Notes: generated from the letters alone by a model not told the origin. 62,693 bases of DNA, filler included, from Nitrospinota bacterium (GCA_030620925.1; 13 parts of 13 records of this genome joined end to end with filler, not necessarily neighbours in it); one strand, 5' to 3'. Counted from the first letter of the whole stretch, positions 1-62,693 are shown. Program-made: numbers and translations.

Positions 1-849
1 CATTTTAGGCCCCATACTGCCGGGCGGGAAATGGCCCTGGGCGAGATATTTTTCCGCTTCCTTCAGCATCAGCCGGTGCAACGGCTTCTCTTCCGACGTG
101 TTGTAGTTCAGGCAGGCGGCCTCCACGTCGGTGAGCATTGCCAGACACGACGCATTTATATCCAGCGCCAGTATAGCGGAGGCCCGATCCTTGTCTATGA
201 CGGCGTCCACACCCGTGAGGTTCCCGTCCTCCCCCTGCACCACCGGTATGCCGCCTCCACCCGCGGCCACCACGATCTCGCCCCAGTCCAGCAGCCTTTT
301 GATGGCGTCTTTCTCTATGATAACCCTGGGAGTGGGGGAAGCCACCAGGCGGCGGTACCCTTTACCCTCGATGTTGGTGAATAACCAGCCCCTCTTCTTC
401 TTGAAAACCATTGCTTCCTCTTTGCTCATGTATGGGCCAACGGGTTTGGTGGCGTCTCTGAATCCCGGGTCGTCCTTATCCACGAGCACCTGGGTGATGA
501 TGGTGACCACGCCTTTATGTATGCGCTCCTGTCTCAGCCGGTTGATGAGGGCCTGCTGGATCATGTAACCCAGGGCGCCCTCGGTGTCGGCCACGCAAAG
601 GCCCAGGCTCAGCTCGGGCACCATGCCACGCGCCGCTTCCACCATGAGCAGCATGTCCCCCACCTGAGGCCCGTTGCCGTGAGTGATGACCATGCCGTAA
701 CCGTTTCTGATGAGCTCGATGACGCCGTCCAGGCTGGCCCTGATGTTCGCCATCTGCTCCTCCATGGTGCCCTTCTGGCCCGATTTGATAAGGGCGTTGC
801 CGCCCAGGGCCACCACAACTTTCTCATCCATCTCTTTCATCGTCATCAT
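1..849 (-). CDS. arcC: Carbamate kinase (C-terminus runs off the window; absent from the ORF track)
   Basis: Manual translation: MMTMKEMDEKVVVALGGNAL...ITHGNGPQVG...GHFPPGSMGPKM, all carbamate kinase signatures. The start overlaps the upstream TGA. Confidence 0.95.
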   Translation of the reverse strand, partial: MMTMKEMDEKVVVALGGNALIKSGQKGTMEEQMANIRASLDGVIELIRNGYGMVITHGNGPQVGDMLLMVEAARGMVPELSLGLCVADTEGALGYMIQQALINRLRQERIHKGVVTIITQVLVDKDDPGFRDATKPVGPYMSKEEAMVFKKKRGWLFTNIEGKGYRRLVASPTPRVIIEKDAIKRLLDWGEIVVAAGGGGIPVVQGEDGNLTGVDAVIDKDRASAILALDINASCLAMLTDVEAACLNYNTSEEKPLHRLMLKEAEKYLAQGHFPPGSMGPKM

Positions 850-2171
850 TTATCACCCATCATGGACTCTATGAGATCGCTTAAATCCGGCTTGCTTTTC
901 TCCACTACCTCGTAAGTTATTCTCACCACGGGAACTTCGACGCTCAACAGGCGGCGCAGGTCTATCGGCGTTCCCGCCAGCACAAGGTCGCAAGGGGTAT
1001 CGGCGATGGTCCGTTCCAGCTCTCTCATCTGTTCCTCCCCGTAACCCATGGCCGGAAGCACGTTCCCCAGATGGGGGTGGTTGGCGAAGACTTCTTTCAA
1101 CGACCCCACGGCATGGGGCCGGGGGTCCACTATCTCCCCGGCGCCGTATTTACGCGCCGCCAGGTAACCCGCCCCGTAGGGCATCCCCCCGTGGGTGACG
1201 GTGGGGCCGTCTTCGACGACCAGGACGCTGCGGCCCCTTATCGCCTCCGGGTCTGAAGCCTCCACGGGTGATTCGGCGTCTATGATCACCGCTTTCGGGT
1301 TTACCCGTTTCACGTTCTCCTTAATCCGGGCCACCTGTTCATCGGTGGAGGTATCCTCCTTGGGTATGAGCACGGCGTCGGCCATGATGAGGTTGGTCTC
1401 CCCCGGATGGTATTTTACTTCGTGGCCCGCCCTGTGGGGGTCCACCAGGGTGATTTGCAGGCGGGGGGCGAAAAACGGAAGGTCGTTGTTGCCGCCGTCC
1501 CACAGGATAACCTCCGCCTCCGCCTCCGCCCGGGCCAGGATTTTCGCGTAGTCCGCTCCGGCATAGACGACGTTGCCGTCGCTGATATGGGGTTCGTATT
1601 CCTCGCGTTCTTCGATGGTGCACCGGTGGCGATCGAAATCCTCGTAAGAGGCAAATCGCTGAACCATTGCCCGCGTCAAATCGCCGTAGGGCATGGGATG
1701 TCGGACGACGACAACCCTCTTTTCCATCCCCTTGAGGATGGCGGCAACCTTGCGCGTCACCGCGCTCTTGCCACAGCCGGTGCGCACCGCACAAACCGCC
1801 ACCACGGGCACACTGCTCTCCAGCATAGTCTCCTTCGCGCTGAGGAGAACGAATCGGGCACCGCAGGATATGGCCCTTCCCGCCAGATGCATGACCTGCT
1901 CGTGGGACACGTCGCTGTAGGAGAAGACCACCTCGTCCACCTTTTCCCGGTGAATGAGCTCCTCCAGCTCCTCCTCCCTGTAGATGGGGATGCCTTTCGG
2001 GTAGAGGTCTCCCGCAAGCTCCGGGGGATAGCGGCGGTCCGCCACGTTAGGTATCTGGGCGACGGTGAACCCCACAACGTCGTAACATTCGTTTCCCCGG
2101 TAGCAGACGTTGAAGTTGTGGAAATCCCGCCCCGCCGCCCCCAGTATGAGAACACGCATTCTTTTATCCAT
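846..2171 (-). CDS. Cyclic 2,3-diphosphoglycerate synthetase-like P-loop protein; probable arginine synthetase (ArcE type)
   Basis: GAAGRDFHNFN, AVRTGCGKS, RHPMPYG, CTIEEREEYEPH, WDGGNND and VEDGPTVTHGGM motifs; translationally coupled to arcC. Confidence 0.8.
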   Translation of the reverse strand: MDKRMRVLILGAAGRDFHNFNVCYRGNECYDVVGFTVAQIPNVADRRYPPELAGDLYPKGIPIYREEELEELIHREKVDEVVFSYSDVSHEQVMHLAGRAISCGARFVLLSAKETMLESSVPVVAVCAVRTGCGKSAVTRKVAAILKGMEKRVVVVRHPMPYGDLTRAMVQRFASYEDFDRHRCTIEEREEYEPHISDGNVVYAGADYAKILARAEAEAEVILWDGGNNDLPFFAPRLQITLVDPHRAGHEVKYHPGETNLIMADAVLIPKEDTSTDEQVARIKENVKRVNPKAVIIDAESPVEASDPEAIRGRSVLVVEDGPTVTHGGMPYGAGYLAARKYGAGEIVDPRPHAVGSLKEVFANHPHLGNVLPAMGYGEEQMRELERTIADTPCDLVLAGTPIDLRRLLSVEVPVVRITYEVVEKSKPDLSDLIESMMGDK

Positions 2172-2741
2172 TATTTCTCCGATGTCAGTGGTTTTATTCT
2201 ATCCTCACCCCGATAAAGCGAATTCAACGCCACTATTATATAATCTAATATCTATACCGGCCAGACACCATAAAACAATGGAGCGTTGACGGCTTTGAGC
2301 CTGTTTCCCGGTTAAGAGCCGTTTAAATAAAAAACGGCATTGCTCTAATGAGAGTCTGACTGCCTGTTATAGATGCAGTATGTTTCTCTGCCCTTGAGTG
2401 AAAATTTCACGAATCAAAAGTAGGTCTATAAGATACACGCAAGGATTCTGTAGCGGAACGGTTTCTTATAGGTTCAAGAAAGAATACCACAGAGGCCAGG
2501 CCATCAGGTCAATCCGGAATTTTTCAAAGCACTCAGTGAAGCTTCGGGAAGAAAAAAGTGAGCCGGTCGGCTCCCACCGTTAATCGTTCAATTAATTCTT
2601 GTAGTCGGCAGGCTGCGATAATATTTATTTTATGGCATAATATATATGTTATATTTTGGGGGAAGTGGATATAGGATATTCTGTTATTAAGACTTAAAGA
2701 AGATATCCCGCTGCCGCTGCACGCTGGAAAGAAAGTAGGTA

Positions 2742-3855
2742 ATGAAAGTTATAATGAGAATATTTGCGCCGGTTTTAATGGTGCAATTTTTGTTAGCAGG
2801 TATCTGCTATGGTCTCAGCCCCTCCGAAGAAAGCTATATTTCAGGCGTGAATTATGCCACCGAAGGGAAGTTTGAAGAGGCGAAGAAGGAATTTGAAAAT
2901 GCCCTGGAATTTAACAGGTTCAGCCTGCCCGCCAAAGAAAGCCTCGGAGTTATCGAAGACTTAACCGACGGGAAGATAAAAACAGAAACCGCCATCCATC
3001 TGTTCAAGGGAGCGGCATATGCTACTAAAGGCATGTCGGAAGAGTCGATTGCCGAGTTCAACAAGGCCATAAGTTTGAACCCGAACTACGAGAGTGCCTA
3101 CAATAACCGCGGGGTCGCCTATGATAAACAGGGTCTGCACGACCAGGCCATCGCCGATTACAAAAAGGCCTTAGAGATCAATCCGTTGTACGCACCGGCC
3201 TACTATAACCGGGGCAGCGCCTACGATGAAAAGAGCCTTTATGACCAGGCCATCGCCGATTACAGCAAAGCCATAGAGATAATCCCCGGATACGTGATCG
3301 CTTACAATAACCGGGGGAACGTTTACAGGGAAAAAGGCCGATACGATGAGGCCATATCAGATTTCAGCAAGATCATAGATATAAACCCCGGGTTTATAGC
3401 CGCCTATAATAATCTGGGTATCCTGTTTAAAAACCAGGGCCTCTATGACCAGGCCATAATCAATTATAACAAGGCCCTGGAGATAGACCCCAGCTATTCC
3501 AAGGCGTACTACAACAGGGGGCTCGCCTATTACGGCAAAGGCCGATACGATGAGGCCATCGCCGATTACAACGAAGCCATCGAGCTTAACCCCGAAGATG
3601 CCGAAGCCTACTACAATCGGGGGATAGCCTACCATGCAAAGGGTGAATACGATCAGGCAGTAATAAATTACAACAGCGCCATTCAGTATAACCCGGATTA
3701 TCCAGAAGCCTATTTCAACCGGGCCATAGCCCATCACGACAAGGGCCGATACGATCAGGCCATCGCCGATTATAACCTGGCCATCGAACTTAACCCCGAA
3801 GATGCCGACGCCTACTACAACCGGGGGATCACCCAAAGACATAAAGGCCGATACG
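2742..3855 (+). CDS. Exported tetratricopeptide-repeat protein (truncated at contig end)
   Basis: Signal-peptide-like N-terminus, then tandem 34-aa units AYYNRG.AY..KG.YD.AIADY..AIE.NP. Confidence 0.93.
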
Positions 3856-3955
3856 NNNNNNNNNNNNNNNNNNNNNNNNNNNNNNNNNNNNNNNNNNNNT
3901 TAATTAATTAANNNNNNNNNNNNNNNNNNNNNNNNNNNNNNNNNNNNNNNNNNNN
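3856..3955. other. Artificial contig spacer (first of 12)
   Basis: N44-TTAATTAATTAA-N44 with stops in all six frames. It recurs at 8301, 13074, 22097, 27306, 30145, 36601, 41344, 45242, 51793, 56649 and 59679, each 100 nt. Confidence 0.99.
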
Positions 3956-3998
3956 CCGCGGCAGGCGGGATTGCCCATGATAGACGTTTTTATTATTT

Positions 3999-4024
3999 GG
4001 GCAGGCACAGGGGCCTGCCCCTAC
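3999..4024 (-). repeat. GTAG-type REP-like palindrome
   Basis: Minus strand reads GTAG-GGGCAGGC-CCCTGT-GCCTGCCC: a GTAG tetranucleotide followed by an 8-bp stem. Confidence 0.6.
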
Positions 4025-4059
4025 ATGTCCCGCGGAGGTGCTCCTACACTTTGGAACAA

Positions 4060-4105
4060 GGGGTTTGCCGGGGCAGGCGAGATTCTTCGCTTCGCTCAGA
4101 ATGAC
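4060..4105 (-). repeat. Dispersed intergenic repeat, copy 1
   Basis: GTCATTCTGAG-CGAAG-CGAAGAATCTCGCCTGCCCCGGCAAACCCC; second copy at 53599-53656. Confidence 0.8.
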
Positions 4106-4499
4106 AGGAATTAGGGGTGTCTTCGTGATTAGAATTTTAGCGTTCAATCAACCCGTAAATAAGCGAGATTTATAGCGCTAAATACTTGAAATTAAAGGGT
4201 TTACAGGTAATTAACGGTTGCCGGGCCGCACGGTGTAAACTATTGATATTAAACGCATTATGTAGGGTCAGAGGTTGCTTAAGCAAGGGGGTGGGTAGGG
4301 CAACCCTTGGGGAAAAAAATGAATTCCCCTTGAACTTGTTCGAGGGAATGAATGTCTAATAGTTTATATAGGTTCTAATGAGTTCAGTCCTGAGGTTTTT
4401 GGGATGACTTTTTTCTCCAGGCCGGTTATTATTTAAATTAATGCAAATGTAGTGTCCGAGCGGTTAAGCCGTTAAGACTATTCGAAAGGAGAACTAACA

Positions 4500-5006
4500 T
4501 TGGGCAAAAAGAAAAAGAACAGGAGGGCCGGCGCCCCGAGAGGAAAGGCGGCCCGGGTACAAAAGAAGAACAGCCGCAGCGGCTTGATTATGGCGGTAAT
4601 TGTCGGCGCCATGGTTGCGGTGGGTATCTACATGCTGACTAGCTCCAGAGGGGAAAAAGGCGTTACGGCCGAAAACTCCGGGAGCACGTCCGGCGTAGTA
4701 AAGGCCTCGGACCAGCCGTACAAGTTAAGGGAAACCCGGCCTACACTCTCGCCCGCCCTTTTCGTGGGCCGCGCGGCCGAAGCCTATCGAGTGGCGAAAA
4801 AAATTCCGGAAGTTCTAGACCATCTCTACTGTTACTGCCGATGCGCCGAGAACTTCGGCCATAAGAGCCTGCTCTCCTGTTACGCAGATAAACACGCCTC
4901 CACGTGAGGCGTTTGCATGGAAGAAGCGCTGTTAGCGCTTCAAATGCACATGCAAGGCAAATCCCCCGCAGAGATTCAGAAGGCAATAGACAAGCGGTTC
5001 GGTTAA
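4500..5006 (+). CDS. Membrane-anchored CYCxC/PCYCGC-family protein, predicted selenoprotein (Sec at TGA 4905-4907, UxxC)
   Basis: TTG start with an AAAGGAG RBS; basic N-terminus plus one TM helix; LYCYCRC..GHKSLLSCY..HAST-[TGA]-GVCMEEALLALQMHMQGKSPAEIQKAIDKRFG-TAA. A SECIS-like hairpin follows the TGA. Confidence 0.85.
4908..4958 (+). promoter_or_regulatory. Putative bacterial SECIS element
   Basis: Perfect stem GAAGCGCT (4923-4930), loop GTT, AGCGCTTC (4934-4941). The loop starts with G about 23 nt after the UGA. Lower stem TTTGCATG (4912-4919) pairs with CATGCAAG (4949-4956). Confidence 0.75.
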
Positions 5007-5007
5007 T

Positions 5008-5547
5008 ATGAGCAGTGACCCCGTACGGCGTGAAGAGCAGGAGCAGAAGGGGATAACCCGTCGAAAGTTTTTCCAATGGTGCGGCTGGGCCGGTTTCTGG
5101 GTTGCAGCGGGGGCATCGATTTACTCCTTTTTCCGATTCATGAAGCCGAGGGCGCTTTTCGAGCCGCCCGCCCTATTCCGCGCCGGCCGGGCGGAGGACT
5201 ACCCCGGTGGCACGGTCAGCGAAAAGTGGAAGAAAGAACAGAAGGTCTGGATCGTCCATAGCCGGGAGGGCGTCTACGCCCTGGCTTCCATCTGCACGCA
5301 CCTAGCCTGCACCCCCAACTGGTCGGAAGAAGAACGTCTGTTCAAATGCCCGTGCCATGGGAGCGTTTTCAGCCTTGAGGGCGACGTAGTGGCCGGGCCT
5401 GCCCCTGAGCCGCTCTACAGGGTGCCGGTGCAGTTCACAGACGAGGGCGAGTTGGTAGTAGGCACAGGGCTGCACGGCATACGCCTCTCCAGCCAGAGCA
5501 ATAAAGAGCCGAAGCGGAGCAGCAGCCATTATCTTCTGCGGGTGTGA
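5008..5547 (+). CDS. Rieske [2Fe-2S] subunit of a Rieske/cytochrome b complex
   Basis: Tat motif TRRKFF plus TM helix; CTHLAC and CPCHGS boxes. Confidence 0.95.
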   Translation: MSSDPVRREEQEQKGITRRKFFQWCGWAGFWVAAGASIYSFFRFMKPRALFEPPALFRAGRAEDYPGGTVSEKWKKEQKVWIVHSREGVYALASICTHLACTPNWSEEERLFKCPCHGSVFSLEGDVVAGPAPEPLYRVPVQFTDEGELVVGTGLHGIRLSSQSNKEPKRSSSHYLLRV

Positions 5548-5690
5548 TCGGATTTTTAAATTTGCAGTTGTATGCAGAAATTTTTTATAGGATTTAGCCC
5601 TGCCTGCGCGGGGGTTTTTCCGAAAGAGTCTTCATCAAATTTCATATTCCCTGTTAACCGACCCGGGGTGAGGAAAGAACAAGGGGGGAA

Positions 5691-6443
5691 ATGGCGAAGT
5701 TCAGGGATTGGATTACGGGGACGCAGGTCTGGAAGTCCATCGTCAGGCACGGGTACCCGGATACCCGAACGAATCGGATGCTCACCATCCTCAGCAACTT
5801 CTTCCTGCACGTCCATCCGGTTACCGTCAATGAGCGGTATATTCGCGTCCGCCACAGTTGGTGCATGGGAGGTATCTCCTTCCTCCTGTATATAATACTG
5901 GTGGTAACGGGCATACTGCTCATGTTCTACTACCGGCCCACCATAGAGTTCGCCTACCAGGATATAAAGGACCTGCATTTTTCAGTCGCTTACGGCGATA
6001 TCTTAAGGAACATGCACCGCTGGGCCGGCCACGCCATGGTGTTTACCGTGGCGGCGCACATGGCCATTGTCTTTTATACGGGGGCCTACAAACCGCCCCG
6101 TGAGTTCAACTGGGTGGTGGGCGTTCTGCTCCTCTTTCTGACACTGTTTTTGAGCTTCACCGGCTACCTGCTGCCCTGGGACCAGTTGTCCTACTGGGCC
6201 GTTACCGTGGGCACCAGTATGATAAAAGCCTTCCCTCTATTGGGGTCGGAAGGCCCGTTTAGCCGACTGGACGGCGAATCGGATATCGGATTTCTTTTCG
6301 TGGGAGGCCGCACCATAGGGCAGAGCACGCTGCTGCGGTTCTACGTATTACACGTGGCGTTTCTGCCGTTTCTGATAAGCGTCGTGATGCTGGTGCATTT
6401 CTGGCGGGTGAGAAAGGACGGAAAGCTTACAAAAAAACTTTAA
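5691..6443 (+). CDS. Cytochrome b6-like N-terminal subunit (split cytochrome b)
   Basis: [47 protein letters not shown] and LLRFYVLHV motifs. Confidence 0.95.
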
Positions 6444-6493
6444 TCGTCGTCTAAAAGGAAAACCTTTTTTAATCACATCCAAAAGGTCGATCG

Positions 6494-7240
6494 ATGGAAG
6501 AAGAGATAACAGGAACGCCTTTTGAAGATTTACCGGATGAAGCTAAGGTGGGCGTGGAGGAGGATGAGGTTACCACCTTCCCACACCTGGTCTACAAAGA
6601 GTTTCTCTGCGCTCTTGCAGTGCTCATACTTTTTATTCTACTCTCGGTCTTCTTCCGGGCACCCCTGGAGGAAATGGCCGACCCTTCCCTTACCCCCAAC
6701 CCCTCCAAGGCTCCCTGGTATTTCGTAGGGCTTCAGGAGCTCCTGGTCTATTTTGATCCCTGGATCGCAGGGGTCATGATACCGCTGCTGATAATCGTGG
6801 GGTTGATGCTTATTCCCTATCTGGATACCAACCCGGATGGCGTCGAGGAATATACTTTCCGGAAGCGGAAACTGGCAATAATAACCTTCACCGTCGGCCT
6901 TGCCCTATGGTTTATCCTCATAGCCATCGGCTATTACATGAGAGGTCTCCACTGGCAGCTCTACTGGCCGTGGGAGAGCCGTGAGATGGTTAAGAACAGC
7001 GCTGAGGGGTTGCGCAGCTTACCGCTTTACGGGGGAATAGTCTTCCTGTCCATCTACTTCGGGTTGGGAATCTACTTACCGGCCAGGCTCAAGAGGGGTC
7101 TGTTGGAGGAGGTCGGAAGAGCGCGCTATGTTATACTCATGCTGCTGTTTCTGCTCATGGCCGGCGTGGTAATAAAGATAGTGTTAAGGCTGACCCTGAA
7201 CGTCAAATATATTCTGACCACTCCGTGGTTCAATATCTGA
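6494..7240 (+). CDS. Subunit IV-like (cytochrome b C-terminal) membrane protein
   Basis: FPHLV..E, APLEEMADP..TPNPSKAPWYFVGLQELL (PEWY-equivalent APWY), PYLD, and extra C-terminal TM helices. Confidence 0.9.
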   Translation: MEEEITGTPFEDLPDEAKVGVEEDEVTTFPHLVYKEFLCALAVLILFILLSVFFRAPLEEMADPSLTPNPSKAPWYFVGLQELLVYFDPWIAGVMIPLLIIVGLMLIPYLDTNPDGVEEYTFRKRKLAIITFTVGLALWFILIAIGYYMRGLHWQLYWPWESREMVKNSAEGLRSLPLYGGIVFLSIYFGLGIYLPARLKRGLLEEVGRARYVILMLLFLLMAGVVIKIVLRLTLNVKYILTTPWFNI

Positions 7241-7264
7241 CCGACTGAGGTCGTCCGTTTAAAA

Positions 7265-7302
7265 TAGGGCGACCGCCCCGCGGCACAGCGGGGTCGCCCT
7301 AC
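7265..7302. repeat. Intergenic REP-like hairpin inside the operon
   Basis: TAGGGCGACC...GGTCGCCCTA 10-bp stem; the minus strand begins GTAG. Confidence 0.6.
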
Positions 7303-7318
7303 TCCCAGCGGAAAGAAT

Positions 7319-8300
7319 ATGAACAGATATTTCGCCATTTTGGGCGTTGCCCTTGCCGTCGTCATAGTGCTGGTGATTCGTGCCGAACGCGGAAAAGAAT
7401 GGATGCGCTACCAGAAGGTTTTCATCCAGGAGCAGCGCTGCACGGCAGGGAAGGATTTGAAGCAGGCGGAGGGTGAGGACGCTAAAAGGCAGGCGGACGC
7501 GAAGAGCAAAAGCCTGCTTCCCGGGTTTCCGGAGATGAAGCAGGTCTATGTGAAGGAACTCGATCGTGCGGATCGATGCGTCAGCTGCCACCTGGGGATA
7601 GACGATCCCTCTTGCGCAAATGAGGAGAGACCGTTCAACACCCACCCCGGTAATTTCCTTAAAAAGCACCCTGTAGAGAAATACGGCTGTACCGTCTGCC
7701 ACGGCGGGCAGGGAATAGCCACCACCTATGATGAAGCCCACGGCACCACCAGGGATTGGCAGCAGCCTATATTAGATGAGCGCTACGCCTACGGCTACTG
7801 CGGCCGCTGCCACAAGGAACCCGACTTCCGCGCAGCTCCCCAGCTTACCGAGGGGAAGCGCCTGTTCCGTGAAAAGGGGTGCGCTGCGTGCCACGAGACG
7901 AAGGGGCACGAAAATATAAAAAAGATAGGCCCTGCCATCTCACTTATCGGTACCAAGGTAAACCGGGATTGGTTGACGGAGTACCTGCTCTCGCCCAAAA
8001 AGTACTGGAAAAAGACGAACATGCCCGATTACAAGTTCAAGAAAGAACAGGCTGAGGCCATCACAGCCTTTCTCATGACTTTAAGGGGCGAGACAGAGGC
8101 GAGGAACGGTGTACCGGAAGAATACAGGCCGTCCCTGGAAAAGGGGCGCGAGCTCTTCGCCGACGCCGGTTGCCTGACCTGCCATGAGGTGAGAGGGCTC
8201 TATTACAATGGCCCCATAGAAGCGCAAAAGATAGGGCCGGAGCTGACGCTGCTGGCGGCGAAGGTCAACCGGGACTGGCTGGTCTCTTATCTCCAGGACC
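7319..8300 (+). CDS. Membrane-anchored multiheme cytochrome c (at least 5 hemes; truncated)
   Basis: N-terminal TM helix; CVSCH, CTVCH, CGRCH, CAACH, CLTCH; repeated KIGP.....KVNRDWL..YL domains. Confidence 0.93.
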
Positions 8301-8400
8301 NNNNNNNNNNNNNNNNNNNNNNNNNNNNNNNNNNNNNNNNNNNNTTAATTAATTAANNNNNNNNNNNNNNNNNNNNNNNNNNNNNNNNNNNNNNNNNNNN

Positions 8401-9523
8401 AACCAATGCTGATGCCATTCATCCCGGGTACGGGTTCCTGTCCGAGAACCCCAAATTCAGCAAAGTATGCCAGGAAAATAAAATCAAGTTTATCGGCCCG
8501 GCATCCGAGATGATAGAGGCTATGGGAGATAAAGCCTCGGCTAAGGCTACCATGAAGAAAGCCCGCGTGCCCGTCATACCCGGCTCTGACGGCCTGCTGG
8601 AGGATGTGGAGGAAGCCAGGAAGTTAGCCGGGAAGATCAAATATCCTTTAATGCTGAAGGCTACAGCAGGCGGGGGGGGGAAAGGCATGCGGGTGGTACA
8701 TGACGAAACTGAACTGGATGATGCCTGGGAAAGTGCTACCAAAGAGGCGGGTGCCGCTTTTGGCAATGAAAGCATGTACATGGAGAAGTTTATCGAGGAA
8801 CCCCACCACATCGAAATACAAATTGCGGGAGACAGGAAGGGTCGCGCCTGCCACCTCAGCGAGCGCGATTGCAGCATCCAGCGCAGGCACCAGAAGCTTT
8901 GCGAAGAAACCCCCAGCCCTTTCATGACCAAGTCCCTGCGCGAGAAAATGGGAAAGGCCGCCATCAAGGCCGCGGAAGCAGTGAAATACGAAGGTGTGGG
9001 TACCGTTGAATTCCTGGTGGACAAGGATCGCAACTTCTATTTCATGGAAATGAACACCCGCATCCAGGTAGAACATACCATTACTGAAGAGGTTATCAAC
9101 TACGTCCTTATCAAGGAGCAAATCAAACTGGCTGCAGGTGACCTCATTAAAGGGGTGAATTACGAGCCGAATCTACACGCCATCCAGTGCCGCATCAACG
9201 CGGAGGACCCTTACAACGATTTCAGGCCCTGCCCCGGCACCATTACCGATTATCATGCACCGGGCGGCCACGGCATTCGCATTGACACCCATGTATATGC
9301 CGGCTACACCATCCCGCCCCACTATGACAGCTTGATCTCCAAACTCATCACTGTGGCCCAAACCCGCGAGGAGGCCATTACCAAAATGGAACGCGCCCTG
9401 GGGGAGTATATAATTGAAGGTGTGAAGACCACCATCCCCTTCCACCAGCAATTAATGCAGGATGAGCAATTCAGGGAAGGCAAGTACACCACCGGTTTTT
9501 TAGAGAACTTCAAACTGATTTGA
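8401..9523 (+). CDS. accC: Acetyl-CoA carboxylase, biotin carboxylase subunit (N-truncated)
   Basis: Frame is open from the contig start: ADAIHPGYGFLSEN, KATAGGGGKGMR, ERDCSIQRRHQKL, EMNTRIQVEH, RINAEDP. Confidence 0.95.
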
Positions 9524-9598
9524 TTTAACCGCAAAGGCACAATGAAAAATCAATGCTTTGCGTCTTAGCGACTTGGCGGTGAAAAATTATTCTTTGAG

Positions 9599-9619
9599 CC
9601 TGCCTGTCCGGTAGGCAGG
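9599..9619. repeat. 21-nt palindrome, intergenic copy
   Basis: CCTGCCTGTCCGGTAGGCAGG followed by a T run; related copy at 9678-9698. Confidence 0.7.
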
Positions 9620-9655
9620 TTTTTAGAGTTCGCCATAATCAACGAACGTCTGCCA

Positions 9656-10105
9656 TCACTTCTCTTCCTCTTTCTTCCCTGCCTTGCCGGCAGGCAGGCC
9701 TGCCTTCTTCTTTCTTTTCGGCAGCTTTGACATGCTCACCACCACGTTGAAACTGTAGGTACTTAGCTGTTCCTCCCTGCCGGGAAAGCGGAACAGCAGC
9801 AGGTCGCGGATGCGGGTGTCCATGTAATAAATGGTGCCTTCGGTGAAAGTGCTCTGGCCCTTGTCAATGCCCAGCAACTGGCGGGCCTCCTCGTTCATGG
9901 CCTGGGCCTTTGCATAGAAGTCCCTGGCCTGGCTGCGCAGCTCCTTGGCCTGCTGAACATTGTTCTTCAGCCCGGCCATGTCCAGCTCTTCCAAAGGGCT
10001 GTCATCGCCCAACTCCTCGTGGCGCTCGATGATGTTTTCATTCAGTTCAATGAGCTTGTCAGGGCTCTTGCGGGGGATGTCCACCCTTACGTTTCTCTTT
10101 GGCAT
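9656..10105 (-). CDS. Hypothetical helical protein with a Lys-rich tail
   Basis: 149-aa ORF with coding-like composition and an AT-rich upstream region; no function recognised. Confidence 0.75.
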   Translation of the reverse strand: MPKRNVRVDIPRKSPDKLIELNENIIERHEELGDDSPLEELDMAGLKNNVQQAKELRSQARDFYAKAQAMNEEARQLLGIDKGQSTFTEGTIYYMDTRIRDLLLFRFPGREEQLSTYSFNVVVSMSKLPKRKKKAGLPAGKAGKKEEEK

Positions 10106-10635
10106 ATTGCTGTGTTTTTAACAGAAATGGCACTAAAGGTAACAAAATATTGTGATATTAATGTTGTAGTAGCTTAGTACATTATCGTTGTTAGTAACTA
10201 CAAGATTGTCTGAAGAAGATATTATATTGTCTTAATATACTTTTTTATTGTATTTAATATAGACGATAATAAAGTGCTTAATAACGATATTCTTTTATGT
10301 AATGACGAGCTTGTCCTATATTATGACAAGCTCGTCTTTTGATGATACATGCTTTATATTGATGAAAAGAAGAAGAAAATGAGAGGAAAGAAGGGTAAAT
10401 GGAAAGGAACGGGTGAAGAACAATGTGCTTAGAGCCTCCTGTGTACTATTGTGCTTAATTATTTTCCCCGTACTTTAGGGCAGGTGCCTGCTAAAACACC
10501 ACAAATAGGGCTTCAGCCCTTAAAAATCAATAGCTTGAAGGGTTATTACTTTGTTATTATTATCCCCGCCCTAAAGGACGGGGCTAAAAAATTCCTTTCT
10601 TTTTTAGTTAGCTACAAGGCACAGACCCCCGCAAA

Positions 10636-10709
10636 ATAGCCCCGATGGTAGCGGTTACCCCGCAGTTCCCGCCTTTTGGCGGGACGAGGAGTAATAGCGG
10701 ACAGCGGGA
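10636..10709 (+). repeat. Intergenic imperfect palindromic repeat with a nested mini-hairpin
   Basis: ATAGCCCCGATGGTAGCGG...TAGCGGACAGCGGGA enclosing TTCCCGCCTTTTGGCGGGA. From recall it resembles Bacteroidota intergenic repeats (unverified). Confidence 0.5.
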
Positions 10710-10792
10710 AGAGCGCCTGCTAAGAACTGCTGAAGTATCGCTCCTGACGGTACTCCTGACGGAGACGTCAGGACGTTCCGTTCAAAAAGTTA

Positions 10793-12742
10793 TTATGCCG
10801 TAGACTTCGCGGCAGCTTTGCCTTTCTCCCCCACCATCTTGGCGGCAGTTTCGGCAATGCCTTCGGGGTGGTATCCGCACTCGGTGTGCAGTTCCAGTTG
10901 GGAGCCGTGCTCGATCACGCGGTCGGGTATGCCCAGGCGGGTCACTTGTGCCCGGTAGCCGTTATCGGCCATGAACTCCAGCACCGCGCTGCCCATTCCG
11001 CCCGTAATGCTGCCATCCTCCACGGTGATTACTTTATCGAATTTGCCGAGGACCTCATGTAACAGCAGCTCGTCAATGGGCTTCACGAAGCGCATGTCGT
11101 AATGGGCCGCACTGATACCTTTAGTTTCCAGAGCTTCGCAGGCTTCCGTGGCATAGTTGCCCGGGTGGCCGATGGTGAGGATGGCGATGTCCTCCCCGTT
11201 TCGGGTTCTGCGCCCGGTGCCGATCTTCACTTCCTTCATGGGGGTTTTCCATTCCGGCATTACGCCCTGCCCCCTCGGGTAACGGATCACGAAAGGATGG
11301 GTCATTTTATCCAACTGGGCAGTATACATAAGGTTGCGCAGTTCTTCTTCATTCATGGGTGCGCTTACGATCATGTTCGGTACGCAGCGCAAATAGGAAA
11401 GGTCGTAACAGCCGTGGTGAGTGGGGCCGTCTGCACCCGCCACGCCAGCACGATCCAGGCAGAAGATGACGGGGAGATCCTGCAAAGCTACATCGTGGAT
11501 CACCTGATCATAAGCCCGCTGCATAAAACTGCTGTAGATGTTGCAGAAAGGGCGCAGGCCCTGGGTAGCCAGTCCTGCGCTGAAGGTAACGGCATGCTGC
11601 TCGGCAATGCCTACATCGAAAGAGCGCTCCGGCATAGCCTCCATCATAATGTTAAGCGAGCTGCCTGAAGGCATGGCCGGGGTAATGCCCATGATCTTGT
11701 CGTTCTTTTCGGCCAGCTCAACGATGGTGTGCCCGAATACTTCCTGGTAATTGGGCGGCTGCGGACTTTTCGGGATCACTTTGGTGATCTCGCCCGTTTC
11801 CTTGTTGAACAGGCCGGGAGCATGCCACTTGGTAGCACTGCCTTCTTCGGCCGGCTCGTAGCCCTTGCCCTTCACCGTGAGGCAATGCAGGAGCTTGGGG
11901 CCGGGAATGTCCTTCAGGTCTTTAAGTACTCTGGTTAGGTGGTCAATGTCATGGCCGTCAATAGGGCCGAAATAACGGAAGTTGAGTGCCTCGAAAAGGT
12001 TACTGTGCTTCAGCAGGGAGGTCTTCAGCACTTCGGTCACTTTACTGGCAATCTCCCGTGCATTTGGCCCGAACTTGCTGATCTTACCCAGCAAGTTCCA
12101 CACTTCGTCCTTCAGCTTGTTGTATGTGTGGGAGGTAGTGACGTCTGTTAGATAATCCTTCAGCGCGCCCACATTGGGATCAATACTCATGCAGTTGTCA
12201 TTGAGGATTACCAACAGGTTGGTATCCGACACCCCGGCATTGTTCAACCCCTCGAAGGCAAGGCCGGCAGTCATGGCACCATCTCCAATTACTACAATAT
12301 GCTTACGATTATTGTCCCCTTTGTATTTGTTCGCTTCAGCCATACCCAATCCTGCTGATACAGATGTGGAGCTGTGCCCAACGCTAAAAGTGTCGTACTC
12401 GCTTTCGCTTCTTTTTGGGAAACCGCTAATTCCCCCATAAATGCGATTGGTATGAAACGTTTCCTTGCGGCCGGTAAGCACCTTATGGCCGTAAGCCTGG
12501 TGGCCAACATCCCAGATAAGTTGGTCATAAGGTGTGTTGAAGACATGATGGATGGCTACAGTCATCTCTATGACTCCAAGGCTGGCCCCTAAATGGCCGC
12601 CTTTTTTGGAGACGATGTCAATGATGAAATCCCTCAACTCCTCGCATACCTGGGGAAGGTCTTCTTCTCTTAGCTTCCGAAGATCTGCGGGATATTCGAT
12701 GTTATCCAGCAGGGGTTTTGCTTTGATCTTTTTTCGCGGCAT
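10793..12742 (-). CDS. dxs: 1-deoxy-D-xylulose-5-phosphate synthase
   Basis: GGHLGASLG, WDVGHQAYGHK, GDGAMTAG...LNDN, DVGIAEQHA, YSSFMQRAYDQ, DRAG..GADGPTH and IRYPRG motifs. Confidence 0.97.
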   Translation of the reverse strand: MPRKKIKAKPLLDNIEYPADLRKLREEDLPQVCEELRDFIIDIVSKKGGHLGASLGVIEMTVAIHHVFNTPYDQLIWDVGHQAYGHKVLTGRKETFHTNRIYGGISGFPKRSESEYDTFSVGHSSTSVSAGLGMAEANKYKGDNNRKHIVVIGDGAMTAGLAFEGLNNAGVSDTNLLVILNDNCMSIDPNVGALKDYLTDVTTSHTYNKLKDEVWNLLGKISKFGPNAREIASKVTEVLKTSLLKHSNLFEALNFRYFGPIDGHDIDHLTRVLKDLKDIPGPKLLHCLTVKGKGYEPAEEGSATKWHAPGLFNKETGEITKVIPKSPQPPNYQEVFGHTIVELAEKNDKIMGITPAMPSGSSLNIMMEAMPERSFDVGIAEQHAVTFSAGLATQGLRPFCNIYSSFMQRAYDQVIHDVALQDLPVIFCLDRAGVAGADGPTHHGCYDLSYLRCVPNMIVSAPMNEEELRNLMYTAQLDKMTHPFVIRYPRGQGVMPEWKTPMKEVKIGTGRRTRNGEDIAILTIGHPGNYATEACEALETKGISAAHYDMRFVKPIDELLLHEVLGKFDKVITVEDGSITGGMGSAVLEFMADNGYRAQVTRLGIPDRVIEHGSQLELHTECGYHPEGIAETAAKMVGEKGKAAAKSTA

Positions 12743-12844
12743 TTTCAGTTTAAATGGAGGCAGCGCAAAGATAGGGCTTTACCTCATAAACGATGTACAC
12801 CTTTAATTCGTATTGGTTTAAGAGTTTTTAACAATTATCACCCC

Positions 12845-13073
12845 TCAACGATTCGCAATGCGGTATTTCAGCTTGAACTTCAGCAAATACATCACCGGAA
12901 CGATAACGAGAGTCAGGAAAGTCGCAAAGGTAAGCCCGAAGATAACCGTCCAACTCATGGGCCCCCAAAAGACCACGTTGTCGCCCCCGAAGAAAATGTT
13001 CGGGTTGTATTCGCCCAGCAGTCCTGCATAATCGATATTCATACCCGTTGCCAAAGGGAGAAGACCCAGCCCC
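12845..13073 (-). CDS. RND efflux permease (AcrB family), C-terminal fragment
   Basis: LGLLPLATG...FWGPMSWTVIFGLTFATFLTLVIVPVMY corresponds to the last two TM helices. Confidence 0.85.
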
Positions 13074-13173
13074 NNNNNNNNNNNNNNNNNNNNNNNNNNN
13101 NNNNNNNNNNNNNNNNNTTAATTAATTAANNNNNNNNNNNNNNNNNNNNNNNNNNNNNNNNNNNNNNNNNNNN

Positions 13174-13337
13174 ACCCCCCCGGGAGTTTCCTCGTCTTCG
13201 CTGGGATAATAGATTAGGAGACCTCCCCCCACGATTTTGGACATCGGCAAAAGGACTGCCACTGAAGCTAAGATGATAAAAACAGTCATGGCATAGCCCA
13301 ATTTTTGCCCTGTGCGCAGGTCTACAATCTTTCTCAT
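13174..13337 (-). CDS. N-terminus of an exported or membrane-anchored protein (possibly a small c-type cytochrome)
   Basis: RBS-like AAGGGAGG upstream, a hydrophobic segment, then KIVGGGLLIYYP...PGGV; cut by the contig end. Confidence 0.5.
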
Positions 13338-13395
13338 GGTCACAGTTTCCAGGTTTCATGGGGAGGAGAGTTTCTTTTCCTCCCTTTAATCTCAA

Positions 13396-14361
13396 TCATG
13401 AGGTCTCTTCGCCATCCGGTTTTTTCTCTAAATGGGTGTATTCTTTGGCCATGGCCATCAGCCCTGCCATGGTTCCCAGGTTCATGCTGTCCAACGCTGT
13501 TGAGGGGACAACCATTATCGTTGCCTGTCCTTTAAGACCCTCATACAGCATGTTCATGGCCCTTAAATGGAGGGCGGTGGGATTATCTTTATAGCGGGTC
13601 GAGGCCTGCTCGAATTTTTCGGCTATGATGAGCTCGGAGTCACCGAGGATGACCCTGGCCTGTTTCTCCCTCTCTGCCTGTGCCTGCATGGACATGGCGT
13701 CCTGGAGAGCCTGGGGGATGGTGACGTCCCTTAACTCCACGGAAACGGCGCGGATGCCCCAGGGGGTTATCCGCTCATCGATGAGGCTGCCCAGGTCCTT
13801 GTCCAGCTTGAGCCTGCCTTCCAACATGTCGGAGAGGTCGGCCCGCCCGATGATATCCCGAAGAGCGGTCTGTGCCGCCCAGCTAACGGCCATCTGGTAG
13901 TTCTCCACTTCCAGGGCGGCCTTCATGGGGTCCACCACGTGCCAGAAGAGCACGGCGTCCACGTCCACGGGAACGTTATCTTTGGTGAGGGTGGATTCGG
14001 CTCTGAAGATGGTGGTAATAACCCTCAGGTCTATCCAGTAAGCGATGGAATCTACTATGGGGGCGATGGCGAAGAGGCCGGGCCCTTTGACCCTGCTGTA
14101 TTTACCCCATCTCAACACCACGGCTCTATCCCATTGTTTGGCGATCTTTACCATGAAAGCCACGTACAGGGCCAGGGCGAAGAAGCCTGCTCCGATCCAT
14201 GCATTGTGCTGTGCCATGGTGCCGCCGGCGCCGGCGCCGGCGATGATCAGGAAAAGGATTACAGAGAGGGGGTTGACATGTTTCAACCTCTTGGGCATCT
14301 TGAGGCTAATTACCTCTCCTTCCAATTCCTTCGCACCTGCACCTTTAGTTTCTTCGTTCAT
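13396..14361 (-). CDS. SPFH/band 7 (slipin/stomatin-like) protein
   Basis: Two TM helices; RAVVLRWG, LTKDNVPVDVDAVLFW, AAQTALRDIIG and AMSMQAQAERE motifs. Confidence 0.95.
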   Translation of the reverse strand: MNEETKGAGAKELEGEVISLKMPKRLKHVNPLSVILFLIIAGAGAGGTMAQHNAWIGAGFFALALYVAFMVKIAKQWDRAVVLRWGKYSRVKGPGLFAIAPIVDSIAYWIDLRVITTIFRAESTLTKDNVPVDVDAVLFWHVVDPMKAALEVENYQMAVSWAAQTALRDIIGRADLSDMLEGRLKLDKDLGSLIDERITPWGIRAVSVELRDVTIPQALQDAMSMQAQAEREKQARVILGDSELIIAEKFEQASTRYKDNPTALHLRAMNMLYEGLKGQATIMVVPSTALDSMNLGTMAGLMAMAKEYTHLEKKPDGEETS

Positions 14362-14466
14362 CTTTTCCTCCTAACTTAGGTTTTTACCACCTGTAATAAA
14401 AAGAGCTCACTGTCGCTCCCTCCCTCATGGATTAATTTCACATACCACTCAACGCCTCACGAATAA

Positions 14467-15354
14467 TTATAAGAAGAACTTTTCAAGAGGTTTCCTATCA
14501 TGACAGCTCTGACACAGTTCCCTGGCTAAGTCTCTGGTGACCCGCCACATGTGCGGCATGTGGCAAATGGTGCAGTCGCCACCGGTGGCATCCAGGTGTA
14601 TGCCGTGTTTACCAAGCTCGACGATGGAGTTGTGGCATCGTAAACAATCTGTTGAAGTTGGTTTTATGCTCTTAGAATGCGGTTTATGGCACTCCATGCA
14701 GCGGAAGGCCATGGAGCCGTTCCGGGGCCAGAAATTTGCTCCGTCAAGGCCTTGTGATCGGGCTATCTTGGCATGACAGGAGAGACACCTTTCTCTGGTT
14801 GGTCTGAGGTCCGCTTGCTGGCCGCCGTAAGTATGGCAGCCGAGGCAGGCCATTCCTTCCATTCCCACGCCGTGCACCCTTTTTTCGATGTGGCAGTTTA
14901 CGCAGAAGCGTTCTTCGGTGACGAATTTGTGGAGTTCTGTCCCGTGACACTGGGTGCATTCCAACTGAGCCATGAACACGTGCCGGGCGTGCCCGTAGGA
15001 GCGGTTTATGGAAATGGCGGCGTCTCTGGTGAGATGGCATTCTCTGCAGATGTCTGAAGGCACGAGGAAGTGGCCGTAGCGCTCGCTCACCTCTTTGGGG
15101 TTGCTGAACAGGGTTCTTATCATCATCTTGTTCTTTTCGATGATGCTGGCTTCATGGCAGGTATGGCAGTTTATGCCGTTGTGCACGCTCGCTTTCCAGG
15201 CATCGAAGGCTTCGTCCATGAGGTGGCAGGACCTGCAAAATTCGGGGTTGTTTTCGGTGAAATCGTAAGCATAGAAGGCTACGGTTATGGCGCCTATGAC
15301 AACTATAACTCCCAGGATCACAGTTATAATCGACAGCTTGAAGGGGAATTTCAT
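14467..15354 (-). CDS. Membrane-anchored 11-heme cytochrome c with a NapC/NirT-like N-terminus
   Basis: TM helix, PEFCRSCHLM..W..SVH, and 11 CxxCH motifs (CRSCH CHTCH CRECH CTQCH CVNCH CLGCH CLSCH CMECH CLRCH CTICH CQSCH). Confidence 0.93.
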   Translation of the reverse strand: MKFPFKLSIITVILGVIVVIGAITVAFYAYDFTENNPEFCRSCHLMDEAFDAWKASVHNGINCHTCHEASIIEKNKMMIRTLFSNPKEVSERYGHFLVPSDICRECHLTRDAAISINRSYGHARHVFMAQLECTQCHGTELHKFVTEERFCVNCHIEKRVHGVGMEGMACLGCHTYGGQQADLRPTRERCLSCHAKIARSQGLDGANFWPRNGSMAFRCMECHKPHSKSIKPTSTDCLRCHNSIVELGKHGIHLDATGGDCTICHMPHMWRVTRDLARELCQSCHDRKPLEKFFL

Positions 15355-15416
15355 AAACTCTTAACCTTGATCTATTAATCTTTAGCCGTTGGTGCCGCTT
15401 ACAGTTTCATCGATGT

Positions 15417-15797
15417 CTATTTAGAATGTTTAGCTATGGCGTGCTCAATCGCCGATTTAATTTCGTCTCCAGAAGTGGGTTTGACCAAATGGTAAAATAT
15501 CTTTCCCTTTCTTATCTGGCGCTGCGTCTCCAGGGAGTCTTCGCTGGTTATCGTGATTATGGGCAGAGTGTCGTCTATCTGGTTAATTATGGGAATGGTC
15601 TCCGCCCCACCTTCTCTATCCGGGTCCAATTCAAGGATTATAGCGTCATACTTATTTTTAAGTATTTGTTTTAATGCTTCGGTCAATTTCTCAATGAACT
15701 CAAGCCGATAGTTGGATGCACTCAGTAGTTCAGTAAGCTGGTTTCGAAAGTCGGCATCGCTGTTTAAGACAAGAATGTTTATCGTGTTGTTGCTCAT
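15417..15797 (-). CDS. Single-domain atypical response-regulator receiver
   Basis: CheY-fold pattern (PIITIT, LVKP), but the acidic pocket reads VLNSD and the acceptor position reads ILE. Confidence 0.85.
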   Translation of the reverse strand: MSNNTINILVLNSDADFRNQLTELLSASNYRLEFIEKLTEALKQILKNKYDAIILELDPDREGGAETIPIINQIDDTLPIITITSEDSLETQRQIRKGKIFYHLVKPTSGDEIKSAIEHAIAKHSK

Positions 15798-15870
15798 TTG
15801 ATGAATACAAAGCCATCTGTGTGTTTGAACTATCTACTACATTTTCCTTAGGGCATCTTCCTTATTCAGT

Positions 15871-15886
15871 TACAAAAATCGTGCCT
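15871..15886 (-). promoter_or_regulatory. Putative sigma-54 (-24/-12) promoter
   Basis: AGGCACG-ATTT-TTGTA versus consensus TGGCACG-N4-TTGCW; about 75 nt upstream of the receiver gene and next to an NtrC-type activator gene. Confidence 0.65.
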
Positions 15887-16008
15887 TTTGGAGTTGCGGC
15901 CCGGGATGATAGGAGAATTAGGTTATAAATCATTGAAAATATAAGTGAAGTCAGGGAACGTTGCGTTATAGAGAGATTGTGCGAAAATGGGTGTCGGGTG
16001 TTGTCGTC

Positions 16009-16021
16009 TGACAATATGTCA
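16009..16021. promoter_or_regulatory. Candidate enhancer palindrome for the sigma-54 activator
   Basis: TGACA-ATA-TGTCA about 125 nt upstream of the -24 box; more TGTC(A/G) half-sites at 16080-16101; IHF-like TTTCAATGATTTA (minus strand, about 15926-15938) lies between. Confidence 0.45.
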
Positions 16022-16098
16022 TGGCATTGTAGGGTGGTAAGTGCATAAACCCAGAGCCAGAGCCGGATGAGGGCTATTCTGTCGATTTGTCAGTAGTG

Positions 16099-17478
16099 TC
16101 ATGACTCTTTGTCGATGGACGCGGTATCGGGGATGCTGTATTCTCTTAGCTTCCGGTAGAGAGTCCGCTCGCTTATGTTCAGGGCTTTGGCGGCTTTCCC
16201 CCGGTGTCCGTTCATACGCTGGAGCACCTGAATAATATATTTTTTCTCCATTTCTTTGAGGGGGAGAAGGCTTCCCGATTCATCGTTCTCACCAGCATGG
16301 GCTGCCCTCCGGATGTTTGTAGGGAGGTCTTTGGGGCTAATATAGTCGTCTTCTGACATTATGATGGCCCTTTCGATGACGTTTTGCAGCTCACGTATGT
16401 TCCCGGGCCAGGAGTAGGCCATGAGCCTTTCCATGGCCTCGTCGGTTATGGACAGGTTCTTTTTCCCCGTAATGCTGGTATTTTCCATGAAATATTGGAC
16501 GAGGAGTGGAATGTCTTCCTTCCTCTCCCGTAGCGGTGGGATGGACATGGAGAAGACGTTGAGGCGGTAAAAGAGGTCTTCCCTGAACTGGCCGTTTGAC
16601 ACCATCTGGTAGAGGTCTCTGTTAGTGGCGGCGATTATCCTCACTTCCACCCTGATGTCTTTGGTGCTGCCCATGCGGCGGAAGGTCTTACTGTCCATCA
16701 CCCGCAGCATCTTGGCCTGGATTGCAGGGCTGATCTCTCCTATCTCGTCCATGACCAGCGTGCCGGTATCGGCCACCTCAAAAAGGCCGTGCTTTCTGCT
16801 GGCGGCCCCTGTATAAGCGCCTTTTTCGTGTCCGAACAGCTCGTTTTCCAGCAGGTTTTCCTGCAGGGAGCCGCAGTCGATGATAACGAAGGGGCGGTCT
16901 TTCATGGGGCTATGGTGGTGGATGGCTCTGGCGACTAATTCCTTGCCCACTCCGCTCTCCCCCATGATGAGGACAGTGGATTGGGCATTGGCCACCTTAT
17001 TGATAAGCTCCAGGACGTTCTTGATTGCCTGGCTGTGGCCTATTATCCCCTGGAATTCTTCCCTGCGGGCGAGCTCCTGTTTGAGCATAATGTTCTCTTT
17101 TCCTATGAGCTGTTTTTCGTAGGCTTTGGTGATGATTGTCTCCAGCTCTGAGAGGTTGCATGGTTTGGTTATGAAGTCGTAGGCTCCCTGTTTCATGGAA
17201 TTTATGGCGTTGTCCACTGTGGCGTAAGCGGTGAGCATTATTATCTCGATTTCGGGATTTATGTCTTTTATGGCTACCATCGTATCGAAGCCGCTCATTC
17301 CGGGCATCTTTATATCCAGCAATACCACGTTCAAGTTTTCTTCGGCCACCAGCTTCCGGGCCTCGTCTCCGTTGGCTGCGATGCTCACGTTGAACCCTAT
17401 AGAGGCCAGCTCTTCGCTCAGCACTTCTCTGAAGGTATCGTCATCATCTACTAAAAGGACTGCGATGTCCTCTTTCAT
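16099..17478 (-). CDS. Sigma-54-dependent response regulator (NtrC/AtoC family)
   Basis: Receiver (LVDDD, LLDIKMP), GESGVGKE, ELFGHEKGAYTGA, MDEIGE, FREDLFYRLNV, WPGNIREL and a Fis-type HTH. Confidence 0.97.
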   Translation of the reverse strand: MKEDIAVLLVDDDDTFREVLSEELASIGFNVSIAANGDEARKLVAEENLNVVLLDIKMPGMSGFDTMVAIKDINPEIEIIMLTAYATVDNAINSMKQGAYDFITKPCNLSELETIITKAYEKQLIGKENIMLKQELARREEFQGIIGHSQAIKNVLELINKVANAQSTVLIMGESGVGKELVARAIHHHSPMKDRPFVIIDCGSLQENLLENELFGHEKGAYTGAASRKHGLFEVADTGTLVMDEIGEISPAIQAKMLRVMDSKTFRRMGSTKDIRVEVRIIAATNRDLYQMVSNGQFREDLFYRLNVFSMSIPPLRERKEDIPLLVQYFMENTSITGKKNLSITDEAMERLMAYSWPGNIRELQNVIERAIIMSEDDYISPKDLPTNIRRAAHAGENDESGSLLPLKEMEKKYIIQVLQRMNGHRGKAAKALNISERTLYRKLREYSIPDTASIDKES

Positions 17479-19382
17479 ACCGCTTTTTCCTCCATGTCCG
17501 CCGGTTTTCCGGCTATCGGCAAACGCACGAAGAAATCCGTGCCCTCCCCGGGCGAGCTTTTAACGGAGACCGTTCCTCCAATTTTGTCCATCAGATTCCT
17601 GCAGATGTAGAGCCCCAGGCCTGTTCCCTTTCCGGGCGGTTTTCTGGTGAAAAAGGGTTCGAAGATTTTGCCCATATCCTCTTTCGCTATTCCCTTGCCT
17701 GTGTCGGAGATGGTCACCTGAATCAAGTTGTCTGACATAACGGTTCGGACGGTGAGGCAACCCCCCTCGTCTTCTATGGCTTGTATTGCGTTGAGTATGA
17801 GGTTGAAAAACACCTCTCGCAGGTCCGATTGATCCAGTTGCAAGAGGGGTACGGAGGGGTCTAAATCCTTCATTACTTCTATCTCACGGCGCGTCGATTC
17901 GGATTCCAGCAGGGAGATGGTCTCTTCCAGGCATTGGTTGACGTCCACGCTTTTTGTGGAGGGGATGGATTTTCTGGAAAGGAACAGGAGCTTATCGGTT
18001 ATTATCTTACATCTTTCAGCCTCTTTTTTGGAGAGGCCCAGGTATTTATTAAATTTGTTGAGCTCTTCGGGCACCAGGGGTGAGCTGGATTTCTTAAGCA
18101 TCCGCTGAAGCCCTTCGATGCAGGTGGTTATGGACGCCAGGGGGTTCTTTATCTCGTGAGATATGCCCGAGGCAAGCAGCCCCAGGGAAGCCAGGCGCTC
18201 GGAATGGATCAGCTCCGCTTCCAGTTTTTTCCTCTCTGTGATGTCCCTTATCACTTCCACCACCTGATATACGTTTCCCGCGCTGTCCTTTATGGGAGAA
18301 GCATAGATTTCAAGCTCTATCTCTTCATCCTTTGTGTTCCGGAAGCTCCTGATGGTTTTGTGAAGGGTGCCTGTGCGGAATGTCTCTTCGGCAAGGCAGT
18401 ACTGGTTGTCCGCCCCCTCTTCATTAAAGAGGGCGCCGCAGATTTTACCTACCAGTTCTTCCGTGGGACGCCCCATCAGATGCGAGACGGCATCATTTGC
18501 GGCTACTACACGATCCTCTCTGTTCACCACCAGAACCCCTTCGTCTATGCTGTTCACCAGTTTTTCCAGTTGCTCTTTCTGCAGTTTTATCTCTTTGATT
18601 TTTATGTATTCTTTCAGGTCTTCGGTCATCTGGTTGAAATTGTGGGCGAGCTGGGCCAGTTCGTCCGCCCCCCGTTCATCCACCATGGCGTCCAATTCTC
18701 CCCGGCCCACCCTGCTGGTATGTTTGAGGAAGTCGAACAGCCTGTGGATTACCAGTCTGTTCAACAGCAGCCAGAGCACGGCGGACATTACTCCGATGAC
18801 TATAAGTGTCCAGAGGAGGACTTTTTTGACGTTGGCCTTTAGCGCCTGGTTTACATCGGCCATGGAGAAATCCATCATCAGCACACCATTCAGTTTTTCA
18901 GACGCGTCGTGGCATCGATGGCATTCGGGATAGTTGAAGATGGGGTTGACGTTGCGGAAGACCTTCTCCCCGGAGGGGGTGGTATAGACGATCGTGGTGG
19001 CCCTGTTTTCCGGCTTATGTTGGTGGCAGATAAGGCAGGTGGTTTCCTCTCTGGTCATGTTTATCCCCACCATCACAGGGTCGGAGGCGAACTTAACGGT
19101 CCCTTTCTTGTCCAGTATCATGATATTTTGGAGGCTTTCCTCCTGAGCAAGCCTACTGATAACGCCGTCTATCATATCCAGATGATCGCCCAGCATGGCA
19201 TACTGGAGACTGCTCCTTATCAGGGCGCTGACGTTTGTGGTGGAGGTTCTGAGGCTTTCTATCCACTGCTCCCGCTGATAGCGGTAGAGCAGGTAGGTGG
19301 ATATACTGAGGATAATGGCCAGCGTAGCGACTATGCCTATGGTTATCTTGAAGTTCAGCCTGTCGAAAAATTTAATACCCAT
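17475..19382 (-). CDS. Sensor histidine kinase with two periplasmic CxxCH motifs, HAMP and PAS
   Basis: TM1, periplasmic region (CLICH, CHRCH), TM2, HAMP (DELAQLAHNFNQM), PAS, H-box SHEIKNPL, and N/G1/F/G2 boxes. Confidence 0.95.
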   Translation of the reverse strand: MGIKFFDRLNFKITIGIVATLAIILSISTYLLYRYQREQWIESLRTSTTNVSALIRSSLQYAMLGDHLDMIDGVISRLAQEESLQNIMILDKKGTVKFASDPVMVGINMTREETTCLICHQHKPENRATTIVYTTPSGEKVFRNVNPIFNYPECHRCHDASEKLNGVLMMDFSMADVNQALKANVKKVLLWTLIVIGVMSAVLWLLLNRLVIHRLFDFLKHTSRVGRGELDAMVDERGADELAQLAHNFNQMTEDLKEYIKIKEIKLQKEQLEKLVNSIDEGVLVVNREDRVVAANDAVSHLMGRPTEELVGKICGALFNEEGADNQYCLAEETFRTGTLHKTIRSFRNTKDEEIELEIYASPIKDSAGNVYQVVEVIRDITERKKLEAELIHSERLASLGLLASGISHEIKNPLASITTCIEGLQRMLKKSSSPLVPEELNKFNKYLGLSKKEAERCKIITDKLLFLSRKSIPSTKSVDVNQCLEETISLLESESTRREIEVMKDLDPSVPLLQLDQSDLREVFFNLILNAIQAIEDEGGCLTVRTVMSDNLIQVTISDTGKGIAKEDMGKIFEPFFTRKPPGKGTGLGLYICRNLMDKIGGTVSVKSSPGEGTDFFVRLPIAGKPADMEEKAV

Positions 19383-19939
19383 TGATGACCCAAGACAGAG
19401 GTTAATTGATTCTGAGGCAAAAGGGTCATTTGCGCGGCGAGTTAGATACTGACATATCTACATGTAGGGCAGGAGATAAATCGAGATATTTTGTTGTTTT
19501 CGTCAGATATAATGCTCGGTTGTTCTGACTAAATTTCTATTCTAATAGGAATATATATATATCAAGTAGAAGTGTGCAATTTTCTGCGGATAATAAAAGG
19601 GTTCTTTCAAAATTCCCTCGATTCTTGAAAAAATTGTGAGTGCGCCTTTTGAAACCCCGCGTTCCGCGGCGCACGCTTCCCTTTGTAGCGAGCGGTTAAT
19701 AGAAATAGGGGAAAAGGTTAATATGGTAAAGTCGTGGAAAATCGTCTGTGGTGTTAGGAGCGGATTTAAGGGAGGATGTGTCTGGTCTTGACACTATTGT
19801 GGGGCACCGAAGATTTCCTTCCAATCGTACCTTTCAACTTATCGGCAGTCATAATAGATGTAAGCCCGGTACAACTTATGGGCCGGTGCCGGCTGTTCCC
19901 GCGTGCGCCGGTATCCGATGAGCGCCAGGGGATTACGGC

Positions 19940-20401
19940 TCAATCTTCTTCCTCTTCTTCGCCCAGGAGGCCCTTCTCCCGGTATTCTTTTATCTCGTTG
20001 GTGAGCCATTCGGTTATGGCCTCGCCTCCGTGGACGCGGTCTTTCAGGTCTTCCTCAAGGTCGGTGGGCTCGATGACAACGAACCAGCCCTGCCCGTAGG
20101 GGTCTTCGTTGACCAGCCGAGGGTTCTTGAGCACCGTGTCGTTGTGTTCGATGACCTCCCCGTTAACGGGGGCCTTGAGCGGCCCGATATATTTACCCGC
20201 CTCCAGGGAACCGAAGGCTCGGCCTTTGCGCACCGACCTGCCCACCGGCATCAGCTTGATGTAGGCCACCGTGCCCGCGGACTGTTGGCCGAACATATCC
20301 AGACCCACGCGCACGTTTCCGTTCTCGATCCTGCTCCACAGGTGCTCCTTGGGGTCGTAATAGAGGTCGTCGGGCAGCTCGTATTTTTCCACGTTAGCCA
20401 T
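19940..20401 (-). CDS. Glycine-cleavage-H-like lipoate-binding protein (LbpA-like)
   Basis: LPDDLYYD..HLW, lipoyl-Lys motif SLEAGKYIGPLKAPVNGEV, VNEDPYGQGW. Confidence 0.9.
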   Translation of the reverse strand: MANVEKYELPDDLYYDPKEHLWSRIENGNVRVGLDMFGQQSAGTVAYIKLMPVGRSVRKGRAFGSLEAGKYIGPLKAPVNGEVIEHNDTVLKNPRLVNEDPYGQGWFVVIEPTDLEEDLKDRVHGGEAITEWLTNEIKEYREKGLLGEEEEED

Positions 20402-21605
20402 TTTTACGCGGGCCTCCCTTGAATATGCCCTTTTCCAGTACCAGCTCCACGATGTCTTTGATCTCCATGGCGGACTCTTCCGTGCTGACGCTGTTAAGCA
20501 GCATCCGTTTGCACTGCTGGCAGGCGGTGACCACCATCTGCGCGCCCGTGCTCTGCACGGCGTTTAAAAGATCGCAGGCGATCTTGTTGGTTACGTCGGC
20601 GTCGATCATCTCCAGGTCGCCGCCCCCGCCGCAGCAGTAGCCGCGCTCCCTGTTCTGGGGCAGCTCCACGAAATTTTTGGCCCCTGCTTTGATGACCTCC
20701 CTGGGAGGCTCGAAGACTTTCATGCCCCGGCCCAGGTCGCAGGGGTCGTGGTAGGTGGTAGTCTGCTCGATTTCCTTTATCTCCAGGCGGCCCTGTGTGA
20801 TGAGCCGGTGTATGTACTGCGTGGAGTGAAGCAGCTCCACACCTTCCAGTTTATAGTAGTTGTTCCAGGTATAATAGCAGGAAGGGCAGCTGAAGACCAC
20901 CGTCCGTGCGCCCAGATTTTCGAGTTTCTCCAGGTTGTGTTGGCGCAAGGCCTCCGCCTCCCCTGGCAGGCCGGCGATTATGAGGGGGAACCCGCAGCAC
21001 CACTCTTCTTCTCCCAGGACGGCGAAATCCTCGCCCGCCGCTTCCAGCAGACGCAGGAAAGAGGTGGGTATTTCCTGGACGGCCGGGGAGAAGGAGCCGA
21101 TGCAGCCCACGAAATAGAGAACGTCGGCCCTCTCTTTCTGATAAAGGTGGTCGGGGACGTCGTCCATGAACTCCACCCACATGGCTCTCTCTTCGTTGGG
21201 GTAGTCCAGGACGTTATGCTCTTTGCGGGTAATCTCTATAACTTGATCGAGTACTGCCGGAGCGTGGCCCCGCTCCACCAGCTCATGACGCACGGAAATC
21301 CACAGGTTCCGCTGGTCGATGTTGACCGGACAGACCTGCTGACAACGCCCGCACAGAGTACATAGATAGGTGTTCTCAGACAGGGTGGTGAGTTGGGGAG
21401 ACATGTCTCTATTTCTTTTCAACAGCCTGCCCAGCAGTCCTCGCTCCCTGCCTATGATCCTGCGCAGCATGCTGATCTTTTCGGCGGGAATATAGAGGTC
21501 CGCCGCTCCCTGCACGTTTATGGGGCAGGGATTCATGCACTCGCCGCATCGGGTGCAGGCGTCCAGCTCCATGAGTTGTTTAACGGAGAAGTTGGTGAGC
21601 GTCAT
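20394..21605 (-). CDS. HdrD-like Fe-S oxidoreductase (two [4Fe-4S] motifs plus two CCG domains)
   Basis: CTRCGECMNPCP, CTLCGRCQQVCP, YFVGC, EWCCG, SCPSC, YHDPCDLGR, CCGGGG, TACQQC. Confidence 0.93.
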   Translation of the reverse strand: MTLTNFSVKQLMELDACTRCGECMNPCPINVQGAADLYIPAEKISMLRRIIGRERGLLGRLLKRNRDMSPQLTTLSENTYLCTLCGRCQQVCPVNIDQRNLWISVRHELVERGHAPAVLDQVIEITRKEHNVLDYPNEERAMWVEFMDDVPDHLYQKERADVLYFVGCIGSFSPAVQEIPTSFLRLLEAAGEDFAVLGEEEWCCGFPLIIAGLPGEAEALRQHNLEKLENLGARTVVFSCPSCYYTWNNYYKLEGVELLHSTQYIHRLITQGRLEIKEIEQTTTYHDPCDLGRGMKVFEPPREVIKAGAKNFVELPQNRERGYCCGGGGDLEMIDADVTNKIACDLLNAVQSTGAQMVVTACQQCKRMLLNSVSTEESAMEIKDIVELVLEKGIFKGGPRKNG

Positions 21606-21615
21606 GAAATCCTCT

Positions 21616-22096
21616 TCAGGTCTGTCTCTGCGCGGACAGGTTGTTTATTGCAATGACCAGGGGGCTTGCGAAAAGATGTATGAACTTGCCGAAGGGTATG
21701 TATGCGATGAAAGCCAATGATGCCAGGGCATGAACGTACCACAGGGCCGTATGGGCGAAGGCCCAGTGCTCTCCGGGTGTGCCCGCCGCGGATATAAGGT
21801 GTCCCATGAAAGCGTAGCGGGTGACTTCAGGCGGTGTCCCCTCCATGAGGAAGCGGAAGCCTTCCGCCACAAACCCGCTGATAACCACCGCCGCCAGCAG
21901 GACGACGGCCATCAGGTCTTCCGGGGTGTTCAGCAGTTGGGGGACCCTGAAGGCTGTCCGGCGAAGGACGGCTAATACCACGCCGGCTATTATCATTGAC
22001 CCTAACAGGTCGAACATCAGGGCCAGGTATGGGAGGTCTTTCACGGCTTCCTCCCCCATTCCCCCGCGGATGTAGGACACTTCGATACCATCGAAT
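21616..22096 (-). CDS. NarI/HdrE-like cytochrome b membrane subunit (N-truncated)
   Basis: Several TM helices; SGFVAEGFR and WYVHALASLAFIAYIPFGKFIHLF (two heme-b histidines). Confidence 0.88.
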
Positions 22097-22196
22097 NNNN
22101 NNNNNNNNNNNNNNNNNNNNNNNNNNNNNNNNNNNNNNNNTTAATTAATTAANNNNNNNNNNNNNNNNNNNNNNNNNNNNNNNNNNNNNNNNNNNN

Positions 22197-22296
22197 GGAA
22201 GCCGATTTGCAGGCCCTGATGTTCAGCACGGAAGACCACAGGGAAGGGGTAACCGCTTTCCTGGAAAAGAGACAGGGCTCTTTCAAAGGCAGATGA
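22197..22296 (+). CDS. Enoyl-CoA hydratase/isomerase C-terminal fragment
   Basis: [32 protein letters not shown]-stop. Confidence 0.85.
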
Positions 22297-22494
22297 AATT
22301 AACCCAGACGATGAAATGCATATGGATTGTACGGATTGAATTAAGGAATTGACAGGGCGCTCTGCGTTCCACTATTATTAGCCTGGCGGAAACATGGGAT
22401 TTTTTCCCGCCGCCGGTGGCATTTCGGTCGGAAGAAAGGGTTGAAGGGAGACATACTGATTTTGCTGCAATCATCAGCGAGGAGGGAATGATCT

Positions 22495-23349
22495 ATGAAA
22501 GCTATCGACGTTCACAGCCACATCAGCACCGAGGAAGGTTCCATCAAATACAGCGACGAGGTGCGGGCGGGCATGGAGGCCTACTACCGTTTCAAGACCG
22601 CCTATAAGACCGAAGACGAGATGGCCGAAGACTTCAGGAAGGCAGACGTCAAGGGCCTCATCATCGCCTGGGACTCGGGGCACAACATGGGCACGGAGCC
22701 GGTCACCAACGACTATGTGGCCAAGCTGTGCGACACATATCCGGACGCTTTCATCGGCGGCTGGTGCTGCGTGGACCCCTGGAGGGGACAAATAGCCGTT
22801 CAGGAGATCGAGCGCTCCATCAAGGAGCTGGGCATGATGGGGGTGAAATTTCAGGGCATCGCCCAGGCTTTCTTTCCCGATGACCCCATGATGTATCCCA
22901 TTTACGAGACAATAATGGCCCTGGACGTTCCGGTAATGTTCCACACGGGCACCACGGGCCTAGGTGCCGGCAGCGCCGGAGGCGGAGGGTTCAAGCTGAA
23001 ATATACCCGCCCCATCCCGCATTTCGATAACATCGGCGCCGATTTCCCCAAGATGAAAATAATCATGGCCCATTACGGCTGGCCCTGGCAGGACGAACAG
23101 ATCGCCGTGCTGCTGCACAAGAACAACGTCTTTTGCGAGCTCTCCGGCTGGTCCCCCAAATATTTTGTGGAAAGCTACCGGAGAGAAATAGGGGGCAGGC
23201 TTCAAGACAAGTTCATGTTCGGGACGGACTACCCCGTGCTCTCCCATGAGCGGCTCATCAACGATTACCAGCAGCTCGGGTTCAAGGACGAGGTGGTGGA
23301 AAAAATCCTGTATAAGAACGCCATTGAGATACTCAACCTGAAGGTTTAA
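22495..23349 (+). CDS. Amidohydrolase-2 family protein (resembles CouO aryl-beta-ketoacyl-CoA hydrolases)
   Basis: IDVHSH, FHTGTTGLGAG..GGGGFKLKY, AHYGWPWQDE, ELSGWSPKYF and MFGTDYP motifs. Confidence 0.85.
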   Translation: MKAIDVHSHISTEEGSIKYSDEVRAGMEAYYRFKTAYKTEDEMAEDFRKADVKGLIIAWDSGHNMGTEPVTNDYVAKLCDTYPDAFIGGWCCVDPWRGQIAVQEIERSIKELGMMGVKFQGIAQAFFPDDPMMYPIYETIMALDVPVMFHTGTTGLGAGSAGGGGFKLKYTRPIPHFDNIGADFPKMKIIMAHYGWPWQDEQIAVLLHKNNVFCELSGWSPKYFVESYRREIGGRLQDKFMFGTDYPVLSHERLINDYQQLGFKDEVVEKILYKNAIEILNLKV

Positions 23350-23402
23350 CTTATGAATCCTGGGGGGCCGGGTGAAAAAATCCGGCTCTGATTTCACAGA
23401 TA

Positions 23403-23436
23403 TTGAGGGGGCCTTGTTGGTAAAAAGGTCCCCTCA
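23403..23436 (+). terminator. Putative terminator hairpin
   Basis: TTGAGGGGGCCTT...AAGGTCCCCTCAA downstream of the amidohydrolase gene. Confidence 0.5.
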
Positions 23437-23542
23437 AACTTCTTTCAACAACTTTTGAATTGTCAATCTTGATATCGCAAATCTGATTTATCCATCAGGA
23501 ATTATCGTTCACCATAATATGGACGTTTAATTGGAGGGTGCT

Positions 23543-24286
23543 ATGAGGTTAAAGGATAAGGTGGCGGTGATCACCGGCGCCGGGCAGGGAATCGGGAAGG
23601 CGGTAGCGCTGGGTTACGCCAGGGAAGGGGCCGTTGCCGTGGTGGCCGACGTGGACAGCGATACGGGCCAAGAGACGGTGAAAGAGATAAAGGATAAAGG
23701 AGGCAAAGCGCTGTTCGCGGCCGCAGATGTATCCAAAAGAGGGGATGTTCAGAACATCCTGGATACTTCCATAAAAGAATTCGGCCAGGTGGATATCTGG
23801 GTCAACAACGCGGGTATTATCAGGCCCGCCATGCTGCATAAGATGACCGACGAGCAGTGGGACAAGGTAATAGACGTGCATCTTAAAGGTACTTTTCTGG
23901 GCATACAGGTCGCTGCCAGACATATGATGGAACGCAACAGCGGCCGCATAATAAACGTTACCTCAAGGGCCGGCACTGCGGGAACTATAGGGCAGATCAA
24001 TTACAGTGCGGCCAAGGCGGGCATAACCGGATTAACCAAGTCGGCGGCCCGCGAGCTTGCCCGCTGCGGGATACTGGTCAACTGCATATCTCCTGCTGCA
24101 ACCACGCGCATGACGGAGAGGATACAGACCGATCCCAAGTTCAAAGATGTCTATCTCGCCCGGATTCCTCTGGGCAGATGGTCTGATGCGGAAGAGATGG
24201 TGGGCATGTTCGTTTATCTGGCTTCGGATGAGTGCAGCTACATGACTGGCCAGATAATCAAGATGACCGGCGGCTCGGATATGTGA
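23543..24286 (+). CDS. Short-chain dehydrogenase/reductase, FabG-like
   Basis: TGAGQGIG, NNAG, NYSAAK; GGAGG RBS before ATG 23543. Confidence 0.93.
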   Translation: MRLKDKVAVITGAGQGIGKAVALGYAREGAVAVVADVDSDTGQETVKEIKDKGGKALFAAADVSKRGDVQNILDTSIKEFGQVDIWVNNAGIIRPAMLHKMTDEQWDKVIDVHLKGTFLGIQVAARHMMERNSGRIINVTSRAGTAGTIGQINYSAAKAGITGLTKSAARELARCGILVNCISPAATTRMTERIQTDPKFKDVYLARIPLGRWSDAEEMVGMFVYLASDECSYMTGQIIKMTGGSDM

Positions 24287-24317
24287 AAAAATCGAGGAAG
24301 GCTTATCCTCGATTTTT
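24287..24317. terminator. Bidirectional intrinsic terminator
   Basis: AAAAATCGAGGA-N7-TCCTCGATTTTT between convergent genes. Confidence 0.8.
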
Positions 24318-24331
24318 CAGCGCCTGAAATA

Positions 24332-24820
24332 TCATCTCCCGCGAATGCCCCTGCCACCCATGTGTCCCCCCCGGTCCTCGCCCATCTGCTCCATGTGGCG
24401 TATCATATCACGGCGTATCTGCCGGAGCATTTCGGCCTGCTGTCGGGAAAGAACCCTTCGTACTTCCAGGAGCATCAACAGGCGGGATTTCTCGAGCCTG
24501 GTGCGAGTCTTTTGAACCGCCTCGACCATCTCATTGAGCTTTCTATGATCCAGGTCTTCGCGGCTCTGAGTTTCCAGATAAGTTTCCAGTGCCCGATAAC
24601 GTTTCCTCAAGAGAACTGAGAGCTCCAGGAATTCCTTGCGGTGTCTTAAGAAGATTTTATCGATGTTTTTGCTCTGTTCTTCCGACAGGCTAAGTGTGGT
24701 GATCATGTGCTGATTATGCCACCACTTCCCGCGTGCAGGCATATCGAAGGCGAATGCGGGAGCTATCCACAGGATGGCGGCTAATAACGCAGAGCATATT
24801 ATGAGTTCAAATCTTTTCAT
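24332..24820 (-). CDS. Periplasmic Spy/CpxP/ZraP-like protein
   Basis: Signal peptide (AFA), GKWW, LSLSEEQ and VLSRQQ (LTxEQ-like) motifs, Met/Gly-rich tail. Confidence 0.8.
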   Translation of the reverse strand: MKRFELIICSALLAAILWIAPAFAFDMPARGKWWHNQHMITTLSLSEEQSKNIDKIFLRHRKEFLELSVLLRKRYRALETYLETQSREDLDHRKLNEMVEAVQKTRTRLEKSRLLMLLEVRRVLSRQQAEMLRQIRRDMIRHMEQMGEDRGGHMGGRGIRGR

Positions 24821-25335
24821 AATTTCGCGCTCCTTACGGGAAGTCTCGGAAGACTGCTCTGATCTCCCTGCTCTGCATAGTCCATCCAGAAATTAATGGT
24901 TTCCAGGCTCTCCGAAAGAGGCTTATTCATCAAATCCTGCATCTCGTTTATCAGCAGTTCGTCGTTATGGCTCAGTTTGATGTAGTAGGCGTCCTTCAGG
25001 CGTCTTTCTTCACCCGGGTTCCAGGAGAAGATCAACCCTACGGCTATAAGAACGGCCGCGGCCATGGGGGCCAATTTACGCCAGGGTATCGCTAACGGGG
25101 GCCTTTCCGACTCTCTGACCCTGGCCATTATACGCCCGCGTTGCGCTCCCCAGTCCGTCTCCTGCCCTTCCTGGAACGCGGATTTTATTTCATCCAGCGA
25201 GTGCTCCAGTTTCCGGTAATAGTCGTCGCAGATGGAACAGCTCAACAGATGCTCACCGAACCCCTCTTCGGCCGCTTCCCGCCGGTAGTAATAGTCGAGA
25301 AATTTTTCTTCTGAATAGTGCAGCTTCTTCGTCAT
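24817..25335 (-). CDS. Zinc-binding transmembrane anti-sigma factor
   Basis: HLLSCSIC (HxxxCxxC), one TM helix, overlaps the ECF sigma gene. Confidence 0.85.
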   Translation of the reverse strand: MTKKLHYSEEKFLDYYYRREAAEEGFGEHLLSCSICDDYYRKLEHSLDEIKSAFQEGQETDWGAQRGRIMARVRESERPPLAIPWRKLAPMAAAVLIAVGLIFSWNPGEERRLKDAYYIKLSHNDELLINEMQDLMNKPLSESLETINFWMDYAEQGDQSSLPRLPVRSAKL

Positions 25336-25937
25336 TTTTCTATGCCTTCCAGTTCATGCCTGATTTTTCTGACTCCCCTGAAAAGCTGGCTCTTTATGGT
25401 CCCCTCCGAAAGCCCCGTTGTTACGGCTATCTCTTTAAGGGACATGTCTTGCAGGTGTTTGAGCACGAAAACCATCCTCTGTTGCGATGATAGTTTGTCC
25501 ATGGCCTCGTATACCCTTTCCCGTAAGTCGCGGTTCATGGTCTGTTCCTCGAGGTCCTGCTTGGAATCGGGGAATTCTTGCAGCTGCTGTTTCTCCTCGT
25601 CGTCGGCATTTGCCTTGGGCCATGGGAATGTGCGTCGTATTTTCTTCTTCCTCAAAACGTCTATGCAAAGGTTTATGGCTATGCGCGTCAGCCATGTATC
25701 GATTTTTGCTTCGCCTCTAAAACTTTCTCTTTTGATGTAGGCGCGCAGAAAAGTCTCCTGCGTGATATCTTCCGCCTCCTCACGCGACCGGAGATACTGA
25801 TATGCAAGATTATAGATTCGCTTCTGGTTGCGCCCGATCCACTCATTAAGCTCATTTTCCGCATCCATTTCAGCGGGCGCCTCAGCGATCTTCGAGTCGA
25901 ACATCTGACCCCGCTTGGCTTTTCCTGATTTAGGCAT
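25332..25937 (-). CDS. ECF RNA polymerase sigma factor
   Basis: EAEDITQETFLRAY, TWLTRIAINLCID, EIA...SEGTIKSQLFRG. Confidence 0.95.
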   Translation of the reverse strand: MPKSGKAKRGQMFDSKIAEAPAEMDAENELNEWIGRNQKRIYNLAYQYLRSREEAEDITQETFLRAYIKRESFRGEAKIDTWLTRIAINLCIDVLRKKKIRRTFPWPKANADDEEKQQLQEFPDSKQDLEEQTMNRDLRERVYEAMDKLSSQQRMVFVLKHLQDMSLKEIAVTTGLSEGTIKSQLFRGVRKIRHELEGIEK

Positions 25938-26221
25938 TAATTATAGCTTTCATTAGATAAGACGTATTGTGCAGAGCGAGGTTTACACGCCTATCTATTT
26001 AATTTGCAACAGGAAACGAGGAATTAAATGAAATATCGCCCACATCCCGCAGAGGGCAGCGTCCGGAAATTGAGGACGTACCTCTAAATATACGTCCCGC
26101 AGGGGGAAAATATCCGATATCCCGGTTCGCACCCGCACCCCCCGGGACATGGCGCGGGCGCAGTGCAGGAGCGGGAATAGAGCTCTCAATGCCCGCTATT
26201 ATCGTCCGGAGAGAAGTTTTG

Positions 26222-27007
26222 TTATCTTCCCTTGAATTGAGGGTCTCTCTTCTCGTTAAAGGCGGCCAGTCCCTCTTTGCAGTCGTCGGTGAGGAAATGC
26301 ATCTGCACTCCGCTCAGCTCCATCTCGAGTCCGGAATGGAGGTCCACCTGCATTCCATTGTTGATCAGCCGCTTCACGGTGGCGGTGGCCATGGGGCTCT
26401 TCTCGCAAAGCTTCTTGGCCAGAGCCGTCGTTTCCTCTTCAAGTTTGTCCGCGGGCACCACCTTGTTCACCAGGCCGAAGCTGACGGCGTCTTCGGGGCT
26501 TATCCAGTCTCCGGAATACATTAGCTCTTTTGCTTTTCTGATGCCCAGCGCCCTGGGCAGCCTCTGGGTGTTTCCTCCGCCGGCCACCAGGCCGAAGTTG
26601 GCGTGCTGGTCGCCTATCTGGGCGGCATCGGAAAGGATAGCCAGGTCGCAGCACATTACCAGCTCCAGACCGCCTGCCAGCGCGAAACCGTTGATGGCCG
26701 CTATGGTGCATATCGGAAGGTCTTCAAACCTGTTGAAGGTTTTGTGCCAGAATCTCAGGAATTCGTCACCCTGCCCCCCGGAGTCCTCACTGCCTTTGAG
26801 TGCCTTGAGATCGGCCCCTGCGGAAAAGGCACGCCCTTCGCCGGTCAGGATCGCCACCCGGACCTCCTTGTCATTTTCGATGGTTTCACAGGCGGCGTTG
26901 AGATCCTCTATAACTCCCTGATTGATGGCGTTTAGCGCTTTTGGCCTGTTGATAGTCAGTCTGACAATGTGTCCTTCCTTCTCGTACCTGATGTTCTCGA
27001 AAGCCAT
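26222..27007 (-). CDS. Enoyl-CoA hydratase/isomerase
   Basis: NRPKALNA, AFSAGADL, AINGFALAGGLEL, EGLAAFNEKRDPQFKGR. Confidence 0.95.
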   Translation of the reverse strand: MAFENIRYEKEGHIVRLTINRPKALNAINQGVIEDLNAACETIENDKEVRVAILTGEGRAFSAGADLKALKGSEDSGGQGDEFLRFWHKTFNRFEDLPICTIAAINGFALAGGLELVMCCDLAILSDAAQIGDQHANFGLVAGGGNTQRLPRALGIRKAKELMYSGDWISPEDAVSFGLVNKVVPADKLEEETTALAKKLCEKSPMATATVKRLINNGMQVDLHSGLEMELSGVQMHFLTDDCKEGLAAFNEKRDPQFKGR

Positions 27008-27244
27008 AACTTACCTCCCTCAAAGATAACTTAAAATCGAATATCTCCGGCTGCGATGGGTCGGTGTCTGGTTCCATCTTCCCTGGTTTACGGAACGGGG
27101 TCAATATACAACAAGCCAAAATCCAATACAAGGTCTTTGCTTCGGACGTTTTCTCCTTGAAAAAAGTTGTATGTATAATAAGATTGCTCCACCATAAGGT
27201 AACCGGTTTGTTCTTTATACTCCATACAGAAGGAGGGACCTCCA

Positions 27245-27305
27245 ATGTCTTACGAGACGCTACTTTACGAGGTAAAGGACGGGATTGCCACCATTACCAT
27301 TAACC
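27245..27305 (+). CDS. Enoyl-CoA hydratase N-terminal fragment
   Basis: AAGGAGG RBS, then MSYETLLYEVKDGIATITIN. Confidence 0.75.
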
Positions 27306-27482
27306 NNNNNNNNNNNNNNNNNNNNNNNNNNNNNNNNNNNNNNNNNNNNTTAATTAATTAANNNNNNNNNNNNNNNNNNNNNNNNNNNNNNNNNNNNNNN
27401 NNNNNAGAGAGATCTACCTTTATAATTTTTCCTGCATACCCTTTATACTCGACCATCGGACAGCCTTCGATGTTTTATATTT

Positions 27483-28046
27483 TCAGGAAACTAACTCCCA
27501 ACCTTTACGCAGCGCACCGGCGTTCAGCTCCATGAACTTCTCCTTCCCGTCCTGGCGCAGCTTCTCGGACAGACCCTGAAGCACGGTCTCCATGGGCAGT
27601 ACCTCCTCCGCCTTCAGATAGACGCCGAGGAGGACGAAATTAGCCGCCTGCTCCGAACCGAGCTCACGGGCCATCTCGGTGGCCGGCACCTCCAGCACCC
27701 GTATGTCATCCCGCTTCACCTCTTCCTTAATTATGGAGGCATCCATGATAAGGGCGCTCCCGGGGGCCATCTTTTCGACGTATAGGTCGAACGAATATTG
27801 GTCCATGACAACCGCGGCGGCGGGATTATCGACTATGGGCGAGCTTATCTCCTCCTGAGAAAAGACCACCGTGCATTCAGTAGGGCTGCCGCGCATGAAA
27901 GGGGACAGGACGGGGAACCAGGTGACATGCCGGTAATGGGGCATGAGCAATTCGGCCAAAAGCTTCCCGATCAACTGGGCACCCTGCCCTCCCATGCCTG
28001 CGATGACGACTTCTGAACCTTCGGTTGCTGCGGCCACGACCCTCAC
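27483..28046 (-). CDS. 2-oxoacid:ferredoxin oxidoreductase gamma subunit
   Basis: IAGMGGQG, MRG, ISSPIV and ANFVLLG motifs. Confidence 0.92.
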   Translation of the reverse strand: MRVVAAATEGSEVVIAGMGGQGAQLIGKLLAELLMPHYRHVTWFPVLSPFMRGSPTECTVVFSQEEISSPIVDNPAAAVVMDQYSFDLYVEKMAPGSALIMDASIIKEEVKRDDIRVLEVPATEMARELGSEQAANFVLLGVYLKAEEVLPMETVLQGLSEKLRQDGKEKFMELNAGALRKGWELVS

Positions 28047-28825
28047 TCCTCAGTCTCAAATACGTCGTCCACGTCCTTGAACTCACCCAGCGAATACTCC
28101 CGGAGCACTGTCTCCTCTATGTGTTTGTTGCAGTCCACAGGGGACATCTTCCAACCGGGCGGGCAGGCGGAAATTATCTCCAGCAGGCTATAGCCGACGT
28201 TATTCACCTGCTTCTGAAAGGCTTTCTTCATATATTTCCTGGTCTGAGCGAAGGCGGCGGGGGTGTGCACTGAGCTCCTGGCGGTATAGGCCACCCCCTT
28301 CATGGTGGCCATCATTTCGGGGACGTGGACGGGGAAGCCGAAGGTCTCGTAGTTGCGCCCGTCGGGTGTGGTGGTGGTATACTGGCCGAGTATGGTGGTG
28401 GGAGCGAGCTGTCCGCCGGTGGTGCCGTAGGTACCGTTGTTGAGGAAGATGGTGGTCAGCTTCTCGAAGCGGTTGGCGGCGTTGATGAGTTCCCCCATTC
28501 CGATGGCCGCCAGGTCACCATCCCCCTGTATGGTGAACACGATGTTCTCGCCGAAGCGGGCGTGTTTCAAGCCCGTAGCAACGTCCGGAGCCCGGCCGTG
28601 CAGCGCGGCTATCATATCCATCTTATAGAAAATAAAAGACGGGTAGCTGCATCCCACCGAGGTGACGCCGATCGCCTCATCCTCTATACCCATTTCTTCT
28701 ATGGTCTCCAGGATGAGGCGCAGTATTATCCCGTAGTGGCAGCCGGAACACCAGTGTGTAGGCTCGCCGGTCCACAGCTCTGGCGCTGAAAGCACCTTCT
28801 TTCTACCCGTCGCCTCATTGCTCAT
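28043..28825 (-). CDS. 2-oxoacid:ferredoxin oxidoreductase beta (TPP-binding) subunit
   Basis: WCSGC, HGRA..VATG, QGDGDLAAIG, NNGTYGTTGGQ and SACP motifs. Confidence 0.95.
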   Translation of the reverse strand: MSNEATGRKKVLSAPELWTGEPTHWCSGCHYGIILRLILETIEEMGIEDEAIGVTSVGCSYPSFIFYKMDMIAALHGRAPDVATGLKHARFGENIVFTIQGDGDLAAIGMGELINAANRFEKLTTIFLNNGTYGTTGGQLAPTTILGQYTTTTPDGRNYETFGFPVHVPEMMATMKGVAYTARSSVHTPAAFAQTRKYMKKAFQKQVNNVGYSLLEIISACPPGWKMSPVDCNKHIEETVLREYSLGEFKDVDDVFETEE

Positions 28826-29888
28826 AATATTTCACGGCCTCCTGGTACACGGCCCCCGGGTATATCATACCGCCAGAACCCGGAAGGTGTCGGAATTGGC
28901 ACCCCACCAGGCGCACCTCCGCCTCCCTGGCCACCGCGAACCTGACGTCATCTATAAGCTGGCCCATGCTGTCTTCCACCACCAGGAACTTTTTCACCTT
29001 CCGGGCCTTCTCCTCGATGATGCGGTAAGGGAAGGGCCAGAGGCTTATGGGCCTGATCAGCCCCATCTTCATCCCTTCGCTCCGGGCGAGCTCCATGGCT
29101 TTCCGGGCTACTCGCGCAGAGGCTCCGTAAGCGACCATGAGGAAATCGGCGTCCTCATCCATGAACGTCTGGCAGCGCACTTCCTCTTCTTCGGCGCGGC
29201 GATAACGCTCCTCGTTGCGGGCGATCCAATCCTTGAAATTTTCCCCCAGCCATTGCCAGATATAGTTAAAATTCCCCCCTTTATTTCCTTTTCCTTTAAG
29301 CGCCCAGTCCTTTTCCGGCAGCGAACCGAAATCGTATTCCTTCAGCTCCAGGGGCTCGGCCATCTGGCCCACTATGGCGTCCATGAGGAGAATGACGATC
29401 ATGCGGTGTTTATCGGCCAGATGGAAGGCCAGTTGCACCAGGTCGTACACCTCCTGCACCGATGCAGGGGCCAGCACGATGTTCCGGTAATCCCCGTTCC
29501 CGCCGCCTCTGGTGGTTTGGTAGTAGTCCTGCTGGGAGGTCTGTGTGGTGCCCAAGCCGGGCCCGCCTCGCATGACGTTCACCAACACGCAGGGAATCTC
29601 CGCGGAGGCGATGCCCGAGATGCCCTCCTGCATGAGGCTGAACCCGGGGCTTGAGGTGGTGGTGATGGCCCGCACGCCGGAAGCCGCGGCGCCGAAAAGC
29701 ATGTTGATGGAGGCGAGCTCGCTCTCCGACTGTACGTAGATGCCGCCGACCTTCGGGAGCTCGCGCGCAAAAAATTCAGGGACGTCGTTCTGGGGTGTGA
29801 TGGGGTAGCCGAAAAAATGTCTCACTCCGGCCTTAATGGCCCCCCGGCCTATCGCCTCGTTGCCGGTACAGAACATTCTTTCGGCCAT
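28815..29888 (-). CDS. 2-oxoacid:ferredoxin oxidoreductase alpha subunit (VorB-like)
   Basis: GNEA, FGYPITPQ, QSESE, TTSSPGFSLMQE and MRGGPGLG motifs. Confidence 0.95.
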   Translation of the reverse strand: MAERMFCTGNEAIGRGAIKAGVRHFFGYPITPQNDVPEFFARELPKVGGIYVQSESELASINMLFGAAASGVRAITTTSSPGFSLMQEGISGIASAEIPCVLVNVMRGGPGLGTTQTSQQDYYQTTRGGGNGDYRNIVLAPASVQEVYDLVQLAFHLADKHRMIVILLMDAIVGQMAEPLELKEYDFGSLPEKDWALKGKGNKGGNFNYIWQWLGENFKDWIARNEERYRRAEEEEVRCQTFMDEDADFLMVAYGASARVARKAMELARSEGMKMGLIRPISLWPFPYRIIEEKARKVKKFLVVEDSMGQLIDDVRFAVAREAEVRLVGCQFRHLPGSGGMIYPGAVYQEAVKYYEQ

Positions 29889-30010
29889 TTCTCCGCCTTT
29901 ATCGTGTAGTCTATCTGAGAATTTTCAGGGCCGCCGATCCTAACAGCGCCGTAATTATTTGTGCTTTGCGCAAAACCAGCGGGTCGTCAACGGGAAAATT
30001 TCACCGGCTC

Positions 30011-30144
30011 TCACGTAGCGGCCTTCTGATAACGATATACCTCTATGGCGAAATCCGGGCAGAGCTGCCCGCAAATAGCGCAGCCGTTGCATTTATCCGG
30101 CTCGGCAAAATCAGGGATGAAATACCCCTTGGAATTGAACTTAT
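30011..30144 (-). CDS. Ferredoxin-type delta subunit, C-terminal fragment (absent from the ORF track)
   Basis: KFNSKGYFIPDFAEPDKCNGCAICGQLCPDFAIEVYR, directly upstream of alpha. Confidence 0.9.
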
Positions 30145-30244
30145 NNNNNNNNNNNNNNNNNNNNNNNNNNNNNNNNNNNNNNNNNNNNTTAATTAATTAA
30201 NNNNNNNNNNNNNNNNNNNNNNNNNNNNNNNNNNNNNNNNNNNN

Positions 30245-31482
30245 GCTGCCGCTTCCGGATACAGCTTCATGCGCCCGCCCAGGAAATAGTCGGGGTTAAG
30301 GTATTCAAGTATCAGAGATGCGTCGGTTACCGTCGGCTCCTTGCCACCGAACCCGTAACATGAGGGGCCCGGGTTCGCCCCGGCGCTGTCCGGCCCCACG
30401 TTTATGAGCCCCAGCTCGTTTAAGCGCGCTATGCTCCCGCCGCCGGCTCCTATTTCTATCATGTCAACCACGGGGAGCCGTACGGGCAGGCCGCTCCCTT
30501 TCTTGAAGCGGTTGGCGCGGGCTACCTCGTAATTGTTGGCTATGCTCAGCTTGCCGTCTTTCACCAGACAGCTTTTCGCCGTGGTGCCCCCCATGTCGAA
30601 GGACAACACGTCTGTGACGCCCAGCAGTTTGCCGTAGTAGGCCGACGCCAATGCTCCGGCCACGGGGCCGGACTCCAGGACGCGCCCGGGATAGGCCGCC
30701 GCCGTGTCCTTGGCCAGCACGCCTCCGTTGCTGGCCATCACGTACCAGACGTCCCGGAAGGACTGTTCCCGCAGTCGCTCATCGAGCCGGTGGATGTAGC
30801 GATGGGCCAGCGGCTGCACGTAAGCGTTGATGGCGGCGATGGAGGTGCGTTCGTATTCCCGCCACTCGGCGAAGAGGTCTGACGAGAGGGTGACGTGAAG
30901 CTGGGGGGCCTCCTGGCCGATTATATCGCCGATCTCCTGCTCGTGGTCGGAGTTGACGCAAGAATGGAGGAGGCAGACGGCAATGGCCTCGACGTCCAGC
31001 TCTTTTAATTCCCGAACGATCTTTATGACCTCCTCCCGGTCGAGGGCCTTCAGGACGGAACCGTCGTAGGCCACCCTTTCAGAGACTTCCTTCCTCAGGT
31101 AGCGGGGCACCAGGGGCTCGGGGAAGAGGAGGTTCATGTCGTATACGTCGTAGCGGAACTCACGGCGGAACTCCAACAGGTCGCGAAATCCACCGGTGGT
31201 TATAAGCCCCATCCTGGCACCCTTGCGTTCAATGATGGCGTTGATGATGAGGGTTGTGCCGTGGACGGCGTTATGGACCCCTTCCATGCCTATGCCGAAA
31301 TCTTTTTTAATCTGGTTGAGTCCGATCACCACGCCCTGTGAAGGGTCTTCCGGCGTAGTGAGACATTTGGCTACCTTCATGCTTCCGTCTTCCTGATCGA
31401 AGATAACGAAATCGGTGAAGGTGCCTCCGATGTCAAACCCCAGCCTGTACCTTTTACCGCTCCCGGTTTCCGCTGACAACAT
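30245..31482 (-). CDS. Hydantoinase A/5-oxoprolinase family protein (C-truncated)
   Basis: DIGGTFTD, HGTT..NA, REYERTS, ESGP.AG, DMGGTT, IGAGGGSIA, GPDSAGA.PGP and PTVTDA motifs. Confidence 0.95.
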
Positions 31483-31495
31483 TCTTCTCCGTTTT

Positions 31496-32524
31496 TTAAG
31501 GAGTGAGTACAATTTTACCGAACTGTTTTCTATCGATCATGGTGCGCTGCGCTTCCGCAGCCTCCTTGAGAGGAAATACGGCGTGAACCACGGGCCTTAT
31601 CCTTCCCTCCTTGAAAAATTTTAACGCCTCCAGCAGCTCTCCCTTTTCACCCATGTATGAGCCATGAACGGATATATGTTTCCCGAAAAGATACCACAGG
31701 TCGGTCTGCACCGCGGAGCCGCTGGTGGCGCCGCAAATGACCAGCCTCCCGTTTCTGCTCAGGCAATTGAGGCTCTGCGTCCAGGTATCGGCCCCGATGT
31801 GTTCGATAACCACTTCCACGCCCTTTTTCCCCGTGAGCCTCCGCACCTCCTGAAGGACGTCCTGCTTATTGTAGTTGATCGCCTCGTCCGCCCCCAGTTT
31901 TTGGGCTTTTTCCATCTTTTCCTCGGTGCCGGCGGTGGTGATCACCCTGGCCCCGAAAAGTTTGGCTATTTGTATGGCCGCATGTCCGACCCCGCTTCCC
32001 GCTGCCATCACCAGCACGTCCTCTCCAGGCTTCACGGCCGCCCTGCCCACCAGCATGTGCCAGGCGGTGAGGAACACCAGGGGAAACGCCGCCGCTTCTT
32101 CGCAGCCCATGTCTTCAGGTATGGGGACTACGTTGGTTTCGGGAACCTTCACCAATTCGGCATATCCCCCGTCGGAGATGAGGCCCAGTATATCGTATTT
32201 CAGGCACTGGTTATCTTTGCCGGAAAGGCATTGAGAGCATTTCCCGCAGCCGATTCCCGGAGCGAGGAGGACCCGCTGGCCGGGAGTAACGCCGGTGACC
32301 AGCCTTCCCGTCTCCTCCACCCGGCCTGAAACGTCGGCCCCCGATATGTGGGGTAGCGGGACGGACAGGTTGGGGAGTCCCCCGCGCACCCAGATGTCCA
32401 TGTGATTCAAGGCACAGGCTTCAACCCGCACCAGCACTTCATTCTCTTCAATCTGAGGATCAGGCGCATCCTCGTAGACCAGTTTGTCGAGGGCGCCATG
32501 TTCATGAAATCTGACCGCTTTCAT
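31496..32524 (-). CDS. Zinc-binding dehydrogenase/quinone oxidoreductase (MDR family)
   Basis: LNHMD, structural Zn site CGKCSQCLSG...C, AAGSGVG and FGKIVL motifs. Confidence 0.92.
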   Translation of the reverse strand: MKAVRFHEHGALDKLVYEDAPDPQIEENEVLVRVEACALNHMDIWVRGGLPNLSVPLPHISGADVSGRVEETGRLVTGVTPGQRVLLAPGIGCGKCSQCLSGKDNQCLKYDILGLISDGGYAELVKVPETNVVPIPEDMGCEEAAAFPLVFLTAWHMLVGRAAVKPGEDVLVMAAGSGVGHAAIQIAKLFGARVITTAGTEEKMEKAQKLGADEAINYNKQDVLQEVRRLTGKKGVEVVIEHIGADTWTQSLNCLSRNGRLVICGATSGSAVQTDLWYLFGKHISVHGSYMGEKGELLEALKFFKEGRIRPVVHAVFPLKEAAEAQRTMIDRKQFGKIVLTP

Positions 32525-32563
32525 CTATACCTTCCTTCACACCGTTATCGGCTGAACGATCCA

Positions 32564-34474
32564 TCAACCCTTGCTCCTCAGCACTCTCACGTCCCCTTTG
32601 CGAAAGGTGACCCTCTTGTTGTCGAAGTGCTCCAGCAGGGGGATGGCGTATTTGCGGGAAATATCCAGCAGGTCCCTGAACTGTGCGGCGGTGATTTCGC
32701 CATTCTGTTTTATGAATTCTATCAGTATCTCTTCGGCGCTGCTCAGGCTATCCCTGTGGAAGACTATTTTGTCCTTGACCCTGGCCACCACCCCTTCACT
32801 TATGAGAACCTGCAGCATCTCCCTACCCACCTGCTCGGAGATGGATAGACGGCTGAAGGCTTCTTGAGGAGACGGCGGTTGAAACCTGGAAGTCAGGAAT
32901 TCCTGCTCCAGTCGATGTTTGATCTCGGCCTGTTCTTCCTGGAGCTCCACCTTATGGGAGGCCGAGCGCACCAGGTCTTTTTCGACTACTACCTTCTTCC
33001 CATTTTCAAGATGCTCTATGCACCTGATGAACGCCCTCTCCGCAACCGGGGCCACTTTACTGCGCAGTTCTTCTCTGCTCATGCCCTTTTTGAGGGGGTT
33101 CGCCACATGGAAAGACGTAAGCTGTTCTTCAATGCTGCGGCCCATTTCCTCGAACAGTTGCCGGTGCATCACATGCACCTTATCTTCATCTATGACCACT
33201 GCGTCGCCTTTTTTCGAGAGGTCGTTTATAAGGCCCAGTAAGTCTTCCCGCGAGAGGTCGAATCTTGGGAAAAGCTCCTCCAGGCCGAGCCCTGATGACC
33301 CGGCATCCAGGAGCAGCTCCTCGAGCACCTCCCGGTGGGAGCTACTCTCCAGAATCTGGAGATGGTCTAATATTTCCTTTCGGTGCCGCCGATGTCTGGC
33401 GGTTTTTACATCCAGTATCTGTCCTCCGCCGATGGTAATGACCGGTGAGTAGCTACGAATTACGAAGCGGTCCCCGGGGAGGGCGCAGACAGGTTTTTCC
33501 AGGTAAAGCTGGATATACGCCTCGTCCCCCGGCTCAAGGTAATCTCTTTCCAGCAAGAGCACGCGGGCCATTATTTCAGCCGTACCATGATGGAACCGTA
33601 CTCTCCCCCTGTGCTTGATGGGATGAGCCGCCGAACCCAGGAGGGTCATCCTGGCATCGAGGAGTGTGGTGGGATGAAGCCTCTCGGGCAGAGAGATAAC
33701 GTCGCCTCGAATGATAGAGTTCTTGTCCGTGCCCGATAGATTGAGCGCCGTCCGCTGGCCCGCAGTAGCCTGAGACACTTTCTGGTTGTGAACCTGAACG
33801 CTGCGGATGCGTGTGCTCAGGTTATGGGGGAAAATTTCCACCTGGTCTTCGACGTTCACCGTCCCCGAGGTGAGCGTGCCGGTAATCACCGTTCCGAAAC
33901 CCTTCATGGTGAACACCCTGTCGATGGGCATCCTGAAGGGGGTGGAGATGTTCTTCGCCTCTATTTCTCCTGCCAGACGCGCCAGGTGGGTTTTAAGCTC
34001 CGGGATACCCTGGCCGGTTTTGGAGGAGGTCGTCAACAGAGTGCAGCTCTCGAGGAAGGTGCCCTTCATAAAATCCCTGACATCCTCTTCCACCATGGCC
34101 AGCCATTCCTCGTCCACCAGGTCCGTTTTGGTAATCACCGCCAGGCCGCTTTTGATCTGCAATAGCTGGCAGATGGCCATATGTTCCCTGGTCTGGGGCA
34201 TCACACCTTCATCGGCGGCCACTATCAGCGCCACCAGGTCTATGCCGCCCACACCGGCCAGCATGTTCTTAACGAAGCGCTCGTGCCCCGGCACGTCCAC
34301 TATGCCGATGCTGACGTCCTCTTCCAAATCCAGGTGGGCGAACCCCAGGTCTATGGTGATGCCGCGCTCCTTTTCCTCCTTGAGCCTGTCGGTATCTATG
34401 CCGGTGAGGGCTTTTATCAGCTCGGTTTTACCGTGATCGATATGCCCGGCGGTCCCCAGAATGACCCTTTTCAT
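32564..34474 (-). CDS. selB: Selenocysteine-specific elongation factor
   Basis: [28 protein letters not shown], and a winged-helix C-terminus [13 protein letters not shown]. Confidence 0.97.
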
Positions 34475-34504
34475 GATGATACCAGCGATAGTTTCATGTG
34501 TTTT

Positions 34505-35944
34505 CTAGCGCAGCTCCTCAGCTAATTGTTTTACAGCGGTGGCGATCTCTTGCAGTTCGTCTTCCTGAACGGTGCGCATGTCCAGAAGGAACCTATCCTG
34601 GCTTATGCGGCCCAGGATGGGGATTTTAGCTTTTCGCAGTCGTTCGTCTATCTCTTCGGGGCTCAACGCGGTAGAGGTCAGCGCGGCGACGGCGGTGGGG
34701 AACTCCACTGCAGGAAGTGAGCCGCCTCCCGCCTGGGTGACGTCGCGAGATACGCTCACGCTCAGCTTTTCACCCATACAGTCTTTCATCATAACCGCCA
34801 GCGCCAAAGCTTTGCGCTCCTGTTCTTCCACGGGCCGGGAGAGCATTTCCATGGTGGGTATTCGCATCAATGCCTCACCTCCCTCTAGATATAGATGCAG
34901 CGTGGCTTCCAGGGCGGCAATGGTAAACTTATCCACCCGCAGGGCTCGCGCAAGTGGGTTGGCGGCTAACTGGCTGACGCAGGCGGCTTTCCCCAGGATG
35001 ATTCCCGCCTGGGGACCGCCCAGGAGTTTGTCGCCGCTGAAGGTGATGAGGTCGATACCCGTCTTGATCTTATCCTGAACCGTGGGCTCGGGGATGATCA
35101 TATCCCCCGCTGAAGGAGTCAGGTTGCCGCTTCCCAGGTCTTCCATGACCGGTATCTGGAATTCCCTTCCTAACTCCACCAGCTCTTCCAGGGTCACTTC
35201 GGTGGTGAACCCCACTATCCTGTAGTTGCTGGTATGGACCTTGAGCAGGAGGGCGGTGTTATCGGTGACGGCGGATGCGTAATCCTTGAGGTGCGTTCGG
35301 TTGGTGGTGCCCACCTCCTTGAGTTGCGCACCGCTCTTGCTCATTATATCCGGAATCCTGAAGGAGCCGCCGATTTCTATCAGCTCGCCCCGTGAGACGA
35401 TGACTTCTTTGTCTTTGGCCAGGGTATCCAGGGCCAGGAGAACGGCTGCGGCGTTGTTGTTCACCACCAGGGCCGCTTCGGCGCCTGTGAGTCGGGTTAA
35501 TATATCCTCCAGGTGGCTGTGGCGGGAGCCTCTTTGACCGGCTTCCAGGTCGTATTCCAGGTTGGAATATGCGCCGCCCACGGCGAGGACGTTGCGCAGC
35601 ACCTCCTGCCCCAGAACGGCGCGGCCTAAATTGGTGTGCAGTATGATGCCAGTGGCGTTGATTACTCTCTTGAGGCTGAACCTCTGCGAGCTGCGCAGCT
35701 TCTCCCCCACCTCCAGGGCCACCTTTTCCGCCGTAAGTCCTTCGGACGCCGGATTTGCGCCTGCGTCTCCGGCGAGTATCTCTTTCCGTTTGGCATCCAG
35801 GGTATCCCGCACGCAGTCCAGAACGAACCAGCGCGGGAAATCTTTCATGAGCGCCTCCATGTCCTCTACCTGGATCACGGCGTCAACCGAGGGAAGCGTT
35901 CGCAACAGTTCCTGTTTTTTTTCATCCGTCATTATGTTATCCAC
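34505..35944 (-). CDS. selA: L-seryl-tRNA(Sec) selenium transferase
   Basis: VINATGIILHTNLGRA, YSNLEYDL, VNNNAAA, EIGGSFRIP, EVGTTN, KVHTSNY and FSGDKLLGGPQAG motifs. Confidence 0.97.
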   Translation of the reverse strand: MDNIMTDEKKQELLRTLPSVDAVIQVEDMEALMKDFPRWFVLDCVRDTLDAKRKEILAGDAGANPASEGLTAEKVALEVGEKLRSSQRFSLKRVINATGIILHTNLGRAVLGQEVLRNVLAVGGAYSNLEYDLEAGQRGSRHSHLEDILTRLTGAEAALVVNNNAAAVLLALDTLAKDKEVIVSRGELIEIGGSFRIPDIMSKSGAQLKEVGTTNRTHLKDYASAVTDNTALLLKVHTSNYRIVGFTTEVTLEELVELGREFQIPVMEDLGSGNLTPSAGDMIIPEPTVQDKIKTGIDLITFSGDKLLGGPQAGIILGKAACVSQLAANPLARALRVDKFTIAALEATLHLYLEGGEALMRIPTMEMLSRPVEEQERKALALAVMMKDCMGEKLSVSVSRDVTQAGGGSLPAVEFPTAVAALTSTALSPEEIDERLRKAKIPILGRISQDRFLLDMRTVQEDELQEIATAVKQLAEELR

Positions 35945-36160
35945 CGCAGAAATTGTAGAATCGATTTATCTTTCATCGGCTTATTTAACACGCCCTTGTA
36001 TTGCGGGGCTTCCGCTAATTCAATTTAGTTTAAGTTAGGGGAAAGGTCAACGATAAATCCCCTCCCTCACCTGACTGTTGGCGCTTGACAAGGGAGGGGA
36101 ATAAACCTAAACTCCGAACGGCGTCAGAGGCCGCAGGGTATATAATCATCAAGAGGAGAC

Positions 36161-36600
36161 GTGAATATGGCGGGGCCGTTCCAGGACATATTGTACGAGA
36201 AGATCGATAGCGTTGCTAAAGTCACCCTCAACCGACCCGAAAAGTATAACGCTTTAAGTCAGAACCTGCTGCGCGAGCTGCGGGAAGTGTTCGACGAGAT
36301 AAACGATGACGGCGAAGTCCGTGTGGTCATCCTCACCGGAGCCGGGGACAAGGCTTTCAGCACCGGGTTCGACCTGGCCACGGGGGAGACGGTGCCCGAT
36401 GAAGACGAGCAGGGGAAGAGGATCAAGCGCAACTTCGATACCATAATCAGGATATGGAATTTGAGGCAGCCCGTTATCTCCGCGGTGAACGGGTACGCTG
36501 TCGCCGCCGGCTCCAACTTGGCCATGATCTGCGATATCACCATCGCCTCCGAGAACGCCGCCTTCGGCGAGCCGGAGATAAGACATTTCGCGCTATCCCC
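36161..36600 (+). CDS. Enoyl-CoA hydratase/isomerase (C-truncated)
   Basis: LNRPEKYNAL, AFSTGFDL, AVNGYAVAAG and FGEPE motifs. Confidence 0.9.
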
Positions 36601-36700
36601 NNNNNNNNNNNNNNNNNNNNNNNNNNNNNNNNNNNNNNNNNNNNTTAATTAATTAANNNNNNNNNNNNNNNNNNNNNNNNNNNNNNNNNNNNNNNNNNNN

Positions 36701-37249
36701 CATTACATCAACATCGGCCTTTCCAACGGGTGGCTCGATTTCTTCATGCCTTTCATCACCCAGTTGGGCTCCATCTACTTCGTCCTCATTTTCTTACTGG
36801 TTCTTACCCTCGCCAAAAAGTCCAAACTCATGGCCATGACCGGAATCGCATACGGCATAAACGTTATAGCTTTCCAGATGATGAAACATTTGATCGGGAG
36901 GGAGAGACCCTTTGTTACACAAGAGGTCAACCTCAGGGCTCTGAGTCTGTTTACGGATTACACCGGGGTCATTTACGGGGTGAACCTCAGTTTCCCCAGC
37001 GCACATGCGGCATCCGCCTTTTTACTGGCCTCCTTACTGGCCTATTACGCCAAAAGTTACCGGCTGATATTTTACTTTATGGCCGCGGCTGTAGGGGTGA
37101 GCAGAGTATATCTCGGAGTGCACTACCCTTCAGACGTGGTGGCGGGAATTGTCCTGGGCACTGTGATCGCCAGGTTGTGCCTGGGGAGCGATTATCTGCG
37201 CCAGAAGGTGCTGGGGGAGGAGCGGGTACCCGCTGAGCCTCAGCTTTGA
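36701..37249 (+). CDS. PAP2-family membrane phosphatase (N-truncated)
   Basis: K.LIGRERP, SFPSAHA and SRVYLGVHYPSDV motifs. Confidence 0.93.
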   Translation, partial: HYINIGLSNGWLDFFMPFITQLGSIYFVLIFLLVLTLAKKSKLMAMTGIAYGINVIAFQMMKHLIGRERPFVTQEVNLRALSLFTDYTGVIYGVNLSFPSAHAASAFLLASLLAYYAKSYRLIFYFMAAAVGVSRVYLGVHYPSDVVAGIVLGTVIARLCLGSDYLRQKVLGEERVPAEPQL

Positions 37250-37282
37250 CCACCCGACCAATTGCGTGAGCAGGAGCTTATA

Positions 37283-38146
37283 ATGCAGGTATTTCACAAC
37301 GTTCACATGTTGCCCATTCAGGGGCGAGACCCCATGCTCGGCTCCAACGTGTTCATGATGGGAGACGACAAGGAACTGGCGATACTCGATCCCGGTAACG
37401 ATTTCGGTTACACGGTGGATACCGCCATCCACTCGATCATGGCCTACCTGGGCGGCATAGGGAATCCCAGGGTGAAATACGTCATAGTTTCGCACGCCCA
37501 TCCCGATCACCACCTGGGCTGCGTGAAGCTGAGGAAAAATACGAGGGCGAAAATAGTCGCTCATTCCAAAGAGGCGTCCTCGCTGGCCAAGGAGCTCAGG
37601 CGCAGGAAGATAGACGTGGTCGTGGAGGGCGGGAACGTCATAGAAGTGGGCGGTACCAAGCTGAAAGTTGTCCATTCACCCGGCCATACCCCGGGCCACA
37701 TCGGCCTTTACATGCAGAAGCGGGGAATCTTCTTCAGCGGAGACAACGTCGTGGGCCAAGGCACGACCGCCATCGCCCCCCCCGACGGGGACATGCTCAT
37801 CTATCTCAAAAGCCTGAACCTCATCAAGAACCTCAACGCTAAAATAATCTGTCCCGGGCACGGCCCTATCATCACCGACCCGGCAGCGAAGCTCAAAGAG
37901 CTCATCGACCACCGGATGATGCGCGAGGGGCAGGTGCTCAAACAGATTCGTGAAGGAATAACCGACACCAGGGTTATGATGGAGCGCATCTACTTTCCCG
38001 AAAAAATCGACCCCATGTTCTACGATTGGGCGGAGAAGCAGGTCGTCTGTCATCTTCTGAAGCTGGAAAAGGAGGGCCGGGTGGCCCCCTATGAAGAGGG
38101 GGACAAGACGAAGTACCGGCTGGTCCGGCGCAGAAAGAAGAAGTAA
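37283..38146 (+). CDS. MBL-fold metallo-hydrolase (LACTB2-like)
   Basis: SHAHPDH, PGHTPGH, FSGD, PGHG; AGGAG RBS before ATG 37283. Confidence 0.92.
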
Positions 38147-38366
38147 AAGAGGTAGGGAAGACCTAACATATACGAGATGCTTGCAGGCGCAATCCCGCTT
38201 CGGGCGGGACGGCGAGTCATTATTTATATTCACCCTCTCCCGACTTCCCTGTACAGACTGGATAGATAGGTTACAAGTGTTCGGGGACATGGGTAACACT
38301 TTTATTGGATTCAGCTCTCATATATATACACGGATAAATTCATATGAGGATAATCGGAATTTCACC

Positions 38367-39662
38367 ATGGGAAGGGTCTATATTGAGGATATAGGAGCTC
38401 ATCAGGAGCGGGAAGTCACCATATGCGGCTGGCTTTACAACAAGCGCTCCAGCGGGAAGGTGCGTTTCCTGATGATCCGGGACGGCACGGGCGTCATCCA
38501 GGGGGTCATGTCCAAGTCCGATGTGGATGAAGAGACCTTCTCACTCCACGAACAGCTCACCCAGGAATCCTCCATCATAGTCACCGGAAAAGTGAGGGCC
38601 GACGACAGGGCTCCCGGCGGGTATGAACTGATAATAAACGGTATAGAGCTGGTGCACCTGGCCGAATCCTACCCCATCACCCCCAAGGAACACGGCACGG
38701 GTTTCCTCATGGACCACCGCCATCTGTGGCTCAGGTCCTCCAGGCAGAATGCCGTCCTGCGGGTGCGCAGCACGGTGGTGAAAGCCATCCGCGATTTTTT
38801 CGACGATCGCGGCTTCATCCTCATGGATGCCCCCATATTCACCCCCTCCGCCTGCGAGGGCACCTCCACTCTGTTCGAGACGGACTATTTCGAAGGGAAG
38901 AAAGCCTATCTTTCCCAGAGCGGCCAGCTCTACGCCGAGGCCGGCGCCATGGCTTTCGGCAAAGTGTATACCTTCGGGCCCACTTTCAGAGCCGAGAAGT
39001 CAAAGACCAGACGCCACCTTACCGAGTTCTGGATGGTGGAACCCGAGGTGGCCTACGCCGACCTGAACGATATTATGGACCTCGCCGAGGAGATGGTAGA
39101 ACATATCGTGGGGCGGGTGTTGGAAACCCGGGGAAATGAATTGAAAGTCCTGGAGCGGGACACCTCGAAGCTGGAGGGGATAAAGAGGCCGTTCCCCCGA
39201 ATAAGCTACTCCCAGGCACTGGAGATGCGCAAGGAGAAGGAGGTCCACGTCCAGTGGGGCGAGGATTTCGGCGGAGAGGAGGAGACGGTCATCTCGGAGA
39301 TGCACGACTTACCGGTGATGATCCACCGCTATCCGGGCCAGTGCAAGGCATTTTACATGAAGGCGGACCCTGAAGACCAGCGCCTGGCCCTGTGCGTGGA
39401 CATGATAGCCCCCGAAGGTTATGGAGAGATCGTGGGAGGCTCCCAGAGGGAGGACCATCTGGAGACGTTGAGAAAGCGCGTGGCGGAGCACGACCTGCCG
39501 GAAGAGAGCTTCAGGTGGTATATCGATCTCCGGAGATACGGCTCCGTGCCCCATTCCGGCTACGGCCTCGGCGTGGAGAGGACGGTGGCCTGGATGTGCG
39601 GGATACCCCACGTGCGCGAGGCGATTCCTTTCCCAAGAACGCTTTACAGGCTCTATCCCTGA
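38367..39662 (+). CDS. asnS: Asparagine--tRNA ligase
   Basis: [49 protein letters not shown] and [11 protein letters not shown] motifs. The real start is probably MGRVYIE at 38367. Confidence 0.96.
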
Positions 39663-39748
39663 CCGCCACGGTCGGGAACCATGATGCAAGATGCACGATG
39701 CAGGATGATACCGGGCCCTGCATTGTTGATAAGAAGGAGGGCTGCAAT

Positions 39749-40762
39749 ATGCCGGTCAGGATAGGAATAAACGGGTTCGGCCGCATCGGCAGGCTTCTGC
39801 TCAGGGCCAGCCTGGACAATCCGGACATACAGGTAATGGCTATTAACGACCTTGCGGATTCAGAGACCCTGGCCTACCTTTTTCATTACGATTCCACGCA
39901 TGGAAGGTGCGAAGTGCCGGTGGAGGCTTTTCAGGACAGCATCATGATCAATAACTGGAGGATATCCCTCTCCGGTTTCAAGGACCCGGCGGAGATAAAC
40001 TGGTCGGACAACGGGGCGGACATCGTGATAGAGTCCACGGGCGCCTTCCGCTCCCGTGAAAGGGCCGCCAGGCACCTGGAGGCCAGCGCTCGGAAGGTCG
40101 TCATCAGCGCTCCCTCCGATGATGCCGACGCTACTTTTGTCTACGGCGTGAACGAAAAGAGTTACGACCCGCAGAATCATAATGTGGTCTCCAACGCCTC
40201 CTGCACAACCAACGCCCTGGCGCCGGTGGCCAAAGTTCTCCACGATAAGTTCGGCGTGGTCAAGGGGTTCATGACCACCGTCCACGGATACACCACCAGC
40301 CAAGCCCTGTTGGACACCCCCACCCGCAAGATGCGCAGAAGCAGGGCAGCAGCACTTAACATAGTCCCCACCACCACCGGTGCGGCGGTAGCAGTGGGAA
40401 GGGTGCTGCCCGAGTTGAGCGGAAAGCTGGACGGCATGTCTCTCAGGACGCCTAACCCGGACGGGTCCATACTTGATCTCACCGCCCTCCTGCAGCGTGA
40501 AGTCTCCCCCGAGGAGATCAACGCCGCTTTTGATGAGGCCGCCGACAAAGGGTTGAAGGGTATCCTCAGGGTATCCCGGGAGCATCTGGTCTCCACAGAC
40601 ATTCTGAGAGACCCTCACTCGTCCATCGTAGACGCAGAGCTCACCATGGCCATGGGGGATCTGGTGAAAGTCATGGTCTGGTACGACAACGAGTGGGGCT
40701 ACGCATGCAGACTTATAGATATTGCAATATACATCGGGCGTGAGTCCGGCCTGAACCACTAG
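39749..40762 (+). CDS. gap: Glyceraldehyde-3-phosphate dehydrogenase, type I
   Basis: AAGGAGG RBS; GINGFGRIGR, SNASCTTN, PTTTGAA and WYDNEWGY motifs. Confidence 0.95.
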   Translation: MPVRIGINGFGRIGRLLLRASLDNPDIQVMAINDLADSETLAYLFHYDSTHGRCEVPVEAFQDSIMINNWRISLSGFKDPAEINWSDNGADIVIESTGAFRSRERAARHLEASARKVVISAPSDDADATFVYGVNEKSYDPQNHNVVSNASCTTNALAPVAKVLHDKFGVVKGFMTTVHGYTTSQALLDTPTRKMRRSRAAALNIVPTTTGAAVAVGRVLPELSGKLDGMSLRTPNPDGSILDLTALLQREVSPEEINAAFDEAADKGLKGILRVSREHLVSTDILRDPHSSIVDAELTMAMGDLVKVMVWYDNEWGYACRLIDIAIYIGRESGLNH

Positions 40763-40899
40763 AACCTTGACGGACAAGAGGACGTACTGGTACCCTGACG
40801 TTTCTAAGCGGCGTTATCTGCTGCGCTTAATGGTACTCCGCGTCCGCTGAAAAATCATCCCGAAAAAACCGTTTTTTCCACGAGCAGTGGAGGGGGAAA

Positions 40900-41343
40900 A
40901 TGGAAGAGAAGATCATCGAAAAACCCGCCCTCAAGAAAATGCCCTTCAAGCCTAACCTTACCCACTATGACAAAATGAGAAAGAAGTTCAAATGGGAAGA
41001 CGTCCATAAGGAGCTGGACTGGCTCGACGGCTCACTGAACGCGGCCTACGAATGCATCGACCGGCACACCAGGACTCATCGCAAGGACAAAGTGGCCCTT
41101 TACTGGGAAGGCAAAGACGGGGCCACCGAACAGTATACCTTCGCCGACCTCAAGGAACATACCGACCGCTTCGCCAACGTCCTGAAGGGCCTGGGAGTGA
41201 GCAAGGGGGACAGGGTGTTCGTGTTTCTGGAGAGGGTCCCTGAAATTTTCATATCCCTCTTCGGGACCCTCAAGCTGGGAGCGGTGGTAGGTCCCCTCTT
41301 CTCGGCCTTCGGCCCCGAAGCCTTAAAGGACCGCCTGCTGGAC
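40900..41343 (+). CDS. acsA: Acetate--CoA ligase (C-truncated)
   Basis: PNLTHYD, LNAAYECIDRH, KGDRVFVF and PLFSAFGPEALKDRL motifs. Confidence 0.85.
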
Positions 41344-41443
41344 NNNNNNNNNNNNNNNNNNNNNNNNNNNNNNNNNNNNNNNNNNNNTTAATTAATTAAN
41401 NNNNNNNNNNNNNNNNNNNNNNNNNNNNNNNNNNNNNNNNNNN

Positions 41444-42085
41444 GGATGGATCATTGAGGTGGCGCTGCTTAGGCGGATATATAAGAGCGAACACCTCCAG
41501 CAGCTCATCCTCACTTTCGGTCTCATCCTCGTCATTGGCACCCTGGTGCTTATCATCTGGGGGCCGGAGAACTTGAGCTTGCCCCGGCCCAAGGCCCTGG
41601 CAGGTTCAATAAGCGTTCTGGGCCAGCCCTTCCCCTCTTACAACCTGCTGGTGCTGATAATCTGCCCGATTATAGCGCTGGGGTTGTGGCTCATCTTCTA
41701 CAAAACCCGCTGGGGGATGCTCATCCGCGCCGCCACCATGGACACCGAAATGCTGGCCGCCCTGGGGGTTGACGTGTCCAAGATTTTCACCCAGGTCTTC
41801 TGTTTCGGGAGTGGGTTGGCGGGATTCGCAGGGGCCCTGGCGGCGCCCATCGTGGCCGTGGCCCTGGGCATGGATTTCGAAGCTCTCATCAACGCCTTTG
41901 TGGTGGTGGTGATAGGTGGAATGGGCAGTTTCGCAGGGAGCCTCATCAGCGGACTCATGGTGGGTGAACTACAGTCTTTCGGCATCCTGATTTTCCCTGA
42001 AATCTCCATCGTTTTGATGTTCGCGATCATGGCGGTGGTGCTCATCGTGCGGCCCTGGGGCCTGCTGGGCCAGCCCGAGGAATAG
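41444..42085 (+). CDS. Branched-chain amino acid ABC permease, LivH-like (N-truncated)
   Basis: TRWGMLIRA, AFVVVVIGGMGS and RPWGLLG motifs. Confidence 0.93.
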   Translation, partial: GWIIEVALLRRIYKSEHLQQLILTFGLILVIGTLVLIIWGPENLSLPRPKALAGSISVLGQPFPSYNLLVLIICPIIALGLWLIFYKTRWGMLIRAATMDTEMLAALGVDVSKIFTQVFCFGSGLAGFAGALAAPIVAVALGMDFEALINAFVVVVIGGMGSFAGSLISGLMVGELQSFGILIFPEISIVLMFAIMAVVLIVRPWGLLGQPEE

Positions 42086-42112
42086 CGTTATGAAGGAAAT
42101 GGTGTTTAAGTA

Positions 42113-43069
42113 ATGCAACAAAAAAAGCACAAAGCGGGGCATCTGATATTGTTGATAATAATATTGCTGACTGTCCTGCTGCTGTTACCTCACATCATCC
42201 CCTTCTTTTTTATCCTAGTGGCAACCGAAATCGCCATCCTCGCCCTCTTTGCGGCGGCCTTCAACCTTCTTCTGGGCTCCGGGGGTATGCTCTCCTTCGG
42301 CCACGCCGCATATTTCGCACTGGGGGCTTATGGTTCCGCATTGCTGTTCAAAAAGGCGGGGGTGCCCATGGTTCTGACTGTAGCTGCGGGGCCCCTCTTC
42401 GCCGCCGCCGGGGCGCTGCTCTTCGGGTTCTTCATTGTGCGGCTGACGACTGTCTATTTCGCAATGCTCTCCCTTGCCTTCGCTCAGATTGTGTATACCA
42501 TCATCTTCAAATGGTACGGTTTCACCGGGGGGGATAACGGCCTCCTGGGCATCTGGCCCACCTCGTTTCTCAAGTCGCCGGTGGCCTATTATTACTTCAC
42601 CATGGCGGTGGTGGGGCTGAGCGTCCTGGCCTTATACGCCATCATCAACTCCCCCTTCGGCTACGCCCTGAAAGCCATCCGGGAAAATCCCCGGCGCGCA
42701 CGATTTATCGGGGTGAACGTCAAGCGGCATCAGCACATGGCGTTCGTGCTGTCAGGCTTCTTTTCCGGCATCGCAGGCTCCCTCTTCGCTTTTTTCAACG
42801 GCAGCGTCTTCCCGGATTACGCCTTTTTTAACAAATCTTTTGAGCCTTTGATAGTGGTGATCATGGGCGGCACCCAGTTCTTTCTGGGGCCTCTGGTGGG
42901 AGCAGTGGGGTACAAGCTGCTGGAGACCTTCATCTCCGGCCGGTGGCCCGTATACTGGCCACTGTTCATGGGTTCCATCGTCATAACCGTGATTCTCGTT
43001 TCACCCCAGGGGTTTATGGGTTTTCTGGAGAGATTGCTATGGGGAAGGAAATTGAGGAGCAGGACGTAG
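42113..43069 (+). CDS. Branched-chain amino acid ABC permease, LivM-like
   Basis: SFGHAAYF, YFAMLSLAFAQ, TGGDNG and SPFG..LKAIREN motifs. Confidence 0.94.
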   Translation: MQQKKHKAGHLILLIIILLTVLLLLPHIIPFFFILVATEIAILALFAAAFNLLLGSGGMLSFGHAAYFALGAYGSALLFKKAGVPMVLTVAAGPLFAAAGALLFGFFIVRLTTVYFAMLSLAFAQIVYTIIFKWYGFTGGDNGLLGIWPTSFLKSPVAYYYFTMAVVGLSVLALYAIINSPFGYALKAIRENPRRARFIGVNVKRHQHMAFVLSGFFSGIAGSLFAFFNGSVFPDYAFFNKSFEPLIVVIMGGTQFFLGPLVGAVGYKLLETFISGRWPVYWPLFMGSIVITVILVSPQGFMGFLERLLWGRKLRSRT

Positions 43070-43806
43070 CCCTGCGGATTAAGGCCCTTACCAAACATTT
43101 CGGCGGGGTCATGGCGGTGTACGGGGTCGATATGGAGATCGCACAGGGCGATATTCGGGCTATTATCGGACCCAACGGGGCCGGTAAGACCACCCTCTTT
43201 AACCTCATCACGGGTGACCTCAGCAAGAATCAGGGGCGGGTCCATTTCAGAGGGCAGGATATAAGCCGGATGCCGCCCTACAAAATATATCGCTGCGGCA
43301 TCAGCCGCACCTTCCAGATCACCAGCATCTTCCTCCGCCTGACCCCGCTGGAGAACGTGCAGACCGCCCTGCTGAGCCACCACCGAAGACACTATAATAT
43401 CTTCACTCCAGCCAAGAGCATCTACCGCCAGGAGGCCCTGGATATCCTGGAGCGTGTGAGTTTGAAGGAGCAGGTTCTCAAACCGAGCAGTATCATGTCT
43501 CATGGGGATCAGCGGCGGTTGGAGCTTGCCATCGCTCTGGTCAGCGAGCCGCAGCTGCTCATGCTTGACGAGCCTACGGCGGGGATGGCCCCTCAGGAGC
43601 GTCGTGAGACTATGGAGCTGGTGGCGCGCATCGGCGAAGAAGAGGGGTTGACCATCCTTTTTACCGAACACGATATGGATGTAGTCTTTGCGGTATCCAA
43701 ACGCATCACGGTTATGCACCAGGGGCGCATCATCTTTGAAGGGAAACCGCAAGAGGTGCGGGCCAACCGGGAAGTGCAACGCGTCTACCTGGGGGAAGAC
43801 GGGTAA
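43039..43806 (+). CDS. ABC ATPase, LivG-like
   Basis: GPNGAGKTT, RTFQ, LDEPTAG and EHDMD motifs; likely start MGKEIE at 43039. Confidence 0.94.
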   Translation: MGKEIEEQDVALRIKALTKHFGGVMAVYGVDMEIAQGDIRAIIGPNGAGKTTLFNLITGDLSKNQGRVHFRGQDISRMPPYKIYRCGISRTFQITSIFLRLTPLENVQTALLSHHRRHYNIFTPAKSIYRQEALDILERVSLKEQVLKPSSIMSHGDQRRLELAIALVSEPQLLMLDEPTAGMAPQERRETMELVARIGEEEGLTILFTEHDMDVVFAVSKRITVMHQGRIIFEGKPQEVRANREVQRVYLGEDG

Positions 43807-43842
43807 CAGAAGCAGGGACGATGAGAAGAGGCGGAGGCGCTT

Positions 43843-44553
43843 ATGGCCCTATTAGAAGTGCGGAACATAAACACCTACTATGGTGAAAGCCACATTCTTT
43901 TTGACGTTTCCATGGAAGTGAATGAAGGTCAGGTGGTCTGCCTGTTGGGGCGCAACGGTGCAGGCAAGAGCACTACCATGCGCAGCATCGTGGGAATGGC
44001 GCCACCCCGCTCCGGAAGTATAACTTTTCGTGGAACAGAGCTGGCGAACATGTCTTCCTTCGCCATCGCCCGACTGGGATTGGGCTATGTGCCTGAGGAC
44101 CGTCGCATCTTCCCGAACCTCTCGGTGCGGGAGAACCTGGAGGTGGGACGGAAGATGGGGAAAGAAGTGCAGAACATGGTATGGACCGTAGAGAAGGTCT
44201 TCGAGCTCTTCCCGGTACTGCGGGAAATAATTCACCGGAAGGGAGGCCATCTTAGTGGCGGCGAACAGCAGATGCTGAGCATCGCCCGAACCCTTATGGG
44301 GAACCCGGGGTTGCTCCTCCTGGACGAGCCTTCCGAAGGTCTGGCCCCCGCGGTGGTGAAGATGCTGAAGGAACAGTTGAAGAAGTTACAGGAGGGAGGC
44401 ATCACTATAATATTAGCAGAGCAGAACTTACGCTTCGTCAGGGGCCTGGGGGACCGTGTATATATCCTGGAGAAAGGGATGGTGCGCTACCAGGGGACGA
44501 TGCAGAAATTTCTGGCCGACGAAGAGATACGGCACGCCTACCTGGCGGTGTAG
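43843..44553 (+). CDS. ABC ATPase, LivF-like
   Basis: GRNGAGKST, LSGGEQQML, LDEPSEGL and EQN motifs. Confidence 0.95.
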   Translation: MALLEVRNINTYYGESHILFDVSMEVNEGQVVCLLGRNGAGKSTTMRSIVGMAPPRSGSITFRGTELANMSSFAIARLGLGYVPEDRRIFPNLSVRENLEVGRKMGKEVQNMVWTVEKVFELFPVLREIIHRKGGHLSGGEQQMLSIARTLMGNPGLLLLDEPSEGLAPAVVKMLKEQLKKLQEGGITIILAEQNLRFVRGLGDRVYILEKGMVRYQGTMQKFLADEEIRHAYLAV

Positions 44554-44647
44554 GGCATGCAAGAGTGCGTTCTGGGGGAGTAAGTTTCTGCTTTCAACGA
44601 ATACGATGGAGGTTCAAAATTTTCTGGAGTTTTTCCCTAAAAGTCTG

Positions 44648-45241
44648 TTAACCAGATCCCCCGTATTTTTCTCTCAGGTCGTTCTTGGTGATCTTTCCGA
44701 AAGTATTGTGCGGCAGCTCCTCCCGGAAATAGACCTTTTTTGGGCACTTGTACTTGGCAAGCAGCGACTGGCAATGGTTAATCACCTCTTCTTCGGTGAG
44801 AGACTGGCCGTCCTTCAATGCCACTACAGCAACAACTGACTCTCCCCACTTCGAGTCGGGGACACCTATCACGGCGTTCTCAAATACCTGGGGAAGGTTG
44901 TAAACGACGTTCTCGACCTCTGCCGCGTAAATATTCTCCCCCCCGCTGATGATCATATCCTTCTTCCTGTCCACGATGTAGAGGAAACCCTCCGCGTCAA
45001 ATTTTCCCACGTCGCCGGTTCGCATCCAACCGTCTCTCAGAAGCTCCTCCGTCTTTTCCGGCGCGTTCCAGTATTCATTTATAACCATGGGGGAGCGGCA
45101 CACTATCTCCCCTTCATTGTCAGGCGGCAGTTCCCGGTTCTCTTCGTCCACTACTCTCACTTCCACGCTGGGTGTGGGTATGCCCACACACGCGGCTTCC
45201 TTCCTTAACAGGTCCTCGAAGGGGAGTGCGGCGATGGACCC
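44648..45241 (-). CDS. Acyl-CoA synthetase/AMP-binding enzyme, C-terminal part
   Basis: GWMRTGDVG, IVDRKKDMIISGGENIY, GVPDSKWGE and GKI.K motifs. Confidence 0.93.
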   Translation of the reverse strand, partial: GSIAALPFEDLLRKEAACVGIPTPSVEVRVVDEENRELPPDNEGEIVCRSPMVINEYWNAPEKTEELLRDGWMRTGDVGKFDAEGFLYIVDRKKDMIISGGENIYAAEVENVVYNLPQVFENAVIGVPDSKWGESVVAVVALKDGQSLTEEEVINHCQSLLAKYKCPKKVYFREELPHNTFGKITKNDLREKYGGSG

Positions 45242-45537
45242 NNNNNNNNNNNNNNNNNNNNNNNNNNNNNNNNNNNNNNNNNNNNTTAATTAATTAANNN
45301 NNNNNNNNNNNNNNNNNNNNNNNNNNNNNNNNNNNNNNNNNAACCAAAATGCTCTATTTGCAAGTGAAATAACCGACCGGTTGCCGGAGGACTTCATCAA
45401 AGTTTCACCACAAACCCTCTTAAACGTTTTGAAAAATTGCCCGAACCATGTCTTCCGGTGATACCTGGAAGATGCTCCCACGGAACAGCGACCGCGCAGA
45501 GACCGACGCAGGGCGTGAGACGCTTCCAGCCGCCGAC

Positions 45538-46602
45538 TCACAACTCGTAGGTGTGGTACTCGTTCCGGCAGGGGTTCCCCACAGCCACGTGCATGAAGCC
45601 CGAAGCAGGCCGGGAAATCATAGAAGAGATGGTCTTCAAGGTGGCCGACTCCGCCTCAGGGTCACTCAACTGATGTAGACAAATGGATTGAGGGTAGTTG
45701 TGGTGATCCTTGAGAATCTCCATCATGGTCTCCACGGAGAGGGAGCCGCTGTGCTCTGTGAGCAGCTCTTTCATGCGTTTTGCTCTTATGGCCGTATCGG
45801 GATGCTCCGGCAGTAACTTGTCGTGCTCCATAAGCTCGGGGATCAAGTAATCATTGGCGTGGGCCAGGAAACCGTTTTCAGGGCGCAACACGCCGTCCCC
45901 CTCCACCAGCGTCTCCACATCGGCGATGACACCCGAGGCATGGGCCAGCACGTAGTTGCACGAAGAAGCCCGCCGGGCACGTCTGAGCTCGCTGATCGCC
46001 GCATCAACGCTCTCCTGTTCCAGCATCCTCCGGAAAAGGACGTAGCGCGGAACACCCTCGCGCCAGCCTCCTGAGTCCAGCGCGTTGACGGCCCAGCCCA
46101 GGCCGTAGGAGTTTATCCCGTTGTGCCCTAAGCTTCCGGCCAGCGTGCAGCAGAGCATCCGCGGGCCGTCCTTGGGAGCCATATGCAGCATGATTCCCTG
46201 ATCCTGGAAGCTTTCCGTCAGGTCTTGGTTCTGGCCCACCAGGACCTCCCCTTCTATAGTCTCTTTCCCCAATATCGCGTAGCTGGTGCACTCCTGCCCG
46301 CCGGTTACGGGCTGGGTAAACTCCCCTCTGACCTGAAGCATCAATATTTCTTCGAACGAGACGGCCGACCCCTCGGCTATGCCCTTCATTTCCTGATAGA
46401 GATGAGGCGCGAATTCTTCTATATATTTGTCGTAGGCCAGGGCTTGCTGGATAACCTCTTCACGAGACCACCCCTTGAGCTCCTTTGTCTCCGAATACAT
46501 GGCCTCCACAAAGTGACGGATGCCCTGACAGCAGAGCTCGCCGTGCTGACGGCCCATCTCATAGTTTGTGCCGCTGACTTCTATCAAAGGGAATTTATCC
46601 AT
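45538..46602 (-). CDS. Peptidase C45 family (autoproteolytic Ntn acyltransferase/hydrolase)
   Basis: YEMGRQHG, ECTS nucleophile, GQNQD, GINSYGL, AHAND and SICLH motifs. Confidence 0.9.
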   Translation of the reverse strand: MDKFPLIEVSGTNYEMGRQHGELCCQGIRHFVEAMYSETKELKGWSREEVIQQALAYDKYIEEFAPHLYQEMKGIAEGSAVSFEEILMLQVRGEFTQPVTGGQECTSYAILGKETIEGEVLVGQNQDLTESFQDQGIMLHMAPKDGPRMLCCTLAGSLGHNGINSYGLGWAVNALDSGGWREGVPRYVLFRRMLEQESVDAAISELRRARRASSCNYVLAHASGVIADVETLVEGDGVLRPENGFLAHANDYLIPELMEHDKLLPEHPDTAIRAKRMKELLTEHSGSLSVETMMEILKDHHNYPQSICLHQLSDPEAESATLKTISSMISRPASGFMHVAVGNPCRNEYHTYEL

Positions 46603-46754
46603 TTCCGTCTCCCCACTGGATAGTGAACTATAAATTTGTTTATTACATTATAACAGTTTCAGCCATCGCTGCGCTCTGATCGTTGACTTCAACGCTATTG
46701 CCAGACCCCCCTTCCGCTCCTTATATGTTCAGAGGGCCATAGGGCTCACGGGTT

Positions 46755-48380
46755 TTAACTTATAGCCCGACCGAAGTAGGAGGAGATTATCTTTTCGTTG
46801 TCCGTGAGGTTTTCCGCCCAATCTTCAAGCACTATTTCTCCCTGCCTCAGTATATATACGTATTGGGATATGCTCAGTGCGATATCCACGTTTTGCTCAA
46901 CGATGAACAGTGTTGTGCCGTTCCTGTTAATTTCCACCAGTTTCTCAAAAATCTCTTCTACCAGGGCCGGGGCTAAACTCGCCGACGGTTCGTCCATGAG
47001 GAGCATGCTGGGATCGGACATCAGCGCCCTGCCGATGGCCAGCATCTGCTGCTCCCCTCCGCTCATGCTGATGGCTAGCTGCTTCCGGCGTTCTTTGAGG
47101 CGCGGGAAATAGGTGTAGACGCGCTGGTAGTCCTCCACGATGCCCTTCTTATCACGCCGTCTGTAAGCACCCATCGCCAGGTTTTCTCCGACGTTGAGAT
47201 AAGGGAAGACCTCCCTGTGTTGAGGCACCTGGACGATGCCCATATTCACAATCTTGTGAGGGTGCTTGCGAGGGAGGCTTCTGCCGTTATATTCCATGCT
47301 CCCCTTCTTGACGCTAACCAAACCTGAGATGGCATTAAGGGTCGTGCTTTTGCCGGAGCCGTTTCCCCCCAGCAGGGCCACGATACCACCCTGCGGCACT
47401 TTAATAGATACGTTGCGCAGCACCTGCAGCTTGCCGTAATAGGCGTCTATGCCCCGCACCTTGAGGCCGATGAAGCCGTTCGTTTCTTCCTCCGTTCCCT
47501 CCAACGGAGGCTTTCCCGACCCGGCGGACGCGCCTACCAATGAGTTTGCACTACGGTCCATGGTTTCCCCTACCTTGACCGCTCTTTCAGGCGCAGGCGC
47601 CCTGCCGAAGGCCTCCTTTGTGCCTCTGCCCAAATAGACGTCGATCACCTTGCGGTCGTCCTGGACCTCCTCCGGCCTCCCTTCGGAGAGGACCTGTCCG
47701 AAGTTGAGGACGGTTACACGGTCGGCGATGTCCATGACCAGCTTGGTCATGTGTTCCACCACTATGACGGCAAGGTTCCTCTGCTCCCGGTAATTGAAGA
47801 GGATATCCACAAACTGTCTGATCATTACCGGGCTCAGGCCGGCGGCCGGCTCATCGAGCAAAAGGAGCTTAGGGTCGAACACCAGCGCCCTGCCAAGCTC
47901 CAGAAGTTTCTGCTGTCCGAAAGAAAGGTCTCGGGCCAGGCGTCTGTGATAGCGATCCAGGCCGATAAGCTCGAGCATCTCCATGGCCCTCTCCAGGCAC
48001 TCCTGCTCCAGACGACGGAAGCGTCGCCCGAAAAAAGCGGCGGAGAAGATATTGTATTTCTGATGATAGGTTTGGGAGACCATGAGGTTTTGCAGGACGG
48101 TCATGTTGGTGAACAGTTCCAGATTCTGAAAGGTCCTTCCCACACCTTGCTCGGCCAGGTGATGAGGCTTGCATTTGAGCAGGTTTTTGCCGTCCAGGAA
48201 GATCGTCCCACCGTTCGGGTTATAGATACGGGAGACTATATTCAACAGGGTTGACTTCCCGGAGCCGTTAGGGCCGATAAGACCGCGAATTTCGCCCCCC
48301 TGAACATGCATGTTCACACTATCCAGAGCTTTCAGTCCGCCGAACCTGATGGAGAGGTTTTCTATATCTAGCAGAGGCAC
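46755..48380 (-). CDS. Fused LivG-LivF double ABC ATPase
   Basis: Two ABC cassettes (GPNGSGKST...LDEPAAG...EH and GGNGSGKST...MSGGEQQML...MDEPS...EQN) joined by a linker. Confidence 0.9.
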   Translation of the reverse strand: MPLLDIENLSIRFGGLKALDSVNMHVQGGEIRGLIGPNGSGKSTLLNIVSRIYNPNGGTIFLDGKNLLKCKPHHLAEQGVGRTFQNLELFTNMTVLQNLMVSQTYHQKYNIFSAAFFGRRFRRLEQECLERAMEMLELIGLDRYHRRLARDLSFGQQKLLELGRALVFDPKLLLLDEPAAGLSPVMIRQFVDILFNYREQRNLAVIVVEHMTKLVMDIADRVTVLNFGQVLSEGRPEEVQDDRKVIDVYLGRGTKEAFGRAPAPERAVKVGETMDRSANSLVGASAGSGKPPLEGTEEETNGFIGLKVRGIDAYYGKLQVLRNVSIKVPQGGIVALLGGNGSGKSTTLNAISGLVSVKKGSMEYNGRSLPRKHPHKIVNMGIVQVPQHREVFPYLNVGENLAMGAYRRRDKKGIVEDYQRVYTYFPRLKERRKQLAISMSGGEQQMLAIGRALMSDPSMLLMDEPSASLAPALVEEIFEKLVEINRNGTTLFIVEQNVDIALSISQYVYILRQGEIVLEDWAENLTDNEKIISSYFGRAIS

Positions 48381-48429
48381 ATTAATTTCCCTTATTACAA
48401 ATAGTTTTATGGGTGGATCTGGAAGCCCT

Positions 48430-48990
48430 CTAATTCGCGTAGTTGTAGCCTGCGGAAAGGGCCTCCTGGTTGATGGTAAGGAAGCCGTCCTTTAAGACCG
48501 CTTCTTTGCTCTTGGTCATGGCGCTCGCCACCAACTCCAGGGGCAAAGCGCCGCTCAATTTGAGGTACTTGCCCAGAAGAACCAGGTTGGTTATCTTTAT
48601 GGTGAGGATGGATTGGGCCATCTCGCTGGCGGGAACGGCTATTACTTCAATGTCTTCTCGCCCCACCATCTCCGGGGACACCATACAGCTATCTATGATC
48701 AGCGTCCCCCCCGGCATCAGGCAGTCCCGGTATAAATCCATGGCCACAGGGTCCATGATGACCAGTGTCCGCGGCCGGGCGACGAGCGGTGAAAGGATAT
48801 TCTCATCGGAGAGGATGACGTAACAGACCACTCGCCCTCCACGGGTATATGTGTCGTAAGAGGGGAGCCAGGAAACATGCTTATAGACGTTCGATCCCGC
48901 CTTGATCATCAGGTCCCCCATGGTAAGGACACCCTGCCCCCCGTAGCCTGCAATCACAAGCTCCATGGTCTCTTTTTCTTCTTCAGCCAT
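48430..48990 (-). CDS. 2-oxoacid:ferredoxin oxidoreductase gamma subunit
   Basis: IAGYGGQG, WLPSY...RGG and TNLVLLG motifs. Confidence 0.92.
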   Translation of the reverse strand: MAEEEKETMELVIAGYGGQGVLTMGDLMIKAGSNVYKHVSWLPSYDTYTRGGRVVCYVILSDENILSPLVARPRTLVIMDPVAMDLYRDCLMPGGTLIIDSCMVSPEMVGREDIEVIAVPASEMAQSILTIKITNLVLLGKYLKLSGALPLELVASAMTKSKEAVLKDGFLTINQEALSAGYNYAN

Positions 48991-49060
48991 ATTTCCTTCC
49001 CCCCTTAAGGGGCAATTTTAAATCAGACTTTAAGTATACTGCGCCCTGCATCGTGCATCA

Positions 49061-49828
49061 TCATGTTATTTCATCGACGTTCTTGAACTCGCCCAGCTGA
49101 TACTCCTCCATCATGGCTTTCTCCATCCAGTGGAACGCTTCATCCGGCTTCTTCTTCCAGCCCGGAGGGCAGGTGCACAGGAACTCCACAAAACCGTATC
49201 CTATATTATCCATCTGCTTCTGGAAAGCGGCCTTGACCGCTTTCCTGGCCCCGGCGTAGTTCTTGAGATTGTTTATACCAACCCTGGCCGAGTAGGCGCA
49301 ACCCCTTAAAGAGGCCATCATCTCCGCCATGTGAAGAGGGAAGCCCGATTGCGCCGGATCGCGCCCGTAAGGGGAAGTGGTGGTGACCTGCCCCTCTATT
49401 GTCGTAGGGCCCATCTGGCCACCCGTGTTACCGTAGCCTGCGTTGTTGAAAAAGATGGTGGTCAACTTTTCCCCACGGTTGACGGCGTTCAGCACGTCCC
49501 CCAGGCCGATGGCTCCCAGGTCTCCATCCCCCTGAAAGGTAAACACTATGGCTTCGCCGTAATAGGCCCTCTTTATGCCGGTGGCCACTCCGGGGGCCCG
49601 CCCGTGGGCGGTGCTTATCGTATCAACCTCCACTGCGCCGGCGGTCATGGCATGGCAGCCCACACCCACCACCCCTATGGCATTCTCCTGTATGCCCAGG
49701 TCGTCAATGGCTTCGCACACACACCGGGCCACCACGCCGTGCAAACAGCCCGGACAGGTCGGGAGCAAGGTATTGTTTATACAGTCCGGTGTGTCGCAGA
49801 TTAGTTTGCGCTCATCTTCACCGCTCAT
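49061..49828 (-). CDS. 2-oxoacid:ferredoxin oxidoreductase beta subunit
   Basis: CPGCLHG, AHGRA, QGDGDLGAIG, NNAGYGNTGGQ. The start MSGED overlaps the alpha stop. Confidence 0.94.
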   Translation of the reverse strand: MSGEDERKLICDTPDCINNTLLPTCPGCLHGVVARCVCEAIDDLGIQENAIGVVGVGCHAMTAGAVEVDTISTAHGRAPGVATGIKRAYYGEAIVFTFQGDGDLGAIGLGDVLNAVNRGEKLTTIFFNNAGYGNTGGQMGPTTIEGQVTTTSPYGRDPAQSGFPLHMAEMMASLRGCAYSARVGINNLKNYAGARKAVKAAFQKQMDNIGYGFVEFLCTCPPGWKKKPDEAFHWMEKAMMEEYQLGEFKNVDEIT

Positions 49829-50901
49829 AGCAGTTTTTTCACCTCCTCCAGAATGGTATCGGGGAAGATCATGCCGTTGCAGTCGGGCATGTGGCGGGAG
49901 AAGACACCCATGAAATGCACCTCCGCACGTCCTTCCACCGCGCCCCTCACGTCCTCCACCATCTGACCCAGGTTGTCCTCGACAACCAGTATTTTCTTCA
50001 CCCTGGAAGCCAGCTCCTCGATCTGCGGCTGGGGGAAGGGCCATAGCGTGATGGGCCTCAAAACACCCACCTTCAGCCCCTCTTCACGGGCAAGCTTACA
50101 GGCGCCCTTGGCCGCTCTGCCGCTGGAGCCGTAGGCCACTATGGCCAGCTCCGCATCCTCCATGAACATGCTCTGAAAGCGTACTTCATCCCGCTTTATA
50201 TTCTCGTATTTTTCATTGGTCCGTGCCAGCCACTCGTTGTATATACCCACGATGCCCACCGCGCTGTGCACGTTAGCAGATTTCCCCTTGGGGGAGCGGT
50301 GGATTTTCAACGCCCAGCTTCTATCTTCGGGAGTCGGTCCGAAGTCTATGGTGCGCAGCTCCACGTCCTCTTTCATCTGGCCGATGATGGCGTCGGTGAG
50401 AACCAGTGCCGGGTTTCGGTATTTCTCTGCCAGGTAGAAACCCAGTTGCACGAAGTCGAATATTTCCTGCACGCTGTCCGGCGCTAAAACTATGAGACGG
50501 TATTCCCCGTGCCCCCCTCCTTTGACCACCTGGTTGTAGTCCATCTGCGCGGTCTGGGTGCTGCCCGACCCGGGTCCCCCCCGTTGCACGTGCATGATGA
50601 CGCAGGGCAGCTCGGCGGCGGCGATGTGCGAAATCCCCTCCTGCATGAGGCTGAATCCCGGGCTGGAGGTGGAAGTCATGGCCCTGATGCCGCAGGCGGC
50701 GGCCCCGTAAAGCATGTTGATGGAGGTGCACTCGCTCTCAGACTGAACGAACTCGCCGCCCATCTGGGGCAGCTTTGCGGAGAAGTATTCCACCACGTCG
50801 CTCTGAGGGGTGATGGGATAGCCGAAGTAGTGCCGGCATCCCGCATACAACGCCCCCTCGGCGGCTGCAATGTTACCGGTTAACAGAACTTTCTCATCCA
50901 T
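49825..50901 (-). CDS. 2-oxoacid:ferredoxin oxidoreductase alpha subunit (VorB-like)
   Basis: FGYPITPQ, QSESE, TSTSSPGFSLMQE and QRGGPG motifs. Confidence 0.95.
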   Translation of the reverse strand: MDEKVLLTGNIAAAEGALYAGCRHYFGYPITPQSDVVEYFSAKLPQMGGEFVQSESECTSINMLYGAAACGIRAMTSTSSPGFSLMQEGISHIAAAELPCVIMHVQRGGPGSGSTQTAQMDYNQVVKGGGHGEYRLIVLAPDSVQEIFDFVQLGFYLAEKYRNPALVLTDAIIGQMKEDVELRTIDFGPTPEDRSWALKIHRSPKGKSANVHSAVGIVGIYNEWLARTNEKYENIKRDEVRFQSMFMEDAELAIVAYGSSGRAAKGACKLAREEGLKVGVLRPITLWPFPQPQIEELASRVKKILVVEDNLGQMVEDVRGAVEGRAEVHFMGVFSRHMPDCNGMIFPDTILEEVKKLL

Positions 50902-50944
50902 GTGTAAACCTTCTCACTCAAAATGTACATGAAGCGTGCATTTA

Positions 50945-51724
50945 TCATCGCATGATCATGCCGCCACACACGTTGAACGCCTGGCCGGTAATCCCCGATG
51001 CCTCATCAGAAGCCAGGAAGACCACCGCCGCCGAGACCTCCTCGGGGCTGACGGTGCGATGCAGGGCTATCTGGTCGGTGAAGAATTTTTTCGCCTCATC
51101 GTAAGTGGAGCCGGTGGCCTTGGCGCGGTTCTCCAAAACCCTCTCCATACGCTCTCCCTCCGTGGCGCCTGGCATGAGGACGTTAACCCTTACGTTGTGC
51201 TCCCCCACCTCCAGGGCCATACTATGGCTGAAACCTATCATGCCCCACTTCGATGCGGCGTAGGGGGACCTGAAGGAATAGGCCATGCGGCCGGCGATGG
51301 AGCCTATGTTTACTATGTTCCCGCTCCTGGCGGGTATCATGTGCTTGAGGACCTCCTGTGAGCATAGGAATGCGCCGGTGAGGTTTACGTCCAGGGTCTC
51401 CCGCCACTGATCGGGGTCGAGCTCCACCACGGTGGAGGTGGGGCCGTCGATCCCCGAGTTGTTTATCAGCACGTCCACCTTTCCGAACTCCTTAACCGCG
51501 GCCTCCACCATACCCTTTATCTGTCCGTGGTTCGTGACGTCGGTGGCGCAGACCAGCGCCTTGCAACCCATACCCCGTATCTCCGAAGCGACCTCTTCCA
51601 TTTTTTCAACAGACCTGGCCGCCAGCACTACGTCTGCTCCCTCCTGAGCGAACGCCAGGGCTATTGCCTTTCCGATTCCGTAACCGCCGCCGGTGACTAT
51701 CCCCACTTTGCCTTCCAGCTTCAT
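50945..51724 (-). CDS. Short-chain dehydrogenase/reductase
   Basis: TGGGYGIG, NNSG and PYAASK motifs. Confidence 0.93.
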   Translation of the reverse strand: MKLEGKVGIVTGGGYGIGKAIALAFAQEGADVVLAARSVEKMEEVASEIRGMGCKALVCATDVTNHGQIKGMVEAAVKEFGKVDVLINNSGIDGPTSTVVELDPDQWRETLDVNLTGAFLCSQEVLKHMIPARSGNIVNIGSIAGRMAYSFRSPYAASKWGMIGFSHSMALEVGEHNVRVNVLMPGATEGERMERVLENRAKATGSTYDEAKKFFTDQIALHRTVSPEEVSAAVVFLASDEASGITGQAFNVCGGMIMR

Positions 51725-51892
51725 TTCGCCCCTTTCCTATATACGATACAAGATTCTGCATACAAGATAAACGATAAAGGCGATGCGCATCANNNNNNNN
51801 NNNNNNNNNNNNNNNNNNNNNNNNNNNNNNNNNNNNTTAATTAATTAANNNNNNNNNNNNNNNNNNNNNNNNNNNNNNNNNNNNNNNNNNNN

Positions 51893-52250
51893 CATCCTGG
51901 GTCTCTGCGGCTCCAAGTGCAAGAAATGCGGCACACCGCAGTATCCACCGCAGCGGATATGCGTGAACCCCGACTGCGGGGCCGTAGACGAAATGGAAGA
52001 CTTCTCCTTCTCCGACAAGACAGGCAAAATCTTCAGCTACACCGGAGACAACCTTGCCGCTTCGTTTAATCCCCCGTCAATTTATGGTAACGTAGAGTTT
52101 GACGTGGGATGTCGCTACATGTTTAACTTTACGGACTGCAACATAGACATGCTGGAAGTCGGCATGCCGGTAAGATTCAGTTTCCGGATAAAGCATTACG
52201 ACCAGCAAAGAGACATCACCCGTTACTTCTGGAAAGCGGTCCCCGCATAA
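51893..52250 (+). CDS. Zn-ribbon/OB-fold (DUF35) domain, C-terminal part of a thiolase partner
   Basis: Frame is open from the contig start: LGLCGSKCKKCGTPQYPPQRICVNPDC...GKIFSYT...VGMPVRFSFR...YFWKAVP. Confidence 0.88.
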
Positions 52251-52264
52251 GAAGGAGGGTCAAA

Positions 52265-53470
52265 ATGACGAAAGGTATCAGAGACAAGGTCGCCATTCTG
52301 GGTATGGGTTGTTCCAAGTTTGGTGAACGTTGGGATGCCGGTGCCGAAGACCTGCTGGTGGAAGCATTCGTTGAGTGCATGGCAGATGCAGGGATAGACA
52401 AGAAGGAGCTCGAAGCCTGTTATTACGGCTGCCAGATAGACGAAGTCAACGTGGGCAAAGGGGCCAACCCCTGCGCCACCACGCTTAAGCTGCCCTACAT
52501 CCCCGTGACCCGCGTGGAAAACTATTGCGCCACCGCCACCGAAGCTTTCAGGGCGGCCGCCTATGCCGTGGCCTCCGGAGCTTACGACGTGGCCCTGGCC
52601 ATCGGCGTGGAAAAACTGAAAGACACCGGCTACGGCGGTCTGCCCAGCGGCAACAACCGCGGGCAGATGCACATCAACATCGGCATAGACGGAACCGCCC
52701 CCGGCATGTTCGCCCAGTTGGCCACCGCCTACTCCAAGAAGTACGATATACCCATGGATAAGCTGAAGGAAGCCATGGCACACATCTCCTGGAAGAGCCA
52801 TAAGAACGGCGCCATGAACCCCCGGGCTCACATGCGCAAAGAAGTGAGCATGGAACAGATACTGAAAGCTCCCATGATAGCCTATCCCCTGGGTCTGTTC
52901 GATTGCTGCGGAGTGAGCGACGGCGCCGCCGCCGCAGTGGTTACCACTCCGGAGATAGCCAAAAAACTCAAACCCAACGAGGATATCGTCAAGGTCAAGG
53001 CGCTGCAGATAACCGTGAGCTCGGGAGAAGAAGCCCTCATGAACACTTGGGACGGCGCCGGGCTGGAGACAGTGAAGCGGGCCGGTGCAGCAGCCTACGA
53101 TGAAGCGGGCATAACAAACCCCCGCGAGGAGATCAGCATGATGGAGGTGCACGACTGCTTCTCCATCACCGAACTCTGCGTCTACGAAGACCTCCAGATT
53201 TCTCCCAGAGGTGAAGCCATAGACGATATAATGAACGGGTTCTACGATCTGGACGGCCAGGTGCCCTGCCAGCCGGACGGCGGGCTGAAATGTTTCGGTC
53301 ATCCCATAGGCGCATCGGGCCTGAGGATGATCTACGAAGTCTACAACCAGCTTCTGGAAAGATGGCCGGAAGAGAGACAAATCAAGAACCCCCGCATAGG
53401 ATTGACCCATAACCTGGGTGGCAGCCCGAGCTCCAACGTGAGCAGCATCGCCATCCTGGGCAAAGACTAA
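52265..53470 (+). CDS. SCP2-type thiolase (acetyl-CoA C-acyltransferase)
   Basis: VENYCATA, GVEK, DGAAA, EVHDCF and GHPIGASG motifs. Confidence 0.94.
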   Translation: MTKGIRDKVAILGMGCSKFGERWDAGAEDLLVEAFVECMADAGIDKKELEACYYGCQIDEVNVGKGANPCATTLKLPYIPVTRVENYCATATEAFRAAAYAVASGAYDVALAIGVEKLKDTGYGGLPSGNNRGQMHINIGIDGTAPGMFAQLATAYSKKYDIPMDKLKEAMAHISWKSHKNGAMNPRAHMRKEVSMEQILKAPMIAYPLGLFDCCGVSDGAAAAVVTTPEIAKKLKPNEDIVKVKALQITVSSGEEALMNTWDGAGLETVKRAGAAAYDEAGITNPREEISMMEVHDCFSITELCVYEDLQISPRGEAIDDIMNGFYDLDGQVPCQPDGGLKCFGHPIGASGLRMIYEVYNQLLERWPEERQIKNPRIGLTHNLGGSPSSNVSSIAILGKD

Positions 53471-53485
53471 AAGATTTAAAAGACG

Positions 53486-53530
53486 AGGGGTAAGGTGCTT
53501 CGCCGACGAAGAGTGCCTGACCCTTTTTTT
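53486..53530 (+). terminator. Putative intrinsic terminator
   Basis: Imperfect GC stem followed by T7 immediately after the thiolase stop. Confidence 0.6.
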
Positions 53531-53598
53531 ATTTTGCACAAACCCCCTGTTCGCGACTGACCCGCGAAAAGCGGGACGCCCCTACGGCTTCATACAAT

Positions 53599-53656
53599 GT
53601 CATTCTGAGTTCCGCGTTTTGCGGGACGAAGAATCTCGCCTGCCCGAGCAAGCCCC
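53599..53656 (+). repeat. Dispersed intergenic repeat, copy 2, with a nested palindrome
   Basis: GTCATTCTGAG-[TTCCGCGTTTTGCGGGA]-CGAAGAATCTCGCCTGCCCGAGCAAGCCCC. Confidence 0.8.
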
Positions 53657-54089
53657 GCTTTCCTCCTGATATATTTAACCCCCTCCCTCAATCCCTCCCG
53701 CCAGAGGAGGGAAGATTTATTGATCACCAGCCGATGCTTTGGTTTCCTCCCCCTTGACCCCGCCTTCCGCGGGGCGTTCCGGTAATGCGGAAAAAGGGAG
53801 GCTGAAGATTTTTCCCTCTGTCGTCCGTGTATATCCGTGTATATCCGTGTCCATCAGCGGGACGTCACGCGGCAGGCGTGATGGTTCCCAATAAGTAAGG
53901 GCGGGCTTCCACCAAAATAATATAATCAAATTTTAGTTGTAAATAATTTCTACAACAAATATGATTGCTGATGCTCTTCGCAGGCGTCGCAAGAGTCTTT
54001 CCGGCTTTTATCGAAAGCAGGGAGGGGAAAATGGTTTTTATCGTGGTTCCATTCAACAAAAAATTTTCTTATTTTAGGGGAGGTAAGTC

Positions 54090-55133
54090 ATGAAGTATTG
54101 GCGTGGTTTGCTCGTCGCTCTGATAGCTGTGTCTTTCATCGCAGGTTTCTCCGGCTCCGGTCTCGCCGGTGGTAAACCGTGCCCGGACGACAGGCCCACC
54201 AAGTGGATCAGCAACTGGGGGAAGTGGGGTCCCGACGATGAGGTAGGCACCCTGAACTATATCACCCCGGAAGTAATGAAAAATGCCGCCAAGCTCATCA
54301 AGCAGGGTAAAGTCATCCCCCTGGGCATGAATGCTACCCCAAAAGTTTCTCCAGTATGGCCCGGCCGCCACGGCCTTATCCGCAACATGCATTCTGATGG
54401 CGCAGACTTTTTGGTAGCCAGGCCGTTCGGGAACCTGGCATACACGGATTCGACCATCATGATCGAAGACCACGGTGCAACCCACCTCGACCCGCTGGTG
54501 CATGTATGGTGGGGAAACTGCACCTACAACGGCTATTATGCCCCGGAGATAATCAGCCAGACAAAAGGTGTCATCAAAGGCGGCACCAACGCGTACATCC
54601 CCAGGTCTTTCACCAAGGGCGTGCTCATAGACGTAGCCAAGTACCTGGGCGTGGATTTCGTTGAGAAAATCGACGGCAGCAATGTATTAACCCCGAAGCT
54701 CATAGACAAGATAGCCAAGGCGGAAGGCGCGAAGATAACCCCGGGGACCGCCCTCCTCATCAGGACCGGCTGGATGAAAAAATGGACCGGCGCCAAGAAA
54801 CCATGGGCCATGGGTGACAGTCACGTGGGTATAAGCTGCGGCATCGAAAAATGGCTGGATAAGAAGAAAGTGGCCATGATAGGCGCAGACAATGTGGCTA
54901 TAGAAGCCTTTCCGGCCACCAAGGAGTGCAACGATTACTACAAGGTGGCCTTCGGGCCCTTGCACATCGGAGTGCTGAGTATGATGGGTACGCCCATGAT
55001 GGAGCTCATGGATCTCGATGAGCTGTCAGCGGACAGCGCAAAAGACGGCGTCTATGAGTTCGCCTTCTCTTTCGCGCCTTTCAGGTATTACAACGCCAGC
55101 GGCGGGCTTTCTTCACCCACGGCTATTAAGTAG
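54090..55133 (+). CDS. Cyclase/kynurenine-formamidase-family metal hydrolase with a signal peptide
   Basis: NWGKWGPDDEVGTLN, HGATHLD, LLIRTGW, GADN, LH and E..DLDEL motifs; N-terminal signal peptide. Confidence 0.9.
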   Translation: MKYWRGLLVALIAVSFIAGFSGSGLAGGKPCPDDRPTKWISNWGKWGPDDEVGTLNYITPEVMKNAAKLIKQGKVIPLGMNATPKVSPVWPGRHGLIRNMHSDGADFLVARPFGNLAYTDSTIMIEDHGATHLDPLVHVWWGNCTYNGYYAPEIISQTKGVIKGGTNAYIPRSFTKGVLIDVAKYLGVDFVEKIDGSNVLTPKLIDKIAKAEGAKITPGTALLIRTGWMKKWTGAKKPWAMGDSHVGISCGIEKWLDKKKVAMIGADNVAIEAFPATKECNDYYKVAFGPLHIGVLSMMGTPMMELMDLDELSADSAKDGVYEFAFSFAPFRYYNASGGLSSPTAIK

Positions 55134-55580
55134 AGAATGTTGTTTTTACCCTTTCCTTTCCCTGCGCCTAGCGGGTGCTGAAGTTGAGAGGGATTTTGTA
55201 CGGGCCTCGCTTCTTATAATCGAAACGAAGCGGGGCCGGCGTACACTAAACCCCGTTACCTATCAAACAACCTACCCGAGGGGGTGGCGCCGTGCACCGT
55301 AGGGCCTCCCCCTTTTTTAATCTTCATGGGACGCCTCAGGCCTTCACCGCGCCGCGGGACACGAATTGCCTCCACTTGCGCCTATTATCCTTTTCAAATT
55401 TAAATATCCGCACCGGCTCTCGCCTACTGCCTGAAAAAAGAAGGCTTCCCCGCAAGTAAATTTGCGAATTCGAGTTTACAGGAAGAATACCGAGTTTTAT
55501 ATTGAATCGAAACAGCCGCTGGGACGTATGCGACTTCAGGTAATCTTTTCTATTTTTGGAGCGGCGAGGGCCAACCGGTC

Positions 55581-56360
55581 ATGAATAACCCCGTCGAACG
55601 CGCTCTGATCCGGGTCAGAGACCCCGTAGTACTCTTTTTCTGCCGCCGAGGTGTAAGCCCCAATCTCCTCACCGTGACAGGCCTCATCTTCAGCTCTGCC
55701 GCCGCTTTCGGTTTTTCGCTGGATAACCTCAGGCTCGCAGGAATACTGCTCCTTGTCGCTGGAGCTTTCGACATGCTGGACGGCCAGGTGGCCAGAGAGA
55801 AGGGGCAGGCTACCAGATTCGGCGCGTTTTTCGATTCCGTGGTGGACAGGTATTCGGATACCGTAATATTTGCGGGCATAATGCTCAACTACCTGGGGAA
55901 GGGAAGAGATGCTTACGCCTTGCTGACCATAGTGGCCCTCGGAGGCGCGCTTATAACCAGTTACAGCAGGGCCAGAGGAGAGTCTTTGCTGAGCAGGTGC
56001 GAGGTGGGCTATCTCATGCGGCCGGAACGGGTGGTCCTGCTTATCATCGGCGCTCTGAGCGGGAAGCTGGATATCATAATCTGGGTTCTGGCCATACTCT
56101 CACACCTGACGGTCCTGCAGCGAATATCCTTCGTGTGGCGAGAGATCGCCCTGGAAGGAGCGAATCCCAACACCATTGAAAGGGAAAGACTCAATACCGG
56201 CCAGGGGACTTCGAAACCCTCTGAAAATGCGGGGGATAAATCCTCCTCCTTCAACCTCCTCTATTGGAACTATCCCCGCTACAGCAGGCAGTTCTACCTC
56301 TTGAGCTGTATCATCCTGGTGGTGGTCTTCCTGCCCGATCTATGGAAGCTCTTCCGCTGA
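55581..56360 (+). CDS. CDP-alcohol phosphatidyltransferase
   Basis: SPNLLT, DMLDGQVAR...FGAFFDSVVDR, SYSRARGE and RPER motifs. Confidence 0.93.
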   Translation: MNNPVERALIRVRDPVVLFFCRRGVSPNLLTVTGLIFSSAAAFGFSLDNLRLAGILLLVAGAFDMLDGQVAREKGQATRFGAFFDSVVDRYSDTVIFAGIMLNYLGKGRDAYALLTIVALGGALITSYSRARGESLLSRCEVGYLMRPERVVLLIIGALSGKLDIIIWVLAILSHLTVLQRISFVWREIALEGANPNTIERERLNTGQGTSKPSENAGDKSSSFNLLYWNYPRYSRQFYLLSCIILVVVFLPDLWKLFR

Positions 56361-56379
56361 TCCATCTAATACATTAAGT

Positions 56380-56648
56380 TGGAGTGCACCCCTTAAGTTG
56401 GACAGCTGGGGGCCAAAGTTAATAGATGCCTTTTTGTTTGTTTAATGGAGTATTCGTACTCCTGTGGGGTTTGATAACCTAAAGCTGAATGTAACCGTTC
56501 TTTGTTGTAAACTTGATCGATGAAGATGGAGATTCGCTCCTGGACTTCCGCCAGGGAGCGATATTCCCATAGGTGAACCTCTTCACATTTTAAAGTTTTA
56601 AAGAAGCTTTCTGCTTTGGCATTGTCGTAGGGGTTGCCCTTGCGACAC
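56380..56648 (-). mobile_element. IS3-family element: right end plus transposase C-terminus (CDS 56393..>56648)
   Basis: RKGNPYDNAKAESFFKTLK.EEV...YNKERLHSALGYQTP; terminal repeat-like TGGAGTGCACCCCTTAAGTTGGACA at 56380-56404; lower GC. Confidence 0.92.
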
Positions 56649-56802
56649 NNNNNNNNNNNNNNNNNNNNNNNNNNNNNNNNNNNNNNNNNNNNTTAATTAA
56701 TTAANNNNNNNNNNNNNNNNNNNNNNNNNNNNNNNNNNNNNNNNNNNNCTAGAACAGGGACAAAAAACATATGGTTATAAATTAAATAAATGAGACAACT
56801 TA

Positions 56803-56983
56803 TTGCCCCCACCAAAATGCCGTGTGGTTGAGTTTTGTTGAACCCTAGATAATTAGGGGGGTACCCTACAAGCTACTTCAGGCTTCCCGTCTAGGGCTTA
56901 GCACACCGTAGCTTAACACGGGTTCCCTTGTAAGTACTATTGGTTCAAACACCGCTCTTCCATCACGGGCACAGTAGGGGCAA
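56803..56983 (-). ncRNA. ssrS: 6S RNA
   Basis: About 181 nt directly downstream of zapA (conserved synteny). 5' TTGCCCCTACTGTGCCCGTG pairs with 3' CACGGCA..GGTGGGGGCAA; internal TTGAACC/GGTTCAA stem. Confidence 0.85.
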
Positions 56984-57036
56984 AAGCATCACAAATGTAT
57001 AGATGGTAATATGTGCGGCTACCGGTATAATCGGTT

Positions 57037-57333
57037 CTATTGAGCTGTTTTTTCCTCTAGTTTGGTATCCAGTATGGAAATCAGCTTAGTCGCCTTTCTA
57101 TCGATATAGTCGTTTTGTTGGCGGTGTTTCTCCGTGAGCTCGAACAGTTCGCTGGAGATGCTGAGCGCCGCCAGTATGGCCACCTTAAGACTGGAGATTG
57201 TGTTGACTCCTCCAGCTACTTCCTTCATCTTGCCGTCCACGTATTTGGCCAGTTGGCGTGTATACTCCTCTTCCGTCTCACTTCTCACGATATAGCTGTT
57301 TCCGAAAATTTCAACTTCGGTTTCTCTCTTCAA
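57037..57333 (-). CDS. zapA: Cell division protein ZapA
   Basis: VEIFGNSY, LAKYVDGKM and KVAILAALSI motifs. Confidence 0.92.
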   Translation of the reverse strand: MKRETEVEIFGNSYIVRSETEEEYTRQLAKYVDGKMKEVAGGVNTISSLKVAILAALSISSELFELTEKHRQQNDYIDRKATKLISILDTKLEEKTAQ

Positions 57334-57408
57334 CCCGATTCCCTAAATAGTTAAGAGGCCTGTTTTCAAGGTTACATTCCGTTTGTAATCATCTCTAATA
57401 AAATTATT

Positions 57409-57687
57409 TTAGATGATATCAATTTTCTCCAATTTGTCAAGCAAACTCTCTATCTTGAGTCTTATCTCTTCCCGCTCCTGAAGGAGCTGCTGGCTTTTCA
57501 CAGACTGTTCTTCCAGTTTTTGAGCCTCTTTGCTGAGGGTGGAAATCTGCCCTTCTTTATCCGTGGCCCGTTTTTGCAGTTCTTCGATCTCGGCCTTGAG
57601 CCTGGTGTTGTCTTCTTTCAATCTACTTATTTCATTGATAGCTTTTAATACTCTCGATTCAAGGAGTTCCAGTTTCTGGGCTTCCAT
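57409..57687 (-). CDS. ZapB-like coiled-coil protein
   Basis: All coiled-coil (LELLESRV...RLKIESLLDKLE), located between pheT and zapA. Confidence 0.8.
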   Translation of the reverse strand: MEAQKLELLESRVLKAINEISRLKEDNTRLKAEIEELQKRATDKEGQISTLSKEAQKLEEQSVKSQQLLQEREEIRLKIESLLDKLEKIDII

Positions 57688-57800
57688 CCTTTTTCTCCAC
57701 AAGGGCAAAAGCGTATTAAGTAAAATCTTAAAGCGGAAATCATAATAAAGTTTTGTAAATTCCGCCGGTGCAGTCGGTGCAAATTCCGGAGCTGCGATCT

Positions 57801-59678
57801 TCAGCGCAGCACGGCCCCCACTTTTTCCGCGAGATGAGCGACAAGCTTTTCCATGAAACGGTTTATCTCCTCGTTTACCAGCGTCCTGTCTTCTGATAAA
57901 AATATGAGCGAATAGGCCAGGCTCTTTTTACCCGGGGGCACCTGTTTGCCCGTATAGGCGTCGAAGAGGCTAACTTGCTTGAGGATCGGGGGGGCTATTT
58001 CTTTGATGGCGAGGATTACCTCTGCTGAGGGCACACCTTCATCGAGCACCAGCGCCAAGTCTCTGGTAGCGGAAGGAAATTTGGGAAGCGGCTGAAAGCG
58101 ACGGGTTTTGATTGCAGAGGGTTCCAACACCTTGTCTAAATCGATCTCCAGGGCGAAGACTTTTCTGTGCAGGTCGAATGCTTCCAGCACTTCTGTTTTC
58201 AATTCCCCCACGGACCCCACGGGTTCACCTCCAACCCTTACCTCGGCCGACCGTGCGGAAAGAAAGGGGGGCAGGTCGGTCTTGGCGAACTCTACATTTT
58301 CACAACGCAGTTTCTCAAGGACCATCTCCAGAGGGCCCTTGAGATCGAAGAAATCCGCTTCTTCCTGGTTGTCCTCCCAGAGGCCGCTTCCCATGAAGCC
58401 GGTAATGACGGCTGCCAGGTAGTTGTGCTCCCGGGGCAACTGTTCCTGTTCGCCCTGGAAGTATGTTCTGCCTATCTCGAACAGTTTGAGGTTATATTGG
58501 TTTCTGTTGAGATTTGAGAGTATGGTCTGGAGCAGGCCGGGGAGCATTGTGGTCCTCATGCAGGTCCAGTCCTGGTTGAGAGGGTTTATGAGTTTTACCA
58601 TAGCTCTCCTGGCGTCATCCTGGGGGATGTCGAGGTTGTCCAGCGCTTTTTCGCTGATGAAGCTGTAGTTGATTATTTCCATGAACCCCAGATCGGTCAG
58701 GGTATTTCTGGCAAGATGTTCTGGTGCATCGAGGGTCATGGGGTTTTCCAGCGCCATTTTCCCGTAGGGGATGGTGCTGTTGATTTTCTGGTAGCCATAG
58801 AGCCTGGCCACCTCTTCCACCAGGTCGATTTCCCTGACGAGGTCCGAACGATAGGAGGGAATTTCCACGGAGAGGGTTTCTCCATCCACCTCGCTTACAT
58901 CGAACTGCAATTTGCGGAGATAGCTTGATACCTGGTCTCTTTCCAGGTCGGTGCCCAGAACCTTATTGGTGTACCCCGCTCTCATATTTATTCTGGTCGT
59001 TTCTTTTTTTAGGGGCCATTGGTCCGCCAGGCCGGGGGCCGCCTTGCCTTCCCCCAGCAGAGACATGAAATATGCCGCCCTATCGGTGGAGAAGGCCGTA
59101 CCCCGGGGATCGACAAACCGCTGGAAGCGATATGAGGCCTCCGTATCCAGCCCCAATATTTTGGCGTTTTTCCTGTTGGTGAGGGGGTCGAAGTGGGCGG
59201 CTTCCAGGAGTATGTCCTTTGATTTTTCTGTGACCTCTGTATCCTGCCCGCCCATGATGCCGGCAAGGGCGACGCTTCTCCCGGCGTCTGCTATCACCAG
59301 CATGGTGTCGTCGAGAGTGCGCGCTTTGCCGTCCAGGGTGACCAGCAGTTCTCCCTTCTCCGCCCGCCTGACTATGATGCGGTTTTCTTTCAGCAGGTGA
59401 TAGTCGAAGGCGTGAAGCGGCTGGCCCAGCTCCAGCATGACGTAGTTGGTGATATCCACGATGTTGTTGAGGGGTCGCATACCGGCGGCCTTGAGGCGGA
59501 GCTGCATCCAGAGGGGTGAAGACTTGATCTTGATTCCTGCGATGATGCGGGCTGTATATCTGGGGCACAGCTCGGGTTCCAGTATCTCCACCGACGTCCA
59601 TCTATCCGCGGGTTCCCCCTCTTCTTTTAGCTCAAACTCCGGATACTTGAACGGGGCTCCCGTGATGGCGGCGACTTC
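57801..59678 (-). CDS. pheT: Phenylalanine--tRNA ligase beta subunit (N-truncated)
   Basis: [44 protein letters not shown] and KKSLAY motifs. Confidence 0.97.
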
Positions 59679-59778
59679 NNNNNNNNNNNNNNNNNNNNNN
59701 NNNNNNNNNNNNNNNNNNNNNNTTAATTAATTAANNNNNNNNNNNNNNNNNNNNNNNNNNNNNNNNNNNNNNNNNNNN

Positions 59779-62292
59779 CACGCTTCCTGCGTAAACCCCC
59801 ATCAGCACGGTATTGGCGACCCAATACACCCTGTTGACGCTCCCCCCTTCATTTATTATACGATCGCTCACCCTCCCCAGCGCATAGAGGGAAAAGAGCA
59901 GTCCCAGAACCAGGAACACCGCCTGAATGACGGGCAGCGCCGGCCACTCCACAGCCGACCTGTTCAGCAGCAGAGGTATTAATTCCAGCCTGATCGTCGA
60001 TTCCTCCAGACCCATCAGGAACCGGCTCTGGTACGCGGCAAAAGTCCCCAGCAGGAGGGGAAGGTAATTGAAATGAAAGTTCCTCCTGGCCCCTGTCAGC
60101 AGCTTATCATCCCCTTTGATCGAAACCGCCGCCAGCAGCTGAAAGAGAAATACGGCCCCCAGAACGGCGCCCGCAAAATAGATGGTAAACGTTAGCGTGT
60201 CGTGCGGCTGCCCCGGTGAGTAGAGGCTTCTCTGAAAGACCAGTATGGCTATCAGCGCCCCGAAAATCGCGGCCACGAAAATATTCATCCTGTTGCCGCT
60301 GTAGTCGGAGCTCCAGATTTCCTGCCCCGGCACCCGCAGGTTCAGTTGCACCACGTCGTTGGGGCAACTGGCCACGCACTGGCAGCAAAGTTTGCAGTGC
60401 TGGTTGGAGTCTTTAAACATGAGGTGCTGGAACATGGGACAGCTTGGCTCTGAGCCGCTACCCGTATAGCAATCGTGGGTGGTGCACTTGTTGACGCACA
60501 CCGCGGTATTCGCACGCAGCTCCAGGATGGAGGTCCGTGCGAACAGGCCGACCATCCCCCCCAGGGGGCACATATGGCGGCACCAGAACTCCCTCTCGAA
60601 GACGACCCCCGATATGACGGCGCCCAACGTGATGGCCAAGAGCAGATAAGCCGTGTAGATGGGCGAATAACGCATGTTCGTAACTTCTTCCAGCCAGATG
60701 ATCAGGAGGAAACCGGCGGTCAAAATAATGAAATCGTACTTCTTGAAAAACGATGGGCCGGGCGACGAGAAGTGAAAGATTTTCTGAACCAGACCGGAGG
60801 CGAAACCCATTGGGCACACGCCGCACCAGGCGCGCCCCAGCCAGAACAACGAGAAGATGAGCGCCGGCCACCACAAGGCCCATGCCAGCACAAGCCCCTT
60901 GTTTAGGCTTCCCTGCGAAGGAATAGAGAAGAGAGAATAGAAGATGCCTATGAAAACGGCGGCAGCCGATATTTGAAAAACCAGCGGCCAGATACGCCTG
61001 CTGACCACCGTACGCAGGAATCCGAGCTGAAAAAAGTCGTAGACCCCCCTGGACTCACTGGCCGGTTGACCGAAGAAAAGGTGTTCGATCCTTATTGTCT
61101 CACCGTCGGTGAGTATGATGCTCCTCTCTATGATCTCCTCGAGCTCCCGGATGTTGCTCAGCAAGTAGCCGTGAGAGACCAGGCTCTGCATGACCTCGTT
61201 ATCCACGCCACGCACCGACTTGTTCATCCGCGCCGAATGTTTCTCCACGAAATGATTGATCAGCTCCGGGATATCACGCTTCCTCTCCCTCAGCGACGGT
61301 ATCTCTACTGTCAGGTCCTCCAGCATGGAATAGAGCCCCTGGTCGAAGTCGCCGCGTCCGGCCTTGGTCTCCAGGGGCGTCCTGGAAGTGGTGATGAGTT
61401 TTACGTCGACGTCCCCCGCCGGAGAGAAGCTCCCCCTCTGGAAAAGGTCCTTTAAGTGCTCCTGCAACTGAAGGGAAAGCAAGTCTACATTCTTTAACAC
61501 AACGGTCCCCCCCTCGGCCAGGCCTAGGTAGCTGAACCTGCGGATAGACTCTTCATCTCGCGGGTATAATCGAACGCCGAAAAGTTTCTCGCCCCACTGA
61601 TCGTCCTGGAACTGAGCGCAATCAATGGTTATGAAGGGTTTGTTCTTGCGGTCGCTTTCTTTGTGAGCCAGGTAGGCGGTGGCTTCTTTGCCCACCCCCG
61701 CTTCTCCGAGGATGTGCATGATGTGGCTCTGGGAAAAAATCCTCTTTATCTCCGCCAGGGCCTGTTTCAAGGTGGGCGATTTCCCGATCAGGGCCGTGTA
61801 ATACTCCTGCTTCGTCCTGTTCAGGAGCTGGTTCACCATTGTTTCTTTGTGGAGCAGCCGCGAGGAAAGGGTCACCACCAACATCTGATACATTTCAGGG
61901 TAGCGGCTCAACAGCTCGCCGAAGTCTTCCCTGGAGATGACGACGATTTCGCAGTCGGTAGCGGAGGCGATCCGGGCGGAAGTGGCTTCTCCGGTCATCA
62001 GGGACATTTCTCCGAAATAATCGCCTCTGCCCAGCCTGTTCAAGGCCATGAATGTGCCTTCATCTCCCTGCTTGGAAACTTCCACCTCGCCGGAATGGAC
62101 AATGTAGAGCGAGGCCCCCTTAACGTTCTCCTCCAGAATGGTCTGCCTCGCATCGAATTTCCGAAAGACACACTTCTCCGAGAGCGCCTCCAGGGTATCT
62201 GAAGACAATTTTTTGAACAGTGGGACCGTCTTAAGGAAGGAGACCAGTTCTTCTTTAGTCAGGATGGATTCATCGCCCGCCGAAGGAACCAT
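59779..62292 (-). CDS. cNMP-binding + degenerate sigma-54-type AAA+ + NapH-like membrane Fe-S fusion protein (C-truncated)
   Basis: GDYFGEMSL..RIAS; GEAGVGKE..IPSLRERKRDI..NIREL; multiple TM helices with WCGVCP, WCRHMCP and CKLCCQCVASCP. Confidence 0.88.
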
Positions 62293-62565
62293 GTACACTC
62301 GACCTCCCAAACCGAGGTATTGTCACATCAAGGGCAATAGTAGGATAAAAGCAGGTCTTCGTATCCCCTCGTCTCTTCGTTTACTCTATGGATTGTATGA
62401 TACAGGGCTCAAAAGTCAATTTCATTTATCAATCCGGCCCGGCCCGTTTTAGAGAATTGCCTGGACATGAAACGATATATATTTTAAATTAAACGAAAAA
62501 TCCGCGTATTTTCTCTTCCCAAAGAGGCTTTTTGAAACGTTATATATAAAGAGAGGAGGTTTCCC

Positions 62566-62693
62566 ATGGGACTGAGCTTGACATACAAAATCCTGGAAGA
62601 ACACCTGCTGGAAGGAGCTCTCAAACCGGGAGAAGAGATAGCCATTAACATCGATCAGACTCTCACCCAGGACGCCACGGGCACCATGGCCTA
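62566..62693 (+). CDS. Aconitate hydratase family protein, N-terminus (absent from the ORF track)
   Basis: AGGAGG RBS; MGLSLTYKILEEHL...IDQTLTQDATGTMA. Confidence 0.88.
   Translation, partial: MGLSLTYKILEEHLLEGALKPGEEIAINIDQTLTQDATGTMA

Follow-up and report, generated by a model that had tools for sequence, protein, structure and literature searches.

A CYCXC-family selenoprotein encoded beside a Rieske/cytochrome b6/multihaem cytochrome c operon of a Nitrospinota bacterium: a possible redox factor in c-type cytochrome maturation

Gene order, family membership and neighbourhood comparisons suggest, with a probability that we put at about 0.52, that a CYCXC-family selenoprotein encoded in a Nitrospinota bacterium (GCA_030620925.1) is a periplasmic selenol/thiol redox maturation factor for c-type cytochromes, a copy of which would have been recruited to a Rieske operon and would not be a new subunit of the encoded complex. 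The gene lies in a stretch of 62,693 nucleotides, filler included (the window), made of 13 contigs of one bin joined by 12 N/TTAATTAATTAA linkers. Contiguous DNA around the CYCXC/Rieske operon extends over positions 3956-8300 only, and sequence past those ends is not genomic context. Five genes were found on the same strand (+) of this 4,345-base contig, in the order selenoprotein, Rieske protein, cytochrome b6-like protein, subunit IV-like protein and multihaem cytochrome c, which confirms the co-oriented order given in the initial annotation:

4404..4432, + strand, promoter-like site ahead of the CYCXC gene (weak match to the consensus, 9/12 hexamer positions)
4500..5006, + strand, CYCXC-family selenoprotein gene, 168 codons (PF13798 and NF041379 above cutoffs)
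5008..5547, + strand, Rieske [2Fe-2S] subunit (ATG at 5008; twin-arginine motif TRRKFF; CTHLAC...CPCHGS boxes)
5598..5613, + strand, terminator-like hairpin within the 143 nt between the Rieske and cytochrome b genes (by consensus match only)
5691..6443, + strand, cytochrome b6-like subunit, four-helix type (PF00033, 145.7 bits)
6494..7240, + strand, subunit IV-like membrane subunit, the C-terminal half of a split cytochrome b (PF00032, 25.3 bits against a cutoff of 20.7)
7319..8300, + strand, multihaem c-type cytochrome, truncated at the contig end after 327 codons (5 CxxCH)

The CYCXC reading frame starts with TTG, 7 nt downstream of an AAAGGAG sequence, and ends with a TAA at 5004-5006, which leaves a single nucleotide before the Rieske ATG, exactly as first annotated. 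An independent promoter for the Rieske gene had been named as one observation that would speak against a joint operon, and a consensus scan of the region detected no promoter-like site between the two genes. The site at 4404..4432 is not significant alone, because four such sites were found in the region and 2.6 are expected. Co-transcription of the CYCXC and Rieske genes, inferred from the 1-nt gap and the lack of a promoter-like site between them, holds up, and the two genes are probably also translationally coupled in the window.

The CYCXC frame is interrupted by a TGA, and its annotation as a selenocysteine codon is well supported by 42 relatives with cysteine at that position, by a downstream hairpin and by the presence of SelA and SelB genes in the bin:

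4905..4907, + strand, in-frame UGA read as selenocysteine, U136 of UGVC (TGA/Cys-codon alignment)
4909..4958, + strand, SECIS-like hairpin with core stem 4923-4930 / 4934-4941 and apical loop GUU (fold -22.6 kcal/mol)
32567..34474, - strand, SelB, selenocysteine-specific elongation factor (TIGR00475, 416 bits against a cutoff of 242)
34508..35944, - strand, SelA, seryl-tRNA(Sec) selenium transferase (TIGR00474, 611 bits against a cutoff of 268)

Relatives were surveyed in the best 80 of 219 confirmed genomic loci, to which the window was added (81 loci); these loci are phylogenetically related, so that the counts given here are not independent events. The codon aligned with the window TGA is TGA in 39 of the 81 loci and TGC or TGT in 42, and the 32 codons that follow it are kept in frame and align with the C-termini of the 42 Cys forms. 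The hairpin (z -2.3) has a core stem beginning 17 nt downstream of the UGA. Five consensus pairs are kept in 36-37 of the 37 Sec sequences, and one G-C to A-U compensatory double change was found in the stem, in the window and in locus L042. The region after the codon folds more stably on average in Sec loci (-16.2 kcal/mol, n=37) than in Cys loci (-11.4 kcal/mol, n=42; Mann-Whitney p=1.6e-8). SelA and SelB are located on another contig of the same bin than the CYCXC gene, and TGA is not a generally reassigned codon in this bin, because it ends 23 of 41 complete ORFs, the Rieske gene included.

Were the TGA instead a true stop, a 135-residue protein would be made and the 32 downstream codons would be untranslated. 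Gene callers do predict this 135-residue form, many database homologues end at ...HAST, neither SelD nor a tRNA of any kind, tRNA-Sec included, was found within 62 kb of bin sequence, and an Rfam search of the hairpin matched no family. Nevertheless, such a stop would hardly account for the conservation of 32 codons in frame beyond it, for a cysteine exactly at its position in 42 Cys forms or for a hairpin conserved in 37 Sec loci; moreover, a curated NCBIfam model calls the family a (seleno)protein and the bin encodes SelA and SelB. We consider a true stop extremely improbable, and the predicted decoding of UGA136 as selenocysteine via the downstream hairpin well supported.

The window protein scored 130.5 bits with the NF041379 profile (cutoff 90) and 54.4 bits with PF13798 (cutoff 25), and by these matches it belongs to an already catalogued family (NF041379 = OS_HP4 = PF13798 PCYCGC), from whose members it differs in nothing; the genomic context is what is added here. 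Out of 1.84 billion cluster representatives, 1,821 match this family at E<=0.001. Two selenoproteome reviews list it as a UxxC selenoprotein, give no function for it and use the word 'Rieske' 0 times, and literature searches on the family returned only 'unknown function', with no biochemical datum for any member. The motifs C111-Y-C113-R-C115 and U136-G-V-C139 are in register with the Cys forms, their cysteines being invariant in sets of 49 and of 78 sequences, and in family alignments C111, C113, C115, C127, U/C136, C139, H121 and H132 are invariant or nearly so. Six Cys/Sec and two His residues fall within 30 residues of the CYCXC domain, an arrangement that would be as suitable for a metal or an Fe-S cluster as for a dithiol. 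The predicted layout consists of a K/R-rich cytoplasmic tail, one transmembrane helix (residues 28-46) and a Cys/Sec-rich domain (residues ~75-168) that is compact and all-alpha in the structure model (pLDDT 94.6). The 12 K/R and 0 D/E in residues 1-28 point to an N-in/C-out membrane anchor with a periplasmic domain, an orientation on which the earlier placement of the UxxC protein on the same side as the Rieske domain holds. Solved structures matching the model at E<=0.001 were not found by Foldseek, using full-length and domain models, and a sequence search also returned none.

Neighbourhoods of the family are dominated by cytochrome c biogenesis. Genes of this set (ResA-like, CcsA/CcmC/F, CcdA, ResB, CcmH, CcmB and CcmE) occur in the flanks of 53 of the 81 loci, and of 47 of the 81 without the ResA-like gene, the commonest being ResA-like (42 loci) and CcdA (31 loci). 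The immediate neighbour of the CYCXC gene is a biogenesis gene, or the TM-anchored TPR gene of such an operon, in 43 of the best 80 loci of 219. Two orders recur: CYCXC-TPR-ResB-CcsA-ResA-CcdA, with the TPR gene directly downstream in 27 of the 42 Cys forms, and CcmG-CcdA-CcmH-CYCXC. Clusters of System I and of System II alike contain family members, and one branch of the family uses selenium. In addition, a scan of 19 long family representatives found three in which a CcmH-like domain precedes the CYCXC domain on its N-terminal side (PF03918 scores of 28.0, 24.3 and 21.6 bits against a cutoff of 25), and one of these fusions also has a CxxCH between two CYCXC domains. Linkage to biogenesis genes is weaker in Sec forms (17/39) than in Cys forms (36/42), and no Ccm or Res gene is present on the window contig (3956-8300); both observations count against a maturation role.

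We compared the CYCXC protein with CcmH (2HL7, 2KW0), likewise a membrane-anchored protein with a small helical periplasmic domain and a CxxC, features that are predicted for CYCXC. Besides the fusions, the two are connected by five loci, among the best 80 of 219, in which ccmH is directly followed by the CYCXC gene, and the pairing of CYCXC with a TM-anchored TPR protein in ResB/CcsA operons is one that we take to resemble CcmH with CcmI of System I. CYCXC differs from CcmH in having four extra invariant Cys and two invariant His, and it occurs together with CcmH without taking its place. Homology with CcmH is unsupported, with no PF03918 hit at E<=0.01 and hhalign probabilities of 7.3% and 3.6%. 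In Foldseek, 2HL7 and 2KW0 ranked 2 and 7 with the full-length model and 8 and 16 with the domain model, with TM 0.42-0.54, probability 0.15-0.28 and E 2.7-8.3; no other chain among the top fold matches was biologically related, and none of these matches was significant. The chemistry proposed for CYCXC, periplasmic dithiol/disulfide exchange, is that of the CcdA to ResA/CcmG pathway, although the protein is predicted to be all-alpha and not of thioredoxin fold.

On these data, CYCXC proteins are most likely selenol/thiol-disulfide redox accessory factors in the periplasm that would take part in c-type cytochrome maturation, acting beside the route via CcdA, ResA/CcmG and CcmH by which the CxxCH cysteines of apocytochromes stay reduced so that haem can be attached. 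Within a clade whose members mostly use Sec (Nitrospinota, Tectomicrobia, Desulfobacterales), one copy has come to lie beside the Rieske/b6/subunit IV/multihaem-c operon, and that of the window would presumably serve the periplasmic redox subunits of its operon, namely the CxxCH sites of the multihaem cytochrome and perhaps the Rieske disulfide. The initial annotation had offered a thiol-redox maturation factor (for the Rieske disulfide, haem ci or CxxCH), a metal chaperone or an electron entry/exit module; maturation at CxxCH is the best supported of these, since the family is tied much more strongly to cytochrome c biogenesis (53/81 loci, fusions) than to Rieske/cytochrome b. Haem ci is attached on the cytoplasmic side, so that its maturation by a domain predicted to face the periplasm is unlikely.

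The eight conserved Cys, Sec and His residues would also fit a periplasmic handler of Cu, Zn, Fe or an Fe-S cluster, either a chaperone or a metal-buffered site, in which Sec would act as ligand instead of redox nucleophile. Tables in PMC9312934 and PMC13188914 give metal binding as the predicted property of several catalogued UxxC/UxxU selenoproteins, a Firmicute PCYCGC lipoprotein gene adjoins an Fe3+-binding protein gene in a locus described in PMC13068155, YHS-domain genes lie near CYCXC in three loci, and a designed zinc-induced helical dimer was among the top, non-significant fold matches. On the other hand, copper, zinc or iron transporter genes and oxidase-assembly genes are absent from the recurrent neighbour clusters of the surveyed loci, which consist of haem-attachment and thiol-redox genes, and the fusions join CcmH-like and not metal-trafficking domains. 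A metal-handling role appears unlikely to us.

As for the operon itself, the Rieske protein contains the CTHLAC and CPCHGS boxes with both disulfide cysteines (PF00355, 42 bits against 20.3), and R18, R19, C96, H98, C101, C114, C116 and H117 are invariant in 10 aligned sequences. Among solved structures, the window cytochrome b comes closest to cytochrome b6 chains (E 1.8e-42). It retains all four haem His, and its single Cys falls in the alignment at b6 Cys35, which we take to be the haem cn/ci binding site. At least five haems had been annotated for the cytochrome c, and the five CxxCH motifs before the contig end agree with this; it is 37% identical over residues 4-327 to the translation of L002 4428-5399, and the full-length relative in L002 has 681 aa and 8 CxxCH. 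This operon type is already known: the same gene set in the same order (Fe-S protein, split b6-type cytochrome b, multihaem c) has been described in Nitrospina gracilis, Kuenenia stuttgartiensis and Methylomirabilis oxyfera, with an octahaem c where the window gene stops at five haems, and the main-text passages on it name no CYCXC or selenoprotein gene (PMC3578206). The initial statement that characterised complexes of this kind have no known selenoprotein subunit needs qualifying, as in the Geobacter sulfurreducens extKLMNOPQS cluster the genes for a Rieske protein (ExtO), a cytochrome b (ExtP), a membrane protein (ExtQ) and c-type cytochromes are accompanied by one for a cytochrome predicted to contain Sec; the Sec protein there is, however, a multihaem cytochrome (ExtKL) and not a CYCXC protein (PMC5877670). 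ExtP is the best NCBIfam match of the window cytochrome b. The window proteins nevertheless score below the cutoffs of the Geobacter Ext module (selenite/tellurite reduction) for ExtP (268.1 vs 290), ExtQ (55.5 vs 150) and ExtS (19.2 vs 100).

Loss in relatives of the linkage to Rieske/cytochrome b genes had been named as a refuting outcome, and on this point the result is mixed. A cytochrome b or subunit IV gene lies in the flanks of 12 of the 81 loci, and one further locus (L015) is linked to the operon through the multihaem gene only; direct CYCXC-Rieske adjacency, however, was found only in the window and in its close relative L042 (2 of 80 distinct loci surveyed), which has the same order and a 7-nt gap. 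The window is most closely related to MAGs of Nitrospinota; one of these has two paralogues, a Cys form within a Ccm cluster (L001) and a Sec form as the first gene of the Rieske operon (L042). Linkage was seen in Nitrospinota, Tectomicrobia, Desulfobacterales and NC10, at least three phyla, in five arrangements (upstream-adjacent, divergent, downstream, convergent and distant), and in many cases CYCXC lies on the opposite strand or has other genes in between. Leaving out the window and the near-duplicate L078, it is found in 10 of 37 Sec forms and 1 of 42 Cys forms (Fisher p=0.002, without correction for relatedness).

This recurrence, together with the 1-nt junction, the similar arrangement in L042 and the sequence-based single-helix anchors and periplasmic domains of both proteins, would be expected if the selenoprotein were an extra subunit of the Rieske/b6 complex, a periplasmic electron entry/exit or regulatory module of a selenium-dependent variant. 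Outward delivery of electrons by a membrane system is likewise the task of other neighbours of the family (Rnf, NapH-like polyferredoxin and CcdA), and the hairpin at 5598..5613, poorly kept in L042, would as a terminator group CYCXC with Rieske. Against such a role stand the 69 of 81 loci whose flanks contain neither a cytochrome b nor a subunit IV gene, the frequent opposite strand or intervening genes in linked loci, and the published operons, in whose description only Fe-S protein, split cytochrome b and octahaem c are named (PMC3578206). We therefore view it as rather improbable, and its strictest version, a stable stoichiometric periplasmic subunit translationally coupled to Rieske that would make the quinol-oxidising complex selenium-dependent, as still more so.

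Finally, the adjacency might have no specific function, CYCXC being a general envelope redox factor that in some lineages would have travelled with neighbouring Ccm genes. In Desulfobacterales it is the Ccm cluster that adjoins the Rieske operon, lying whole between it and CYCXC, which places CYCXC at the junction of two clusters, and part of the linkage may be hitch-hiking; direct adjacency is also rare, and the counts are not phylogenetically independent. But the window, L042, L010 and L002 (Nitrospinota, Tectomicrobia) are linked in three different arrangements without Ccm genes in their flanks, the Sec/Cys difference in linkage, with relatedness uncorrected, points the same way, and the remaining ~58 kb of the window contains no Rieske/cytochrome b or cytochrome c biogenesis gene. 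An adjacency of this meaningless kind seems to us improbable.

If the maturation reading is true, a widespread family without an assigned function gains a testable role in c-type cytochrome maturation, where the means by which organisms with dozens of multihaem cytochromes keep haem and the thiols of apocytochromes reduced are incompletely understood. The window would then contain a CYCXC copy dedicated to a Rieske/b6/multihaem-c operon of the Nitrospina/anammox/Methylomirabilis type. Neither the subunit composition nor the physiological role of such operons is settled, and CYCXC is a candidate assembly factor or extra subunit for them. Should it prove to be a subunit, the complex would represent a selenium-dependent variant of the bc/b6f superfamily, its assembly or activity being dependent on selenium supply.

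Twelve N/TTAATTAATTAA linkers split the 62,693-base window into 13 contigs, the joins being N runs around TTAATTAATTAA at 3856-3955, 8301-8400 and ten more sites, so that gene adjacency across them is artificial. The CYCXC gene lies on a contig of 4,345 bases (3956-8300), in which about 540 bases without a convincing gene are followed by five co-oriented ORFs.

ORFs of the CYCXC contig, named with Pfam and NCBIfam
4500-4907, plus strand: ORF 1, CYCXC protein, ending in TGA (PF13798, 54.4 bits; NF041379, 130.5 bits against a cutoff of 90)
5008-5547, plus strand: ORF 2, Rieske protein
5691-6443, plus strand: ORF 3, cytochrome b/b6
6494-7240, plus strand: ORF 4, C-terminal part of cytochrome b (subunit IV)
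7319 to contig end, plus strand: ORF 5, c-type cytochrome with 5 CxxCH

The title of NF041379 is 'CYCXC family (seleno)protein'. Reading through the TGA (4905-4907) adds 32 codons to ORF 1, up to a TAA at 5004-5006, one base ahead of the ATG of the next gene. These ORFs and their Pfam and NCBIfam matches confirmed every particular of the co-oriented order described in the initial annotation, from the selenoprotein through Rieske, cytochrome b and subunit IV to cytochrome c, with a first junction of 1 nt. This junction, and the fact that inspection showed no clear Shine-Dalgarno motif ahead of the Rieske ATG, suggest that CYCXC and Rieske may be translationally coupled. The encoded cytochrome b is b6-like, with the four His kept and its sole Cys aligned with Cys35 of b6. 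In the 143-nt spacer between the Rieske and cytochrome b genes (5548-5690), a terminator-like hairpin (5598-5613) is followed by GTTTTTCC, and might let the CYCXC/Rieske pair be expressed at another level than the remaining operon. The hairpin is poorly conserved in the closest relative of the window locus (L042), where the spacer is 42 nt shorter and Ns mask the 5' portion of the CYCXC gene (L042:~6930-7015).

On other contigs, an NrfH/DmsE-like multihaem cytochrome gene (14470-15354, minus strand) adjoins a response regulator and a sigma-54 two-component pair (15420-19382), and a C-terminal fragment of an IS3-family transposase (56396-56647, minus strand) was found at a contig end. Two separate 2-oxoacid:ferredoxin oxidoreductase gene sets (27486-29888 and 48433-50901, both minus strand) and a DsrK/HdrD-like Fe-S protein (20397-21605) fit an anaerobic lifestyle.

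Four lines of evidence agree on the TGA at 4905-4907 as a putative selenocysteine codon, and the initial reading of this in-frame TGA was borne out by the alignment with Cys forms, the hairpin and the presence of SelA and SelB in the bin. Many homologues retrieved by database search, of 130-137 residues, stop exactly at ...HAST, and full-length homologues (150-170 residues) run on with a CxxC and a C-terminus alignable to the window read-through. At the aligned codon, the 80 genomic loci and the window present TGA in 39 cases and TGC/TGT in 42. Over the next 48 bases, folding is stronger at Sec loci (mean -16.2 kcal/mol, n=37) than at Cys loci (-11.4 kcal/mol, n=42; Mann-Whitney p=1.6e-8). A stem GAGGCGC-N5-GCGUCUC, beginning 17 nt past the UGA, is common to Sec loci; in the window and L042 it becomes GAAGCGC/GCGCUUC, a double change from G-C to A-U that preserves pairing, and the window hairpin reaches -22.6 kcal/mol (z -2.3). 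SelB (416 bits, cutoff 242) and SelA (611 bits, cutoff 268) are encoded on another contig of the bin, tied to the CYCXC contig by binning only. Otherwise TGA serves in the bin as an ordinary stop and is the most frequent one, terminating 23 of 41 complete ORFs. ARAGORN detected no tRNA in the window, tRNA-Sec included, nor was SelD found within these 62 kb, and the contig showed no Rfam match to a SECIS family, with three chance-level matches only at E<=5.

Residues 1-28 of the CYCXC protein include 12 Lys/Arg and no acidic residue, and residues 28-46 constitute its sole strongly hydrophobic stretch, from which the positive-inside rule predicts a periplasmic C-terminal domain. As proposed at the outset, the UxxC domain would therefore face the same side as the Rieske domain, which is exported by Tat (TRRKFF motif). 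Haem ci is attached on the cytoplasmic side, and its maturation, one of the roles put forward in the initial annotation, was rejected for a domain predicted to be periplasmic. With a 78-sequence alignment, AlphaFold2 produced a confident, compact and all-helical model of the CYCXC domain (pLDDT 94.6, pTM 0.85); the full-length model scores 78.8, its tail and linker being disordered. Conservation is complete or nearly so at E78, D107, C111, C113, C115, H121, C127, D130, H132, U/C136 and C139. The family alignment, searched as a profile against PDB sequences, retrieved no meaningful relative of solved structure (best E 0.31), and Foldseek gave 0 PDB matches at E<=0.001 with either model. Homology to CcmH was rejected as unproven, with profile-profile probabilities of 7.3% (TM helices only) and 3.6% (CxxC on CxxC).

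A scan of species-representative genomes yielded 273 pattern matches and 219 tblastn-confirmed loci, the best 80 of which (handles with the prefix L) were examined. Neighbour ORFs were called crudely (longest non-overlapping, at least 70 codons) and clustered by all-against-all BLASTP, and cluster representatives were named with Pfam and NCBIfam. Locus L078 duplicates L077 on one contig at 96.3% identity and was left out of the tree and the adjacency counts. In this contig (JBHIBA010000005.1, 45.8 kb), about 8.8 kb are present twice with a 33-kb offset and 96.3% identity, holding a CYCXC gene, two tandem Rieske genes, a monohaem cytochrome c and CcmF; either a genuine duplication or a fault of the assembly might account for the repeat.

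When the flanks were searched by tblastn with the window proteins, cytochrome b or subunit IV was detected at 12 of 81 loci, window included; a Rieske-domain gene was found at 16 of 81. Locus L015, whose contig begins within a homologous multihaem gene, is an additional case.

Arrangement of CYCXC at loci linked to Rieske/cytochrome b genes
Directly upstream of Rieske: window (gap 1 nt), L042 (gap 7 nt)
Divergent from Rieske: L010
Downstream of the multihaem gene: L002, L022, L009, L015
Convergent, with neighbour-gene cluster c8 between: L004, L005, L007, L008
Several kb off: L062, L017

The linked loci belong to Nitrospinota, Tectomicrobia, Desulfobacterales, NC10 and one 'Deltaproteobacteria' MAG, and all except L017 and L062 fall in the half of a low-resolution CYCXC tree (95 columns, 37 of 77 branches unresolved) that holds most Sec forms, typically ...HAST-U. 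With the window and L078 excluded, 10 of 37 Sec forms were linked to cytochrome b or subunit IV versus 1 of 42 Cys forms (Fisher p=0.002, a descriptive value that ignores relatedness). Two paralogues coexist in one Nitrospinota MAG: the Cys form (L001) is embedded in a CcmF-CcmH-ResA cluster, and the Sec form (L042) is the first gene of the Rieske operon. Another MAG has three or four CYCXC paralogues by different redox modules (L024, L035, L077/L078). Across these loci the linkage to Rieske/cytochrome b is real but partial. That the CYCXC protein is a true subunit of the Rieske/cytochrome b complex seems to us improbable. The linkage is best explained by recruitment, in which a dedicated CYCXC copy would have joined an operon whose product has many CxxCH sites and a Rieske disulfide.

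Commonest neighbour clusters among the best 80 of 219 loci plus the window
ResA-like thiol-disulfide oxidoreductase: 42 loci
CcsA/CcmC/CcmF (Cytochrom_C_asm): 32 loci
CcdA (DsbD_TM): 31 loci
TM-anchored TPR protein: 28 loci
ResB: 27 loci
Any Rnf subunit: 20 loci
c8, signal-peptide/TM/zinc-ribbon protein: 12 loci
NapH-like polyferredoxin: 11 loci
CcmH: 8 loci
CcmA/B/E: about 5 loci

At least one cytochrome c biogenesis gene was present in the examined flanks of 53 of 81 loci (47 of 81 with ResA-like not counted), and at 43 of 80 CYCXC directly adjoins one of these or the TPR gene of its operon. Cys forms recur in the order [RnfCDGEAB] CYCXC TPR ResB CcsA ResA CcdA Glrx-like, with TPR directly downstream in 27 of 42 (gaps -4 to 199 nt). 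A complete RnfCDGEAB lies directly upstream of the CYCXC-TPR-ResB-CcsA operon in Cys forms such as L044, L046 and L054, with RnfB directly preceding CYCXC in 16 of 42 Cys forms. In Sec-form Desulfobacterales the recurrent order is CcmF..CcmE CcmA CcmB CcmC CcmG CcdA CcmH CYCXC c8. The c8 protein (~290 residues; L004-L009, L011, L015, L016, L022, L053, L073; e.g. L011:931-1812) is encoded directly downstream of CYCXC in 11 loci; a signal peptide precedes a periplasmic domain of ~210 residues, a single TM helix and a zinc ribbon on the cytoplasmic side, the last being its only Pfam or NCBIfam match. In a third order, seen in Rokubacteria, NC10 and some Nitrospinota, CYCXC is followed by a NapH-like protein. 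This NapH/MauN-like membrane polyferredoxin (Fer4_5, 670-760 residues; L003, L012, L028, L035, L050, L053, L062, L064, L065, L071, L073), paired with CYCXC mostly in these three groups, gives the family a second partner, so far unexplained.

Searched exhaustively with the family profile, 1.84 billion cluster representatives yielded 1,821 family members at E<=0.001, and 19 of the longer representatives among 150 listed were scanned for fusions. In three of the 19 (387, 236 and 226 residues) a domain N-terminal to the CYCXC domain matched PF03918 with 21.6, 28.0 and 24.3 bits, respectively; as only one of the three passes Pfam's cutoff of 25, we call it no more than CcmH-like. The 387-residue fusion has a CxxCH between two CYCXC domains. 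In one other of the 19, the CYCXC domain is fused to a match to the C-terminal portion of a solute-binding protein profile; several more are tandem forms or have N-terminal extensions, with no second named domain. A word-index search for fused forms of greater length had returned none, which is weak evidence, and the exhaustive search did reveal longer forms. The natural Cys paralogue of L001 retrieved only PCYCGC clusters from the protein atlas. In the tandem two-domain member P0122 (268 aa), other residues stand in for most conserved Cys, those of CYCxC and the leading Cys of CxxC among them; it may be a derivative without redox activity.

As judged from gene context and domain architecture, the family-wide signal points to a probable role in c-type cytochrome maturation, and within it to the periplasmic thiol-reduction branch, because CYCXC is associated with both haem-attachment systems, adjoins their thiol-redox genes, pairs with a CcmI-like TPR protein and occurs fused to CcmH-like domains. 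The interpretation in the initial annotation thus found partial support. Among the roles considered initially, thiol-redox maturation is therefore favoured by family context and fusions, whereas haem ci maturation is disfavoured by topology. Sec at the first position of UxxC is expected of the attacking nucleophile in a dithiol/disulfide exchanger, although it is not decisive, since Sec can also serve as a metal ligand. Small YHS-domain proteins (L004:1923-2228, L016, L053) and NfeD-like membrane proteins (L004:2802-3149, L025, L060) are encoded near CYCXC genes, and the YHS domain hints at a metal connection. A metal site seems to us unlikely. We assign a probability of about 0.5 to CYCXC being a cytochrome c maturation factor, with a dedicated copy recruited to the Rieske operon.

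The CYCXC selenoprotein family was already catalogued, under the name given by NF041379. Its other name, 'OS_HP4', has 0 occurrences in PMC2398784 and PMC1976440; OS_HP stands for 'Olavius symbiont's hypothetical protein' in PMC1976440, where no members beyond OS_HP1-3 are listed. Operons of this type, which combine an Fe-S subunit with a split b6-like cytochrome b and an octahaem c, were described for Nitrospina gracilis and noted in Kuenenia and Methylomirabilis (PMC3578206, section 14). The Geobacter ext cluster (PMC5877670) is a precedent for a selenoprotein gene beside Rieske/cytochrome b genes; the window proteins score below all Ext cutoffs. Within the CC-licensed PMC and bioRxiv literature, the relevant papers on PCYCGC/CYCXC/PF13798 assign no function, and no link of CYCXC/PCYCGC to cytochrome c biogenesis or Rieske complexes was found. 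The genes described here belong to known families that are newly arranged, and the useful novelty is that a family so far uncharacterised, and in part selenium-dependent, receives a functional assignment that can be tested.
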